Virus record (IMG/VR): IMGVR_UViG_2565956723_000004
DNA from: a virus
Lineage: Duplodnaviria; Heunggongvirae; Uroviricota; Caudoviricetes
Length of the DNA stretch: 40,283 bases
Strand: one strand, 5' to 3'
Shown here: positions 1 through 40,283 of the stretch, in pieces
Layout: each line of letters begins with the position of its first letter
Position numbering within the stretch: position 1 is the first letter of the stretch
The notes under the pieces: model-generated
What the model was told of the DNA's origin: nothing
Seen by the model: only the letters and a program-made list of their open reading frames with translations
Database searches by the model: none
Program-made: the position numbers and the translations under genes

Positions 1-1215
1 TTATTTTTCAACCTCTGACAGGGGTAAGTAATGAGATGTCTGTAATGTCAAACTCTCTATCTCAAAGGAAATGTTGCTGATATTTTGACCTGCAAATTGC
101 GGATGCCACTCAGCGCCAGGGAATAACATTTCCGCAGAAGTAGCAACTATAGGGTCAATAGCATTAAGATAATGTAACTTATCAGGTGCGCTGTGTAACA
201 GTAACCACTGCAACTCCACTGAAGGATTTGTAAAATGTTCTAATAAATGAAAGTTATTATGTAGTACGCTTAGTAAAAAACTGGTTTCGTATACTTCCGT
301 TACATATTTCCACCCCTGATATTCAGGTGTATTTTCATAAACAATACCCATACCTTCACAATCACTATGTCGAACTGCTTGTGGTGATAATAGTTGCAAA
401 AGAGACAAAACATCGTCCGCATATTTTTTAACTGGATGACGATTTTGCTTACCTTTTATTTGATCAATTTCAAGTGAATCACCAACAACATTGAGAGCAA
501 TAGTAACATGAGGAATATTATTATTATCACGCAAACTGAATAACCGTAATTTATGTTGCTCAATTTGATTTGCATAATACTCACCATAACCACCGGTAAG
601 ATTTTTTCGATCATCAAACTGGCCTACGCAATGTTGCATATGCCATGATTCATAAGCCATTTCACGACGAAGGTTCGAATGACTGGCATCAAACTCAACA
701 ATTTTTCCGTCTGGCACATCAAGTATTGACTTTACAGTATTTTGTTCACTCGGCTGCCACCCTTTCTCGCGTCGTTGAAGCATCTTTTCATGCTCTTCTT
801 CACGCATTCTGAACGCAACGTAGCAGGTTATGCGCTGTAGTTTTGATTCCAGACGGGTACCACATTTCCTGGAAAGAAATTCCACCAACTCCCGTTCTTT
901 GGTTAATATTTGTTGATGATCGGTTTCGATATAATAAAGTGTCGCAGTTGATACTGAGGCAGTATTAAACTTCGATACCAGCCATTCCGGGATTACATCA
1001 TCATTTTTATTAAACAGTGAATATTCTGCAAGCGAGTTAATTTGTTGCACCATTGGAAAGTCACTAATTAGCCATCGATAAAAATGGTTGAGTAACCATT
1101 TTTGGATGGTCTCATTATCCTGGCGAAACAGACTTCTTTGCAAAATTGCTGTTTTTACTTCCGGGGCATTAATTACATCCCTTGCATTATAATTCTGGTG
1201 AATATTTCCAGTCAT
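1..1215 (-). CDS. Hypothetical protein, 404 aa, AT-rich; possibly PcfJ-like (tentative)
   Basis: Complete ORF: stop codon is the first 3 nt of the window, ATG at 1213-1215. Visibly AT-rich. Family guess rests only on recall of an HCVG-containing motif (ESWHMQHCVGQF), not on a search. Confidence 0.55.
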   Translation of the reverse strand: MTGNIHQNYNARDVINAPEVKTAILQRSLFRQDNETIQKWLLNHFYRWLISDFPMVQQINSLAEYSLFNKNDDVIPEWLVSKFNTASVSTATLYYIETDHQQILTKERELVEFLSRKCGTRLESKLQRITCYVAFRMREEEHEKMLQRREKGWQPSEQNTVKSILDVPDGKIVEFDASHSNLRREMAYESWHMQHCVGQFDDRKNLTGGYGEYYANQIEQHKLRLFSLRDNNNIPHVTIALNVVGDSLEIDQIKGKQNRHPVKKYADDVLSLLQLLSPQAVRHSDCEGMGIVYENTPEYQGWKYVTEVYETSFLLSVLHNNFHLLEHFTNPSVELQWLLLHSAPDKLHYLNAIDPIVATSAEMLFPGAEWHPQFAGQNISNISFEIESLTLQTSHYLPLSEVEK

Positions 1216-1702
1216 AACATCCGCCCGTGTTTATTATATCACTCAAAGCAATAATTGTTGACTATAGATTTTTTATCTAAATCAGCATGGTTGCAGGTAC
1301 ATACTCAAGTAAGCCACTCAAGAAAATAACGTAAACTCAATAGTGGCAGCGTCACAAACTTTGGAAATTATGTCTTATATTTGCAGTTTATTTTAGTGAA
1401 TAATTGAGATAAATGACATTATTTTACATCCTCAATAATTCAGGCTGTAAGAGGACGGCAAATACATTCATAATTATCAGGGGATGAACATTCAGGAAAG
1501 TAGTCAGTATCGTCAACTTTTTCTTTTATCACTACATGAAGATTTCGTGTAGATACTCCCATCTCTGCCACTTCTCCCCTCACATTTACACTGGAGCTAA
1601 ACCCGCCGATTGCGCTACAATGCCCGCCCTTAAAGTGGGGGCACTCCCCTAACCGCTTCATCAGGTGAAGCGGCTCTGACCTGTCATCAGAACGAGAGAA
1701 TT

Positions 1703-3064
1703 ATGTTTAAACCGGAACTCCTTTCCCCGGCGGGAACGCTGAAAAATATGCGTTACGCTTTCGCTTATGGCGCAGATGCTGTTTATGCGGGCCAGCCGCG
1801 TTACTCCCTGCGTGTACGCAACAACGAATTCAACCACGAAAATCTTCAGCTCGGCATCAATGAAGCCCACGCGCTGGGGAAAAAGTTTTATGTCGTGGTC
1901 AACATTGCACCGCACAACGCCAAGCTGAAAACCTTTATCCGTGACCTGAAACCGGTGGTGGAAATGGGGCCGGATGCGCTGATTATGTCCGATCCAGGGC
2001 TGATTATGCTGGTGCGTGAACACTTCCCGGAAATGCCAATCCACCTCTCGGTACAGGCTAACGCCGTAAACTGGGCGACGGTGAAATTCTGGCAGCAAAT
2101 GGGTCTGACCCGCGTGATCCTCTCTCGCGAACTGTCACTGGAAGAGATTGAAGAGATCCGCAATCAGGTGCCGGATATGGAGATCGAAATCTTCGTTCAC
2201 GGCGCGCTGTGCATGGCCTACTCCGGTCGCTGCCTGCTCTCTGGCTATATCAACAAGCGCGACCCGAACCAGGGCACCTGCACCAACGCCTGCCGCTGGG
2301 AGTACAATGTCCAGGAAGGGAAAGAAGATGACGTCGGCAACATCGTACACAAGTACGAGCCGATTCCGGTGCAAAATGTTGAGCCGACGCTGGGTATCGG
2401 CGCGCCAACCGACAAAGTGTTTATGATCGAAGAAGCCCAGCGTCCGGGCGAGTATATGACCGCGTTTGAAGATGAGCACGGCACTTACATCATGAACTCG
2501 AAAGATCTGCGCGCCATCGCCCATGTTGAACGCCTGACCAAAATGGGCGTGCATTCGCTGAAAATCGAAGGCCGTACCAAATCTTTCTACTATTGCGCAC
2601 GCACCGCGCAGGTTTACCGTAAAGCTATCGATGACGCCGCTGCGGGCAAACCGTTCGATACCAGCCTGCTGGAAACGCTGGAAGGTCTGGCGCATCGTGG
2701 CTATACCGAAGGTTTCCTGCGTCGTCATACCCACGACGATTATCAGAACTACGAATACGGTTATTCGGTTTCTGACCGCCAGCAGTTTGTTGGTGAGTTT
2801 ACCGGTGAGCGCAAGGGGGAGCTCGCGGCGGTAGCGGTGAAAAATAAATTCTCCGTTGGCGACAGCCTTGAGCTGATGACGCCGCAAGGCAACATTAACT
2901 TTACCCTTGAGCATATGGAAAACGCCAAAGGTGAAGCGATGCCGGTCGCACCAGGCGATGGTTATACTGTGTGGCTCCCGGTGCCGCAGGATCTTGAGCT
3001 AAATTACGCGCTGCTGATGCGTAATTTCTCCGGGGAAACCACGCGTAACCCCCACGGTAAGTGA
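1703..3064 (+). CDS. yegQ: U32-family peptidase YegQ (tRNA hydroxylation protein TrhP), 453 aa
   Basis: Full-length ORF whose translation (MFKPELLSPAGTLKNMRYAFAYGADAVYAGQPRYSLRV...) matches E. coli YegQ as I recall it; cysteine cluster CLLSGY...CTNACRWEY typical of U32 proteins. Confidence 0.93.
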   Translation: MFKPELLSPAGTLKNMRYAFAYGADAVYAGQPRYSLRVRNNEFNHENLQLGINEAHALGKKFYVVVNIAPHNAKLKTFIRDLKPVVEMGPDALIMSDPGLIMLVREHFPEMPIHLSVQANAVNWATVKFWQQMGLTRVILSRELSLEEIEEIRNQVPDMEIEIFVHGALCMAYSGRCLLSGYINKRDPNQGTCTNACRWEYNVQEGKEDDVGNIVHKYEPIPVQNVEPTLGIGAPTDKVFMIEEAQRPGEYMTAFEDEHGTYIMNSKDLRAIAHVERLTKMGVHSLKIEGRTKSFYYCARTAQVYRKAIDDAAAGKPFDTSLLETLEGLAHRGYTEGFLRRHTHDDYQNYEYGYSVSDRQQFVGEFTGERKGELAAVAVKNKFSVGDSLELMTPQGNINFTLEHMENAKGEAMPVAPGDGYTVWLPVPQDLELNYALLMRNFSGETTRNPHGK

Positions 3065-3092
3065 TTAATTTCGATTATTTTTCCCGGATGGA

Positions 3093-3148
3093 AAATTCTT
3101 AGAAACCGATCACATACAGCTGCATTTATTAAGGTTATCATCCGTTTC
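3093..3148 (+). promoter_or_regulatory. Putative cyaR promoter region with a CRP-like half-site
   Basis: TCACA half-site at 3110-3114, centred about 42 bp upstream of the inferred CyaR 5' end; CyaR is known to be CRP-activated. Upstream half-site is poor. Confidence 0.3.
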
Positions 3149-3235
3149 GCTGAAAAACATAACCCATAAAATGCTAGCTGTACCAGGAACCACCTCCTTA
3201 GCCTGTGTAATCTCCCTTACACGGGCTTATTTTTT
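3149..3235 (+). ncRNA. cyaR: CyaR (RyeE) small RNA
   Basis: Sequence GCTGAAAAACATAACCCATAAAATGCTAGCTGTACCAGGAACCACCTCCTTAGCCTGTGTAATCTCCCTTACACGGGCTTATTTTTT matches my recollection of E. coli CyaR, including the terminator hairpin (CCTGTGTAA/TTACACGGG) and T-run. Confidence 0.85.
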
Positions 3236-3236
3236 A
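3209..3236. repeat. Left prophage attachment core (att), overlapping the CyaR 3' end
   Basis: 28-bp AATCTCCCTTACACGGGCTTATTTTTTA is repeated exactly at 39611-39638 and contains the reverse complement of the P2 att core AAAAAATAAGCCCGTGTAAGGGAGATT. Confidence 0.85.
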
Positions 3237-3298
3237 CGCGTAACACAATGAAATAAAAGGATTTATTTCTGGTCACGTCCACACATTGACCACATCGA

Positions 3299-3324
3299 CA
3301 AAAAAGCCCCTCGACTGAGGGGCT
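3299..3324 (-). terminator. Rho-independent terminator downstream of ogr
   Basis: 8-bp stem AGCCCCTC/GAGGGGCT with 4-nt loop (3305-3324), followed on the minus strand by a T-run (A-run 3299-3304 on plus). Confidence 0.6.
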
Positions 3325-3336
3325 TCCTGTTTGTAA

Positions 3337-3555
3337 TTACATCCACATAATTTGCTGCCCTGACGGCAACGGGTGCGGTCTTACGGCGTGGACTTCTCCC
3401 GGCTTCACGATGTATCGCTGTACCGACTCATAAGTGATGAATGTGGCGCTGCAATTCACGTTCTGACACTGGTGATAACGCTCTTTTGTCGTGTCAGTGA
3501 TATAGCGGCTTGTACGCGCATGTGCGGCATGCTGGCATAAAGGACAATGAAACAT
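3337..3555 (-). CDS. ogr: Late gene transcription activator Ogr, zinc finger, 72 aa
   Basis: MFHCPLCQHAAHARTSRYITDTTKERYHQCQNVNCSATF...QIMWM matches P2 Ogr; start taken at the internal Met of the 93-codon ORF. Confidence 0.9.
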   Translation of the reverse strand: MFHCPLCQHAAHARTSRYITDTTKERYHQCQNVNCSATFITYESVQRYIVKPGEVHAVRPHPLPSGQQIMWM

Positions 3556-3636
3556 CGCGAGCACCTCTTCCGGTTTTGTTGATGGTGCCATTTTAGTTAA
3601 TTTATCCTTATAAAACAAACAGATAAATAAATTACA

Positions 3637-4800
3637 TCACTCATCATCTTCTGTTTCGTACTCCACATCAGAAAGCCTGACCTCAAGCTCTAAGGACGTC
3701 GTGAAGCCGCTATTATTCAGAAAATGTGTCACCTTAGTGATTGTCCAGTCCTGCTCGTCTATGACGCGCTTAAAGCCTGATACTTTAACCGGTGTTTCCG
3801 TGTAAATATCAGCACGACCGGTAGCCAGGCTGATGGAGAACTCCGCAACGCCCCGTTGCAGTTTATCCCACTTCGCCTGAGCGGCACGCATGGCCTGTGC
3901 TTTCGTGGCATATACCGTGGTCAGGGCAAAAACGTTGTCAGCCTCACCGGCCATGTATTCACCTTCGCGCGCTTCCGGTACTCTTGGCGCTTTCTTCTGC
4001 CTGACCGGTTTTGCTTTCGGGTGCTCCAGTGCGCGCAGGTGTTTTTCTTTCTTTTTGCGTTTCAGTTTTACCTTCTGCTTTTGCGGCTTCGGGTCTTTGG
4101 TGTGTAACCACTTTGCCGTTACGCCGGTATAGGCTCCACGGTCAGCAATCGCAAAATGATGGCGGTCGCCGTCGCTGCGGGTGATGGTGACCTGCGGGAT
4201 TTTTTTACCGCTGGCCGTCACCCCCTGCCCCGCTTTGAGAAACAGCAGTTTTCCCATTTTTACCGACACCTCACCGCCGTTGCGTTCTGCAAGACGGGTC
4301 AGGAATTTCGCATCAGACTCCTGCGACTGGTCGATGTGCGGAATTTTAATTCCGGCCAGTGACGGAGCGATACTGGCTTCCAGCCTGTTACGGGAGGCAA
4401 TCGCCTCAACAATCGCACCGAGCGTGGTGTCATGCCAGGAGCCTTCCCGGCGGGAATTGAGCGTCCCGCGAAAATCTGCACTCCGGGCGCGGATGGTGAC
4501 CACATCCGGCGCGCCCCGGTGTTCAACCTCATCAACGGTAAATTTCCCTTTGCATACCAGGGCAAAACCTTTCCAGCCGATATACACCGTCAGGACAGCG
4601 CCACGAACCGGCAGCCCGACCTGCCCGTCGGCATCGTTCAGTTCAATATCAAGCTGGTCAGCCTCAAAGCCCCGGTTATCCGTCAGGGTCATGCTCATCA
4701 GACGGTCGCTGATATTGCCGGTAATATCCCTGCTGTCGAGCATCAGCATGTAATCCGGCGTCAGCGTACTGCCTGCATCAAATGTCAGCGCATCCAGCAT
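3637..4800 (-). CDS. D: Tail protein D (late control gene D), 387 aa
   Basis: Length and position as in P2 D, immediately upstream of ogr. Confidence 0.88.
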   Translation of the reverse strand: MLDALTFDAGSTLTPDYMLMLDSRDITGNISDRLMSMTLTDNRGFEADQLDIELNDADGQVGLPVRGAVLTVYIGWKGFALVCKGKFTVDEVEHRGAPDVVTIRARSADFRGTLNSRREGSWHDTTLGAIVEAIASRNRLEASIAPSLAGIKIPHIDQSQESDAKFLTRLAERNGGEVSVKMGKLLFLKAGQGVTASGKKIPQVTITRSDGDRHHFAIADRGAYTGVTAKWLHTKDPKPQKQKVKLKRKKKEKHLRALEHPKAKPVRQKKAPRVPEAREGEYMAGEADNVFALTTVYATKAQAMRAAQAKWDKLQRGVAEFSISLATGRADIYTETPVKVSGFKRVIDEQDWTITKVTHFLNNSGFTTSLELEVRLSDVEYETEDDE

Positions 4801-5279
4801 TATCCCGCCCCCGTCATACCCGTGAATTTAGTCGCCATACTGCCAGCCTTACCGATGAGCGATTCCGCCTGTTTACCGATATCGCCATAAAGCGCGGCCA
4901 GTGATTCATCAACGCGGGTGAGCGACAGCGTAAAATCAATTTTTCGGGGTGTGCCGTCTGCAAAGAAAATACTCCCTGTTTCACTCACCCTGCGGATGAC
5001 ATACATGCCGTAAATCATGCCGGTGCCATCCAGCAACGGCCACGCCCGGCCTTCCTCTGCCATCAGTCTGAGCGTGGTCATCGTCAGCTTTCCGCCGGTC
5101 AGTTCTGGATAAAGCACACCGGCAAGCGTAATGTTTTCCTCACCCACACCGAGAAACTGGTAGGCATCCCGTTTGCCGATACGGGAATTTGACGGCCAGC
5201 GATAATCTGATTCACGCTGCATGGTCTGGTGTGGCAGCGTCTGGCGCATAAAAACAAACATACCTAACGCGAGCATCAT
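4800..5279 (-). CDS. U: Tail protein U, 159 aa
   Basis: Length and position as in P2 U. Confidence 0.85.
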   Translation of the reverse strand: MMLALGMFVFMRQTLPHQTMQRESDYRWPSNSRIGKRDAYQFLGVGEENITLAGVLYPELTGGKLTMTTLRLMAEEGRAWPLLDGTGMIYGMYVIRRVSETGSIFFADGTPRKIDFTLSLTRVDESLAALYGDIGKQAESLIGKAGSMATKFTGMTGAG

Positions 5280-5293
5280 TTTTCGTCACCTCC

Positions 5294-7741
5294 TTAACCG
5301 TCATGCATCATGCTGGCACGGGCGCGCGCACGTTTATCCCGCTCGTATTTTTCGAGCGCATCCTGTAACTGGCGGTCAAGCTGTGTCCCCGGCGCAGTAC
5401 CACCCGTCAGGCTGATGTGATATTCGTTTTTACTCTGGTCCACATAAGAGCGGCCAGCCGGTGCCGTGACCGGCTGATAAGCTTGATAGCCTGCATAAGA
5501 GCTGGTCGCCGGAATATAACCACCGGTGCCATACGTGGCGGCATGAGTTCTGGCGGCGGTCTGGTCAAGTGTGTCTGACTCTTTGTTGATGACCCCGAGC
5601 TTTTCCAGTACCCAGTCAATGCCGCTGCGCAGTTTGTTGAACGCATTAAGCGGCAGCATCAGCGCGTCAGCCAGTGCCTGCCCGAACATGACGCCCGTGT
5701 CACGGCAACGGTTCAGGGTGTCCTGTGTGGCTTTGACCGGGGCAATCAGGTTTTTAAACCACTGCCACGCGGCCTGTAACTTTTCGCCCAGCCAGTCAAA
5801 CACCGGCTTAAGTGGCGTGAACAGTTCCCCCACCGGCGCAAATGCCGCTTTCAGCCCTTCCACCACACCGCCAAAGAATGCGCTGACAGGCTCCCAGTAT
5901 TTACGGATAAGCAACGCACCGGCGACAATGGCGGCCACCACGGCCACAACCGGCCAGCTAATCGCCCCGATGGCCGTCATAACAGCACTGCCAACCGTCG
6001 TGAAGATTGCCCCCATTGCGCCTGCTGCCGCGATGATGGCATTGATGCCAGTGATAACCGGCCAGGCTACGAGGCCAATGGCACCGATGACAGCAGTCAG
6101 CGCCAGTGCACCACCGACAATGAGGCCGATGGTTGACGCCAGTGATTTGTTTTTCTGGATCCAGCCGTCGAGTTTTAACACATACTTTGTGGCCGTCTGC
6201 GTGAGCTTACGCAGTGCGCCTTCCTGCTGGTCAAACAGGTCAGTCCCCACCGCCTCATAAGCGGACTGAAACTCCTTAAAGTCACCGCCGAGGTTGTCCT
6301 GCATGATATTTACCAGCTCGGCGGTCTTCCCGTCTGAGGCTTTAAACGCAGCGGTCAGTTTGTCCAGCTTTCCAGTTGAGGCGGCAGTCATCAGCACGGC
6401 GGCGGCTGAGCTGGCCTCCTCCCCGAAAATAGTTTTCATGTATTCAGCCTGCTGGGCAGTACCGAGCCGGTTTTTCTCAAAACTGGCCTGCATTTCTTTC
6501 AGAATGGTAAATACTGGTCGAGTATTCCCTTTACTGTCTGAGGTTTTCACGCCAAGCTCTTTCAGTGCATCCCATGCTTTTCCCGTCGGTGCCTGCAGGC
6601 GGCTTAACACGGCACGGCTTCCCGTCCCCGCCATTGAACCGGTAATTTTTGCATCATGCAGCGCCCCGACCATTGCGGCGGTTTCTTCAATGCTGACACC
6701 AGCATTTTTTGCCACAGGTGCGGCATAGGTCAGCGCATCGCTCATGCCATCAAAATCGGCGGCGGTTTTGTTCATCGTCATGGAGAGAACATCCCCGATA
6801 TGAGCGACCTTATCGTTTGAAAGCTGAAAGGCGGATTTCATCCCCATCAGCAGGGCGGCGTTTTCTTCCATCGTGCGACGGTTCGCCAGCGCCATATTCA
6901 GCGTGACCGGCGTTGCCGCCTGAATGGCATCAACATCCCCACCGGCTTTCGCAATAATAATCTGCGCACCGGCTGCATCATCTGCCGAGGCTGCGGTATT
7001 GTCGCCGAGCTGGCGCGCCTGCTTGCGTAGTGCAGCCATTTCGGCGGAGTCTTTTGCCACACCGAGCACAGCCTGCAATTCTGAGTTTTTCTGCGCAAAC
7101 TCATAACCGGGCATCAGCAACTTAACTCCGGCCATCGTTCCCGCAGCAGCAATCCCCACACCGGCAGCGCCCACTGAGGCCATATTTCCGGCCAGTTCCT
7201 TTCCGGCCTGATAACGCTGTTTTACTGCGTTAAGTTTTGCCTGTTGTGCACTGACACGCGCCAGCGCGTCACGCTGACGGTTAAGCTGTGCGGTGGTTTC
7301 ACTGATACGGTTTTTCAGTCCCTGCTCATCATGTGCAAGATTGCGGGTATTAATTCCCACAGCGGCCAGTTCCCGCTGCTGGCGTTTAATGGAATCTGTC
7401 AGGCGGTTATATTTCGCCTGTAAGTCCTCCGCCGCACGCTTTGCGGATTCCAGCACTTTCGCCTGAGCACGGGTCGGACGTTCAGTGTTTTTAAACTGTG
7501 TGGCAAGGGCTTCGGCTTCCTGCCGTGCCTTTTCAAGTGCATGACCAGTCACGGCAAGCTGTGCGCTGGTCTTGCGAAATCCCTCAATACGGGATGCGTG
7601 ACCGTTCAGCTCGCGCAGTGATTTTTGTGTTTCCCGGATATCCCCCGACAGCGACTTACTCGCTGTGCGGATGGATTTAAACGGGCGGGATGCCTGGTCA
7701 ACAGCCCTGAGCAATACCTGTAATTTTACATTGTTACTCAT
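5294..7741 (-). CDS. T: Tail tape measure protein T, 815 aa
   Basis: Ala/Gly-rich coiled-coil and hydrophobic segments; length equals P2 T. Confidence 0.9.
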   Translation of the reverse strand: MSNNVKLQVLLRAVDQASRPFKSIRTASKSLSGDIRETQKSLRELNGHASRIEGFRKTSAQLAVTGHALEKARQEAEALATQFKNTERPTRAQAKVLESAKRAAEDLQAKYNRLTDSIKRQQRELAAVGINTRNLAHDEQGLKNRISETTAQLNRQRDALARVSAQQAKLNAVKQRYQAGKELAGNMASVGAAGVGIAAAGTMAGVKLLMPGYEFAQKNSELQAVLGVAKDSAEMAALRKQARQLGDNTAASADDAAGAQIIIAKAGGDVDAIQAATPVTLNMALANRRTMEENAALLMGMKSAFQLSNDKVAHIGDVLSMTMNKTAADFDGMSDALTYAAPVAKNAGVSIEETAAMVGALHDAKITGSMAGTGSRAVLSRLQAPTGKAWDALKELGVKTSDSKGNTRPVFTILKEMQASFEKNRLGTAQQAEYMKTIFGEEASSAAAVLMTAASTGKLDKLTAAFKASDGKTAELVNIMQDNLGGDFKEFQSAYEAVGTDLFDQQEGALRKLTQTATKYVLKLDGWIQKNKSLASTIGLIVGGALALTAVIGAIGLVAWPVITGINAIIAAAGAMGAIFTTVGSAVMTAIGAISWPVVAVVAAIVAGALLIRKYWEPVSAFFGGVVEGLKAAFAPVGELFTPLKPVFDWLGEKLQAAWQWFKNLIAPVKATQDTLNRCRDTGVMFGQALADALMLPLNAFNKLRSGIDWVLEKLGVINKESDTLDQTAARTHAATYGTGGYIPATSSYAGYQAYQPVTAPAGRSYVDQSKNEYHISLTGGTAPGTQLDRQLQDALEKYERDKRARARASMMHDG

Positions 7742-8161
7742 TCGTGTTTCCGCTTCGCCGGAGCGCCTTTTCGCGCCATGTGATGAGTTCGATCAGGCTC
7801 ATGGGATACAGTTCTGATGGCGGCCAGTGAAATATCACTGCCACATCCGCCATCAGGTCATCGACCGAGAGATTTTTCGGGAACGTTACTGCACCGAGTT
7901 CGGCGACAAAAAACCGACCACCTTACCGGCCAGCGCCACAAGGTCAGGCAGTTCCAGCGCGGCGACTTCCTGCTCGGTCAGCATCGGTGCCGTCATGCGC
8001 GGCAGCACCTTAATCAGTGCATCGACTTCGGAGTTCGCGACCGCAGCCAGACTGACACCGCGCAGCGTCCCGGCATTAGGTTTCATCAGCGTGACCTGTT
8101 CGATAACCTGCTCACCACGCTTGACCGGATTGTCCAGGGTAATCACATTTTCTTTGTTCAT
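7734..8161 (-). CDS. E': E+E' fusion made by -1 programmed frameshift, about 142 aa
   Basis: Slippery GGTTTTTTG on the minus strand (A6 run at 7908-7913 on plus). I translated the -1 frame by hand: it stays open to a TAA at 7734-7736, overlapping the T start. The 142-aa total matches P2 E+E'. Confidence 0.7.
7886..8161 (-). CDS. E: Tail assembly chaperone E, 91 aa
   Basis: 91-aa ORF between FII and T, as in P2. Confidence 0.85.
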   Translation of the reverse strand: MNKENVITLDNPVKRGEQVIEQVTLMKPNAGTLRGVSLAAVANSEVDALIKVLPRMTAPMLTEQEVAALELPDLVALAGKVVGFLSPNSVQ

Positions 8162-8217
8162 GGTTTTCTCACTTCTGAATCGGGGTTAACCGGTCAGCCA
8201 GGCTGACCGGATGAAAA

Positions 8218-8736
8218 TCACAGGCCGATATTGCGGCGGTGTTGCTCCAGCCGGTCGACGCCGTTCACCTTCTCAATCATGTTGATGGTGTCGATTTCGA
8301 CCAGCTCCTTACCGTCCATCGTCAGCCGGAAATAGGTGCAGACCACGGAGATTTTCGACTCGGTGTCTTCTCCCTGTTTGCCCTCGCCGGTGTCGATTTC
8401 TTTCTGACGTCCACGCATGACCACCTCGACGGCCACCGTTTCGCCGGTATCGTCGCGCTGGTAAGAGCCTGCAAAACGAATCGGTACGGAATCCACACCG
8501 GTTGCGGCGTAAAGCTCCCAGATAACCGAATCCGGGAAGCCACCGAGCGACCACTCCATTGACAGCGCATCGTCATCAAGGCCGAGGTCTACCGGTGCGC
8601 TGCCGTTCATCCCCGCACCGCGATAGTTTTCGAGCTTACGGGTCAGTTTTGGTAGCGTGACGGACTTCGCGACGCCCTGATAGCTGTAGCCGTTCAGAAA
8701 GACGTTCATTAACTTGAGTTTGCGCGGCATTGCCAT
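8218..8736 (-). CDS. FII: Tail tube protein FII, 172 aa
   Basis: Length and position as in P2 FII. Confidence 0.9.
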   Translation of the reverse strand: MAMPRKLKLMNVFLNGYSYQGVAKSVTLPKLTRKLENYRGAGMNGSAPVDLGLDDDALSMEWSLGGFPDSVIWELYAATGVDSVPIRFAGSYQRDDTGETVAVEVVMRGRQKEIDTGEGKQGEDTESKISVVCTYFRLTMDGKELVEIDTINMIEKVNGVDRLEQHRRNIGL

Positions 8737-8748
8737 CGGTCAGGCTCC

Positions 8749-9939
8749 TTAATTGCTGTTAACCGAGGTGACCAGATTTGCCAGGTATTTATCGGTAATA
8801 CGCTGGCGCAGGGTCAGGTTTTCAAGAGGAGGCACCGGTGTATAGTCGTAGTCGATATACAGTTTTCCGGCCTTGAGGGTTTCCGCATCGTTGGATTCTT
8901 CGCTGAACCAGCAGGTCGCATCCACGATATAGCCGTTTGTTTTCAGCTCACGGAATTTGGCATTGATGCCGTCAACGATGTCGCGAATCAGCGTTGCGGT
9001 GATGGGCTTGTCCACCGCCCACATGTGCGCCTCAGCCATCGTGTCGGCCATCACCTGCGCGGTGCGGGTGTAGTTTTCAAAGAGGAACAGCGGGTCATCA
9101 GAGCAGGTACGGTTACCCCAGAATCGGAAACCGTCGCGGCGAATCAGCGTAGTGACGCCTGACTCGTTAAGCAGGTCAGCATCGGTGCCGGACTCCTGCA
9201 AATCCCAGAATACAGATGCGCTGATGCCGGTAACACCGTTTACCCCGACGTTGGACAGCGTTTTATGCCAGCCCTGCTCCTGGTCGATTTTAGCGCGCAG
9301 ACCCAGCGCACGGGCGGTGGCATACGCGGTGGCGGTGGTACTGGTGACCGTATCCCATGCGAGGAAATCCGGCCAGATGACCATCAGCTCACGCTGGCTG
9401 AAATTCTGGCGGTAGGCTTTCACCTCGGAAATGGTCTTACAGCCCCATGCGCTGATATATCCGAAAGCGCGCAGCTTCTGACAGACGGATGCCAGTGCAA
9501 CAGCCACCTCTTTGGTATCCAGTCCCGGCACACCGAGAATACGCGGTTTAACACCGGTTACCGACTCCGCCGCCAGCAGGGCTTTTAGTCCGGTGTACTG
9601 ACCGTTTTCGTCGGTGGTGCCGATGATATTGGAAACGGTCTGCGCGAGTTTCGTTTCCTCGTCATCACCGGTGCCGTCTTCCACGCGCACGACAACGGTG
9701 ACCGGTTTTGACTGGTCAGCGATGGCCTGCAACGATGCCGCCAGCGTGCCTTTTTTACCGGCCTTTGCAATTGCGCTTTGCACATTGGTAATCAGCACCG
9801 GTTTATTGAGGGGGAAGGTTTCCGCATCCGCATCGCTGGCCGTGCAGACCATGCCGACAATGGCAGTGGATACGGTGGAAATGACGCGGGTGCCGTCGTT
9901 AATCTCCAGCACCTGCACGCCATGATGATAGTCACTCAT
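8749..9939 (-). CDS. FI: Tail sheath protein FI, 396 aa
   Basis: Length and position as in P2 FI. Confidence 0.9.
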   Translation of the reverse strand: MSDYHHGVQVLEINDGTRVISTVSTAIVGMVCTASDADAETFPLNKPVLITNVQSAIAKAGKKGTLAASLQAIADQSKPVTVVVRVEDGTGDDEETKLAQTVSNIIGTTDENGQYTGLKALLAAESVTGVKPRILGVPGLDTKEVAVALASVCQKLRAFGYISAWGCKTISEVKAYRQNFSQRELMVIWPDFLAWDTVTSTTATAYATARALGLRAKIDQEQGWHKTLSNVGVNGVTGISASVFWDLQESGTDADLLNESGVTTLIRRDGFRFWGNRTCSDDPLFLFENYTRTAQVMADTMAEAHMWAVDKPITATLIRDIVDGINAKFRELKTNGYIVDATCWFSEESNDAETLKAGKLYIDYDYTPVPPLENLTLRQRITDKYLANLVTSVNSN

Positions 9940-10043
9940 CCGTTTAACTCCGTGGTTAATGGGTGCAACTATTTTCTGTTGTGCAGAGCATAAGACGCTA
10001 TTTGACCTGGCTGGTCAGTGGATGAAACAACAGATAAAGAAAA

Positions 10044-10062
10044 GGCGGGCAATTCGCCCGCC
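10044..10062 (-). terminator. Putative terminator hairpin between the cargo region and FI
   Basis: GC stem GGCGGGC/GCCCGCC with 5-nt loop; on the minus strand it is followed by TTTTCTTTATCTG. Confidence 0.4.
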
Positions 10063-10422
10063 TGTCCTGATTTGTACTCACTCATTTTCCGCCTGACAAT
10101 TTACATAGCCCAAATGCTATCAAATCTGACAGTCTGCTTTGAGCGAAAAGTGGACATTAGAGTTACAAAAGCAAGTTTAAATCATCCAAAATATTACAAT
10201 GTCCTTATCTATCTGATATCGTTATGATAAAAAGCTCCTGAATATAATCGATAGTAGGTGGTTATTTCCATGAAATCAATTTTAGAGGTTTTTACTCAAG
10301 GAAATACTAAAGAAAAACTGGCTGTTATCGCCGATCTTGCGTATTACCGTGAAGGAGATCGGTGAGTAACATCGATGGAGATCGGTTCGTGTCACTTTCA
10401 CAGAACCGTTTTTAAATTACCT

Positions 10423-11172
10423 TCACTGATCTCCTTCGGTCAACGGTGATTGTATTTTCCGCATTGATTCTCCTTTAAGTTCGATCTTGATACTGCCATG
10501 AACCAGTCGATCTAGGATGGCATCCGCATGTGTGGAGTCTCCGATCATTTTGTACCAGTTTTCCACCGGCAACTGGCTCACTACGATGATTGAGCCTCGT
10601 TGGTACATCAGATCCACTATTTCCAGCAGGTCGCTACGCTGTTCTGATGAGAGAGGTTCCAGCCCCCAGTCATCCAGAAGCAGCAGATCGCTATTATTCA
10701 GCCTGGTCAAAAGTTTGCTGTATCTTCCATCAGCATGCCCCTGATAGCACTGTTCCATCAGCGCTTTAAGGCGATAATAGTAGACCTTGTATCCCTGTCG
10801 GCAGGCATTATGACCAAGTGCACATGCCAGGAACGTTTTACCGCTGCCGGTGGCCCCGGTCAGTAAAATATTTTGTTTCAGGGTTAACCAGTTTCCCTGA
10901 CTGAGTGAACGGATGAGGGCCCTGTCCAGCCCTCTATTGTTACGATAATCCAGCTTTGATAACTCAGCATTAAGTCTGAACCGTGCATGTTTGATCAGAC
11001 GCTCTGCCTTCCTGTTTTCACGGCAGGTTAGTTCTTCTGCTGTCAGTAATGACAGGCGTTCTTCGAAGCCCAGCTCCTGGTATGTGCCCGGCTGAGCAAG
11101 TTGCTTTTTAAGCGCATCACGGAAGCCGGTGAGTTTAAGTGCGGTCAGTTGTTCGTAAAGATGATTCATCAT
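10423..11172 (-). CDS. istB: IS21-family helper ATPase IstB, 249 aa
   Basis: Walker A GATGSGKT and Walker B LLLLDDWG; overall IstB-like. Confidence 0.9.
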   Translation of the reverse strand: MMNHLYEQLTALKLTGFRDALKKQLAQPGTYQELGFEERLSLLTAEELTCRENRKAERLIKHARFRLNAELSKLDYRNNRGLDRALIRSLSQGNWLTLKQNILLTGATGSGKTFLACALGHNACRQGYKVYYYRLKALMEQCYQGHADGRYSKLLTRLNNSDLLLLDDWGLEPLSSEQRSDLLEIVDLMYQRGSIIVVSQLPVENWYKMIGDSTHADAILDRLVHGSIKIELKGESMRKIQSPLTEGDQ

Positions 11173-11183
11173 TGGATCCCGTA

Positions 11184-12725
11184 TCAGTGGTAATACTCAC
11201 TGCCGCGTACGTTTTCGTGTTCCATCGTGGATAACAGATCTGGTTTTGGATCCTGAACAGGTTGTTTATCCAGACCTTTTTCCAGGATCGATTTAATACC
11301 TGACAGACGCCATACCTTTGTTTTCAGAGCTCTTGCACATGCTGCATTAAGTCTGGCTTTACTGTATTTTTTATGAAGGTTCAGGAGTCCAAGGCAGAAG
11401 CGATAGCTTTGTTCCGGATGTGGACGAGAGTTCAGTATATGAAGCACATAACTATGAGTTTCACTGCCTATGTGCCCCGCCCATTCCAGAAGACGCTCTG
11501 GCGTCCAGGTGGCATGCTGTCGATGAGCTTCAGGCATGTGCTCGTTGCGGGTACTGTAGCCATAAGTACGCTTGCGCGGGTGCACAGCAACCTCCTGCCC
11601 CTGATTGAAGAGTCTTACCAGTTCTCCGGAGATCCATGCTTCCAGTTGCTGGCCTAACAGCGAACATGGAACCGAGTAGTAATGTTTGTCGATTTCCACG
11701 TGGTAATCGGCATGAACTCTGACTTTCTTCACCAGGGTGTAACTGTAACTGGCTTCAGGAAGAGGCTTCAGTGCGGGTTTATCAAGCTGGATGAAGAGTT
11801 CTGCACGTGAATAACCCAACTTCTGCATTATTTTGTTATTCAGTCTTTCCAGCAACTCCCGAATGCGCTGATTAAGCGATGCAAGGCTGTAGAAGATCTC
11901 ATGCCTGATTCGGGCCATGATCCAGCGTTCAACAACCTGAACGCCAACTTCAGCTTTGGCTTTATCTTTCGGTTTACGTGGCCGCGCAGGCAAAACTGCG
12001 ACATTATAATGCTCAAGCATCTGCTGGTAGGTAGGGTTAACGTCAGGATCATACTTACATGCCCTGGATGTGGCGCTTTTCAGATTGTCCGGAACAACAA
12101 GTTCAGGAACGCCACCCAACCACTGGAAGCAGCGAACATGACTCATCACCCAGTCTTCAAGCTGCTGAGACCAGGTGGCCTCTGCCCATGTGTAACTTGA
12201 TGCCCCGAGAACAGCTACGATGACCTGAGCAGTTCTTATTTCTCCGGTCTCAGGGTCGGTAACGCCAACGGTAGGTCCACAGTAATCAACGAAAAGTTTT
12301 TCGCCAGCTTTATGTACCTGACGCATTGATGGTGAAGTGGTTTTGAGCCATTCACGGTACATCCGGCAGTAATGGTTATAGCTGTAAAAACCGCCTGGAT
12401 TACGCTCACAGTATTCTTCCCAGAGTAGCTGCAGCGTCACGCATTTATTACGCAGTTCCCGGTGTACTGTAGCCCAGTCAGGCAGAGAGTGCTTCTTCAT
12501 CTTAACCTGGGTCTGAAGGAACGCATGTTTTAGTTTTGTATCATCCCATCCTGTAGGTAAGGGCCACTGCTTTATGCCAAGTTGAGCCGCCCGATTAGCA
12601 TATCTGGATACAACGGAAGGGGAGATTGCAAGACTACGACCAATTTGTCGATGGCTGAGTCCAACACCGTATTTAAGCCTAAGAATTTCTTTAAGTTTTC
12701 TCATAGAAATTGGAACTGTTGGCAT
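11184..12725 (-). CDS. istA: IS21-family transposase IstA, 513 aa
   Basis: N-terminal HTH (LSHRQIGRSLAISPSVVSRY) and IstA-like core, immediately upstream of istB on the same strand. Confidence 0.88.
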   Translation of the reverse strand: MPTVPISMRKLKEILRLKYGVGLSHRQIGRSLAISPSVVSRYANRAAQLGIKQWPLPTGWDDTKLKHAFLQTQVKMKKHSLPDWATVHRELRNKCVTLQLLWEEYCERNPGGFYSYNHYCRMYREWLKTTSPSMRQVHKAGEKLFVDYCGPTVGVTDPETGEIRTAQVIVAVLGASSYTWAEATWSQQLEDWVMSHVRCFQWLGGVPELVVPDNLKSATSRACKYDPDVNPTYQQMLEHYNVAVLPARPRKPKDKAKAEVGVQVVERWIMARIRHEIFYSLASLNQRIRELLERLNNKIMQKLGYSRAELFIQLDKPALKPLPEASYSYTLVKKVRVHADYHVEIDKHYYSVPCSLLGQQLEAWISGELVRLFNQGQEVAVHPRKRTYGYSTRNEHMPEAHRQHATWTPERLLEWAGHIGSETHSYVLHILNSRPHPEQSYRFCLGLLNLHKKYSKARLNAACARALKTKVWRLSGIKSILEKGLDKQPVQDPKPDLLSTMEHENVRGSEYYH

Positions 12726-13258
12726 AGGTATCCTTTACCGGAATGGCAAAAGATACAGATCAACACACCTGTGAAGTTCCAATAACATTGATGGAGATCA
12801 CTGAATAACAAAATGAGTCAAAAGTGATCTCCATCGATGTTATTCAGCGATCTGTTCAAATGTTATTACCCGATCTCGATGGAAGTTATTGAGTGATCTC
12901 CTTTCATGAAAATACGCAGCCGATCTCACAACCATTGCGGGAATATCGATTGCAACTATTATTGCTGGTTTGTTAACCCTAGTTGCAAAAACAGATAAAC
13001 TAGATGTTGGAAATCTGTTTGGAGTTGTCATAATATCTCTGCTCGGATTGGCTGGTGTTTGCTGTTTTGTGGCCTTATTTATTTGGGTTATAACCCAAAT
13101 GTCTAAACCATGGGGAACACCTCGGGGGGTTCAGCCCTTAGTTAAGTGTGCTATTTCCCTTATCTTTATCTGTATGTTTTTGCTGGCTGTCTTTACATTT
13201 TATGAGTTTATTTCTTCGATGAGCATACGCTATTGAATATAAAATCAGCCCCCATAAC

Positions 13259-13843
13259 TTAAAAGAGACCTTCTATATCGACTTCAATGCCCAAATAACG
13301 GACTGTGCTTTCCAGTTTCTTATGGCCCAACAGAAGTTGGATCCCCCGGAGACTCTTGGTTTTCTTGTAGATTAAGTAAGGTTTTGTTCTTCTCATGGAA
13401 TGTGTGCTGTACAGCGAATCTTCGAGACCAAGCTTTTCTACCCACCCATGAAAAATTCGGTTGTATTGCCGGGTTGATATATGGTGGTTAGTTCCGACCC
13501 GAGAGCGGAACAGGAAGCCTTTACTATGCCAGTTGCCGAGCTTTATCAATGCAGTAACCGCTTCCCTTGTCCCTTTGGTTATCTCAAATTGGACAGGGCT
13601 GCCGGTTTTCTGTTGCAACACCGTTGCTCTGCTTGAGACAGAACTGCCATATGCAGCATCTGATACTTTGAGTTTGACCAAATCACAGCCCCGTAGCTTA
13701 GTGTCCAAAGCCATGTTGAACAGAGCTAGATCGCGTGTTTTACCTTCCAACTCAAGTCTAATCCGGATCCCCCAGATATGAGATATCTGAAGTGGCCTTT
13801 TTTGACCGATGGTACGGTCTTTATTCCACGGTGACGTTTTCAT
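13259..13843 (-). CDS. Small tyrosine recombinase, FimB/FimE-like size, about 194 aa
   Basis: Catalytic signature: Arg in TKLRGCDL, HSMRRT (H-x-x-R), LLGHKKLESTVRY (His and Tyr nucleophile). Start taken at MKTSPWNK with AGGAGA Shine-Dalgarno 8 nt upstream; the ORF track extends to 13945. Confidence 0.75.
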   Translation of the reverse strand: MKTSPWNKDRTIGQKRPLQISHIWGIRIRLELEGKTRDLALFNMALDTKLRGCDLVKLKVSDAAYGSSVSSRATVLQQKTGSPVQFEITKGTREAVTALIKLGNWHSKGFLFRSRVGTNHHISTRQYNRIFHGWVEKLGLEDSLYSTHSMRRTKPYLIYKKTKSLRGIQLLLGHKKLESTVRYLGIEVDIEGLF

Positions 13844-13949
13844 ATTCAAATCTCCTGCAATGTGGGAGATTTGAGTATGGTTGTCTCTCAAGAGCGAAAA
13901 TAAGTCAACTATCACTAGTTGTTGCGCATGTACGTATTCTGTCAATTAA

Positions 13950-14792
13950 TTATTGACAATCATCAATTCTGGAATGATCAAAATCATCATATCGAATTAT
14001 AGTCTGGTTGACTGTATCTATTGTTGGTGTCATTTCTGTTATAATATCCTGATAACCTAAAGAGTTAAATACATTTACTAAGGCCTCACACCGAAGGGCC
14101 GTAGCAATTACAAAATTATAAATTGCCAGCCGTTTATTTTCTTGTTTAACTGCAAGAATGAATTCGATAGCAGTATTTTCATCACTTTGGATTGCATTAT
14201 ATAGAGATACTATATTTACCATATCATCAGAGAATGTATGTATTGAATCACAAAGAGGAACGTAATGGGCATGATAGTGTGTTTCCCAGCCAATTAATTC
14301 AAAAAGTTTTCTGGTTCCTGGATATTCAGGTGTATTTGGCCACAATCTATTAAATAGATCAGTTAGTTCTTTTCCCATGCGAATCCTTTCATTTGCTGCT
14401 GGATTAGTCATTCCTTTGGATTTTAAACACTCCAGCCACCGTTTTCCATTACTATGAACTAATTTCTTACTAGCCTTGAGTAATGCTTGTGCATTTTCGC
14501 CATCATCTATTGCTATATAAAATTGATTGGCAGCCTGTTCTATTATAACCCTAGCTAATACTTCCGATGCTGAAAAGGCTCCTATATTCAAAGAAGAGAT
14601 AGCCTGATTACTAAGTTCATTCAGTACATTAAAGTACTGTAAGACCATCAATTTTTGTTCCACACCCTTTAGGTTGTCTATTTTATTTTTATGCTCCTCA
14701 AATTTTGCATGGATATATTTATTTATCGCGGCTATTTTTTTTACATCTTCGTCAAGATCAAACGGGCAACGTCCAAACAATTCTTTTTTCAT
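13950..14792 (-). CDS. Hypothetical protein, 280 aa, AT-rich cargo gene
   Basis: Complete ORF with CAGGAG Shine-Dalgarno 7 nt upstream of ATG; no motif I can assign. Confidence 0.7.
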   Translation of the reverse strand: MKKELFGRCPFDLDEDVKKIAAINKYIHAKFEEHKNKIDNLKGVEQKLMVLQYFNVLNELSNQAISSLNIGAFSASEVLARVIIEQAANQFYIAIDDGENAQALLKASKKLVHSNGKRWLECLKSKGMTNPAANERIRMGKELTDLFNRLWPNTPEYPGTRKLFELIGWETHYHAHYVPLCDSIHTFSDDMVNIVSLYNAIQSDENTAIEFILAVKQENKRLAIYNFVIATALRCEALVNVFNSLGYQDIITEMTPTIDTVNQTIIRYDDFDHSRIDDCQ

Positions 14793-15213
14793 ATATTTCT
14801 CCTGTTGTACAAGCTTCCATAAGTTGGCAGATTATACACTGAAGATTACCTATAAATAGCTGTGCGGGATAGCAGATCAGTGCAAGAAGTACAACCAAGT
14901 GAACTGTGCGTATTCAGATACCTGGCCTAACGTTCGCGATAGCCGTCCCCTGCACGAAGCCATATATTAGATGTATTAGCTCAGACCTTATCTGACAGGT
15001 TGAGTAGGTAGAATCTAATCAAAGCTGACAGTCTGGTTTGGACTGTGAGTTCAACCGATGGATGCAACACACAGCGATCTACGGACATTACTAGCATAGC
15101 TGTGTATTAATCATCGGGAAGCAGGTCAGTCCGCTCCTAGCACAGAGCAGACTGTCAGATTAGGCTTTACTCTGTGCTATAGATACGTTAGCTCACTCCA
15201 GAGATCATACAAC

Positions 15214-15741
15214 TTATTGCGGCATTTCCGGCCATTCAGGATTTGCAGGATCCACACGGCTGACCAGAACACTGTAGCGTTCCCATGCTTCCAGTCGGCT
15301 ACGCTCATCATCTGTTGCCATATTCAGTCTGACAGAGCGTTCCAGTGGCTGAATGATAGTTTCAGCTTCGGAAAGCAAAGCTGACTTCTGTAATTCCGCC
15401 AGTTGCAGCTGTTCGTCTGCCGTATAAATCCGCTTAATCACGGCACCATCCTTAAACATCCATTTACCTGAGTCATCAGCACGTCGGTTGGCGGTAATAT
15501 CAGGAACCTCGACAACGCTAAAACCTTCAGGGTTGAGCGTTGAAGCATCTCTGGTGATGCCGACAATTATATTATTCTCATCGTAAACAATCTTTATCGT
15601 GTCTTCCTGAAAATTACTTACTTCCTCATACCAGTTTTTTCCCTCTTCGGACCATAACCAGATAACATCAAAATTTTTTGTCAGTTGATATTGGGCAACA
15701 GTTTTTGGATTACCCGCAGTAATATTTTTTAAATGCTGCAT
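15214..15741 (-). CDS. G: Tail fiber assembly protein G, 175 aa
   Basis: Length and position as in P2 G, downstream of H. Confidence 0.85.
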
Positions 15742-15744
15742 AAA

Positions 15745-18480
15745 TTACACCTGTGCGACGTTATACCATGTGCCATTGATGTATTTTTGTATTGGTCTGA
15801 ATACTGCGGGGTCATCACCATCGACTTCACCGACAATACCAAGCCCGGTAATTACGTGCCCTGCTTTCTCATACATCACCCCTTTCTGCATGGTCTGGAC
15901 AACACGTGTGCCAAGTCTGACATCTCTCACATAGCGGGAATCAAAGTTACCGTAATCCGAGGGATTAACACGCCCCGTAATATTTATGGTTTTATTACTT
16001 TGAACGCTTCCGGAGACAAAGCGCATAACATGGACGCTATTAGCATAAACATCCAGATTACCATCACCATTTTGTTTAAAGCCCGTGTCATTATCACCCA
16101 AAACAATCGAATTACCGCCAAGAGCACTGGATGTTCCTATACCCAGAGCACCATTCAATTGACCACCAGATAACGGCAGTGCACCGACATCTCCCGCTGT
16201 AGGTTTTCGCGTTGTGGTATAAAACTCAGACCAGTCAGCCTCGAATCCGTAACCGTCACGAGCAGAACGATAAAAAATACCACCGTTCTTATAATTAACG
16301 CGAAACTGGGCGGCGGGACAACTTCCTTCCCCGATATTAAAATGAAGAATTAACGTTGATGCCCCACCAATAGTTGCGTTATAGGCTCCGCTACTCCAGT
16401 TCCATCCAACGGCTTTATCATTCGCAACGGTGTCTCCTGTTTTTCCTGAAGCAAATGCACCAATATTTTTCGGCGTCAGGTTAATATCTGATGTTCCATC
16501 AAACGAAACGTTATTAATTTTACGGGCTGTTTTCAGCTTTGTTGCTGTCGCCGCATTGCCGGACAGTTCACCAGAAAGGCCAGCACTGAATGTCTGTTTC
16601 GCGCCCCATGTCTGGGCTTCGTCAATGATTGGTACTCGTCTTGTTGTGATCGTGCGGCTTCCCGGATTTCCTGAAATGCGCACCATAAAAAAGCGGTAGT
16701 TGGCTTTACTTACAGTGCTGCGCCATACATGCATTGAGCGCCCCGAACCAGAATCATCACTCGGACCGACTGAGATGTTTATCAGGTTGCCATCAATGAC
16801 GCCCCAGTCCATACCGTCGGGAATGTTGGTCATATTATCAAGCCGAACGGTTATCAGACTGCCCGGCACAAAATCGTAGGTCTGCCAGTCCAGACTGGAT
16901 AGTTTTGCCACTGCGCCACCGATGCCCAGATTCAGAGGCAACGAAAAGGAGTTATATACTTCTCGCCATTCGGTCCATTTGCTCCCGGCATAGACGCGCT
17001 CAAAAGTGCGCCCCTGTGTGGTTTCTGATTTCCCTGTGGTTGTGTAACGCTGCCAGACAGATACACCATCAAAACGCCTGATTACTTCCAGTATTCCAAG
17101 CAGTGTCGCTCCAGCGGTATCCTGCATTGGACCGTTTGACGCCTTCCCTGTAACGCTGTAAATGCCTGGCGAAGTCAGATCATTCAAATCACCTTCGTAA
17201 TAACGACATTCTGACTGATGGCCTACTCTTGACCACGGCTCCCACTGTGGGTTCTGTGCATTCCATATAGCAGAAAGGCAGCGAACATATACGTTCCCAC
17301 GGCGGGTCGTATAGCGTTGCGTGCGTGAGTACCCACCACCCTCAAGAACTTCAAGGAATCCCTGACCATAACTTCCTTCTTCCGGATAGTTGCGGTCAAA
17401 TGAAGCGATAGAGCCACTACTGTTTCGCCATAAACCAAGATGCTCTGCGCCTCCTAGCGTGTTCAGGTCAATAGTTGTGCTCAGGGGGCGTGTTGCAGAC
17501 TGAATCTGACGCCAGTAGATCCACGGACCGTCTGAGCCATTCCAGGTGCCAGAAAGATTACGCATATAAACATTGCCAGTTCTGGTGGTATAACGCTGCA
17601 TTCCGGAAAAATTACCGCCATTGAATACCTCAAGAACACCGACTGCACCGTCTTCAGGGAAATTTTTCTCCAGTGTTGCGTTGGAGGATGTGGATTTATA
17701 CCAGACACCCACATAAGCCTTAACTGGACCAAATGTATTGAGATCAGCATCAACCGGCATTTCGCCGTTGTTTTTCATAAACGTCAGGCTGGTAACACCA
17801 ATATTGTCCAGAAAAGCTGATTTATCCTGGATATCTGCACCGTTCTGATTTTTCGCCAGACGTGAATTTGCGTTGTCATTTGCTGCCTTGACCGCTTTTG
17901 GCGTTGCCGCCAGCTCTTCACTGGTGCTGTTTGTTGCACTGCTTAACTGAGTAAAACCTTTTTCTGTCAGCGTGGCGTCAGGATGGCGGCGGGACTGCTC
18001 ATGCTCTGCGATTTTGTCATCGACGTAATCCTGCGTCGCCATCACTGTGCTGGCATCAATACTCAGCTCAACGGACGCCACGTTGCTGAGAATAATAACC
18101 ATGCGGCAGGTCTGCGCACGTCCGGAGCCTTCAGCCAGTTCTGGCTTATAGCTTTCAGCCATGTTGGATACCGCAATCAGTGTTCCGGCATCGTCATACA
18201 GACCAAGCTCACGCATCCAGAAGCCGCCCACTTCGGGCGGTACAACCAGTTCAGCCACAATATAGTTTTTATTCTTATTATCCACACTGACTTTATTCAG
18301 AGCGTGACGCCAGACCTCATGCACCAGTTTCGTCTGACCGGCATCCGGCACCGGTAATTTGCCATTACCGTCACCCACGGCCATTGCAGACAGGTTTACT
18401 TTTTTCCCGCCGGGGACAGTGGCGGCTGCCAGCTTTGCGGCTCCGGCAGTAGTGATAACGGTTTTAAATTTCGTGCTCAT
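15745..18480 (-). CDS. H: Tail fiber protein H, 911 aa (longer than the 669-aa P2 H)
   Basis: P2 H-like N-terminus (MSTKFKTVITTAGAAKLAAA...); central and C-terminal part carries three copies of a module of about 55 aa (..GVLEVFNGG..QRYTTRTGNVYMR.., ..GFLEVLEGGGYSRTQRYTTRRGNVYVR.., ..GILEVIRRFDGVSVWQRYTTTG..). Confidence 0.88.
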   Translation of the reverse strand: MSTKFKTVITTAGAAKLAAATVPGGKKVNLSAMAVGDGNGKLPVPDAGQTKLVHEVWRHALNKVSVDNKNKNYIVAELVVPPEVGGFWMRELGLYDDAGTLIAVSNMAESYKPELAEGSGRAQTCRMVIILSNVASVELSIDASTVMATQDYVDDKIAEHEQSRRHPDATLTEKGFTQLSSATNSTSEELAATPKAVKAANDNANSRLAKNQNGADIQDKSAFLDNIGVTSLTFMKNNGEMPVDADLNTFGPVKAYVGVWYKSTSSNATLEKNFPEDGAVGVLEVFNGGNFSGMQRYTTRTGNVYMRNLSGTWNGSDGPWIYWRQIQSATRPLSTTIDLNTLGGAEHLGLWRNSSGSIASFDRNYPEEGSYGQGFLEVLEGGGYSRTQRYTTRRGNVYVRCLSAIWNAQNPQWEPWSRVGHQSECRYYEGDLNDLTSPGIYSVTGKASNGPMQDTAGATLLGILEVIRRFDGVSVWQRYTTTGKSETTQGRTFERVYAGSKWTEWREVYNSFSLPLNLGIGGAVAKLSSLDWQTYDFVPGSLITVRLDNMTNIPDGMDWGVIDGNLINISVGPSDDSGSGRSMHVWRSTVSKANYRFFMVRISGNPGSRTITTRRVPIIDEAQTWGAKQTFSAGLSGELSGNAATATKLKTARKINNVSFDGTSDINLTPKNIGAFASGKTGDTVANDKAVGWNWSSGAYNATIGGASTLILHFNIGEGSCPAAQFRVNYKNGGIFYRSARDGYGFEADWSEFYTTTRKPTAGDVGALPLSGGQLNGALGIGTSSALGGNSIVLGDNDTGFKQNGDGNLDVYANSVHVMRFVSGSVQSNKTINITGRVNPSDYGNFDSRYVRDVRLGTRVVQTMQKGVMYEKAGHVITGLGIVGEVDGDDPAVFRPIQKYINGTWYNVAQV

Positions 18481-18490
18481 TGTTTCTCAC

Positions 18491-19021
18491 TTATCCGGGA
18501 TAAACAGTAATAACATCACCATCACAGACCACACCGCCTGTATACAGGTAGCCGGGAATGTCCTGGGTAATGTTCAGACCAATAAGGTGACGGCTTGCGG
18601 GTTTGGCATCAGCAATCAGTCGCTCCATTTCCAGATACATTTCCTCTGTGATGCCGCTTTCCAGTACACCAATATCGAGCCGGAAGGTGCCGGGCGGGTC
18701 ATTGTTTTCCCACCACTCCGTCACATTGATGAGATAGCCGAGCGGCTCCACCACACGCCGGATTGCGCCGACAGTGCCTTTATGACAGTGGATGAAATAG
18801 GCATCGCGGATAACGGCGCGTTTTGTCGCTTCCGGCCACTTTTCATCCCACCTGTCGACCGAAAACGCCCACGCCAGCCACGGCAGCAGATTTGCCGGAC
18901 AGGTGTCCGGGTTCCACAGCTCACGAATACTGACCGGCGTTTTTTCAATTTCCGCACAGGCTTTTGCAGCGGCGACTTCAAGCGGTGATGAGCCGGTCGG
19001 CAGCAGTCGCGAATCACTCAT
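18491..19021 (-). CDS. I: Baseplate protein I, 176 aa
   Basis: Length and position as in P2 I. Confidence 0.85.
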   Translation of the reverse strand: MSDSRLLPTGSSPLEVAAAKACAEIEKTPVSIRELWNPDTCPANLLPWLAWAFSVDRWDEKWPEATKRAVIRDAYFIHCHKGTVGAIRRVVEPLGYLINVTEWWENNDPPGTFRLDIGVLESGITEEMYLEMERLIADAKPASRHLIGLNITQDIPGYLYTGGVVCDGDVITVYPG

Positions 19022-19922
19022 CCGAGCCTCCGGTCACGACGCGGTATTCGGTACAGAAAGACGCCTGCGTGCTGTTAAGCACGATATCGGCCAGCGGTGC
19101 AGCCAGTTCGACACGCTGCACGCCTTCCACATGCAAAGCGGCATAAATGGCAGACAGACGGATGTCGCGCCCCAGCCGGTGCTGTGCCGTGATGTACGCT
19201 TCCAGTTTTTTCACTGCAGCAGCGCGAATTGGTTCACTTTCGGGACCAGGGTAAAGGTAAAGCGTGGCGTTTATCTGGTATTCAACGATGGCGGCAGACT
19301 GCACGGTCACGCGGTCGGCCACCGGTCTGACGTCCTCGCCATTAAGGGCGTTACGCACCACCGCCAGCAGGTCTTCGGAAGCGACACCGTTATTTTCACG
19401 TGACAGCACAGAGATGGTGACACAGGCCGGAGACGGACTGGTGACAGAGATATCCGCGACACGCCCGTCGGCACTGCGGCCATGATACTGATAGGCACCC
19501 ACCGACCCGGCGACGCTTAAACCTTCAAACGCCTGCTGAATACGCAGACGATAATCAGTGTCAGATTCCATTACTGCCGGTGTCGGCGGGATGGTCGAAT
19601 CATCTGCCGGGGTGATAATCAGGCGCGTGGTATTGTAATTGGCACCAATCACATCAAGGTCATTACCGGCGGCACTGGCCAGCATCACCGCCCGTGCGGC
19701 CTCATTCACACGCTGACGCCAGATAAGCTCACGATAAGCATTTTCCTCCAGCAGTTTGACGAGAGGTTCGGATTCCAGCGTCAGGGTACGGGCGACCGCC
19801 TCCTGCTGGTCTTCCGGGTAAAGGGAAATCAGTGTCGCCTTGCGTTCGGCAAGAATGGTTTCAAAGTCCAGCTCCTCGACCACATCCGGTGCGGGTAGCT
19901 GGTTCAGGTCGATAATCGGCAT
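19014..19922 (-). CDS. J: Baseplate assembly protein J, 302 aa
   Basis: Length and position as in P2 J. Confidence 0.88.
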   Translation of the reverse strand: MPIIDLNQLPAPDVVEELDFETILAERKATLISLYPEDQQEAVARTLTLESEPLVKLLEENAYRELIWRQRVNEAARAVMLASAAGNDLDVIGANYNTTRLIITPADDSTIPPTPAVMESDTDYRLRIQQAFEGLSVAGSVGAYQYHGRSADGRVADISVTSPSPACVTISVLSRENNGVASEDLLAVVRNALNGEDVRPVADRVTVQSAAIVEYQINATLYLYPGPESEPIRAAAVKKLEAYITAQHRLGRDIRLSAIYAALHVEGVQRVELAAPLADIVLNSTQASFCTEYRVVTGGSDE

Positions 19923-19926
19923 GGTT

Positions 19927-20274
19927 TCAACTCACAGGGATGGTTAACGAAAGTGGCTGGCCGGTGTCGTTGTGCTGACCGGTTAACGTGACCGTCATTC
20001 GCCCGTCAAAACTGCGCTCAGTGGTGACGGATGACAGGGTGACGCGGGGTTCCCATTTCAGCACCGCCATGTAACAGGCGACCTTAATCTGCAACTCAAG
20101 CGCCGGAGTCTGCGGCTGGTCAATCATTGACGCCAGCAACGAGCCGTAATCACGACGCATCACCCGCGAGCCGACCGGTGTGCGCAGGATATCGCCGATA
20201 CTCTGGCTGATATGCTCAAGGTCAGTGACAGTCAGGCCATCACTGCGATTCATTCCGAGATAACGCGCAGTCAT
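19927..20274 (-). CDS. W: Baseplate protein W (gp25-like), 115 aa
   Basis: Length and position as in P2 W. Confidence 0.85.
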   Translation of the reverse strand: MTARYLGMNRSDGLTVTDLEHISQSIGDILRTPVGSRVMRRDYGSLLASMIDQPQTPALELQIKVACYMAVLKWEPRVTLSSVTTERSFDGRMTVTLTGQHNDTGQPLSLTIPVS

Positions 20275-20906
20275 AGAGGTCCCCCGGTTGTGCCGCCGCT
20301 GTCGCCGGGGTGTTTATGGGTATGCAGTACCTTACCGTTTGATGAGAGTTCACCGCCGGTGTGTTCAATGTTGCCGCGCATCGTCCCGCCCTTCTGTACT
20401 TCCAGCGTGCCGGTAATCAGTCTGTTGGTGCAGACCACCTCCGGGGTGTCCAGGGTGATGCGGGTTGACGCTTTCACCATGACTACCGGCACCGTGGCGG
20501 TAACAGAATCAGAAGCCGTCACGCTGGCCGTTTTAATTCCGCTTACCATCAGTGCACTGGTTTCAGGTTCATACTCAATCACCGCCCCGTCAGGGAAACG
20601 TATGTGCAGGGCATCCGCCGACGCAGACGGCGGAGGGTTATCGCCGGAATAAATCCCCGGCAGAACGAACGCCGTGTCGAGTTCACCGCCCACGGCCAGA
20701 ATCAGCACCTGTTCCCCCACGGAAGGTGCCCACCATGTGCGTGAACGTCCGGCACGATGGGTCAGCCACTGAAGCCAGTCGGTGCACATGCCGCCGGTCT
20801 GCACACGGCAGCGACCGGCGTTAAGGTCGGTTTCGACGATAATGCCGGGGCGTATCATGTTGCGCAGTGCGCGCGCGAGTTCCTGGATATTTGCGAGTGT
20901 TTTCAT
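20271..20906 (-). CDS. V: Baseplate spike protein V, 211 aa
   Basis: MKTLANIQELARALRNMIRPGIIVETD... is P2 V-like; start taken at the internal Met to match the P2 length. Confidence 0.85.
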   Translation of the reverse strand: MKTLANIQELARALRNMIRPGIIVETDLNAGRCRVQTGGMCTDWLQWLTHRAGRSRTWWAPSVGEQVLILAVGGELDTAFVLPGIYSGDNPPPSASADALHIRFPDGAVIEYEPETSALMVSGIKTASVTASDSVTATVPVVMVKASTRITLDTPEVVCTNRLITGTLEVQKGGTMRGNIEHTGGELSSNGKVLHTHKHPGDSGGTTGGPL

Positions 20907-21039
20907 AAGATCTAGCATGCTGCTGAGAACTGATGAGAACAATAAAAGAGTGTTTTTCTAAGGTTGACACAACACTCCATTTGAAGTGAATATAATGATT
21001 ACTTAACTGGCAAAAAAACATCCTCACTAATTGGAGCCA

Positions 21040-22131
21040 ATGGATACACGCATGTCAGACATTCTAATTACTTATGATGAACGGAAAGATAAATTTGAGT
21101 CCTATGCCCTTACTCTTAAATCGTTATTAACCACGTTAATTCGCAATGAAAAAATTTCAATTCACTCACTTGAATCAAGAGTTAAAACAAAAAAAAGCCT
21201 TGAAGGTAAGATTAATAAAAAGGGAAAATACAAGTCTATAGATGATATTACTGATATCGTTGGTATCAGGATCATCACACATTATGCTGATGATGTTGAT
21301 AAGATAGCTGCTATAGTTGAAAAGGAGTTCACCATTGACCAAGAGAACTCTATTGATAAAAGAACCTCAATTGCGCCTGATAAATTTGGTTACCTATCAC
21401 TTCATTATATAGTAACTTTAAACTCAACCAGAACAAACTTAAAAGAATATGAAGTATATAAAAACATCAAAGCCGAATTACAAATACGATCAATCCTTCA
21501 GCATGCCTGGGCGGAGATTGAACACGACATTGGTTATAAGTCGGCCACAGGACTGCCTAATGAAATAAGAAGATACTTTTCACGCTTAGCTGGTCTTTTA
21601 GAAATGGCCGATGATGAATTTATTAAAATCAGAAAAAAGATTTCTGAACGGCAGAAAGAGGTTGCAAAAGAACTAGAGCAAGGAACTAGTGATTCAGTTT
21701 TAGATATTTTCACTTTGGATGAATTCTTAAACACAAGTCGAATTATGAGTGAACTTTCAGAAGAGATAAAAGAAAAAACAGGAATCACAGTACATGGCCG
21801 ATACAAGGATAAAGATTTGGGATACCTACTAAATGGTTTAAACCTAGCCAACATAACTACAATAGAACAACTCAATCAAAAACTCTCACAAATGAAAAAG
21901 CAGATCGTAGATAGAATATTCTGCTTCGGAGAACCATTTATTAATTATTGCAGAGAAACCCCCATGCCAAAAGAAGCTCTTTTGAGTTATTTATGTCAAA
22001 TTATCGTTGCGTTTCAAAACTCACCTTCGTTAGAATCTGAATTTAATAACAAAGCAGGTTTAAATCTGAAAAACAGCAATATCTCCGATTTTTTCTCGAA
22101 TATAAGAGAAAACATAAGCACACAACCTTAG
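21040..22131 (+). CDS. RelA/SpoT-domain nucleotidyltransferase (toxic small alarmone synthetase-like), 364 aa, probable CapRel-like fused toxin-antitoxin
   Basis: Synthetase-domain motifs RVKTKKSLEGK, DIVGIRIITHY, GYLSLHYIV, ELQIRSILQHAWAEIEHDIGYK; about 170 aa of C-terminal extension; AT-rich; opposite strand to flanking late genes. Start 21040 (ATG after GGAG) is uncertain; ATG at 21052 is an alternative. Confidence 0.8.
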   Translation: MDTRMSDILITYDERKDKFESYALTLKSLLTTLIRNEKISIHSLESRVKTKKSLEGKINKKGKYKSIDDITDIVGIRIITHYADDVDKIAAIVEKEFTIDQENSIDKRTSIAPDKFGYLSLHYIVTLNSTRTNLKEYEVYKNIKAELQIRSILQHAWAEIEHDIGYKSATGLPNEIRRYFSRLAGLLEMADDEFIKIRKKISERQKEVAKELEQGTSDSVLDIFTLDEFLNTSRIMSELSEEIKEKTGITVHGRYKDKDLGYLLNGLNLANITTIEQLNQKLSQMKKQIVDRIFCFGEPFINYCRETPMPKEALLSYLCQIIVAFQNSPSLESEFNNKAGLNLKNSNISDFFSNIRENISTQP

Positions 22132-22150
22132 CTTTAGTTTTAACGTATTC

Positions 22151-22176
22151 TAACAGAAGACTGCTGCCGGTAAGCA
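22151..22176. terminator. GC-rich hairpin between the convergent RelA/SpoT gene and S
   Basis: Stem CTGCTGCCGG/CCGGCAGCAG with 6-nt loop; no clear T-run, so its function as a terminator is uncertain. Confidence 0.4.
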
Positions 22177-22211
22177 CCGGCAGCAGCGATGAGGTGTCGG
22201 GAATGGCACAA

Positions 22212-22664
22212 CTAACGCTCAAGGTGAGCCAGGATAATCTCTTCAATCATCTGCACATCCTCACCGGTAAAGCCGAGCAGAGGACGCGCCGGATAATCAA
22301 TTTTCTTACCGTCTTTCCGGGTTTCTTCCGACAGACCGAACTGATGCACACTGGCGATTTTCGGTGACTTTCCGCCGTAAAACTCCATTGATGCCTGTTC
22401 CGGGCTGGCGCGGATATGCAAAAAACGACTGGTGATAAGTTTCGCAAACATTTTTCGCTTAACACGACCGGTCTTTTTTCTGGCGCTCTGCTGCTGGCGT
22501 GGTGCGTAGGGTGTGCCGTCCGGGGCTTTCTGTGCCATCACCCGGCGCTGCTGACTCTGCCGCAGATGTTTCGCCAGTTCGGTGCTCAGTCGCCGACGCC
22601 CTGATGGTGACAGTGATTCAATCAGCCCGGTCAGCCGGTCTTCAAAACGCTTAAACTCATTCAT
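22212..22664 (-). CDS. S: Tail completion protein S, 150 aa
   Basis: Length and position as in P2 S. Confidence 0.85.
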   Translation of the reverse strand: MNEFKRFEDRLTGLIESLSPSGRRRLSTELAKHLRQSQQRRVMAQKAPDGTPYAPRQQQSARKKTGRVKRKMFAKLITSRFLHIRASPEQASMEFYGGKSPKIASVHQFGLSEETRKDGKKIDYPARPLLGFTGEDVQMIEEIILAHLER

Positions 22665-23124
22665 CCCACTTGCTCACCAGTTCGCCATTGATATAAAGCT
22701 CCATCGGGCGGGTGACCGGCTCCGGCGGCGGAGGTTCCGGGATATTCTTCACATGCAGTGCGCCGTCCACCTCACTGACCAGCGTGCGCTCGGTCAGCAT
22801 CAGGCTGATGCTGATATCAAAGCTGCTGTCATTGTTGATGTCCGCATAAAACGTGAAGCCCTTTTTCTGGCCTTCGTCGGTGGTCATGATGTCGGGCTGA
22901 TTTTCCCGCAGCCACGCCAGCACCGGCACGATGAGCAGGTCAAAATCACCGGTAAAGTCGGTCACAATGACATTGAGCGTGTAACGCTTTTCGAATGACA
23001 GCGACGTCGCCAGCGTGGAGGCAATACTCCCGTTATCCACGAATATCCGCAGCATCTCGGGACTGGTTTTCAGCACCGTGACGGCATCAGTCAGCGCCCT
23101 GCGCAGGCTGTCGGGTTTGAGCAT
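22657..23124 (-). CDS. R: Tail completion protein R, 155 aa
   Basis: Length and position as in P2 R. Confidence 0.85.
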   Translation of the reverse strand: MLKPDSLRRALTDAVTVLKTSPEMLRIFVDNGSIASTLATSLSFEKRYTLNVIVTDFTGDFDLLIVPVLAWLRENQPDIMTTDEGQKKGFTFYADINNDSSFDISISLMLTERTLVSEVDGALHVKNIPEPPPPEPVTRPMELYINGELVSKWDE

Positions 23125-23377
23125 CGTTTTCGTCCTGACAGTGTTTAATCATTTTTACCTGGCTGGCACAGCGTGCCAGCGCGTTCTCAAGCAGCCGGAT
23201 ATCGGCACTTAAATCGCCGTTCGTCTGCGGGTCACTGCCCGGCATCGGGCAAAGGCTCACTTTCGGGCAGGCGTTGGCGACAATCACTGGCGTCGGCGCA
23301 GGCCGGGCGCTGGTGCAACCGGCGCACAGCATCAGGCAGGTCAGCACCGTACCAGCGGCGAAAATCTTCGTTTTCAT
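23087..23377 (-). CDS. lysC: LysC (Rz1-like outer-membrane spanin lipoprotein), 96 aa, embedded in lysB
   Basis: MKTKIFAAGTVLTCLMLCAGC signal peptide with lipobox Cys, in an alternative frame overlapping the lysB 3' region. Confidence 0.7.
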   Translation of the reverse strand: MKTKIFAAGTVLTCLMLCAGCTSARPAPTPVIVANACPKVSLCPMPGSDPQTNGDLSADIRLLENALARCASQVKMIKHCQDENDAQTRQPAQGAD

Positions 23378-23657
23378 TGAGTAACCTCGTGATGGTTTTC
23401 TCGCGCTGAGCTTCACGCTTCGCGGCGTTTTCCAGTTCCTGACGCAGTGCCACCTGCGCCAGCTCGTTTTTGTCTGCCCTGGTAAGGGCAACATGAAGCT
23501 GGTTTTTCAGCATGGTGATGGTCGTCTGCTGCCCGCTGGCGACATTGTTCGCCCTGTCCAGCGAGGCGCGCAGGCTGGCATTTTTATGTTTCACCAGAAA
23601 CAGACCGGCCACCGCCAGCGATAACAACACGACCAGCACAATCATCAGCTTTGACAT
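23232..23657 (-). CDS. lysB: LysB (Rz-like inner-membrane spanin), 141 aa
   Basis: N-terminal transmembrane helix followed by a charged coiled-coil region; P2 LysB length. Confidence 0.82.
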   Translation of the reverse strand: MSKLMIVLVVLLSLAVAGLFLVKHKNASLRASLDRANNVASGQQTTITMLKNQLHVALTRADKNELAQVALRQELENAAKREAQREKTITRLLNENEDFRRWYGADLPDAVRRLHQRPACADASDCRQRLPESEPLPDAGQ

Positions 23658-24070
23658 AGTTCCCGCCCCTCAAGACGCTGACGACAGGCTTTACGTATCA
23701 GCCGGAAAAACAGCGACGCCACAAGATAAATCAGCGCGGTAAAAATCCACCCGGCAGCGACCAGCGAGATAAACGTCGCCACCATCACCACCAGAGCCGC
23801 CGCCCGTCTGCGCCACGGCACCGGCTGCAAAAACAGCGACGTGACAATCTTCACGGCCAGCGATTCCGGCGGCAGCTCCCGCCCGTAGCGTTCCAGCACA
23901 TACTCCGTGGCATACACGCCGACACCACCGGCAACCACACAGATAACCGTCGCCAGAATCGCCCAGGTGGCGACAAAACTGACGGCCACGCTCTGCGGGT
24001 AAATCAGGGACAGTGCCAGCATCAGCGCCAGCGACACGTTCAGCATCAGTGAAAGGGATAATTTCTTCAT
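23645..24070 (-). CDS. lysA: LysA (lysis timing membrane protein), 141 aa
   Basis: Multi-pass hydrophobic protein at the P2 lysA position. Confidence 0.8.
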   Translation of the reverse strand: MKKLSLSLMLNVSLALMLALSLIYPQSVAVSFVATWAILATVICVVAGGVGVYATEYVLERYGRELPPESLAVKIVTSLFLQPVPWRRRAAALVVMVATFISLVAAGWIFTALIYLVASLFFRLIRKACRQRLEGRELCQS

Positions 24071-24084
24071 GGTGTTTACTCCGT

Positions 24085-24582
24085 TTAAGCCGGTACGCCG
24101 CCGGCGGTACGCCAGACGGTGACCAGTTTTTCCAGTGAATGCTCACGCTGACCGTAACCGGCACCCGGCAGGGACGCCCAGATATTGCGACAGCGTGAAA
24201 TGGCGCGCTCAATGCGTCCCGCCCGGATGTCATCCAGTGCACCGCGTTCGCGGATCAACTGAATGGAGAGCCTGTCCTGTGACAACGGACTGAAATCCGG
24301 CAGGGCAAGCTGTTTGCGGTAGTGCGGCCAGAACAGGTAAAGCTGCTGATAGCGACCGGAGGCCGTGGATTTTTCACCGCGACGGTTAAACACCTTCGCC
24401 GGTCGGCCATGCGCGAACGGGTGGTCACTGTAGTCGGTGAAAATTTCCGGCTTTCCGTCCAGTCCGGTGACTATCACGTCATAGCCCCGGTTTTTCGTCA
24501 GCGGATGATTCGCCGTCCCTTCCGACACGGCCAGCATGTCGAGAAAGGCGGCGATATTCTGATGCGTGTTAATTACCGGCAT
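24085..24582 (-). CDS. K: Endolysin K (lysozyme), 165 aa
   Basis: MPVINTHQNIAAFLDMLAVSEGTANHP... matches P2 K as recalled. Confidence 0.88.
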   Translation of the reverse strand: MPVINTHQNIAAFLDMLAVSEGTANHPLTKNRGYDVIVTGLDGKPEIFTDYSDHPFAHGRPAKVFNRRGEKSTASGRYQQLYLFWPHYRKQLALPDFSPLSQDRLSIQLIRERGALDDIRAGRIERAISRCRNIWASLPGAGYGQREHSLEKLVTVWRTAGGVPA

Positions 24583-24863
24583 TACGGTTTCCCCCTGCCC
24601 TTAAAACGGCGCTGAATGGCAATCTCAATCACCTGATAACCGGCGATACCCAGCATGGAGCCGATGCCGCACACCGCAGGCAGTGACAGGTCAGGAAACT
24701 GCACCAGAACAACACCGGCAACCATCGAGACAAAACCACCGAGCAACATGCGCCCGATAAACAGACGCGGGGTGATGGGTTCACCACCGGCAAGCACCTT
24801 GCCGACAACAATCAGCACCCCAATCATGAAAAGCGACAGGACGCTTTTTTCTTCTGCTGTCAT
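24582..24863 (-). CDS. Y: Holin Y, 93 aa
   Basis: Small protein with transmembrane helices immediately upstream of K. Confidence 0.85.
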   Translation of the reverse strand: MTAEEKSVLSLFMIGVLIVVGKVLAGGEPITPRLFIGRMLLGGFVSMVAGVVLVQFPDLSLPAVCGIGSMLGIAGYQVIEIAIQRRFKGRGKP

Positions 24864-24866
24864 GCG

Positions 24867-25070
24867 TTACTCCCACAGATTGACAGTTTCAGCCACGGGC
24901 GCGGTCTGAACGTCGGGCAGTTCGACGGCGGTGCCATGTGGCAGCACCGCCCCCAGTTCAGCCAGTCCCGGATTTGCGGCGAGCACGGTCTCAACCACGC
25001 CCTCAGTGCGCCCGTAATACCGGACACAAATGGCGTCGAGCGTGTCGCCCTGTAGCGCAAAGGTCTTCAT
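24867..25070 (-). CDS. X: Tail protein X (LysM-like), 67 aa
   Basis: MKTFALQGDTLDAICVRYYG...; start taken at the internal Met to match P2 X. Confidence 0.8.
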   Translation of the reverse strand: MKTFALQGDTLDAICVRYYGRTEGVVETVLAANPGLAELGAVLPHGTAVELPDVQTAPVAETVNLWE

Positions 25071-25579
25071 CAGATTTGACTCACGATGCAGCGCGGCTTG
25101 TCCTGGATACGCGCCACTGCCCAGCGCATATCCCGCCACAGTTCATCAATGGTGCTGTCAATGCTGTCGGCCTTCTTGTCGCCTTTCGCACTGGCATCCA
25201 CGCCGCGGTAACGCTCATAAAGCGACGCGGTCGCCATCGCACACACGGCGCGCTCGTAGTAAAAAACTTTGATACTTTCACCGTCGATGTCGTCCGCCGG
25301 AACGTCCGCCAGACGCGTAAAACCGGCGGCTATTTTCTGTTCGCGGTACTCGTACAGCTCCGCATTCGTCTCCGCCATGCCTGACTTGATGGCCTCACGC
25401 AGACGGGCGGGGGCGACGGTCTGCTCAAGGCGCATACGTTCCCGGACGCGCTTCGGGTCGATATCGGGAAAAAAGAACGTGTTTTTAATCACCGGCTCGT
25501 CGCCTGCCGGTTGCGGGATGACCACCGTACCCTCACCGGACACGGGAGCCTCCTTTCGCGGAATAATCAGCGTCATCAT
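25070..25579 (-). CDS. L: Head completion protein L, 169 aa
   Basis: Position and length as P2 L (start at MMTLIIPRK). Confidence 0.82.
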   Translation of the reverse strand: MMTLIIPRKEAPVSGEGTVVIPQPAGDEPVIKNTFFFPDIDPKRVRERMRLEQTVAPARLREAIKSGMAETNAELYEYREQKIAAGFTRLADVPADDIDGESIKVFYYERAVCAMATASLYERYRGVDASAKGDKKADSIDSTIDELWRDMRWAVARIQDKPRCIVSQI

Positions 25580-25678
25580 GACTACCTCTGAAAAGTCGGG
25601 CGGTGGACGCCGGTGCAGTGTCAGGTGATTCACCCTCACTGACCGGCGTGCCGCCCTGGCGCGGGGCGCATTCGGTTG

Positions 25679-26422
25679 TTAACTGGCTTTCTTTTTCGGG
25701 CGTCCACGTTTTGCCGGTGTCGCACTCCGGGTCTTACGCGGGGCGCAGGTGGCCGCTTTTGGCTGTGGCTCCGGCTTCGGTTTCAGTTCCCGCTCCAGTC
25801 GTTCAATCTCTTTTTTGACGCCTGCCTGACAGTCGAGCTGTGTCGCACGTTGCAGGTGCGCCAGCGCACCTGCGGCATCACCAGCGTCACGCAGAAACAG
25901 ACCGGTGATTTTGTGCAGCTTTGCGCGCACTTCATCAGGCATGTCAGCCGTGGCGGTCAGTTCGAGGGTGTCCGTCAGCAGGCGGGGATCCACAGACTCA
26001 CCGGCAGCGTGGGCGCGCATGGCCGCGAGCGCCACCTCCTCGGTGAACATGTACGGCGGGGTGCGGCGGTGTTTACCCGGCATGGTCAGACCGTACTTCA
26101 GGGCATAACGGGCAATCTCCAGCGCACCGGCAATATCGCCGGTATCCAGACGCCACAGCATGACCGTCATCAGAATGTCATCCTGTGCACCTTTGCCCTG
26201 CTCCAGCACGCCGTTCACCCACGGCAACCAGAACGGCAGCAGTTCGCGTTTTTTCGCGGCCTTAAGCTCTTTTGAGTAAATCGCTTTCAGTGTGCGCTGG
26301 TCTGCGGCGAGCTTAACCAGCATCTGCTCATAGACAGTTGCATGTCGCAGCGGGGCGGCTTCCCGCTGCGCGGTCATCGCTGCCGAGACCCGCATCATGT
26401 GGCGCTGTGCGGGACTCGTCAT
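25679..26422 (-). CDS. M: Terminase small (endonuclease) subunit M, 247 aa
   Basis: Length and position as in P2 M. Confidence 0.85.
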   Translation of the reverse strand: MTSPAQRHMMRVSAAMTAQREAAPLRHATVYEQMLVKLAADQRTLKAIYSKELKAAKKRELLPFWLPWVNGVLEQGKGAQDDILMTVMLWRLDTGDIAGALEIARYALKYGLTMPGKHRRTPPYMFTEEVALAAMRAHAAGESVDPRLLTDTLELTATADMPDEVRAKLHKITGLFLRDAGDAAGALAHLQRATQLDCQAGVKKEIERLERELKPKPEPQPKAATCAPRKTRSATPAKRGRPKKKAS

Positions 26423-26425
26423 CAG

Positions 26426-27499
26426 TTACGCTCCCGGCTCTGCGGTCGCCCTGGCCGGTGTGGAGAAATCACCGACCTTAATTTTTTCCACCAGGCAACC
26501 GGCGGCGTAGTCTTCCACCACGTAATCAATATTCATTGACTCGTAGTTCTCCACGCGGTCGAGTTTCGGGTTTTCCACAATCACGCGGCGATGGCTGTCA
26601 TCCATGTAGTAGATGGACAGGTTTTCCAGCTTCGTGATGAGCATCGCATCCGCCGGGAAGTACGGGACGCGTACCGCTGGCAGGTTGCCGATGCGTTTCT
26701 GGCTGATGATGACGTCAGCGGCCAGCATCTCGCTGTTGTCCTGCTCCTTGTTGACGATGGGGAAATACTTGTCCGCCAGTAGCTGACGCCCCACAATCAC
26801 CACAAGGTCAGGGTCTTCCTGATACCACGGTTCAATCAGGTTGTTGGTCGCATCCATCACCAGTGCATCAAGGCTGGCATAATCACCGCCCTTACCCACG
26901 CGGATAACCTCAGAGGTGGTGCGGCCTTCCTCGTCAGTGACCTTGCTCATCACGCGCGCCGGGGCTTCATTGCGGTATTTCTGCAGCCAGCCGACCGCCA
27001 CATCCTGCAACATCGGATTGCTGCTGCGGTCAGAGGTTTCGGCACGCTTCACGCCGTTAAAACCGGCCATGATTAAATCAAGGGACTGGCGTTTGATAAT
27101 GGCGTTACGGACACGGAGCTGGAAATCCTGATAACGCGCCCACAGGTCAAGCGTTTTGTAGCGGATATAAAAATCGAAGTTAATCTGGTCGCATTCGTAC
27201 TTACTGGACGCCAGCTTCGAGAAGTCCTTCGGCTGACGCTCGGTGCCACCGGCGGTGTCGGTGGTGCTGGCGATGGAGCCGGTGACACCAATACCAATTT
27301 TTTCCCCTTTCATTTCGCTGACCGGCACAATGTTGATGCGGGTCAGAAAGTCAGAGGACTCCTGCATGGTGTTCATCAGGGTCTGGGTGACCGACGGTTC
27401 AACGGTGAATTTTTTCGACACATCACCGGCGTCGATGCCGTTCAGCTCGGCAACACGGGACAGGTAGGCATTAAATTTAAAGCGGGTTTCCTGGCGCAT
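26426..27499 (-). CDS. N: Major capsid protein N, 357 aa
   Basis: Length and position as in P2 N. Confidence 0.9.
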   Translation of the reverse strand: MRQETRFKFNAYLSRVAELNGIDAGDVSKKFTVEPSVTQTLMNTMQESSDFLTRINIVPVSEMKGEKIGIGVTGSIASTTDTAGGTERQPKDFSKLASSKYECDQINFDFYIRYKTLDLWARYQDFQLRVRNAIIKRQSLDLIMAGFNGVKRAETSDRSSNPMLQDVAVGWLQKYRNEAPARVMSKVTDEEGRTTSEVIRVGKGGDYASLDALVMDATNNLIEPWYQEDPDLVVIVGRQLLADKYFPIVNKEQDNSEMLAADVIISQKRIGNLPAVRVPYFPADAMLITKLENLSIYYMDDSHRRVIVENPKLDRVENYESMNIDYVVEDYAAGCLVEKIKVGDFSTPARATAEPGA

Positions 27500-27557
27500 A
27501 GTTTTTCCTGAAATTAAGGGTTAATCGTGAAGGTTTTCCCGGACTGACTGACGCCGG

Positions 27558-28412
27558 TCAGCAGTTCGTCATCAGGGCGTCACCGCCACCGCCGGTGGCC
27601 TTGCTGCGGCGCTGCTGGGTCAGACTTTCGGTGTGGTCGAGACTGTTTTTCAGGCGGGTGAATGCCTGGCTGGTTTCATCCGCCCTGTCAGTCACCTCCT
27701 GCTTAAGTGCGGAAAAGGCGGTTTCCATCTCAGCGAGGCGCTGCTCAGTGGCACTCAGCTTTTCCTGCACATGTTCAGCAACAGCGGTCACCGCTTCATG
27801 CACGTCATTCAGACGGGCGTCATCGCTGGCCTGTTTGCGGCCAAAAATGGATTTCACCTTTTCGGTCAGGGCGGTGAACACGGTTTCAGGCAGGTCTTCA
27901 AATTCCAGCTCAACAGGCGTTGCCACTGAAATCAGGTTTTCAGGGCTTAATTTGAAGCGGTTCAGGGGGTTGTGTTTTGCCGTGCGGCAGAATTCCAGGT
28001 ATTCCGTGCCGAGGCTTGCCGGGTCATCGGTGACGGCCAGCCCCACCAGATAACATTTGCCGGTGTTGGCAAAGTTCGGCTGAATTTCCATTGAGGTGTA
28101 GACCTTCTGCGCGGCCTTGTTCATCGCGATAAGGTCATCGGTCGGGGTGATTTTCGCAAACAGCGCCCATTTGCCTTTCAGCGCCGAATCGTCATCAATC
28201 TTTTCGGCCTTCAGTTCGGCCACATCGCCATAACGTTTAAAAATACCGTCAGGCAGGATGCCGCGCAGATGTTCCAGGTTAATGCGGCAACCATAGACAC
28301 GCGGGTCAAAGGTTTCCGCCATTTCCTGAATATCCTGCGCACTGATGACACGCCCGTCACAGGTGTCACCCTCAACGCCGATACGAAAGAATTTTGAGAC
28401 TTTTTTTGCCAT
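27558..28412 (-). CDS. O: Capsid scaffold protein O, 284 aa
   Basis: MAKKVSKFFRIGVEGDTCDG...; start at the internal Met to match P2 O. Confidence 0.85.
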   Translation of the reverse strand: MAKKVSKFFRIGVEGDTCDGRVISAQDIQEMAETFDPRVYGCRINLEHLRGILPDGIFKRYGDVAELKAEKIDDDSALKGKWALFAKITPTDDLIAMNKAAQKVYTSMEIQPNFANTGKCYLVGLAVTDDPASLGTEYLEFCRTAKHNPLNRFKLSPENLISVATPVELEFEDLPETVFTALTEKVKSIFGRKQASDDARLNDVHEAVTAVAEHVQEKLSATEQRLAEMETAFSALKQEVTDRADETSQAFTRLKNSLDHTESLTQQRRSKATGGGGDALMTNC

Positions 28413-28585
28413 TGTCAGGAGTCCTGAATAGTGATTAGAGGAGTCACATGTCGGCATCAGTTTCCCGACGATGCGCATCCTCCGCCATCAGTCCCGGATG
28501 GCTTATCACTGACACAACAGCACCTTAGCGAATCGCGGGGCGCGACTCAGTAGCCTTGCCGTGTATTCATCACGGCGAGGTATTC

Positions 28586-30358
28586 ATGACCATCACCACA
28601 GACACCACTCTTTTACACGACCCGCGTCGTCAGGCGGCGCTGCTGTACTGGCAGGGATTTTCCGTGCCGCAGATTGCCGCCATGTTGCAGATGAAACGCC
28701 CGACGGTGCAGAGCTGGAAACAGCGCGACGGCTGGGACAGCGTTGCTCCCATCAGCCGTGTCGAAATGAGTCTGGAAGCGCGGCTGACCCAGCTCATCAT
28801 CAAACCGCAGAAAACCGGTGGTGACTTCAAGGAAATTGACCTGCTGGGACGCCAGATTGAACGACTGGCACGGGTAAACCGCTACAGTCAGACCGGCAAC
28901 GAGGCAGACCTTAATCCGAACGTCGCTAACCGCAACAAAGGCGGGCGTCGCAAACCGAAAAAGAATTTTTTCAGTGACGAGGCCATCGAAAAGCTGGAGC
29001 AGATTTTCTTTGAGCAGTCTTTCGAATATCAGTTGCACTGGTATCGCGCCGGGCTTGAGCACCGCATCCGCGATATCCTGAAATCCCGCCAGATTGGCGC
29101 GACGTTTTATTTTTCCCGCGAGGCGCTGCTGCGCGCCCTGAAAACCGGTCATAACCAGATTTTTCTGTCGGCCAGTAAAACGCAGGCGTATGTGTTCCGC
29201 GAATACATCATCGCCTTTGCCCGGCTGGTTGACGTTGACCTGACCGGTGACCCGATTGTCCTGGGCAATAACGGCGCAAAACTGATTTTTCTCGGCACCA
29301 ACTCCAACACCGCACAGAGCCATAACGGCGACCTGTACGTCGACGAGATTTTCTGGATCCCGAATTTTCAGGTACTGCGTAAGGTGGCATCAGGTATGGC
29401 CTCACAGAGTCACCTGCGCTCGACCTATTTCTCCACCCCGTCCACGCTGGCGCACGACGCCTACCCGTTCTGGTCGGGTGAACTGTTCAACCGGGGACGC
29501 GCCAGCGCCGCCGAACGCGTGGAAATCGACGTCAGTCATAACGCCCTTGCCGGAGGTCTTCTCTGTGCGGACGGCCAGTGGCGGCAGATTGTCACCATTG
29601 AGGACGCCCTGAAAGGCGGCTGCACGCTGTTCGACATTGAGCAGCTCAAACGTGAAAACAGCGCCGACGATTTTAAAAACCTGTTCATGTGTGAATTTGT
29701 TGACGACAAGGCGTCGGTGTTCCCGTTCGAGGAGCTGCAACGCTGCATGGTCGACACGCTGGAAGAATGGGAAGACTATGCGCCGTTTGCCGCGAATCCG
29801 TTCGGCTCCCGCCCGGTATGGATTGGTTACGACCCGTCACACCGTGGCGACAGCGCCGGATGCGTGGTACTGGCACCGCCGGTGGTGGCCGGTGGCAAAT
29901 TCAGAATACTTGAGCGTCACCAGTGGAAAGGCATGGACTTTGCCACTCAGGCGGAATCCATCCGCAAACTCACCGAAAAATACAACGTCGAATACATCGG
30001 TATTGATGCCACCGGCCTCGGTGTCGGCGTGTTCCAGCTCGTGCGCTCGTTCTATCCCGCCGCGCGCGACATCCGCTACACGCCGGAAATGAAAACCGCA
30101 ATGGTGCTCAAGGCCAAAGACGTTATCCGCCGTGGCTGTCTGGAATATGACGTCAGCGCCACCGACATCACCAGCTCGTTTATGGCTATCCGCAAGACCA
30201 TGACCAGCAGCGGACGCAGCGCCACCTATGAGGCCAGCCGCAGCGAGGAAGCCAGCCACGCCGACCTCGCCTGGGCGACCATGCACGCCCTGTTAAATGA
30301 GCCACTCACCGCAGGTATCAGCACCCCGCTGACATCCACCATTCTGGAGTTTTACTGA
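28586..30358 (+). CDS. P: Terminase large (ATPase) subunit P, 590 aa
   Basis: MTITTDTTLLHDPRRQAALLYWQGF...; divergent from O as in P2. Confidence 0.9.
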   Translation: MTITTDTTLLHDPRRQAALLYWQGFSVPQIAAMLQMKRPTVQSWKQRDGWDSVAPISRVEMSLEARLTQLIIKPQKTGGDFKEIDLLGRQIERLARVNRYSQTGNEADLNPNVANRNKGGRRKPKKNFFSDEAIEKLEQIFFEQSFEYQLHWYRAGLEHRIRDILKSRQIGATFYFSREALLRALKTGHNQIFLSASKTQAYVFREYIIAFARLVDVDLTGDPIVLGNNGAKLIFLGTNSNTAQSHNGDLYVDEIFWIPNFQVLRKVASGMASQSHLRSTYFSTPSTLAHDAYPFWSGELFNRGRASAAERVEIDVSHNALAGGLLCADGQWRQIVTIEDALKGGCTLFDIEQLKRENSADDFKNLFMCEFVDDKASVFPFEELQRCMVDTLEEWEDYAPFAANPFGSRPVWIGYDPSHRGDSAGCVVLAPPVVAGGKFRILERHQWKGMDFATQAESIRKLTEKYNVEYIGIDATGLGVGVFQLVRSFYPAARDIRYTPEMKTAMVLKAKDVIRRGCLEYDVSATDITSSFMAIRKTMTSSGRSATYEASRSEEASHADLAWATMHALLNEPLTAGISTPLTSTILEFY

Positions 30359-31392
30359 TGAGCAAGAAAAAAGGGAAAACACCGCAACCTGCGGCAAAAA
30401 CAATGACTGCCAGCGCCCCGAAAATGGAGGCATTCACCTTTGGTGAGCCGGTACCGGTACTCGACCGCCGTGACATTCTGGATTATGTCGAATGCATCAG
30501 TAACGGCAGATGGTATGAGCCGCCGGTCAGCTTTACCGGTCTGGCAAAAAGCCTGCGTGCTGCCGTGCATCACAGCTCACCGATTTACGTCAAACGTAAT
30601 ATTCTGGCTTCAACGTTTATCCCGCACCCGTGGCTTTCCCAGCAGGATTTCAGCCGCTTTGTGCTGGATTTTCTGGTGTTCGGTAATGCGTTTCTGGAAA
30701 AGCGTTACAGCACCACCGGTAAGGTCATCAGACTGGAAACCTCACCGGCAAAATATACCCGCCGTGGTGTGGAAGAGGATGTTTACTGGTGGGTGCCGTC
30801 CTTCAACGAGCCGACAGCCTTCGCACCCGGCTCCGTGTTTCACCTGCTGGAGCCGGATATTAATCAGGAGTTGTACGGCCTGCCAGAATATCTCAGCGCC
30901 CTTAACTCTGCCTGGCTGAATGAGTCGGCCACGCTGTTCCGCCGCAAGTATTACGAAAATGGCGCACATGCCGGATACATCATGTACGTCACCGATGCCG
31001 TGCAGGATCGCAACGATATCGAAATGCTTCGCGAAAACATGGTTAAGTCGAAAGGCCGCAATAACTTTAAAAATCTGTTTCTCTATGCCCCGCAGGGGAA
31101 AGCCGACGGCATTAAAATTATCCCGCTCAGTGAAGTGGCGACGAAGGACGATTTTTTTAATATCAAAAAAGCCAGCGCCGCTGACCTGCTGGACGCACAC
31201 CGCATCCCCTTTCAGTTGATGGGCGGCAAGCCGGAGAACGTCGGGTCGCTGGGTGATATTGAGAAAGTGGCAAAGGTCTTTGTCCGCAATGAGCTTATCC
31301 CGCTACAGGACAGGATCCGCGAGATAAACGGCTGGCTCGGTCAGGAGGTCATCCGCTTTAAAAACTACTCACTGGACACTGACAACGACTGA
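30358..31392 (+). CDS. Q: Portal protein Q, 344 aa
   Basis: Length and position as in P2 Q, downstream of P. Confidence 0.9.
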   Translation: MSKKKGKTPQPAAKTMTASAPKMEAFTFGEPVPVLDRRDILDYVECISNGRWYEPPVSFTGLAKSLRAAVHHSSPIYVKRNILASTFIPHPWLSQQDFSRFVLDFLVFGNAFLEKRYSTTGKVIRLETSPAKYTRRGVEEDVYWWVPSFNEPTAFAPGSVFHLLEPDINQELYGLPEYLSALNSAWLNESATLFRRKYYENGAHAGYIMYVTDAVQDRNDIEMLRENMVKSKGRNNFKNLFLYAPQGKADGIKIIPLSEVATKDDFFNIKKASAADLLDAHRIPFQLMGGKPENVGSLGDIEKVAKVFVRNELIPLQDRIREINGWLGQEVIRFKNYSLDTDND

Positions 31393-31397
31393 ACATC

Positions 31398-31419
31398 GCC
31401 GCCTGCGGGCGGCTTTTTT
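31398..31419 (+). terminator. Rho-independent terminator after Q
   Basis: Stem GCCGCC/GGCGGC with loop TGCG followed by TTTTTT, 6 nt after the Q stop. Confidence 0.7.
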
Positions 31420-31561
31420 ACATCCCGTCATCACGCCCTCACACGCTCACCACCGCACAAAACACCCCTTAGACACACCAACGCCCCGACGCACAATCTA
31501 AACGCCATCACGACGCGCTCAGACGCTGAAAAAATAAAATCAGCACCACCGCCAGCGCGCA

Positions 31562-31580
31562 GTGCTTTCCCCGCCTCGCC
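31562..31580. other. cos cohesive-end site
   Basis: GTGCTTTCCCCGCCTCGCC is the reverse complement of GGCGAGGCGGGGAAAGCAC, which I recall as the P2 19-nt cohesive end; it lies between Q and the right-end cargo, as in P2. Confidence 0.6.
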
Positions 31581-31731
31581 CGCCCGCTTCATGGGTCGGT
31601 TTGAATGCAGTTGAATTACAACTACCAAACCAAGCAATCCCTACTATTACGCAGAAAATGCATACTGAAATACCTCGTGCAAATTGATGCAGCTAAGTAT
31701 GCATAGGTTTTATGCCTCAACGTATACGTTA

Positions 31732-33564
31732 TCAAACAGAGCCCTGTTCAAATACAGTATCAAAATATGGTAGGAGAGGATAAGCACACAGAAAGAAAAT
31801 CAGGATGCATGCATATGTCGTTGTTTCATCGTAACAAGCATTAGTATATAAATTACCATGTGCTAATTTATGTCTTAAGGTTGCCCCACTCTTTCTATTA
31901 AAAAGAACATCGATAGTTAAAACAAGATTCTTAGAAAAGATACTTTCCAAATCATCTCTGCATTTATCTAGAAGCTGAGAAATACTTGTTGACTCCTCTA
32001 ATCCCTTATCCAAATATCTAGTAGCATCCTTTCCACTAAGCTCATAATAATAACGAACCATACCTTCCATTTGTGGTATTAAAAGATAAGCTGCACTGAT
32101 GTAATCTCCCTGCCATAATTTGTAAAAGCCCAAATTAAAAATCTCCCTAAACTCCGGCTTGACAATTGGACTAGTTGTAACTAATTTAACGAATGTTGAC
32201 AACGTCAAGCCATGTTCTTGAGAAAGTACATAGCGAGCAGGTTCAAAGACACCGTTTACAAAAATCTTATGAGTAATCTCGAAATTTCTTAGATATTGAT
32301 CAATAACAACATCATCACTCATATCTTTTTTATTATTCAACGGCGGGATTGTATATACCTTACGCCCACTCTCATCATTAATTTCTGTTCCAACAAAACT
32401 AGAGAATAAACTTTTTTCTGATAATCTTAAAACTTGCTCCCTCATGCTTTCAATATTTTCAATCGGTGTTTCACGCATTAAAACTTTGAATATATCGGGC
32501 AAAGAACGCCCCGTCAGTTTTTTTTCACTTTCAGCAACCAAGTCACTAATATCAATAGAATGGCTTAAAGTGACATATTCACTCCTTACTTCTTCTCTCA
32601 AATTAGCAAGTTGTTCCTTTAAATCTTCTATCTGTTGGCTATCACCACCATACTGTCTTAATTCAGAGATAGCTGTTCTTAACCAAGAGATCTTACCCAT
32701 ATTATCAGGTCGATCTGTTGCAACTTTAATAGTAATATTTGCAGATGCCAGTTTACATCTCTTGGCACGTTCATACTCACCATTTTTTTCATAAATAACT
32801 GCACTTGTCATATAAAGTGATTTTACAGCATCATAATATTTTTTATCTTTATGCTGCTCAGCCATCTTCTCAGCATTTTCCGCATACTGCAGATTATACC
32901 CATCAAAATCACGCACCATAAACCAAGTCAAATTATTGAAACCTTCAAAGATTAATCTTTCATTTTGAATACTATAAAGAGAATGAATGGCATTTTTAAT
33001 CGCCATGTTTCCTTCTGATTTTCTAGGGTAGACCATTTTATTAATGTGCAAAGCCCTAGCAATATAATCACGAGCAAAAATAAAGCAATTTAAATCACTT
33101 TCATCCATGCTTTCGTTTTTTATTATTAGTTTTTCAATTGCTATATTTAGCATTTCAGCATAGGAATCAATTGCTTTAATTGCCACGTCTTTGTTTTTCC
33201 GGTTATTACACCAAACAACATCATATATTCTTGATAACAAAAATGGATTGGTTATTTTTTGAGAAACATATAAAAGACAGTCATTCACCTGCTCATCAAA
33301 ATCTTCAGGCAATATTGATCTTTTATTACCCCAAATCATTTGGGGTTCAAATGATGGAGTGTTGTTAACAACTTGCAAATTGAAACTATATAGCATACCA
33401 AAAAGAGATGCTAATTTTTTCTCTTTGGGGTTTCCTGATGATTCAGCAATCCCATCCAGATATTTTTTTATTTTATGTGCATGAAATGTAACTGGTATAT
33501 GCATAAAAACACTATAATCTAGTGTTTCAAGCTCTTCCCTTGTAAGAACAAAGATATCATTCAT
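31732..33564 (-). CDS. Hypothetical protein, 611 aa, AT-rich cargo gene at the tin/old position; candidate anti-phage effector
   Basis: Long ORF; start chosen at MNDIFVLTR with AAGGTG Shine-Dalgarno 7 nt upstream (the ORF track extends 34 codons further to 33666). C-terminal ...SGATLRHKLAHGNLY... fits R-x4-H. No Walker A, HExxH or YxDD motif seen. Confidence 0.75.
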   Translation of the reverse strand: MNDIFVLTREELETLDYSVFMHIPVTFHAHKIKKYLDGIAESSGNPKEKKLASLFGMLYSFNLQVVNNTPSFEPQMIWGNKRSILPEDFDEQVNDCLLYVSQKITNPFLLSRIYDVVWCNNRKNKDVAIKAIDSYAEMLNIAIEKLIIKNESMDESDLNCFIFARDYIARALHINKMVYPRKSEGNMAIKNAIHSLYSIQNERLIFEGFNNLTWFMVRDFDGYNLQYAENAEKMAEQHKDKKYYDAVKSLYMTSAVIYEKNGEYERAKRCKLASANITIKVATDRPDNMGKISWLRTAISELRQYGGDSQQIEDLKEQLANLREEVRSEYVTLSHSIDISDLVAESEKKLTGRSLPDIFKVLMRETPIENIESMREQVLRLSEKSLFSSFVGTEINDESGRKVYTIPPLNNKKDMSDDVVIDQYLRNFEITHKIFVNGVFEPARYVLSQEHGLTLSTFVKLVTTSPIVKPEFREIFNLGFYKLWQGDYISAAYLLIPQMEGMVRYYYELSGKDATRYLDKGLEESTSISQLLDKCRDDLESIFSKNLVLTIDVLFNRKSGATLRHKLAHGNLYTNACYDETTTYACILIFFLCAYPLLPYFDTVFEQGSV

Positions 33565-33680
33565 CGTTTTCACCTTTTTCAGTATAAATTTGCACACATT
33601 ATTAGCAACATAATTATCAATAGTTAACACATGTAGATAAACAGCAATTTTACTATTATGCAACAAATTAAATCAGATGT

Positions 33681-35966
33681 TTATTGCTCTGAATAACAAT
33701 AAAACCAACTCCACTCATCAGCGACCGGATACGTAAATTTTTTCCCGTTGTAATCTACGGTCGCACCACGCGCCAGCGCCTCAAGCTCCCATCGCTGCGG
33801 CCTGATACCGTTCTGAGCAAGGTCAACGCGGATACGGGTAATTTGCATTCTTTCCGACCGGGTCAGTCTGGCCGATGGCGCTATTTCATGCGGTTTTAAC
33901 GGGCTTCCGTTTCTTTGCTGACGGTTTGGTGTTATCAGGTCGTGTTTTAATGCGCCCCTGAGCGCCCTCACGACCTCCGGGTCATTCCATTCGATAACAC
34001 CGTCATCAACCAGATTAAGCACTGCTGCGGCGTGTTCAGAAGGTGTGGGAGCCGGTAACGAAGTATCACCACTGGTGAGCTTTCCACAGTTATTGACAGG
34101 ACTCCGAGGCGCGGCGATGCCGCTTTTTAAAGTCAAAGGCTCCACGACCGGAACTTTCGGAACAATGCGCCAGTCCGTCGTTCTGGTGATATGAATATGA
34201 CGCGCGCCGAGATGCGGCGCGTAAATGCCGACCACTCTCTCGACTTCTTCCTCGTACTCGTTAACTTCATCCGACGGGCTACGGGCGACTCTGACAGTCT
34301 GGCAATCGCGCGGAACATTTGCCCCACCCTGCGCACTGATATACAACGCAAAATCGCCACTGTCTGCGGCAGCGCGTGCAGCCTCGACGCGTTCGTCAAA
34401 CTCATCAGCAATGCTGACGCCGCGAGGCAATTTGCGTAGTTCACGGTAAGCCCCCATTGTCGGCAGACCAACCGTTTTAAATTGCGGGATGCGCCACGTT
34501 GACGCCCATGCAGTAACAGCCGCGGCAGTATCTTTCAGAGGTCTGCCGGTATCGTTATCGAGCTGACCATCCAGTGCATAGCCGTCGATATTTTTTGAAA
34601 TGTATTTCGCGATATATCCCGCAGCACCGCCCCGGTTAAGGTGCTTTGCCTGAAAACGGTTTCGCGCGGCTCCTCTTTCGTCACCATCCTCTTTGAGCGC
34701 ATAGCGACGCATGATTTCGATAATCTGATTACGCTGGCGTGGATTACAAAAAAGCATCATATGCCAGTGCGGCGTTCCGTCGTGGTGTGGCTCGACGACA
34801 CGCAAACCGTAGACCTGTAAATCATTATCCTTGAATGCCGTGCGCATCAGGCTCCAGATGCGGCAGAGATAACGCTGCGCATCCTTTGGATTAAATGCCT
34901 CATCGTTCCAGCCGTGATTTAGCTGGACGGTTTTACTTTCGCCTTTTCCGACCTGACGTGTCGGGTGATACTTTGACGGCGCGGTCAGCGTGATAAACAT
35001 CCCCACATCACCCTCTGCGGCGGCGTAACGCTCAATACCGGCAATGGTGTTCATCAGCTCCATCCGGCGAATTTCAGGATTAGAAATACTTCCCATCACC
35101 TTACTGATAAGGTCGATGCGCTCGCCGGTTTCCCTGTTTTCAAGGTCACACGATTTAAGAAATTCCAGATTTGCCTGGCGGCGCGCACGCACATCACGAA
35201 TGGCATGTTTACTGGCATAAGGAGAACGGTCTTTATTGACCTCCCCGACAGCAATCAGTAACGCTTCATGCCAGCGCATACGCTGACCTTTAAGCTGATG
35301 AGTCCACCACTCATCGTTAAACAGGCGGGCAATGGCAGAATATGCCTGCCTCGTGGTCATCTGTCCTTTACGGTATTTTTTCCAGTAAAGCGGGGAAATA
35401 TTGAAAGCACGTGCAGCGCCAGCAACATGACCATACAGGTGAGCCTGAGCCTCATCCGTAAACAGTGATTCTTTTTCGCCATGCGCATCCCCCCAGGCAT
35501 CGCTGATTTCCTCATACATCATGAAAAGCTGCGATGAGATACGGGCGGCAAACTTTTTCAGCTCCTTATCATTCATCCCCGGCAGACGCGCATAATGGTC
35601 ACGCTCTGCCAGAAACAGCAACGACGCGTCGGTGTTCATTTCATGGCGCTGATTCACACGCTCAATGCGCGGCCATAAACGACGCTGAAAAGTGGATGTG
35701 AGGAAATAAAACCCGTGCACCGGGCTTTTATTGCGCCGGATGTAGTCATAGCGTGAAGTAAACAGCGAGCGCAAAAAGTAAGGCAGGCGATTAATCGTGG
35801 ATAAAACACCTTGCACCTGACGCATCTCGTCACGTGTAAGGGGTCTTTCGCGCCCGACGGCCTCGCGTGGCGCATTCCATGCATAAGCACCGGTAAACGT
35901 CTCACCGGTGCCTGCGGCAAATGCTGACGGAGGGACAAAACGCCCGGAGGCTTTAACGGCCATATG
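33681..35966 (-). CDS. A: Replication initiation protein A (rolling-circle nickase), 761 aa
   Basis: MAVKASGRFVPPSAFAAGTGETF...; start at the internal Met to match P2 A. Confidence 0.9.
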   Translation of the reverse strand, partial: HMAVKASGRFVPPSAFAAGTGETFTGAYAWNAPREAVGRERPLTRDEMRQVQGVLSTINRLPYFLRSLFTSRYDYIRRNKSPVHGFYFLTSTFQRRLWPRIERVNQRHEMNTDASLLFLAERDHYARLPGMNDKELKKFAARISSQLFMMYEEISDAWGDAHGEKESLFTDEAQAHLYGHVAGAARAFNISPLYWKKYRKGQMTTRQAYSAIARLFNDEWWTHQLKGQRMRWHEALLIAVGEVNKDRSPYASKHAIRDVRARRQANLEFLKSCDLENRETGERIDLISKVMGSISNPEIRRMELMNTIAGIERYAAAEGDVGMFITLTAPSKYHPTRQVGKGESKTVQLNHGWNDEAFNPKDAQRYLCRIWSLMRTAFKDNDLQVYGLRVVEPHHDGTPHWHMMLFCNPRQRNQIIEIMRRYALKEDGDERGAARNRFQAKHLNRGGAAGYIAKYISKNIDGYALDGQLDNDTGRPLKDTAAAVTAWASTWRIPQFKTVGLPTMGAYRELRKLPRGVSIADEFDERVEAARAAADSGDFALYISAQGGANVPRDCQTVRVARSPSDEVNEYEEEVERVVGIYAPHLGARHIHITRTTDWRIVPKVPVVEPLTLKSGIAAPRSPVNNCGKLTSGDTSLPAPTPSEHAAAVLNLVDDGVIEWNDPEVVRALRGALKHDLITPNRQQRNGSPLKPHEIAPSARLTRSERMQITRIRVDLAQNGIRPQRWELEALARGATVDYNGKKFTYPVADEWSWFYCYSEQ

Positions 35967-36228
35967 AGCCAAAAGCCTCTGAACAACGCCTGCTGAGTTG
36001 CTCAACCTGCGCGTTTAAATCAGCGAAAGACTTTGCGCTTCCGGTCAGAATATCGTGATGCATCAGGCCGGAAACGAGCTGGCTTAATTTCGGGTAATAA
36101 CCAACCACTGCCAGCCATTCCTGACCGGCGTTTTTACCGCTTTCCGCTCTCTTTTTCTCGTGGAGAATAAACTGAAAGCTGTCACTGGTAACGACATAAC
36201 GTTCGCCAATTTCAATACGAATACTCAT
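35953..36228 (-). CDS. P2 orf83-like hypothetical protein, 91 aa
   Basis: Small ORF immediately upstream of A in the early operon. Confidence 0.7.
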   Translation of the reverse strand: MSIRIEIGERYVVTSDSFQFILHEKKRAESGKNAGQEWLAVVGYYPKLSQLVSGLMHHDILTGSAKSFADLNAQVEQLSRRCSEAFGSYGR

Positions 36229-36449
36229 GCCGTTCTCCGGTAATGTTTGTTTTTTGCTTCAAAGACTGACTGACAGGAAACACAACGCGTGGCTGACGGA
36301 TAAGCCGCACGACGGGCAGCAGGTATTGGCGCGTCACACTCTTCGCAAACCAGCGCAGAAGCACCGCAATGTTTTACCCTTGCCGCGTTAATCTGGCGCT
36401 CCAGTAATTCAGCCTGTTGTTCCTGAATAAAATCTACGTTGTCCGGCAT
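36225..36449 (-). CDS. TraR/DksA-family C4 zinc-finger protein (P2 orf82-like), 74 aa
   Basis: Paired cysteines CEECDAPIP...RCVSCQ. Confidence 0.75.
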   Translation of the reverse strand: MPDNVDFIQEQQAELLERQINAARVKHCGASALVCEECDAPIPAARRAAYPSATRCVSCQSVFEAKNKHYRRTA

Positions 36450-36451
36450 TA

Positions 36452-36754
36452 TCAGCTCCTTTTATCGTTAAGTTTCCTGGATACATCAGCGCAATAACTG
36501 GCAAGTTCTGTCGTTAATTTTGTCAGTTCATCCACGGAGGAAATTTGCTTGTGGAATACAGCGCGTTTAACAAGTAAATTGACCACATCAGACAGGAGGT
36601 TTAATTCATTCTGATAAATCGCGATAACAGATTCAGTTATGTCGCGTTTTTCTTTATCAAGACAAAGTTGAATAAGAGACAAATCACCATTTTCCATAAC
36701 GGCGATTTTTAAGGCGTTATTCAGTAATACAACTGAATGAGAACAGGACATCAA
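36452..36754 (-). CDS. P2 orf81-like hypothetical protein, 100 aa
   Basis: Position in the early operon between B and A. Confidence 0.65.
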
Positions 36755-37008
36755 AGTACCTCCCCGCGAGACAATCCGATATTGTGAAATTTTTCCGACT
36801 CCTGACTGAGCAGCTCGACTATCTCCACGCGGGATAACTCCGCCTTTGTGATGTGGCGAATCATGGCGTCAAGATGAGAAGAAAAGCGCGTCGCCGCGTC
36901 GGCCTGTGCTTCGGTTCTGGTCTGTTGCAGCAGTAATGCGTATTTACCGCACTGATTTTCAGAAACTGTATGCATGACTTTCTCCAGGCAAAAAGAAGCC
37001 CCGCACAA
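36751..37008 (-). CDS. P2 orf80-like hypothetical protein, 85 aa
   Basis: Position in the early operon. Confidence 0.65.
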
Positions 37009-37038
37009 TTAAGTGCGTTAGAAACTCTGGTTACTTAC

Positions 37039-37539
37039 TTAATGCAGATATTGCTCTGGTTTTACCGATGTCAGAATTGTCGGTGCATACTCAAACAGGC
37101 TGAACAATTCACGTAATGCACGGAATAAAGCATCACGCCAGTAACATGATTCTTCATTAATGCGCCAGTACGGCTGATTGAATTCTTTTTCTGTCAATCC
37201 CGCATGCATAAATAAAGTACGACGCTGACTGACTGTTAAAAAACTAATATATGCATACTCACTTGCACCGACCTGACGGCGTTTTGAGAATGCCCCACGC
37301 AGTTCATCAATTGCACAAACCAGCCGTTCACGTTCGACGTCGTTCATTTCTTCAAAACGCATCGTTGCGTGACGTTGTTTTAACTGCGCATGAAAGCAAA
37401 CCGTTAGCCGTTCGCGCTCCATCATCTGATTATAATAATCACATGTCTCCTGCCAGCGAGGGACGGCAAGATGCTTGCCAATTATCCGGCGCATAGCTGC
37501 TGGCTGTTTTTCGACGAGATTGAGCGTCATCACTGTCAT
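37039..37539 (-). CDS. B: Replication protein B (helicase loader), 166 aa
   Basis: Length and position as in P2 B. Confidence 0.85.
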   Translation of the reverse strand: MTVMTLNLVEKQPAAMRRIIGKHLAVPRWQETCDYYNQMMERERLTVCFHAQLKQRHATMRFEEMNDVERERLVCAIDELRGAFSKRRQVGASEYAYISFLTVSQRRTLFMHAGLTEKEFNQPYWRINEESCYWRDALFRALRELFSLFEYAPTILTSVKPEQYLH

Positions 37540-37706
37540 TTCCAGACCCTCCGGCTTTTCAGAAAGGTCAGAGCCTTCTTTAACGGACTCTGTTTTTTGG
37601 TGCGGATAATGATTCCCTTACGCCCCTTACCGTGGGTGATGGTGAAGTCAATCGCCCTGGGGCTTTCGTTACGCAATAACTGAGCAATACAACGAGGCTC
37701 GTTCAT
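37536..37706 (-). CDS. P2 orf78-like small protein
   Basis: Small ORF between cox and B; start uncertain (the ORF track extends to 37730). Confidence 0.55.
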   Translation of the reverse strand: MNEPRCIAQLLRNESPRAIDFTITHGKGRKGIIIRTKKQSPLKKALTFLKSRRVWK

Positions 37707-37716
37707 ACGGTTCTCC

Positions 37717-37992
37717 TTAACGTGGTTCACCGAGACCTAACCACATCAACCAGCCGTCACGAATCTCTTTAGGGCGGCTTTCATAAGCCAGTTTTAGTCC
37801 GTTATTCCATGCCGGAAGGTATACCCAATATTCACCTGCACGACCTGAAGCTGATTGTGGATCGGTCATATCAATTACAGGCAGCTTTCCTTTATCGATC
37901 ATCCGACGAACCGCTCCTGTCGATTTTCCTATTAGTTTTGCGAACTCCTGATAAGGAATCGCATCAGTCATGAGTGTTACTTGCTTGCTCAT
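37717..37992 (-). CDS. cox: Cox (excisionase and Pc repressor), 91 aa
   Basis: MSKQVTLMTDAIPYQEFAKLIGKSTGAVRRMIDKGKLPV... HTH protein divergent from C, P2 Cox length. Confidence 0.88.
   Translation of the reverse strand: MSKQVTLMTDAIPYQEFAKLIGKSTGAVRRMIDKGKLPVIDMTDPQSASGRAGEYWVYLPAWNNGLKLAYESRPKEIRDGWLMWLGLGEPR

Positions 37993-40283: not shown

Follow-up and report, generated by a model that had tools for sequence, protein, structure and literature searches.

Organization of the locus

The stretch of DNA analyzed (henceforth the window) comprises 40,283 nucleotides of IMG/VR record IMGVR_UViG_2565956723_000004. It harbors a P2-like prophage of the S88 type, whose integration site is the cyaR 3′ end. 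When the window was scanned with Rfam, CyaR was the sole match, and the palindromes found at the boundaries of the cargo described below matched no RNA family. The prophage integrase is frameshifted, and the prophage is therefore considered to be degrading.

An accessory-site location had been proposed in the initial annotation. The cargo lies between the tail sheath gene FI (8749..9939) and the tail-fibre assembly gene G (15214..15741), the position known as the Z-region in P2, and the same order is found in S88. Segments 9940-10165 and 15129-15230 match with 89-93% identity the “Right/left inverted repeat” of GenBank AJ512677 and related records, so that the conserved inverted repeats that flank the Z-region of P2-EC phages are present at this locus. 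The cargo is made of a small gene transcribed opposite to the late genes and interrupted by an insertion sequence, a gene for a short tyrosine recombinase, and a gene for a DUF5677 protein. Coordinates are given in Table 1; those of the initial annotation all proved correct.

Table 1. Features of the Z-region cargo and of the insertion that disrupts it
Feature	Coordinates	Strand	Remarks
B-type site, 24-nt imperfect palindrome GTCTGCTTTGAGCGAAAAGTGGAC	10132..10155	+	left boundary shared by Z-region cargo and small-gene cassette
Putative expression signals of the small gene	10243..10261	+	TATAAT 10243-10248; Shine-Dalgarno AGGTGG 10256-10261
Disrupted gene, 5′ piece	10270..10337	+	codons 1-22 plus 2 nt
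Target-site duplication, left copy GCCGATCT	10330..10337		single copy at empty sites
ISEc12 (IS21 family)	10338..12918	-	2,581 bp, full length; TG...CA ends
istB, AAA+ helper ATPase	10423..11172	-	249-aa ORF; 248 aa in RefSeq (WP_001016257.1)
istA, DDE transposase	11184..12725	-	513 aa, WP_001298859.1
Target-site duplication, right copy GCCGATCT	12919..12926		read from sequence
Disrupted gene, 3′ piece	12927..13236	+	remainder of codon 23 to codon 125, plus stop
Short tyrosine recombinase, catalytic domain only	13259..13843	-	194 aa from ATG; PF00589 6e-17
DUF5677 protein, third cargo gene	13950..14792	-	280 aa; PF18928 5e-10; annotated in S88
A-type site, 24-nt imperfect palindrome GTCCGCTCCTAGCACAGAGCAGAC	15129..15152	+	right boundary of Z-region cargo

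The inserted element is a full-length ISEc12

The inserted element is 100% identical, over all its 2,581 bp, to copies that RefSeq/PGAP labels as “IS21-like element ISEc12 family”, and it is named ISEc12 here by virtue of this identity to labelled copies in other E. coli genomes. IS21 and IS100 are among its relatives in the IS21 family. Both ORFs, istA followed consecutively by istB, run uninterrupted on the minus strand. The product of istA matches rve and Mu-transpos_C_2 as well as NF033546 transpos_IS21 (1.3e-92), and that of istB matches PF01695 IstB_IS21 (2.2e-67) and NF038214 (1.8e-80); both NCBIfam matches are above cut-off. These domain matches, together with the existence of identical copies elsewhere, bear out the initial annotation of an IS21-family element with intact istA and istB.

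The termini, 5′-TGCGTATT...AATACGCA-3′, are common to 16 other ISEc12 copies. They form TG...CA inverted repeats in which the first 8 nt are identical and the match is imperfect onward to about 25 bp, and both sub-terminal regions contain repeated GGAGATC(G/A) / CCGATCTC motifs, an arrangement found in the IS21 family. Near-full-length copies were detected in 1,366 of the 5,426 complete E. coli genomes surveyed; matches of any kind occurred in 1,909, with a median of 3 places per genome. As identical copies occupy different sites in near-identical strains, the copy in the window is very probably mobile, in agreement with an earlier suggestion.

Length of the target-site duplication

Target duplications of 4-8 bp are described for the IS21 family, and the IS in the window conforms to this range. 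The direct repeat GCCGATCT that flanks it is exactly 8 bp long, as the adjoining bases differ on either side, and the empty site holds only one copy. The probability that an exact 8-mer flanks both IS ends by chance is 4^-8, about 1.5e-5. Hence, the 8-bp duplication described in the initial annotation is exact. This length is atypical for ISEc12, however. At the 16 other copies the duplication was of 5 bp in 12 and of 6 bp in 3, and was lacking in 1; none had 8 bp. A consensus target for ISEc12, suggested by junction alignments that reached into the flank, was discarded: inspection of 11 flanks yielded none, and the extensions were attributed to chance.

The atypical length admits a second explanation: the true duplication might be of 5 bp (GATCT), and 3 nt (GCC) brought along from the former flank of the IS might match the target by coincidence. 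The lengths found at the other copies fit this explanation, and so do the 5-bp duplications of published ISEc12 insertions (PMC10711316). We nevertheless regard it as highly improbable, as it requires a 1/64 coincidence plus aberrant cleavage of an IS end, while the element has exactly 2,581 bp and is fully identical to other copies. Both the single GCCGATCT at the empty site and the range of lengths described for the family also argue for a genuine 8-bp duplication.

A presumably recent insertion in a small membrane-protein gene

Upon removal of the IS and one repeat, the two pieces of the small gene become joined in a 378-nt ORF with 125 codons and a stop. Restoration of an open frame, postulated in the initial annotation, is thus verified, and the same frame is found intact elsewhere. 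In the window, the frame of the 5′ piece enters the IS and would encode a 31-aa peptide from its ATG (MKSILEVFTQGNTKEKLAVIADLAYYREGDR). The TATAAT and AGGTGG signals proposed earlier are both present. A promoter scan upstream of the gene found no acceptable -35; the upstream region is conserved across genera, and conservation is also seen in the promoter region and the terminator hairpin.

A reconstructed empty site of 585 nt was used to search complete E. coli genomes. At least 80% of it was covered in 63 of 5,426, with 96-100% identity, and each of the matches listed was one single uninterrupted piece. Identity was 100% over the 585 nt in at least 9 complete genomes. One is S88, whose intact gene (NC_011742, 2176058-2176642) is annotated as a hypothetical protein of 125 aa (WP_000836023.1), and uninterrupted homologs of the reconstructed protein are therefore available. 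Altogether, 64 complete genomes carry the gene region, and in 63 it is uninterrupted.

A copy of ISEc12 thus transposed into codon 23 of the 125-codon gene, duplicating 8 bp of the target. As the insertion point falls within GNxKEKLAVIAD|L, the best-conserved motif of the protein, the gene is inactivated. The IS/gene junction of the window was found in none of the 5,426 complete E. coli genomes, nor was any record found for the 88-aa C-terminal ORF of the disrupted gene. Two candidates for related events were examined and rejected: an 88-aa ORF (P0080), regarded as a possible second insertion at the same site, belongs to a divergent locus without IS, and a 73-aa ORF (P0021), regarded as a possible ISEc12 junction, is explained by a 13-bp deletion allele and by contig ends at the same spot.

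Comparison of the window with the S88 prophage revealed 1 SNP in about 37.7 kb and a different position of ISEc12, which in S88 lies in the capsid gene. Because these are the only differences, the insertion is inferred to be recent and strain-specific. In all likelihood, therefore, an active ISEc12 of the kind common in E. coli has recently knocked out a small membrane-protein cargo gene in a decaying P2-like prophage.

The disrupted gene belongs to a conserved family of predicted membrane proteins

The three hydrophobic helices announced in the initial annotation were recovered in two ways: Kyte-Doolittle windows place them at about residues 16-45, 47-83 and 90-123, and an AlphaFold model (mean pLDDT 79.8) at 13-44, 50-81 and 91-120. 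The topology is probably N-in/C-out, with the conserved N-terminal helix and a SKPWGxPRGVQ loop facing the cytoplasm.

Relatives of the protein form 21 close clusters, with 56 representatives when the identity level is set at 50%; all have about 120-130 aa and align from end to end, and all 40 aligned members match phrog_4155, a PHROG of function unknown. Pairwise dN/dS values are mostly 0.15-0.5, as expected from purifying selection. On the strength of the full-length homologs, the dN/dS values and the phrog_4155 matches, the ORF is a real gene. The family is not confined to prophages, as members also occur in chromosomal islands and in integrative elements; a scan of species-representative genomes detected the gene at a single locus, in Pectobacterium. 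The broad family alignment was too diverse for pattern scanning.

Other disrupted copies of the gene were detected. ISKpn26 interrupts it separately in strain MSI001, and further lesions include a 13-bp deletion and variant C-termini that are consistent with frameshifts. Between two orphan P2 copies dN/dS was 0.75, but about 10 substitutions underlie this value, too few for it to be informative statistically. The independent disruptions and this value may be viewed as a hint of relaxed selection in the orphan P2 context.

Database searches with the 125-aa protein found no match in PADLOC, Pfam or NCBIfam, and tblastn found none in 50,697 phage genomes, Z-region records included. When the AlphaFold model was compared with PDB and BFVD using Foldseek, nothing with E<1 was retrieved. 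Hence, homology to a characterized exclusion protein was not detected in PADLOC, Pfam, NCBIfam, PHROGs, phage genomes or folds. No family of PADLOC-DB v2 matched the 125-aa protein, the recombinase or the DUF5677 protein.

Association with NTPase genes

In Enterobacter, Klebsiella and Serratia, the cassette that carries the small gene also contains a convergent gene for a 556-aa STAND-like (nSTAND1-like) NTPase. Convergent orientation implies that the two genes are not co-transcribed. Against PADLOC-DB v2 the NTPase gave weak matches only, PDC-M28C among them at 7e-5. The neighbor of the gene is a different one in Yersinia and Pectobacterium, and distant homologs adjoin AriA/Old/GajA-like or NsnB/HEC-03B-like ATPases. 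The genomic neighbors of the family are thus defence-like in appearance.

In three P2 contexts, a remnant of the NTPase (residues 498-555, a 58-codon stub) lies downstream of the small gene; the prophage in the window has no NTPase remnant beside it. Comparison of these loci shows that the NTPase of E. coli P2 prophages is reduced to a 3′ stub or absent, and in the window the small gene is the surviving half of what elsewhere is a cassette of two genes. That dozens of E. coli prophages have kept the gene with no NTPase argues for either autonomous function or slow decay.

A candidate cassette platform

The recombinase gene next to the small gene can be read up to 13945 if translation starts at a TTG. 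Alignment with 200-aa homologs indicates that the last 10 residues are replaced at a deletion junction (13276/13277) and that the catalytic RY is kept. Of 5,426 E. coli genomes, 845 contain homologs, and in the chromosomal islands of CFT073, among other strains, the recombinase is again found together with the same sites. We considered an invertase of the FimB/FimE/HbiF type that might flip the promoter of the small gene, and discarded this possibility: the match to NF007371 reached only 20 bits, the cut-off being 222, and the near-full-length matches listed were all single collinear pieces. Nothing relevant to the neighboring recombinase was found in the literature on HbiF.

The sites concerned are two types of 24-nt imperfect palindromes. 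The pattern GTCYGCT-N10-AGYRGAC occurs twice in the 40 kb, at both cargo boundaries, while 0.02 occurrences are expected. Homology to other genera starts at the B-type palindrome; the A-type site falls within what GenBank AJ512676-83 label “left inverted repeat”. Comparison of loci shows that the small gene is carried as a cassette between such palindromes: wherever related loci have the sites, each cassette is enclosed by a B...A pair.

These observations led us to consider a possibility of a more speculative kind, that the disrupted gene might be a cassette of an unrecognized, integron-like platform of Enterobacterales, moved by the recombinase of roughly 200 aa encoded beside it. We regard it as less likely than not. 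Units of the platform, with one or two genes and many of them defence-like, would have a B-type (GTCCGCTGTGAGCGAAAAGCGGAC-like) site 5′ and an A-type (GTCCGCTCCTGGCACAGAGCGGAC-like) site 3′; adjoining units would be joined as A-18 nt-B, and the recombinase would shuffle them between chromosomal islands and the P2 Z-region. The locus is not an integron, however. Against the XerA/integron-integrase model the recombinase scored 46 bits with a cut-off of 220, and it has only about 200 aa; moreover, the palindromes are of 24 nt and of two types, and are not attC sites, so that the resemblance is one of organization only.

Discussion

What the membrane protein does admits more than one explanation. 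A defence or exclusion role, raised in the initial annotation, is plausible in view of the genomic surroundings. The interpretation that we favor, albeit tentatively, is that, in conflict (anti-phage) cassettes based on an NTPase, the protein would serve as the partner or effector in the membrane; insertion of the IS would then remove whatever residual activity the orphan gene had. Recurrent proximity to NTPases also weakens an alternative that we consider unlikely, namely that the protein is a stand-alone superinfection-exclusion factor of the inner membrane, expressed in the lysogen and blocking DNA entry by other phages in the manner of the unrelated Z/fun. Z/fun, which occupies the same site in P2 itself, blocks T5. 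Location in the Z-region hotspot, three membrane helices, own expression signals and transcription opposite to the late genes are all features that an exclusion factor might have; the gene survives without the NTPase, as shown by the 63 genomes in which 80% or more of the reconstructed site is covered, and the sister Z-region records AJ5126xx label their cargo “putative lysogenic conversion protein”. However, neither sequence nor fold similarity to known exclusion proteins was found in PADLOC, Pfam, NCBIfam, phage genomes, PDB or BFVD, and the family extends to chromosomal islands and integrative elements.

The gene might also be an already functionless leftover of a degraded two-gene cassette, in which case the insertion would be selectively neutral and would only add to the decay of a prophage already grounded. 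Deletion of the NTPase partner, of which sister prophages keep a stub of 58 codons and the prophage in the window keeps nothing, fits this view, as do the frameshifted integrase, the dN/dS of 0.75 between orphan copies and the independent knock-outs (ISKpn26, the 13-bp deletion and the variant C-termini). We consider it somewhat unlikely because the gene region stays uninterrupted in all but one of its 64 complete genomes and its promoter region and terminator hairpin are conserved, while the dN/dS value, with so few substitutions, carries no statistical weight. As yet another candidate function, the protein might serve as an orphan immunity factor that protects against toxins acting on membranes, for instance pore-forming bacteriocins or the ionophores of CDI or T6SS. 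Immunity proteins of the colicin E1/Ia type are often small, with 3-4 helices, and both the size and the three-helix topology of the protein would fit; genes resembling those of polymorphic toxins (DUF8093 plus a nuclease or phospholipase domain) are found 3-6 kb from the small gene in loci of Serratia and Yersinia. These toxins are, however, nucleases or phospholipases with their own adjacent immunity-like genes, no toxin gene adjoins the small gene in the 10 contexts examined, and no immunity family of Pfam or NCBIfam matches the protein. An immunity function is thus very unlikely, and a role in NTPase-based cassettes remains the reading we prefer.

The insertion is, in itself, an ordinary event: an IS that is abundant and active has once again, and recently, moved into a prophage gene that is non-essential, and the prophage itself is degrading. 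It does provide a natural knock-out allele of the uncharacterized, conserved PHROG 4155, with an isogenic intact allele in S88. The surroundings are of greater interest than the IS, as the Z-region displays a cassette grammar (B site, genes, A site). If the recombinase moves cassettes, exchange of accessory and defence genes between P2-like phages and enterobacterial islands would be explained. The variable Z/fun locus of P2-like coliphages was reportedly the subject of Nilsson et al. 2004, whose title points to “site-specific recombination”. If the platform exists, it would name the enzyme behind that recombination, unless already proposed there.

Comparison with known systems

The IS of the window shares with ISEc12 its nucleotide identity, the istA/istB pair, the TG...CA ends, the sub-terminal motifs and a short target duplication. 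It differs from other copies in the insertion site, which is new among 5,426 complete E. coli genomes, and in having duplicated 8 bp instead of the usual 5-6.

The disrupted gene has features in common with those for P22 SieA/SieB, T4 Imm, HK97 gp15 and P2 Z/fun: it resides in a prophage, its predicted product is a small protein of the inner membrane, and it has expression signals of its own, so that its expression presumably does not depend on that of the late genes. A sequence or structural relationship to these proteins is not detectable, however, and the PHROG 4155 family is also found outside prophages and beside NTPases. Systems that combine an NTPase with a transmembrane effector (STAND/Avs-like, or with an ABC-ATPase of the AriA/GajA/Old type) offer another parallel, as the gene recurs beside such ATPases in surroundings that resemble defence islands. 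In this case, however, the partners are of several families, the STAND-like one lies in convergent orientation, and no pair matches a defined PADLOC system.

Integron cassettes (IntI plus attC) resemble the units described here in that they are one- or two-gene units bounded by imperfect palindromes, arranged head to tail, with a tyrosine recombinase gene in or beside the array. In contrast with attC, the sites at this locus are of 24 nt and of two types, B placed 5′ and A placed 3′; the recombinase, of about 200 aa, is a weak match to integron/Xer models, and the cassettes contain their own promoters.

A further known counterpart is the P2 Z-region (Z/fun; GenBank AJ512676-AJ512683). The cargo of those records differs from that of the window, which consists of a three-helix protein without tblastn match there, a short tyrosine recombinase and a DUF5677 protein, and one of whose genes is disrupted by an IS. 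Common to both, however, are the position between G and FI, the flanking inverted repeats, and a cargo in which unrelated “lysogenic conversion” ORFs carry promoters of their own.

An intact ISEc12 copy interrupts the small gene

The element that splits the small membrane-protein gene of the P2-like prophage (10338-12918) had been described in the initial annotation as an IS21-family insertion with intact istA and istB, and that description holds exactly: IS ends, two uninterrupted ORFs and flanking octamer repeat were all confirmed. The left end at 10338 reads TGCGTATTACCGTGAAGGAGATC, and the right end at 12918 is its imperfect inverse, ...GATCTCCTTTCATGAAAATACGCA. The 513-aa IstA protein passes the NCBIfam IS21 transposase model with 310 bits (cut-off 160), and IstB passes its own model as well. 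Over all 2,581 bp, the element shows 100% identity to sequences named "IS21-like element ISEc12 family" in RefSeq. Matches to ISEc12 were found in 1,909 of 5,426 complete E. coli genomes, with a near-full-length copy in 1,366, a median of three places per genome, and copies on both chromosomes and plasmids. The end sequences were the same in 16/16 other ISEc12 copies examined.

Removal of the IS and one repeat copy, which joins 10270-10337 to 12927-13236, restores a continuous 378-nt ORF of 125 codons plus stop, close to the 126 or so codons anticipated. Among the repeat-length offsets tried, the frame was kept only where the offset equalled 8 modulo 3. The reconstructed 585-nt empty site is covered over at least 80% of its length in 63 complete genomes (96-100% identity) and, among the matches listed, forms one uninterrupted piece in complete genomes; at least nine genomes among those matches, including S88, MS7163 and PCN033, match its full length at 100%. 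Uninterrupted homologs of the reconstructed protein thus exist, both in S88, an E. coli strain whose intact ORF is annotated as WP_000836023.1 (hypothetical protein; 2176058-2176642 spans gene and native upstream region), and in other genomes. The IS/gene junction was not found in any of the 5,426 complete E. coli genomes, and the 88-aa C-terminal ORF made by the insertion had no record in a large assembly index.

Comparison of the window with S88 revealed a single mismatch and two structural differences: the small gene carries ISEc12 in the window, and the S88 copy of this prophage carries it in the major capsid gene (NC_011742 2189776-2193435; L052 / L022 in our series of comparison loci). 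The capsid gene is intact in the window (26426-27499). That the IS, unchanged in sequence, occupies different sites in backgrounds so nearly alike is direct evidence that it transposed very recently. The ISEc12 insertion is recent and inactivating, and this part of the question is settled. In MS7163, a P2-like prophage has ISEc12 between its terminase and portal genes; together with the S88 capsid insertion, this indicates that ISEc12 repeatedly hits P2-like prophages.

The host prophage lies in the window in full, with genes from ogr, D, U, T, E and FII/FI to A, B, cox, C and int; its integration site is the 3' end of the CyaR sRNA gene. It measures ~36.4 kb, or ~33.8 kb once the IS is subtracted. 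The S88 integrase is identical in sequence to that of the window and is annotated there as "frameshifted". Because the integrase is split, excision of the prophage is probably no longer possible. Two further cargo genes were observed, one (366 aa) at the variable site between baseplate and tail-completion genes and another (644 aa) at the old/tin-type hotspot adjoining the portal gene.

Features of the window and of comparison loci (L-numbers; figures after them are positions in the locus)
Feature	Position	Strand	Remarks
CyaR sRNA gene	3147-3232		Rfam, 100.7 bits
att core, 28-bp direct repeat AATCTCCCTTACACGGGCTTATTTTTTA	3209-3236 and 39611-39638		marks both prophage ends; left copy overlaps CyaR 3' end
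Terminator-like hairpin AGGCGGGCGAATTGCCCGCCT, then T-run	10043-10063	-	strong; between cargo and late operon
istB, 249 aa	11172..10423	-	PF01695, 2.2e-67; NF038214, 270 bits (cut-off 200); ORF uninterrupted
istA, 513 aa	12725..11184	-	rve integrase core and Mu-transposase C-terminal domain; ORF uninterrupted
Tyrosine recombinase, ~200 aa	13259-13945	-	catalytic domain only; adjoins small gene
DUF5677 protein, third cargo gene	13950-14792	-	
366-aa cargo protein	21031-22131	+	"GTP pyrophosphokinase" in S88; PADLOC candidate PDC-S33, 1e-16
644-aa DUF7380 protein	31732-33666	-	PDC-S39, 1e-84
Prophage integrase	38522-39531	+	split: overlapping 231-aa and 105-aa ORFs
NTPase remnant, last ~58 codons	L031 ~845-1018; L032 ~6526-6684; L055 ~5862-6035		
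Examples of B...gene(s)...A grammar	L032 4965/5820/5862/6743; L035 3701-6766; L037; CFT073 L056 3841-8132; F070 L057 4377-9787		

The target duplication is atypical for ISEc12

The octamer GCCGATCT abuts both IS ends (10330-10337 and 12919-12926). Bases outside the octamer differ on both sides, so that the repeat is exactly 8 bp, the target duplication length originally proposed; the chance of finding the octamer at two fixed positions is ~1.5e-5. In 16 other ISEc12 copies (L019-L024, L042-L051), however, the duplication was 5 bp in 12 and 6 bp in three, and was absent in one; a published ISEc12 insertion in tssM also produced a 5-bp duplication (PMC10711316). The 8-bp duplication is therefore real but atypical for this element.

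The insertion target is GCCGATCTC. The octamer and the next base contain CCGATCTC (12920-12927), a motif that occurs three times in the sub-terminal repeats of the IS (10355-10362, 10378-10385 and 12870-12877). The IS-free 37.7 kb hold two copies, at 12920-12927 and 39190-39197, compared with 0.9 expected from whole-window shuffles. This overlap between IS and target is a post-hoc observation, and no CCGATCTC-like motif was seen in the 11 other ISEc12 insertion flanks inspected. That the IS landed on one of the two IS-free copies could reflect either chance or capture of an end-like target; a genuine long stagger, if there was one, would perhaps stem from the likeness of the target to the IS-end motif.

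The small gene belongs to a conserved family

The three hydrophobic helices attributed to the protein were upheld by two approaches: hydropathy analysis detected three long hydrophobic helices, and an AlphaFold2 model built on a 40-sequence alignment places them at residues 13-44, 50-81 and 91-120 (pLDDT 79.8). By the positive-inside rule, the N-terminus (K2, K14, K16) and loop 2 (K83, R89, K96) should be cytoplasmic, and the predicted topology is N-in, loop 2 in, C-out.

Close homologs form only 21 clusters at 90% identity, and all those with a named organism belong to the Enterobacterales. An exhaustive profile search yielded 56 representatives of 70-180 aa, mostly ~120-130 aa, aligned end to end. 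An N-terminal motif, G-x-AKERLAxxAD-xxSIxGVS, is conserved, as is a loop among close members, SKPWGxPRGVQxLVKC; the ISEc12 insertion point falls inside the N-terminal motif. Pairwise dN/dS values across seven genera or contexts are mostly 0.15-0.5, which marks the gene as genuinely protein-coding and constrained. All aligned members (40/40) match phrog_4155 ("unknown function"), and the protein had no match in Pfam, NCBIfam, PADLOC, isolated phage genomes or structure libraries.

Palindromic sites bound the cargo

The sheath gene (8749..9939) and the tail-fibre assembly gene (15214..15741) flank the small gene, which places it in the classical P2 "Z-region" (Z/fun locus). The start of the sheath gene has a hairpin, AGGCGGGCGAATTGCCCGCCT, ~100 bp upstream. 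The window flanks match the left and right inverted repeats annotated in the "proviral Z-region" of P2-EC phages (GenBank AJ512676-83). The repeat core is a 24-nt imperfect palindrome, GTCYGCT-N10-AGYRGAC, found in the 40-kb window only at 10132-10155 and 15129-15152 (0.02 sites expected). Most related loci examined contain two site types, B (centre GAGCGA) and A (centre GGCACA), in a fixed grammar, B...gene(s)...A, with neighbouring units joined as A-18 nt-B. The same grammar is present in chromosomal islands of CFT073 and F070, and homology between the window and loci of other genera begins within or just past the B site. Judged from sequence, the arrangement resembles a cassette array.

A convergent gene for a 556-aa protein with an nSTAND1 match at Pfam threshold accompanies the small gene in B-to-A units of Serratia, Enterobacter (three loci), Klebsiella and two further loci. 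In 3/3 orphan copies sampled from E. coli P2 Z-regions (L031, L032 and L055), where this NTPase neighbour is missing, its residues 498-555 are still encoded within 320 bp downstream of the small gene, at 81-84% identity. In the window and S88, a deletion at 13276/13277 fuses the terminator hairpin of the small gene to codon 190 of the adjoining recombinase, replacing the last 10 residues of the enzyme and keeping the catalytic RY. Of what was a two-gene cassette, the small gene is thus the half that survives.

Homologs of the recombinase, often annotated 'site-specific integrase' and found amid variable hypothetical genes, were detected at 80-100% DNA identity in 845 of 5,426 E. coli genomes; full-length versions are encoded in CFT073 and L017, and in CFT073 and F070 the gene is surrounded by units that have A and B sites at their borders. 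This short recombinase may drive the movement of B/A-bounded cassettes. If so, an integron-like platform would be common to P2 phages and chromosomal islands.

Readings of small-gene function

Our preferred reading, held tentatively, is that the small protein might serve NTPase-based conflict cassettes as their membrane partner or effector. We favor it on the grounds that family members of divergent sequence are repeatedly associated with an NTPase, and that these NTPases come from different families. For two distant family members the genomic context could be recovered, and both have defence-type ATPases beside them: an AriA/Old/GajA-like protein is encoded immediately downstream of one homolog (L058/L059), and an NsnB/HEC-03B-like protein two genes upstream of the other (L060). 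In Yersinia and Pectobacterium, the neighbours are other than the 556-aa NTPase.

It is rather unlikely, though worth weighing, that in this prophage context the gene is a remnant already drifting. Independent knock-outs point in that direction: ISKpn26 (IS5-family) is inserted at ~nt 294 in E. coli MSI001 (L055 4152-5483), and a metagenome scaffold carries a 13-bp deletion between TTAT repeats at ~nt 220 (L002 6001-6222), the position at which three short contigs from other samples (L003-L005) end. Some homologs show variant C-termini consistent with frameshifts, and orphan-orphan dN/dS is 0.75, on very few changes. The stand-alone exclusion factor suggested by the initial annotation seems doubtful, and a role as immunity protein is highly improbable.

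Relation to known systems

A DUF5677 ORF, of the kind encoded by the third cargo gene, figures among the candidates picked for anti-phage testing in a 2025 preprint (PMC12632615). In AJ512676-83, the Z-region cargo is annotated as "putative lysogenic conversion protein". The element, its IS family, the hotspot and the inverted repeats of the latter are already known; what is new is confined to the site of this insertion, the unusual length of its duplication and the target family, which is uncharacterised.

What the first reader, a model, noticed from the sequence alone, without database searches (positions are those of the whole stretch)
13259..14792. Z/fun-site cargo: unknown 280-aa protein followed by a FimB/FimE-like small tyrosine recombinase
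Between FI and G, where P2 carries Z/fun, there is an AT-rich 280-aa ORF (13950-14792) with no motif I can place. It is followed 106 bp downstream on the same strand by a recombinase of about 194 aa with a complete R / H-x-x-R / H / Y catalytic set but no room for a phage-integrase N-terminal domain. That size class is typical of DNA invertases controlling phase-variable switches. The pairing of an unknown effector-like gene with an invertase-type recombinase in a prophage accessory site is unusual and could be a phase-variable defense or exclusion module.
Basis: partly seen in the sequence, partly recalled or inferred. Interest (0 to 1): 0.65.

Follow-up and report, generated by a model that had tools for sequence, protein, structure and literature searches.

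The report
Cargo cassette with relic junction recombinase
The two genes are accessory cargo in a P2-like prophage: an uncharacterised DUF5677 protein plus a truncated small recombinase that is not a phase-variation invertase but belongs to a family sitting at the borders of swappable gene cassettes, which may explain how phages and islands trade accessory and defence genes.

Summary
In detail: a 280-aa ORF (13950-14792, -) and, 106 nt downstream, a 194-aa tyrosine recombinase (13259-13843, -) lie between P2 genes G and FI. The 280-aa protein is DUF5677: all-alpha, weakly HEPN-like, with no known defence-family hit.

The invertase reading is not supported. The recombinase fails the FimB/FimE model. 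No inverted site pair brackets a switch. All 40 full-length copies are collinear.

The recombinase is a 3'-truncated member of a highly conserved ~200-aa family (60-99% identity across Gamma- and Betaproteobacteria). In other contexts this gene is bracketed by two 24-bp imperfect palindromes. I call them A (GTCCGCTC-TGTGCCAG-GAGCGGAC) and B (GTCCGCTC-CTCGCTCA-...).

The same sites delimit this P2 hotspot (A 15129-15152; B 10132-10155) and bracket at least 32 unrelated cargo types in P2-like phages. They also bracket cargo in a Rac-like lambdoid hotspot and punctuate cassette arrays in genomic islands.

The DUF5677-recombinase unit (13277-15129) recurs in lambdoid prophages, where DUF5677 stays intact and the recombinase decays.

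Best reading: DUF5677 is the payload. The recombinase is a relic of an integron-like or dif-module-like cassette-exchange system. No recombination was shown.

The parts
15129..15152 (-). A site: a 24-bp imperfect palindrome, GTCTGCTC-TGTGCTAG-GAGCGGAC. It is the G-side border of the hotspot. The P2 backbone ends at 15130 and cargo begins at 15128.
   Evidence: Homology to vB_EcoM-12474III and Wphi starts at 15130/15137, and homology to the lambdoid copy of the cassette ends at 15129. The same site borders at least 32 cargo types in P2-like contigs.
15011..15054 (-). Degenerate B site (TTGAACTC-ACAGTCCA-AACCAGAC) plus a remnant of the P2 FI-side flank (TGTCAGCTTTGATTAGATTC), 74 nt inside the cargo. 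With the A site it forms inverted repeat I4.
   Evidence: The remnant is also present in the lambdoid copies (L002/L027), which suggests the cassette passed from a P2-like phage to the lambdoid prophage.
14793..15010 (-). Upstream region of the DUF5677 gene, which travels with it. It contains a perfect TATAAT at 14831-14836 and an AGGAG Shine-Dalgarno sequence before the ATG at 14792.
   Evidence: Sequence. The region is conserved at about 89% in the lambdoid copy. Promoter function is inferred; the consensus scan did not call it.
13950..14792 (-). DUF5677 protein, 280 aa: the payload.
13880..13903 (-). Decayed B site 5' of the recombinase leader (GACTTATT-TTCGCTCT-TGAGAGAC; family consensus GTCCGCTC-CTCGCTCA-TAAGGGAC). 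The cassette-side arm is lost.
   Evidence: Alignment A1; site scans.
13841..13879 (-). 15-9-15 palindrome or hairpin covering the Shine-Dalgarno sequence and ATG of the recombinase. It is conserved across the family and is a likely translational or operator control element.
   Evidence: a single copy in the window; 11 pairs, 2 with compensatory changes.
13259..13843 (-). Small tyrosine recombinase, 194 aa, catalytic domain only, 3'-truncated: it ends GIEVDIEGLF* instead of GIEVDDALEISESIEV*. Its 3' stem-loop and A site are missing. Family homology ends at 13277.
12919..13236 (+). 3' part of a small membrane-protein gene (phrog_4155; 125 aa when intact in S88). It is convergent with the recombinase. 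Its first 68 nt lie at 10270-10337.
10338..12918 (-). IS21-family insertion (istA 11184-12725, istB 10423-11172) with an 8-bp target duplication. It is specific to this window's strain and splits the small membrane-protein gene.
   Evidence: terminal multiple repeats at 12781-12908; S88 lacks it; 8-bp overlap.
10132..10155 (-). B site: GTCCACTT-TTCGCTCA-AAGCAGAC. It is the FI-side border of the hotspot. The outer flank AGCAGACTGTCAGATT is the inverted repeat of the G-side flank AATCTGACAGTCTGCT.

Best explanation
The region is the cargo of the P2 tail-gene (Z/fun-position) hotspot. The hotspot is a cassette slot delimited by two related 24-bp imperfect palindromes. Each has 8-bp inverted arms (GTCCGCTC / GAGCGGAC) around an 8-bp spacer of flavour A (TGTGCCAG) or B (CTCGCTCA).

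The payload is a stand-alone DUF5677 gene with its own upstream region. It is probably expressed from the prophage as a lysogenic-conversion or anti-phage gene, possibly a HEPN-like effector; this is inferred.

The recombinase is not an invertase. It is a 3'-truncated copy of a very conserved ~200-aa 'simple' tyrosine recombinase. Elsewhere this gene sits inside a B...A junction between cassettes in P2-like phages, Rac-like lambdoid prophages, P4-integrase islands and ICEs.

The most likely role of the family is to catalyse site-specific exchange of the DNA between A and B sites. The nearest analogies are integron cassettes and dif modules. This role is inferred from anatomy only.

In this window the enzyme has lost its C-terminal tail, its 3' A site and the cassette arm of its 5' B site. 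It is therefore most likely an immobile relic inherited together with DUF5677.

What is shown: the anatomy, the borders, the recurrence of the sites, the mobility of the cassette between elements, the decay of the recombinase and the absence of inversion. What is inferred: that this recombinase acts on A/B sites, where the crossover lies, and what DUF5677 does.
For: 1. Borders. The P2 backbone stops at 15130 and at about 10146-10160, exactly at the A and B sites.
2. P2-like contigs. In about 60 delimitable P2-like viral contigs, at least 32 mutually unrelated cargo types lie between A (...GAGCGGAC-RTT|) and B (|AAY-GTCCGCTY-YTCGCTCA-AAGCAGAC).
3. The recombinase unit. In Nissle, AR434, Ec-FL1-1X, Providencia, an ICE and 80 genomes of other genera, the conserved block is only the gene plus about 65 nt 5' (B site) and about 45 nt 3' (stem-loop plus A site). 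Homology ends at the outer ends of these sites.
4. Arrays. Nissle L024, AR434 L025 and Buttiauxella L037 show alternating A and B sites, with adjacent B-18/19 nt-A junctions between gene-sized cassettes.
5. Lambdoid hotspot. The Rac-like hotspot (hokD ... DUF977/ydaV) has the same A/B bracket around cargos of 1.0, 5.3 and 5.4 kb.
6. Cassettes shared across elements, with borders at the sites. The unit 13277-15129 is shared between the P2-like phage and the E2348/69 lambdoid prophage. A 1-kb cassette is shared between P2-like L188 and Erwinia L036.
7. Site specificity. 40 of 45 perfect-arm hits in IMG/VR outside the P2 pattern set have an A- or B-type spacer, against about 1.7% expected by chance.
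8. Distal copies. A near-copy of the recombinase 3' flank occurs more than 800 nt away in 13/64 loci, against 8/256 random windows. Clade-specific variants recur within their own loci.
9. Truncation. About 75 family members from other genomes end ...GIEVDDALE..E...; the window copy does not.
10. DUF5677 is independent of the recombinase.
11. No inversion in 40 copies.
12. Some neighbouring cassettes are known or candidate defence genes: PD-T7-1 and HEC-08.
Against: - No recombination event was observed. The link between the recombinase family and the A/B sites is by association only.
- Only this one of at least 33 P2 cargo types carries the recombinase, and about 80% of E. coli genomes lack it. 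Any activity must therefore act in trans and rarely.
- The A and B spacers differ (TGTGCCAG against CTCGCTCA). Read towards the cargo, the two sites are inverted. Classical excision between them is not expected, and the crossover point is unresolved. In one shared cassette the whole sites stay with the platform.
- No empty P2 slot was found.
- The covariation of arms would also fit a structural (hairpin) role or another enzyme.
- DUF5677 has no demonstrated phenotype. A Bacillota DUF5677 gene tested in E. faecalis was not among the five of nine candidate genes that gave protection (bioRxiv version held as PMC12632615).
Confidence: 0.6

Rival explanations
1. The recombinase with its flanking inverted sites is a selfish mini-element, or simply one more passenger, with no role in moving cargo. 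A/B sites are structured intergenic elements used by another recombinase (for example host XerCD or a phage enzyme), or they act as short patches of homology for homologous or illegitimate recombination.
For: The gene is bracketed by roughly 16-bp imperfect terminal inverted repeats (AACGTCCGCTYCTSGC at both outer ends), like an IS or a REPtron. Most hotspots carry sites without any recombinase in cis. The arms covary so as to keep complementarity, which suggests a hairpin. The A and B spacers differ.
Against: A 600-nt gene held at 60-99% protein identity across two proteobacterial classes, always with these sites, argues for a functional link. The sites have no resemblance to dif or cer (own knowledge of those sequences). 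Breakpoints are too precise and too recurrent for illegitimate recombination. The sites are only 24 bp, which is short for RecA-dependent exchange.
Confidence: 0.27
2. One reading: a FimB/FimE-like invertase flips a promoter or gene segment, so that DUF5677 is a phase-variable defence or exclusion module.
For: Small catalytic-domain-only tyrosine recombinase. An inverted repeat lies in the G/DUF5677 spacer. Read towards the cargo, the A and B sites flanking the cargo are formally inverted.
Against: 20 bits against a cut-off of 222 for the invertase model. The spacer inverted repeat is A plus a decayed B remnant. 0 of 40 copies are inverted, and no cargo type is seen in both orientations among about 50 duplicates. 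The recombinase is truncated here and is a pseudogene or deleted in sister loci where DUF5677 is intact.
Confidence: 0.03
3. DUF5677 and the recombinase form an obligate two-gene defence system in which the recombinase is a sensor, effector or regulator.
For: They are adjacent on the same strand and co-transferred as one 1.85-kb unit between a P2-like phage and a lambdoid prophage. DUF5677 was reported as enriched next to serine recombinases in Bacillota.
Against: More distant DUF5677 homologues (41-53% identity) have no adjacent recombinase. The recombinase decays in three lineages while DUF5677 is kept. The same recombinase is linked to dozens of unrelated neighbours. Neither protein hits PADLOC.
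Confidence: 0.05
4. The recombinase is a decayed fragment of an ordinary phage or island integrase.
For: It is short and lacks arm-binding and core-binding domains. Its 3' end differs from that of its relatives.
Against: The full-length family is itself about 200 aa, with thousands of members of that length. Only the last 11 codons are lost here.
Confidence: 0.02

Closest known systems
Integrons (IntI integrase, attI/attC, gene cassettes)
   Same: Arrays of gene-sized, often promoter-less cassettes separated by short imperfect-palindrome sites. A tyrosine recombinase gene sits at a junction of the array. Cassettes begin RTT and end AAY next to the site. The cargo is accessory and includes anti-phage genes.
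   Different: The recombinase is not IntI: 17 bits against cut-offs of 265 and 435. It has about 200 aa and no core-binding domain. The sites are 24 bp (8-8-8) with two spacer flavours, not attC. The arrays sit inside phages, prophages, islands and ICEs. Cassettes can hold several genes in either orientation. No activity has been shown.
dif modules of Acinetobacter plasmids (cargo flanked by inverted XerC/XerD pdif sites; own knowledge)
   Same: Discrete cargo units bracketed by two short recombinase sites in inverted orientation. The same module is found in unrelated replicons with borders at the sites. The mechanism is still inferred from anatomy.
   Different: There the sites are dif-like (11-6-11) and the enzymes are the host XerC/XerD. 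Here the sites are unrelated to dif, and a dedicated Xer-like small recombinase (best PDB match the XerD catalytic domain, E 4.5e-7) travels within the arrays.
FimB/FimE (and MrpI, HbiF) phase-variation invertases
   Same: About 200-aa tyrosine recombinases consisting essentially of the catalytic domain.
   Different: Fails the family model. No invertible promoter element and no orientation variants. A different, much more conserved and far more widely distributed family.
P2 Z/fun and tin/old variable regions (Nilsson, Karlsson & Haggard-Ljungquist 2004, Mol Biol Evol 21:1; Rousset et al. 2022, PMC9122126; NAR 2026, PMC13586616)
   Same: The same locus between G and FI, recognised as a hotspot of horizontally acquired, often anti-phage genes. 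The title of the 2004 paper proposes site-specific recombination.
   Different: I could not read the 2004 paper, so I cannot say which repeats it described. The 2026 analysis still lists the exchange mechanism between P2/P4 and other mobile elements as unknown. None of the papers I could search links a small tyrosine recombinase to this hotspot.
Small serine recombinases as markers of defence genes (PLoS Biol 2026, PMC13552941)
   Same: A small recombinase adjacent to variable defence genes. DUF5677 was among the domains enriched next to them (preprint version).
   Different: A different enzyme class. That paper reports that tyrosine recombinase baits did not reliably find defences across phyla.

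Membership tests
FimB/FimE-type tyrosine DNA invertase (NCBIfam NF007371) | Sequence reaches the family model cut-off | tested here: not met
   20 bits, E 4e-4, against a cut-off of 222.
FimB/FimE-type tyrosine DNA invertase (NCBIfam NF007371) | A pair of inverted repeats bracketing a short invertible (promoter) segment next to the recombinase | tested here: not met
   The palindrome 13841-13879 is unique in the window. Inverted repeat 15022-15049/15134-15161 is the A site plus a decayed B remnant.
FimB/FimE-type tyrosine DNA invertase (NCBIfam NF007371) | Both orientations present among isolates or reads | tested here: not met
   36 complete genomes and 4 full viral contigs are all collinear. 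Heterogeneity within a culture is not testable with these tools.
Tyrosine recombinase catalytic domain (Pfam PF00589) | Domain match and the R-K-HxxR-H-Y catalytic set | tested here: met
   62.3 bits against a cut-off of 27.1. All catalytic residues are present.
Integron integrase IntI | Family model cut-off | tested here: not met
   17 bits against cut-offs of 265 and 435.
XerC/XerD | Family model cut-off and an N-terminal core-binding (SAM-like) domain | tested here: not met
   41.8 bits against 335 and 22 against 330. Only about 35 residues precede the catalytic domain and no Pfam N-terminal domain is found. The catalytic domain is nevertheless the closest solved relative.
Conserved ~200-aa junction recombinase family (unnamed; e.g. 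WP_001305361 of E. coli Nissle) | High identity over the whole catalytic core | tested here: met
   92% identity to P0012; 60-99% identity across 80 genomes.
Conserved ~200-aa junction recombinase family (unnamed; e.g. WP_001305361 of E. coli Nissle) | Conserved C-terminal tail DDALE(I/M)(S/A)E(S/Q)(I/T)(E/D)(V/I) | tested here: not met
   The window copy ends GIEVDIEGLF*. About 75 family members from other genomes, and all 17 non-window sequences in alignment A5, carry the tail.
Conserved ~200-aa junction recombinase family (unnamed; e.g. WP_001305361 of E. coli Nissle) | Gene bracketed by a 5' B site and a 3' stem-loop plus A site | tested here: not met
   The 5' B site is half decayed and the 3' site is absent; homology ends at 13277.
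DUF5677 (Pfam PF18928) | Reaches the gathering score | tested here: met
   40.1 bits against 27.1, residues 50-194. Homologues all carry PF18928.
HEPN superfamily | Four-helix HEPN fold | tested here: inconclusive
HEPN superfamily | Conserved Rx4-6H catalytic motif | tested here: not met
   Invariant residues are R81, E85, Y173 and H185. No His lies 4-6 residues after the Arg.
Known anti-phage defence systems (PADLOC-DB 2.0) | Match to any system component model | tested here: not met
   No hits for either protein at E <= 1.
Cargo of the P2 G/FI (Z/fun-position) hotspot | Lies between G and FI and is bordered by the A and B sites shared by other cargo types | tested here: met

The most novel reading that the evidence does not exclude
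The ~200-aa tyrosine recombinase family is the missing enzyme of a widespread cassette-exchange system that resembles integrons or dif modules. Its 24-bp A/B sites define the cargo slots of P2-like phages (Z/fun position), Rac-like lambdoid prophages, P4-integrase islands and ICEs. It moves accessory and anti-phage genes between these otherwise unrelated elements. This window would be the one P2 cargo type, among the at least 33 sampled, that still carries a (crippled) copy of the enzyme.
Probability: 0.45. Interest if true: 0.85.

Novelty: new variant of a known kind. Interest (0 to 1): 0.65.

Why it matters
How defence and other accessory genes hop between hotspots of unrelated mobile elements is an open question. 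The 2026 survey of thousands of P2/P4 elements explicitly leaves the mechanism open: no transposons, too little homology, perhaps illegitimate recombination.

The anatomy found here gives a concrete, testable candidate:
- defined 24-bp sites at every cargo border examined;
- a dedicated, extraordinarily conserved small recombinase embedded in the same junctions;
- cassettes shared across phage types and genera, with borders at the sites.

If confirmed, three things follow. Cargo borders could be predicted, so new defence genes could be mined by searching between sites. The modular evolution of prophage immunity would have an explanation. A compact recombinase-site pair would be available as a tool.

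For the window itself the lesson is more modest. DUF5677 is an untested candidate lysogenic-conversion or defence gene, and its neighbour is a relic, not a switch.

Tried and rejected
- Invertase switch: rejected.
- Known defence system: PADLOC and NCBIfam found nothing for DUF5677.
- PDB by sequence for both proteins: nothing useful for a single sequence. The family profile hits only Xer catalytic domains.
- Foldseek against the PDB and BFVD for the DUF5677 model: no significant match. The afdb50 library was not available.
- Rfam for the sites: no family in 9900-15400.
- Empty P2 slot: two IMG/VR pattern scans found none.
- Same cargo in both orientations among P2-like contigs: none.
- A second copy of the recombinase-leader palindrome or of the family's 3' site in the window: none.
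- Ungapped 16-mer test for inverted flanks of the recombinase across 79 loci: weak overall (7 loci at 13/16 or better). My start-codon heuristic was inconsistent, although the AACGTCCGCT motif recurs at about -65. I rely instead.
- Literature: Nilsson et al. 2004 could not be read. Searches by protein accession, 'defence cassette' and 'integron-like' found no description of this recombinase or these sites.
- Decayed classical integrase: rejected, because the full-length family is about 200 aa.
Full report
**1. What is there**

The window is a P2-like prophage of E. coli. It is 100% identical over the region to the prophage of strain S88. All tail genes run on the - strand.

Reading the - strand between G (tail-fibre assembly, 15214-15741) and FI (tail sheath, 8749-9939), the elements are, in order:
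- a 280-aa ORF (13950-14792);
- a 106-nt spacer;
- a 194-aa tyrosine recombinase (13259-13843; the listed 228-aa TTG ORF is an upstream extension, and the family alignment fixes the ATG at 13843);
- a convergent small membrane-protein gene (phrog_4155), split by an IS21-family element (10338-12918, 8-bp target duplication) that S88 lacks.

GC over the 280-aa gene is 0.33-0.36.

**2. The 280-aa protein**

- It belongs to Pfam DUF5677 (PF18928, 40.1 bits against a cut-off of 27.1) and to phrog_4167.
- It has no PADLOC or NCBIfam match.
- The subfamily is small: 11 clusters in the 5.8-billion-protein search and 52 representatives at E < 1e-3 among 1.8 billion.
- In an alignment of 35 members, R81, E85, Y173 and H185 are invariant.
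- AlphaFold2 gives a confident model (pLDDT 94.5) of ten helices.
- Foldseek finds nothing in the PDB or BFVD.

*Genomic contexts.* The 87%-identical homologue lies in Rac-like lambdoid prophages next to an AAA ATPase/HNH pair. Homologues at 41-53% identity lie alone after lambda-P-like replication genes, or beside SMC/Cap4-nuclease and methylase/ATPase genes. The gene therefore behaves as a stand-alone accessory gene of prophage hotspots.

*Published test.* The only one I found was in a preprint (held as PMC12632615). A Bacillota DUF5677 gene, enriched next to serine recombinases, was expressed in E. faecalis. It was not among the five of nine candidates that protected against six phages.

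**3. The recombinase is not an invertase**

- It has the PF00589 catalytic domain and the full R-K-HxxR-H-Y set.
- It scores 20 bits against NCBIfam 'tyrosine-type DNA invertase', whose cut-off is 222. It also fails the IntI and Xer models.
- The strong 15-9-15 palindrome over its Shine-Dalgarno sequence and ATG (13841-13879) occurs once in the window. It is a conserved leader hairpin of the family.
- The inverted repeat in the G/DUF5677 spacer turns out to be a hotspot border site plus a decayed partner (section 5).
- All 36 complete E. coli genomes with this cargo, and 4 full-length viral contigs, are collinear with the window.
- In sister loci the recombinase is frameshifted (E2348/69 and L004) or cut to a 153-nt stub (IHE3034), while DUF5677 remains intact.

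**4. What the recombinase is**

It belongs to a very large, very conserved family of about 200 aa:
- 7,988 hits in the first search;
- 60-99% identity across 80 genomes of Gamma- and Betaproteobacteria;
- more than 80 invariant columns in an alignment of 18 members;
- a homologue at 88-90% nucleotide identity in 970 of 5,426 complete E. coli genomes.

By profile, the closest solved relatives are Xer catalytic domains (XerD, E 4.5e-7).

The roughly 75 family members from other genomes printed, and all 17 non-window sequences aligned, end ...GIEVDDALE(I/M)(S/A)E(S/Q)(I/T)(E/D)(V/I). The window copy ends GIEVDIEGLF. Homology to all relatives stops at 13277. It is a 3'-truncated copy.

The neighbours of intact copies are unrelated from place to place:
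- an arsenic-resistance operon in an ICE;
- a LysR/aldo-keto-reductase block in a Providencia island;
- ETEC_3214, a CBS-domain protein, PD-T7-1 and HEC-08 in E. coli islands and lambdoid prophages;
- NUDIX, MFS and LysR cassettes in Buttiauxella.

**5. The sites**

Across contexts, only the gene, about 65 nt upstream and about 45 nt downstream are conserved. Both flanks end in a 24-bp imperfect palindrome, read here on the sense strand:
- 5' flank: AAC-GTCCGCTC-CTCGCTCA-TAAGGGAC, which I call B;
- 3' flank: a GC-rich stem-loop, then CAGCAGCC-CTGTGCCAG-AAGCGGAC-GTT, which I call A.

The same 8-8-8 sites are the borders of the P2 hotspot in the window:
- A at 15152-15129 (GTCTGCTC-TGTGCTAG-GAGCGGAC). 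The backbone shared with vB_EcoM-12474III and Wphi ends at 15130.
- B at 10155-10132 (GTCCACTT-TTCGCTCA-AAGCAGAC). The backbone resumes at about 10146-10160.

A scan of IMG/VR for the G-side flank returned 118 P2-like stretches. In about 60 of them both borders could be located. There, at least 32 cargo types with no detectable similarity to one another all lie between A (...GAGCGGAC-RTT|) and B (|AAY-GTCCGCTY-YTCGCTCA-AAGCAGAC). Copies of one cargo type are always in the same orientation.

Only the window's cargo type contains the recombinase.

Outside that set, 40 of 45 perfect-arm matches in IMG/VR carry an A- or B-type spacer, against about 1.7% expected by chance.

**6. Arrays and a second hotspot**

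On the recombinase-sense strand of the Nissle 1917 island, the order is:
- A
- HEC-08-like gene
- B
- recombinase
- A
- ETEC_3214 gene
- B
- hypothetical gene
- B, 19 nt, A (an adjacent pair)
- TonB-receptor/ABC operon
- B

AR434 (lambdoid) and Buttiauxella L037 show the same grammar, with B-18/19 nt-A junctions between gene-sized units.

Three Rac-like lambdoid prophages share their flanks (hokD on one side, DUF977/ydaV on the other). All carry a B site and an A site, bracketing 984 nt, 5.3 kb and 5.4 kb of different cargo.

The recombinase 3' flank has a distal near-copy in the same locus in 13/64 genomes, against 8/256 random windows. Divergent clades repeat their own variant of the site.

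**7. Cassette mobility**

The unit 13277-15129 (the DUF5677 upstream region, DUF5677 and the recombinase) recurs at about 89% identity in the E2348/69-type lambdoid prophage. Its right end is exactly the A-site border of the P2 slot.

The unit carries, 74 nt inside, a degenerate B site plus a remnant of the P2 FI-side flank. The remnant is also present in the lambdoid copy. The transfer probably went from a P2-like phage to the lambdoid prophage.

A 1-kb cassette is shared at 92% identity between a P2-like contig (L188) and an Erwinia aeris locus that carries the recombinase (L036). Homology starts right after the A site and stops right before the B site in both. The B arms differ by two compensatory pairs.

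**8. How it most likely works**

*Shown:*
- the slot, the sites and the cassette grammar;
- the mobility of cassettes with borders at the sites;
- the position of the recombinase gene inside a B...A junction;
- its truncation and loss of sites here;
- no inversion.

*Inferred:* the family catalyses exchange of the DNA between A and B sites. Architecturally the nearest analogies are integron cassettes and the dif modules of Acinetobacter plasmids.

*Unresolved:* read towards the cargo, A and the reverse complement of B are the same kind of site, so the cargo is flanked by inverted sites with different spacers. A simple excision between them is not expected. The crossover point, and whether folded single strands are used as in attC, cannot be decided from sequence.

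In the window the enzyme lacks its conserved tail, its 3' site and half of its 5' site. I regard it as a relic co-inherited with DUF5677. DUF5677 is the selected payload, and its function is unknown: possibly a HEPN-like anti-phage effector.

**9. Literature position**

The G/FI region is a known hotspot (Nilsson et al. 2004; Rousset et al. 2022, PMC9122126; PMC13586616).

The 2004 title proposes site-specific recombination. I could not read it, so the repeats at Z/fun may already be described.

The 2026 NAR study states that the mechanism of exchange with other mobile elements is unknown. I found no paper linking this recombinase family to the hotspot.

**10. Verdict**

- Observation: confirmed.
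- Invertase and phase-variation interpretation: not supported.
- The locus itself is an ordinary hotspot cargo with an uncharacterised gene and a crippled recombinase.
- It points to a cassette-junction recombinase system that appears undescribed in the literature I could search. That system deserves experimental testing.

Noticed in passing
window 10338-12918: An IS21-family element (istA 11184-12725, istB 10423-11172; multiple terminal repeats at 12781-12908) is inserted with an 8-bp target duplication into the small membrane-protein gene of the cargo. It is absent from S88 and from the other 35 genomes with this cargo.
   Followed up: partly
window 13841-13879: A 15-9-15 palindrome or hairpin sequesters the Shine-Dalgarno sequence and ATG of the recombinase. 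It is conserved across the family with two compensatory pairs, so it is a likely translational or auto-regulatory element.
   Followed up: partly
window 3147-3232: The CyaR/RyeE sRNA gene (Rfam, 100.7 bits) lies next to the ogr end of the prophage, which suggests integration beside cyaR.
   Followed up: no
window 31732-33666 (-): A 644-aa protein lies between the portal gene and the replication gene A, the classical old/tin hotspot. It matches the PADLOC candidate PDC-S39 (E 1e-84).
   Followed up: no
window 21031-22131 (+): A 366-aa ORF lies on the opposite strand at the P2 orf30 position, between V and S. It matches the PADLOC candidate PDC-S33 weakly (E 1e-16). S88 annotates the homologous gene as a GTP pyrophosphokinase. 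No A/B sites were found flanking it.
   Followed up: no
L025 (E. coli AR434) 7377-12787; L277; L278: The Rac-like lambdoid hotspot between hokD and DUF977/ydaV is bracketed by the same A/B sites. In AR434 it carries the validated defence gene PD-T7-1 next to an intact recombinase. In NWU_1 it carries a LA2681-family HEPN protein next to a recombinase pseudogene.
   Followed up: partly
L012-L017 (Providencia) 1100-7644: A 6.5-kb block (LysR, two aldo-keto reductases, a hydrolase, a flavodoxin, glutathione peroxidase and the recombinase) is flanked by directly repeated A-type sites. It lies immediately after the P4-type integrase gene of an island.
   Followed up: partly
L071, L079, L080, L087, L102, L103 (Pseudomonas/Stutzerimonas and relatives): In these more distant family members the 20-mer after the stop codon recurs inverted about 685 nt upstream (20/20 in L080), so the gene is bracketed by near-perfect inverted repeats. 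L104 shows the same bracket by the 16-mer test (15/16).
   Followed up: partly
L188 cargo end against L036 5170-5200: The B-site arms differ between two contexts of the same cassette by two compensatory changes (GTCTGCTT/AAGCAGAC against GGCAGCTT/AAGCTGCC). This hints that arm complementarity, and so a hairpin, is under selection.
   Followed up: no

Follow-up and report, generated by a model that had tools for sequence, protein, structure and literature searches.

A DUF7380-DUF4209 protein with a predicted HEPN ribonuclease core in the cos-gene A cargo slot of a P2-like prophage

What kind of protein is encoded by the gene that lies between cos and the replication gene A of this P2-like prophage, and does it belong to the anti-phage repertoire known from this position? 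We addressed this question in a window of 40,283 nucleotides (IMG/VR virus record IMGVR_UViG_2565956723_000004; Caudoviricetes), by which we mean the whole stretch of DNA that was analyzed. The initial annotation of this DNA had placed the gene in the tin/old accessory slot of P2 and put it forward as a candidate for an undescribed defense protein. We find that its most likely product is a protein of the HEPN type that cuts RNA and serves in immunity or as a toxin. The features on which the argument turns are collected in Table 1.

Table 1. Features of the cos-gene A interval and its cargo gene (positions in the window)
Feature	Position	Strand	Basis or remark
Terminase P	28556-30358	+	ORF list
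Portal Q	30358-31392	+	ORF list
Q terminator	31398-31413		
P2 cos 19-nt cohesive-end sequence, left landmark	31562..31580	-	Sequence match
Variable cargo segment, approximate	31624..33703	.	Loss of homology to other P2-like phages; GC profile
Cargo CDS, DUF7380 + TPR-like + DUF4209/HEPN protein	31732..33564	-	ORF call, Pfam, PADLOC, RefSeq
C-terminal HEPN core, ~residues 486-606, DUF4209/ERMARD type, including hydrophobic last helix 580-606	31747..32109	-	
R564-H-K-L-A-H569, predicted catalytic R-x4-H motif	31858..31875	-	R and H 100% conserved
E500-G-M-V-R504, upstream E-x3-[KR] HEPN motif	32053..32067	-	E 100%, R 99% conserved
Middle helical-repeat (TPR-like) region, ~residues 185-390	32395..33012	-	Most variable part of the family
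N-terminal DUF7380 domain, residues 4-184	33013..33555	-	Pfam E 1.2e-39; 71/71 relatives match
AT-rich upstream spacer	33565..33680	-	Sigma-70-like hexamers and RBS AAGGTGA inside
Replication gene A, right landmark	33681..36005	-	Phage_GPA, E 6e-124

The interval is bounded on the left by the P2 cos 19-mer, and on the right by gene A, whose stop lies at 33681 and whose RefSeq start is 42 nucleotides downstream of that of the longest ORF. Homology to other P2-like phages is lost at ~31613-31623 and returns at ~33704-33711, and the gene is the sole ORF in the 2.1-kb cargo between these landmarks. The same slot codes for a DUF4238 protein in pro483, for Fic/VbhT in vB_YpM_22 and STYP1, and for a DUF3850 protein plus a hypothetical protein in vB_YpM_50. 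This comparison across P2-like phages confirms that the segment is genuine variable cargo, as the initial annotation had held. Of 5426 complete E. coli genomes, 2156 have matches to the flanks, and the segment is present in full in 55; in these 55 and in one isolated phage the ORF is intact and 99-100% identical, and the segment from 31400 to 33760 is 100% identical in E. coli S88, MS7163, N53 and N62. The A-portal slot of other P2/186-like prophages contains homologs with 55% and 27% identity. A further homolog with 33% identity, P2-EC46 ORF612, was deposited as a stand-alone 2.2-kb P2-EC46 fragment, and is reported to lie in the same locus in a 2006 survey of the variable loci of P2-like coliphages.

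The rest of the window offers several further observations. The second P2 variable locus (Z/fun slot) contains an IS21-family element (10423-12725, minus strand) between an FI-like ORF (8749-9939) and a G-like ORF (15214-15741); it codes for an IstA of 513 residues (rve + Mu-transpos_C_2) and an IstB of 249 residues (IstB_IS21, E 2e-67), and in E. coli S88 it is instead the capsid gene that is interrupted by an element of this IS type. The same slot also has, at 13259-14792 on the minus strand, genes for a 280-residue DUF5677 protein and, following it, a 228-residue protein of the Phage_integrase family (tyrosine recombinase-like), neither of which matched a PADLOC model, and which may constitute an uncharacterized cargo pair. 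The integrase ORF of the prophage (38522-39217, plus strand) codes for only 231 residues, with Int_N and the beginning of the catalytic domain, which agrees with the annotation of a frameshifted integrase in S88; hence the prophage is probably unable to excise. At the left end of the window (1-3064), outside the prophage tail genes, are a PcfJ-like ORF (1-1215, minus strand) and a Peptidase_U32 gene (1703-3064, plus strand).

The cargo gene starts with an ATG, and its 611 codons, inclusive of the stop, specify a protein of 610 residues; the coordinates and strand given in the initial annotation stand, while its length of 611 residues had counted the stop codon. This start is supported by M1, which aligns in 95% of 133 distant homologs, and by the identical CDS that RefSeq annotates in E. 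coli S88 (WP_000997854.1). The strong ribosome-binding site described earlier is indeed present as AAGGTGA (33576-33570), 5 nucleotides before the ATG, and sigma-70-like hexamers are found further upstream at 33627-33598 and 33608-33581 as consensus matches only. Equally borne out is the AT-richness of the gene relative to the P2 backbone, with a GC content of 0.332 (GC3 0.252) against 0.529 in gene A and 0.527 in Q. When 1.84 billion representative proteins were searched with a profile, 3357 relatives were recovered (E<=1e-3), which for the most part are 600-640 residues long and share the full-length architecture; this shows that the coding status of the ORF is not a chance effect. Scanning the flanks for an RNA antitoxin or structured RNA gave no Rfam match and no meaningful repeats, the 3' flank folds no better than its shuffled versions (z = -0.84), and within the cargo segment no antitoxin gene, structured RNA or repeat array was found.

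Profile searches placed the protein in families to which it had been thought unassignable. It contains an N-terminal DUF7380 domain (PF24098; 136.4 bits against a gathering threshold of 27 bits), and a full-length match to the PADLOC HMM PDC-S39 (E 8.3e-85 and 1.3e-83; residues 7-598) as a stand-alone single gene; it also belongs to phrog_5183, whose function is listed as unknown in PHROGs, and gave no match in a scan against NCBIfam. At its C-terminus the DUF4209 model (PF13910) aligns with residues 524-590 at 19.5 bits (E 1.1e-3), under the gathering threshold of 22.3 bits. When 71 diverse relatives were scanned, all matched DUF7380 and 45 matched DUF4209 at E<=1e-3 (best 1e-12), and a 99%-identical phage copy carries the DUF4209 annotation. 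From these sequence comparisons the protein belongs to DUF4209 by transitivity, not by its own score. Named family members come from Enterobacter, Kosakonia, Klebsiella, Herbaspirillum, Methylobacterium, Qipengyuania and a Caudoviricetes MAG, and repeating the homolog search from a diverse alignment brought back the 21 close relatives already found.

The N-terminus of the protein is not a degenerate HEPN domain that might have arisen by internal duplication (hhalign probability 1%). DUF7380 displays conserved polar positions (R82, D88, R112, D115, W118, Y135 and R170), and we propose a role for it in sensing or regulation. Between the TPR-like region and the C-terminal core lies a beta-hairpin (residues 393-406, ~32347-32388), of low confidence in the full-length model, in which D397 and G400 are 98-99% conserved; it may be a regulatory or ligand loop, and one might speculate that the DUF7380 polar residues and D397/G400 form a site for a ligand or partner. 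A distant member, P0149 (708 residues; L011 44-2170), shows an extra N-terminal DUF2442 domain (a weak match) fused to DUF7380, which is a possible clue to the interactor of the sensor end.

To characterize the C-terminal region we aligned the query to 133 relatives (20-38% identity) and examined conservation. Full invariance across these homologs is limited to E500, R564 and H569, followed by R504 and P497 (99% each), with H565 present in 78%; a second alignment (A2) gave the same conservation of the HEPN residues. Active HEPN RNases bear an R-x4-6-H motif that closes helix 3 and has its arginine followed by a polar residue, an upstream E-x3-[KR] motif in helix 2 and an insert between helices 2 and 3 (Anantharaman et al. 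2013, PMC3710099). The segment R564-H565-K-L-A-H569 conforms to the first of these motifs, and E500 and R504, which lie in the helix spanning residues 488-509, conform to the second. The protein has two more R-x4-6-H strings, which begin with residues 426 and 444, and neither belongs to the set of positions that reach 85% conservation in the homologs. The HEPN signature which the initial annotation had noticed at the C-terminus is thus upheld by the invariance of R564 and H569 and by the DUF4209 matches of the relatives. The DUF4209 (C6orf70/ERMARD) family has itself been classed as a catalytically active HEPN group, with bacterial versions noted as fused to TPRs and as occurring in operons related to restriction-modification (Anantharaman et al. 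2013).

HEPN domains fold as an up-down bundle of four helices (Anantharaman et al. 2013), and a separate AlphaFold2 model of residues 410-610 (pLDDT 94.1, pTM 0.90) shows an order of helices that fits the HEPN topology. The Foldseek comparison that had been suggested for this region returned no match to the C-terminal model in the PDB, and sequence searches of the PDB with the A1 and A2 profiles gave only noise (E>0.3), indicating that the family has no relative with a solved structure. In our view, motifs and family links lend good support to the HEPN assignment, and the fold lends it moderate support. From its N- to its C-terminus, the protein comprises DUF7380, a TPR-like helical array and the predicted four-helix HEPN domain. 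It is 35% identical to its homologs in the HEPN core and ~20% identical in its N-terminal and middle parts, a contrast that fits a conserved effector to which a diversifying sensor is joined.

We then compared the protein with known systems. It is a member of the PDC-S39/DUF7380 + DUF4209 group by its full-length HMM match and by the identity of its DNA with a cloned segment of S88 (see below), and has no structural difference from that family, though the DUF4209 match of this allele falls just below the Pfam cut-off and the function of the family is not validated. With eukaryotic ERMARD/C6orf70 it shares the DUF4209 domain and the R-x4-H and E-x3-R motifs, a likeness by domain and motif; the eukaryotic proteins are ER-membrane proteins with a TM segment, whereas the cargo protein appears soluble and carries DUF7380. 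DARNA (PD-T7-3) is likewise a single protein that combines a HEPN domain (R-x4-H) with a large all-helical non-catalytic domain; it mediates abortive infection through tRNA anticodon cleavage switched on by an infection cue, namely ssDNA presented by the phage SSB. However, in DARNA the order is reversed, with the HEPN domain at the N-terminus of a protein of 456 residues. ApeA (HEPN_Apea; Gao 2020), another single-gene HEPN defense protein of P2/P4 hotspots, is a tRNA anticodon nuclease that forms doughnut-shaped oligomers, senses 5'-phosphorylated deoxydinucleotides and is activated by a ligand in a pocket distant from the active site, but it is a separate family in both Pfam and PADLOC. Neither HEPN_Apea nor PD-T7-3 was matched in the Pfam and PADLOC scans at E<=1. 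P2 Old shares with the cargo protein its place in the genome and a presumed role in abortive infection; it is, however, an ABC ATPase with a TOPRIM nuclease. A motif search of the cargo protein found no Walker A, HExxH or YxDD, and the Pfam scan no ATPase or TOPRIM domain, in agreement with the initial annotation; Old-like, metalloprotease and reverse-transcriptase identities are rejected on the absence of these motifs.

The family, and this very DNA, have been encountered before. In the study of P2 hotspots by Rousset et al. 2022, 'DUF4209' is system #13 (193 of 18,150 loci) and a divergent DUF4209 variant is system #55 (76 loci). Table S2B of the same study ('additional tested systems') includes pFR103, a 'Putative HEPN' from locus P2 of E. 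coli S88, and the primers of this construct map to window positions 33745-33764 and 31373-31392, so that its insert corresponds to 31373-33764. [quoted passage not shown] 2022). That study places its validated systems in Table S2A and counts three of eight extra P2 systems as active; as far as its supplementary lists go, pFR103 stands among the additional tested systems and is absent from the validated ones. The plaque assays that had been proposed have to this extent been carried out on the same DNA, with no phenotype reported in those lists. PDC-S39, for its part, was derived from genes located within BREX, DISARM or type I RM systems and is one of 145 untested candidates (Payne et al.). Given that the family is catalogued and the exact segment has been screened, the earlier description of the protein as undescribed and unassignable fails; the gene is already known, as an open candidate and not a discovery.

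Further indications of a defense role come from predictions and gene contexts. DefensePredictor scores E. coli DUF4209 proteins as probable defense genes (log-odds 4.3-8.1), and they are absent from its tables of tested and validated systems. Among the homologs, one adjoins a DUF4238 gene and one adjoins genes for RES, a resolvase, a large methylase and a RecD2-like helicase. The P2 slot holds validated systems in sister phages, such as the DUF4238 system of pro483. A search of the literature on DUF4209, DUF7380, PDC-S39, PF13910 and ERMARD+HEPN found no experimental validation, and no published phenotype was found for any member of the family.

Taken together, we lean modestly toward a reading, drawn by analogy with ApeA and DARNA/PD-T7-3 of other families, in which the protein is an auto-inhibited single-protein HEPN RNase whose DUF7380/TPR part senses an infection cue, with RNA cleavage leading to abortive infection. 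The cargo would in that case be a DUF4209 (ERMARD/C6orf70)-type HEPN endoribonuclease, a single polypeptide carried as an accessory gene in the P2 gene A-cos hotspot. The architecture, the conservation of the motifs and the hotspot context are established by our analysis, and we infer the RNase activity, its gating and the role in defense. The protein would be kept inactive in uninfected cells, a state to which the lack of a partner gene and the cloning under its own promoter with no reported toxicity both point. An infection-associated cue would then be read by the DUF7380/TPR part, perhaps with oligomerization pairing two HEPN domains, and the activated RNase would cleave RNA of the host or of the phage, either in tRNA anticodon loops or in mRNA, in a metal-ion-free reaction, so that translation would be arrested and the infection aborted.

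We regard as fairly unlikely the alternative that the protein is an active HEPN RNase with a role other than defense, such as an addiction or stress toxin, a factor interfering with P4-type satellites or plasmids, or an enzyme of host or phage RNA processing. The record of the eight-phage screen, which in the lists cited reports no protection, would be in keeping with this, as would the non-defense cargo, e.g. partition systems or toxins, that occupies about a quarter of P2 hotspots (Rousset et al. 2022) and the proposal that the eukaryotic DUF4209 branch (ERMARD/C6orf70) functions in ER-associated RNA degradation and not in immunity. Yet the family recurs in defense hotspots and also next to or inside known defense systems, and its sequence outside the catalytic core turns over rapidly, as in immune sensors; an addiction module is additionally disfavored by the missing antitoxin partner.

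That the gene is silent or inert cargo in E. coli, hitch-hiking with the prophage as silenced AT-rich foreign DNA or for want of a host factor, appears to us improbable. The difference between 33% GC in the gene and 53% in its flanks suggests a recent foreign origin and would make xenogeneic silencing likely; the host prophage is decaying, as seen in its truncated integrase and the IS21 insertion, and the plaque screen on record is, within the same supplementary lists, negative. Against this, the near-identical copies in the 55 genomes and the isolated phage are all intact, and the invariance of the catalytic residues across the 133 distant homologs, drawn from 3357 family representatives, is a sign that activity is under purifying selection.

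A membrane-anchored HEPN protein like eukaryotic ERMARD, with the hydrophobic stretch noted after the R-x4-H motif serving as a TM helix at the inner membrane, is highly improbable and was rejected: such a stretch does exist in this allele (Kyte-Doolittle 19-residue mean 1.78 at residues 587-605) and eukaryotic C6orf70 does possess a transmembrane segment, but the homologs are less hydrophobic here (mean hydropathy 1.07), with at least one charged residue in 89% and an arginine at position 591 in 51%, and in the high-confidence model this segment forms the final helix of the HEPN bundle.

Returning to the auto-inhibited RNase, a bolder form of this reading, possible in our estimation and rather doubtful, is that the DUF7380-DUF4209 proteins are an as yet unvalidated class of single-protein abortive-infection RNases which respond to a novel signal absent from the 2022 panel and which represent the bacterial immune ancestor of ERMARD; if true, this would provide a further link between prokaryotic defense and eukaryotic RNA surveillance. 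The cargo gene should not be reported as a new defense family, and running another small plaque panel would probably add little, as this has already been done. If its trigger were found, the protein would add one more single-protein HEPN immune sensor, with the uncharacterized DUF7380 as the sensing domain and ERMARD as a eukaryotic relative, and such a sensor would help in understanding the gating of HEPN RNases.
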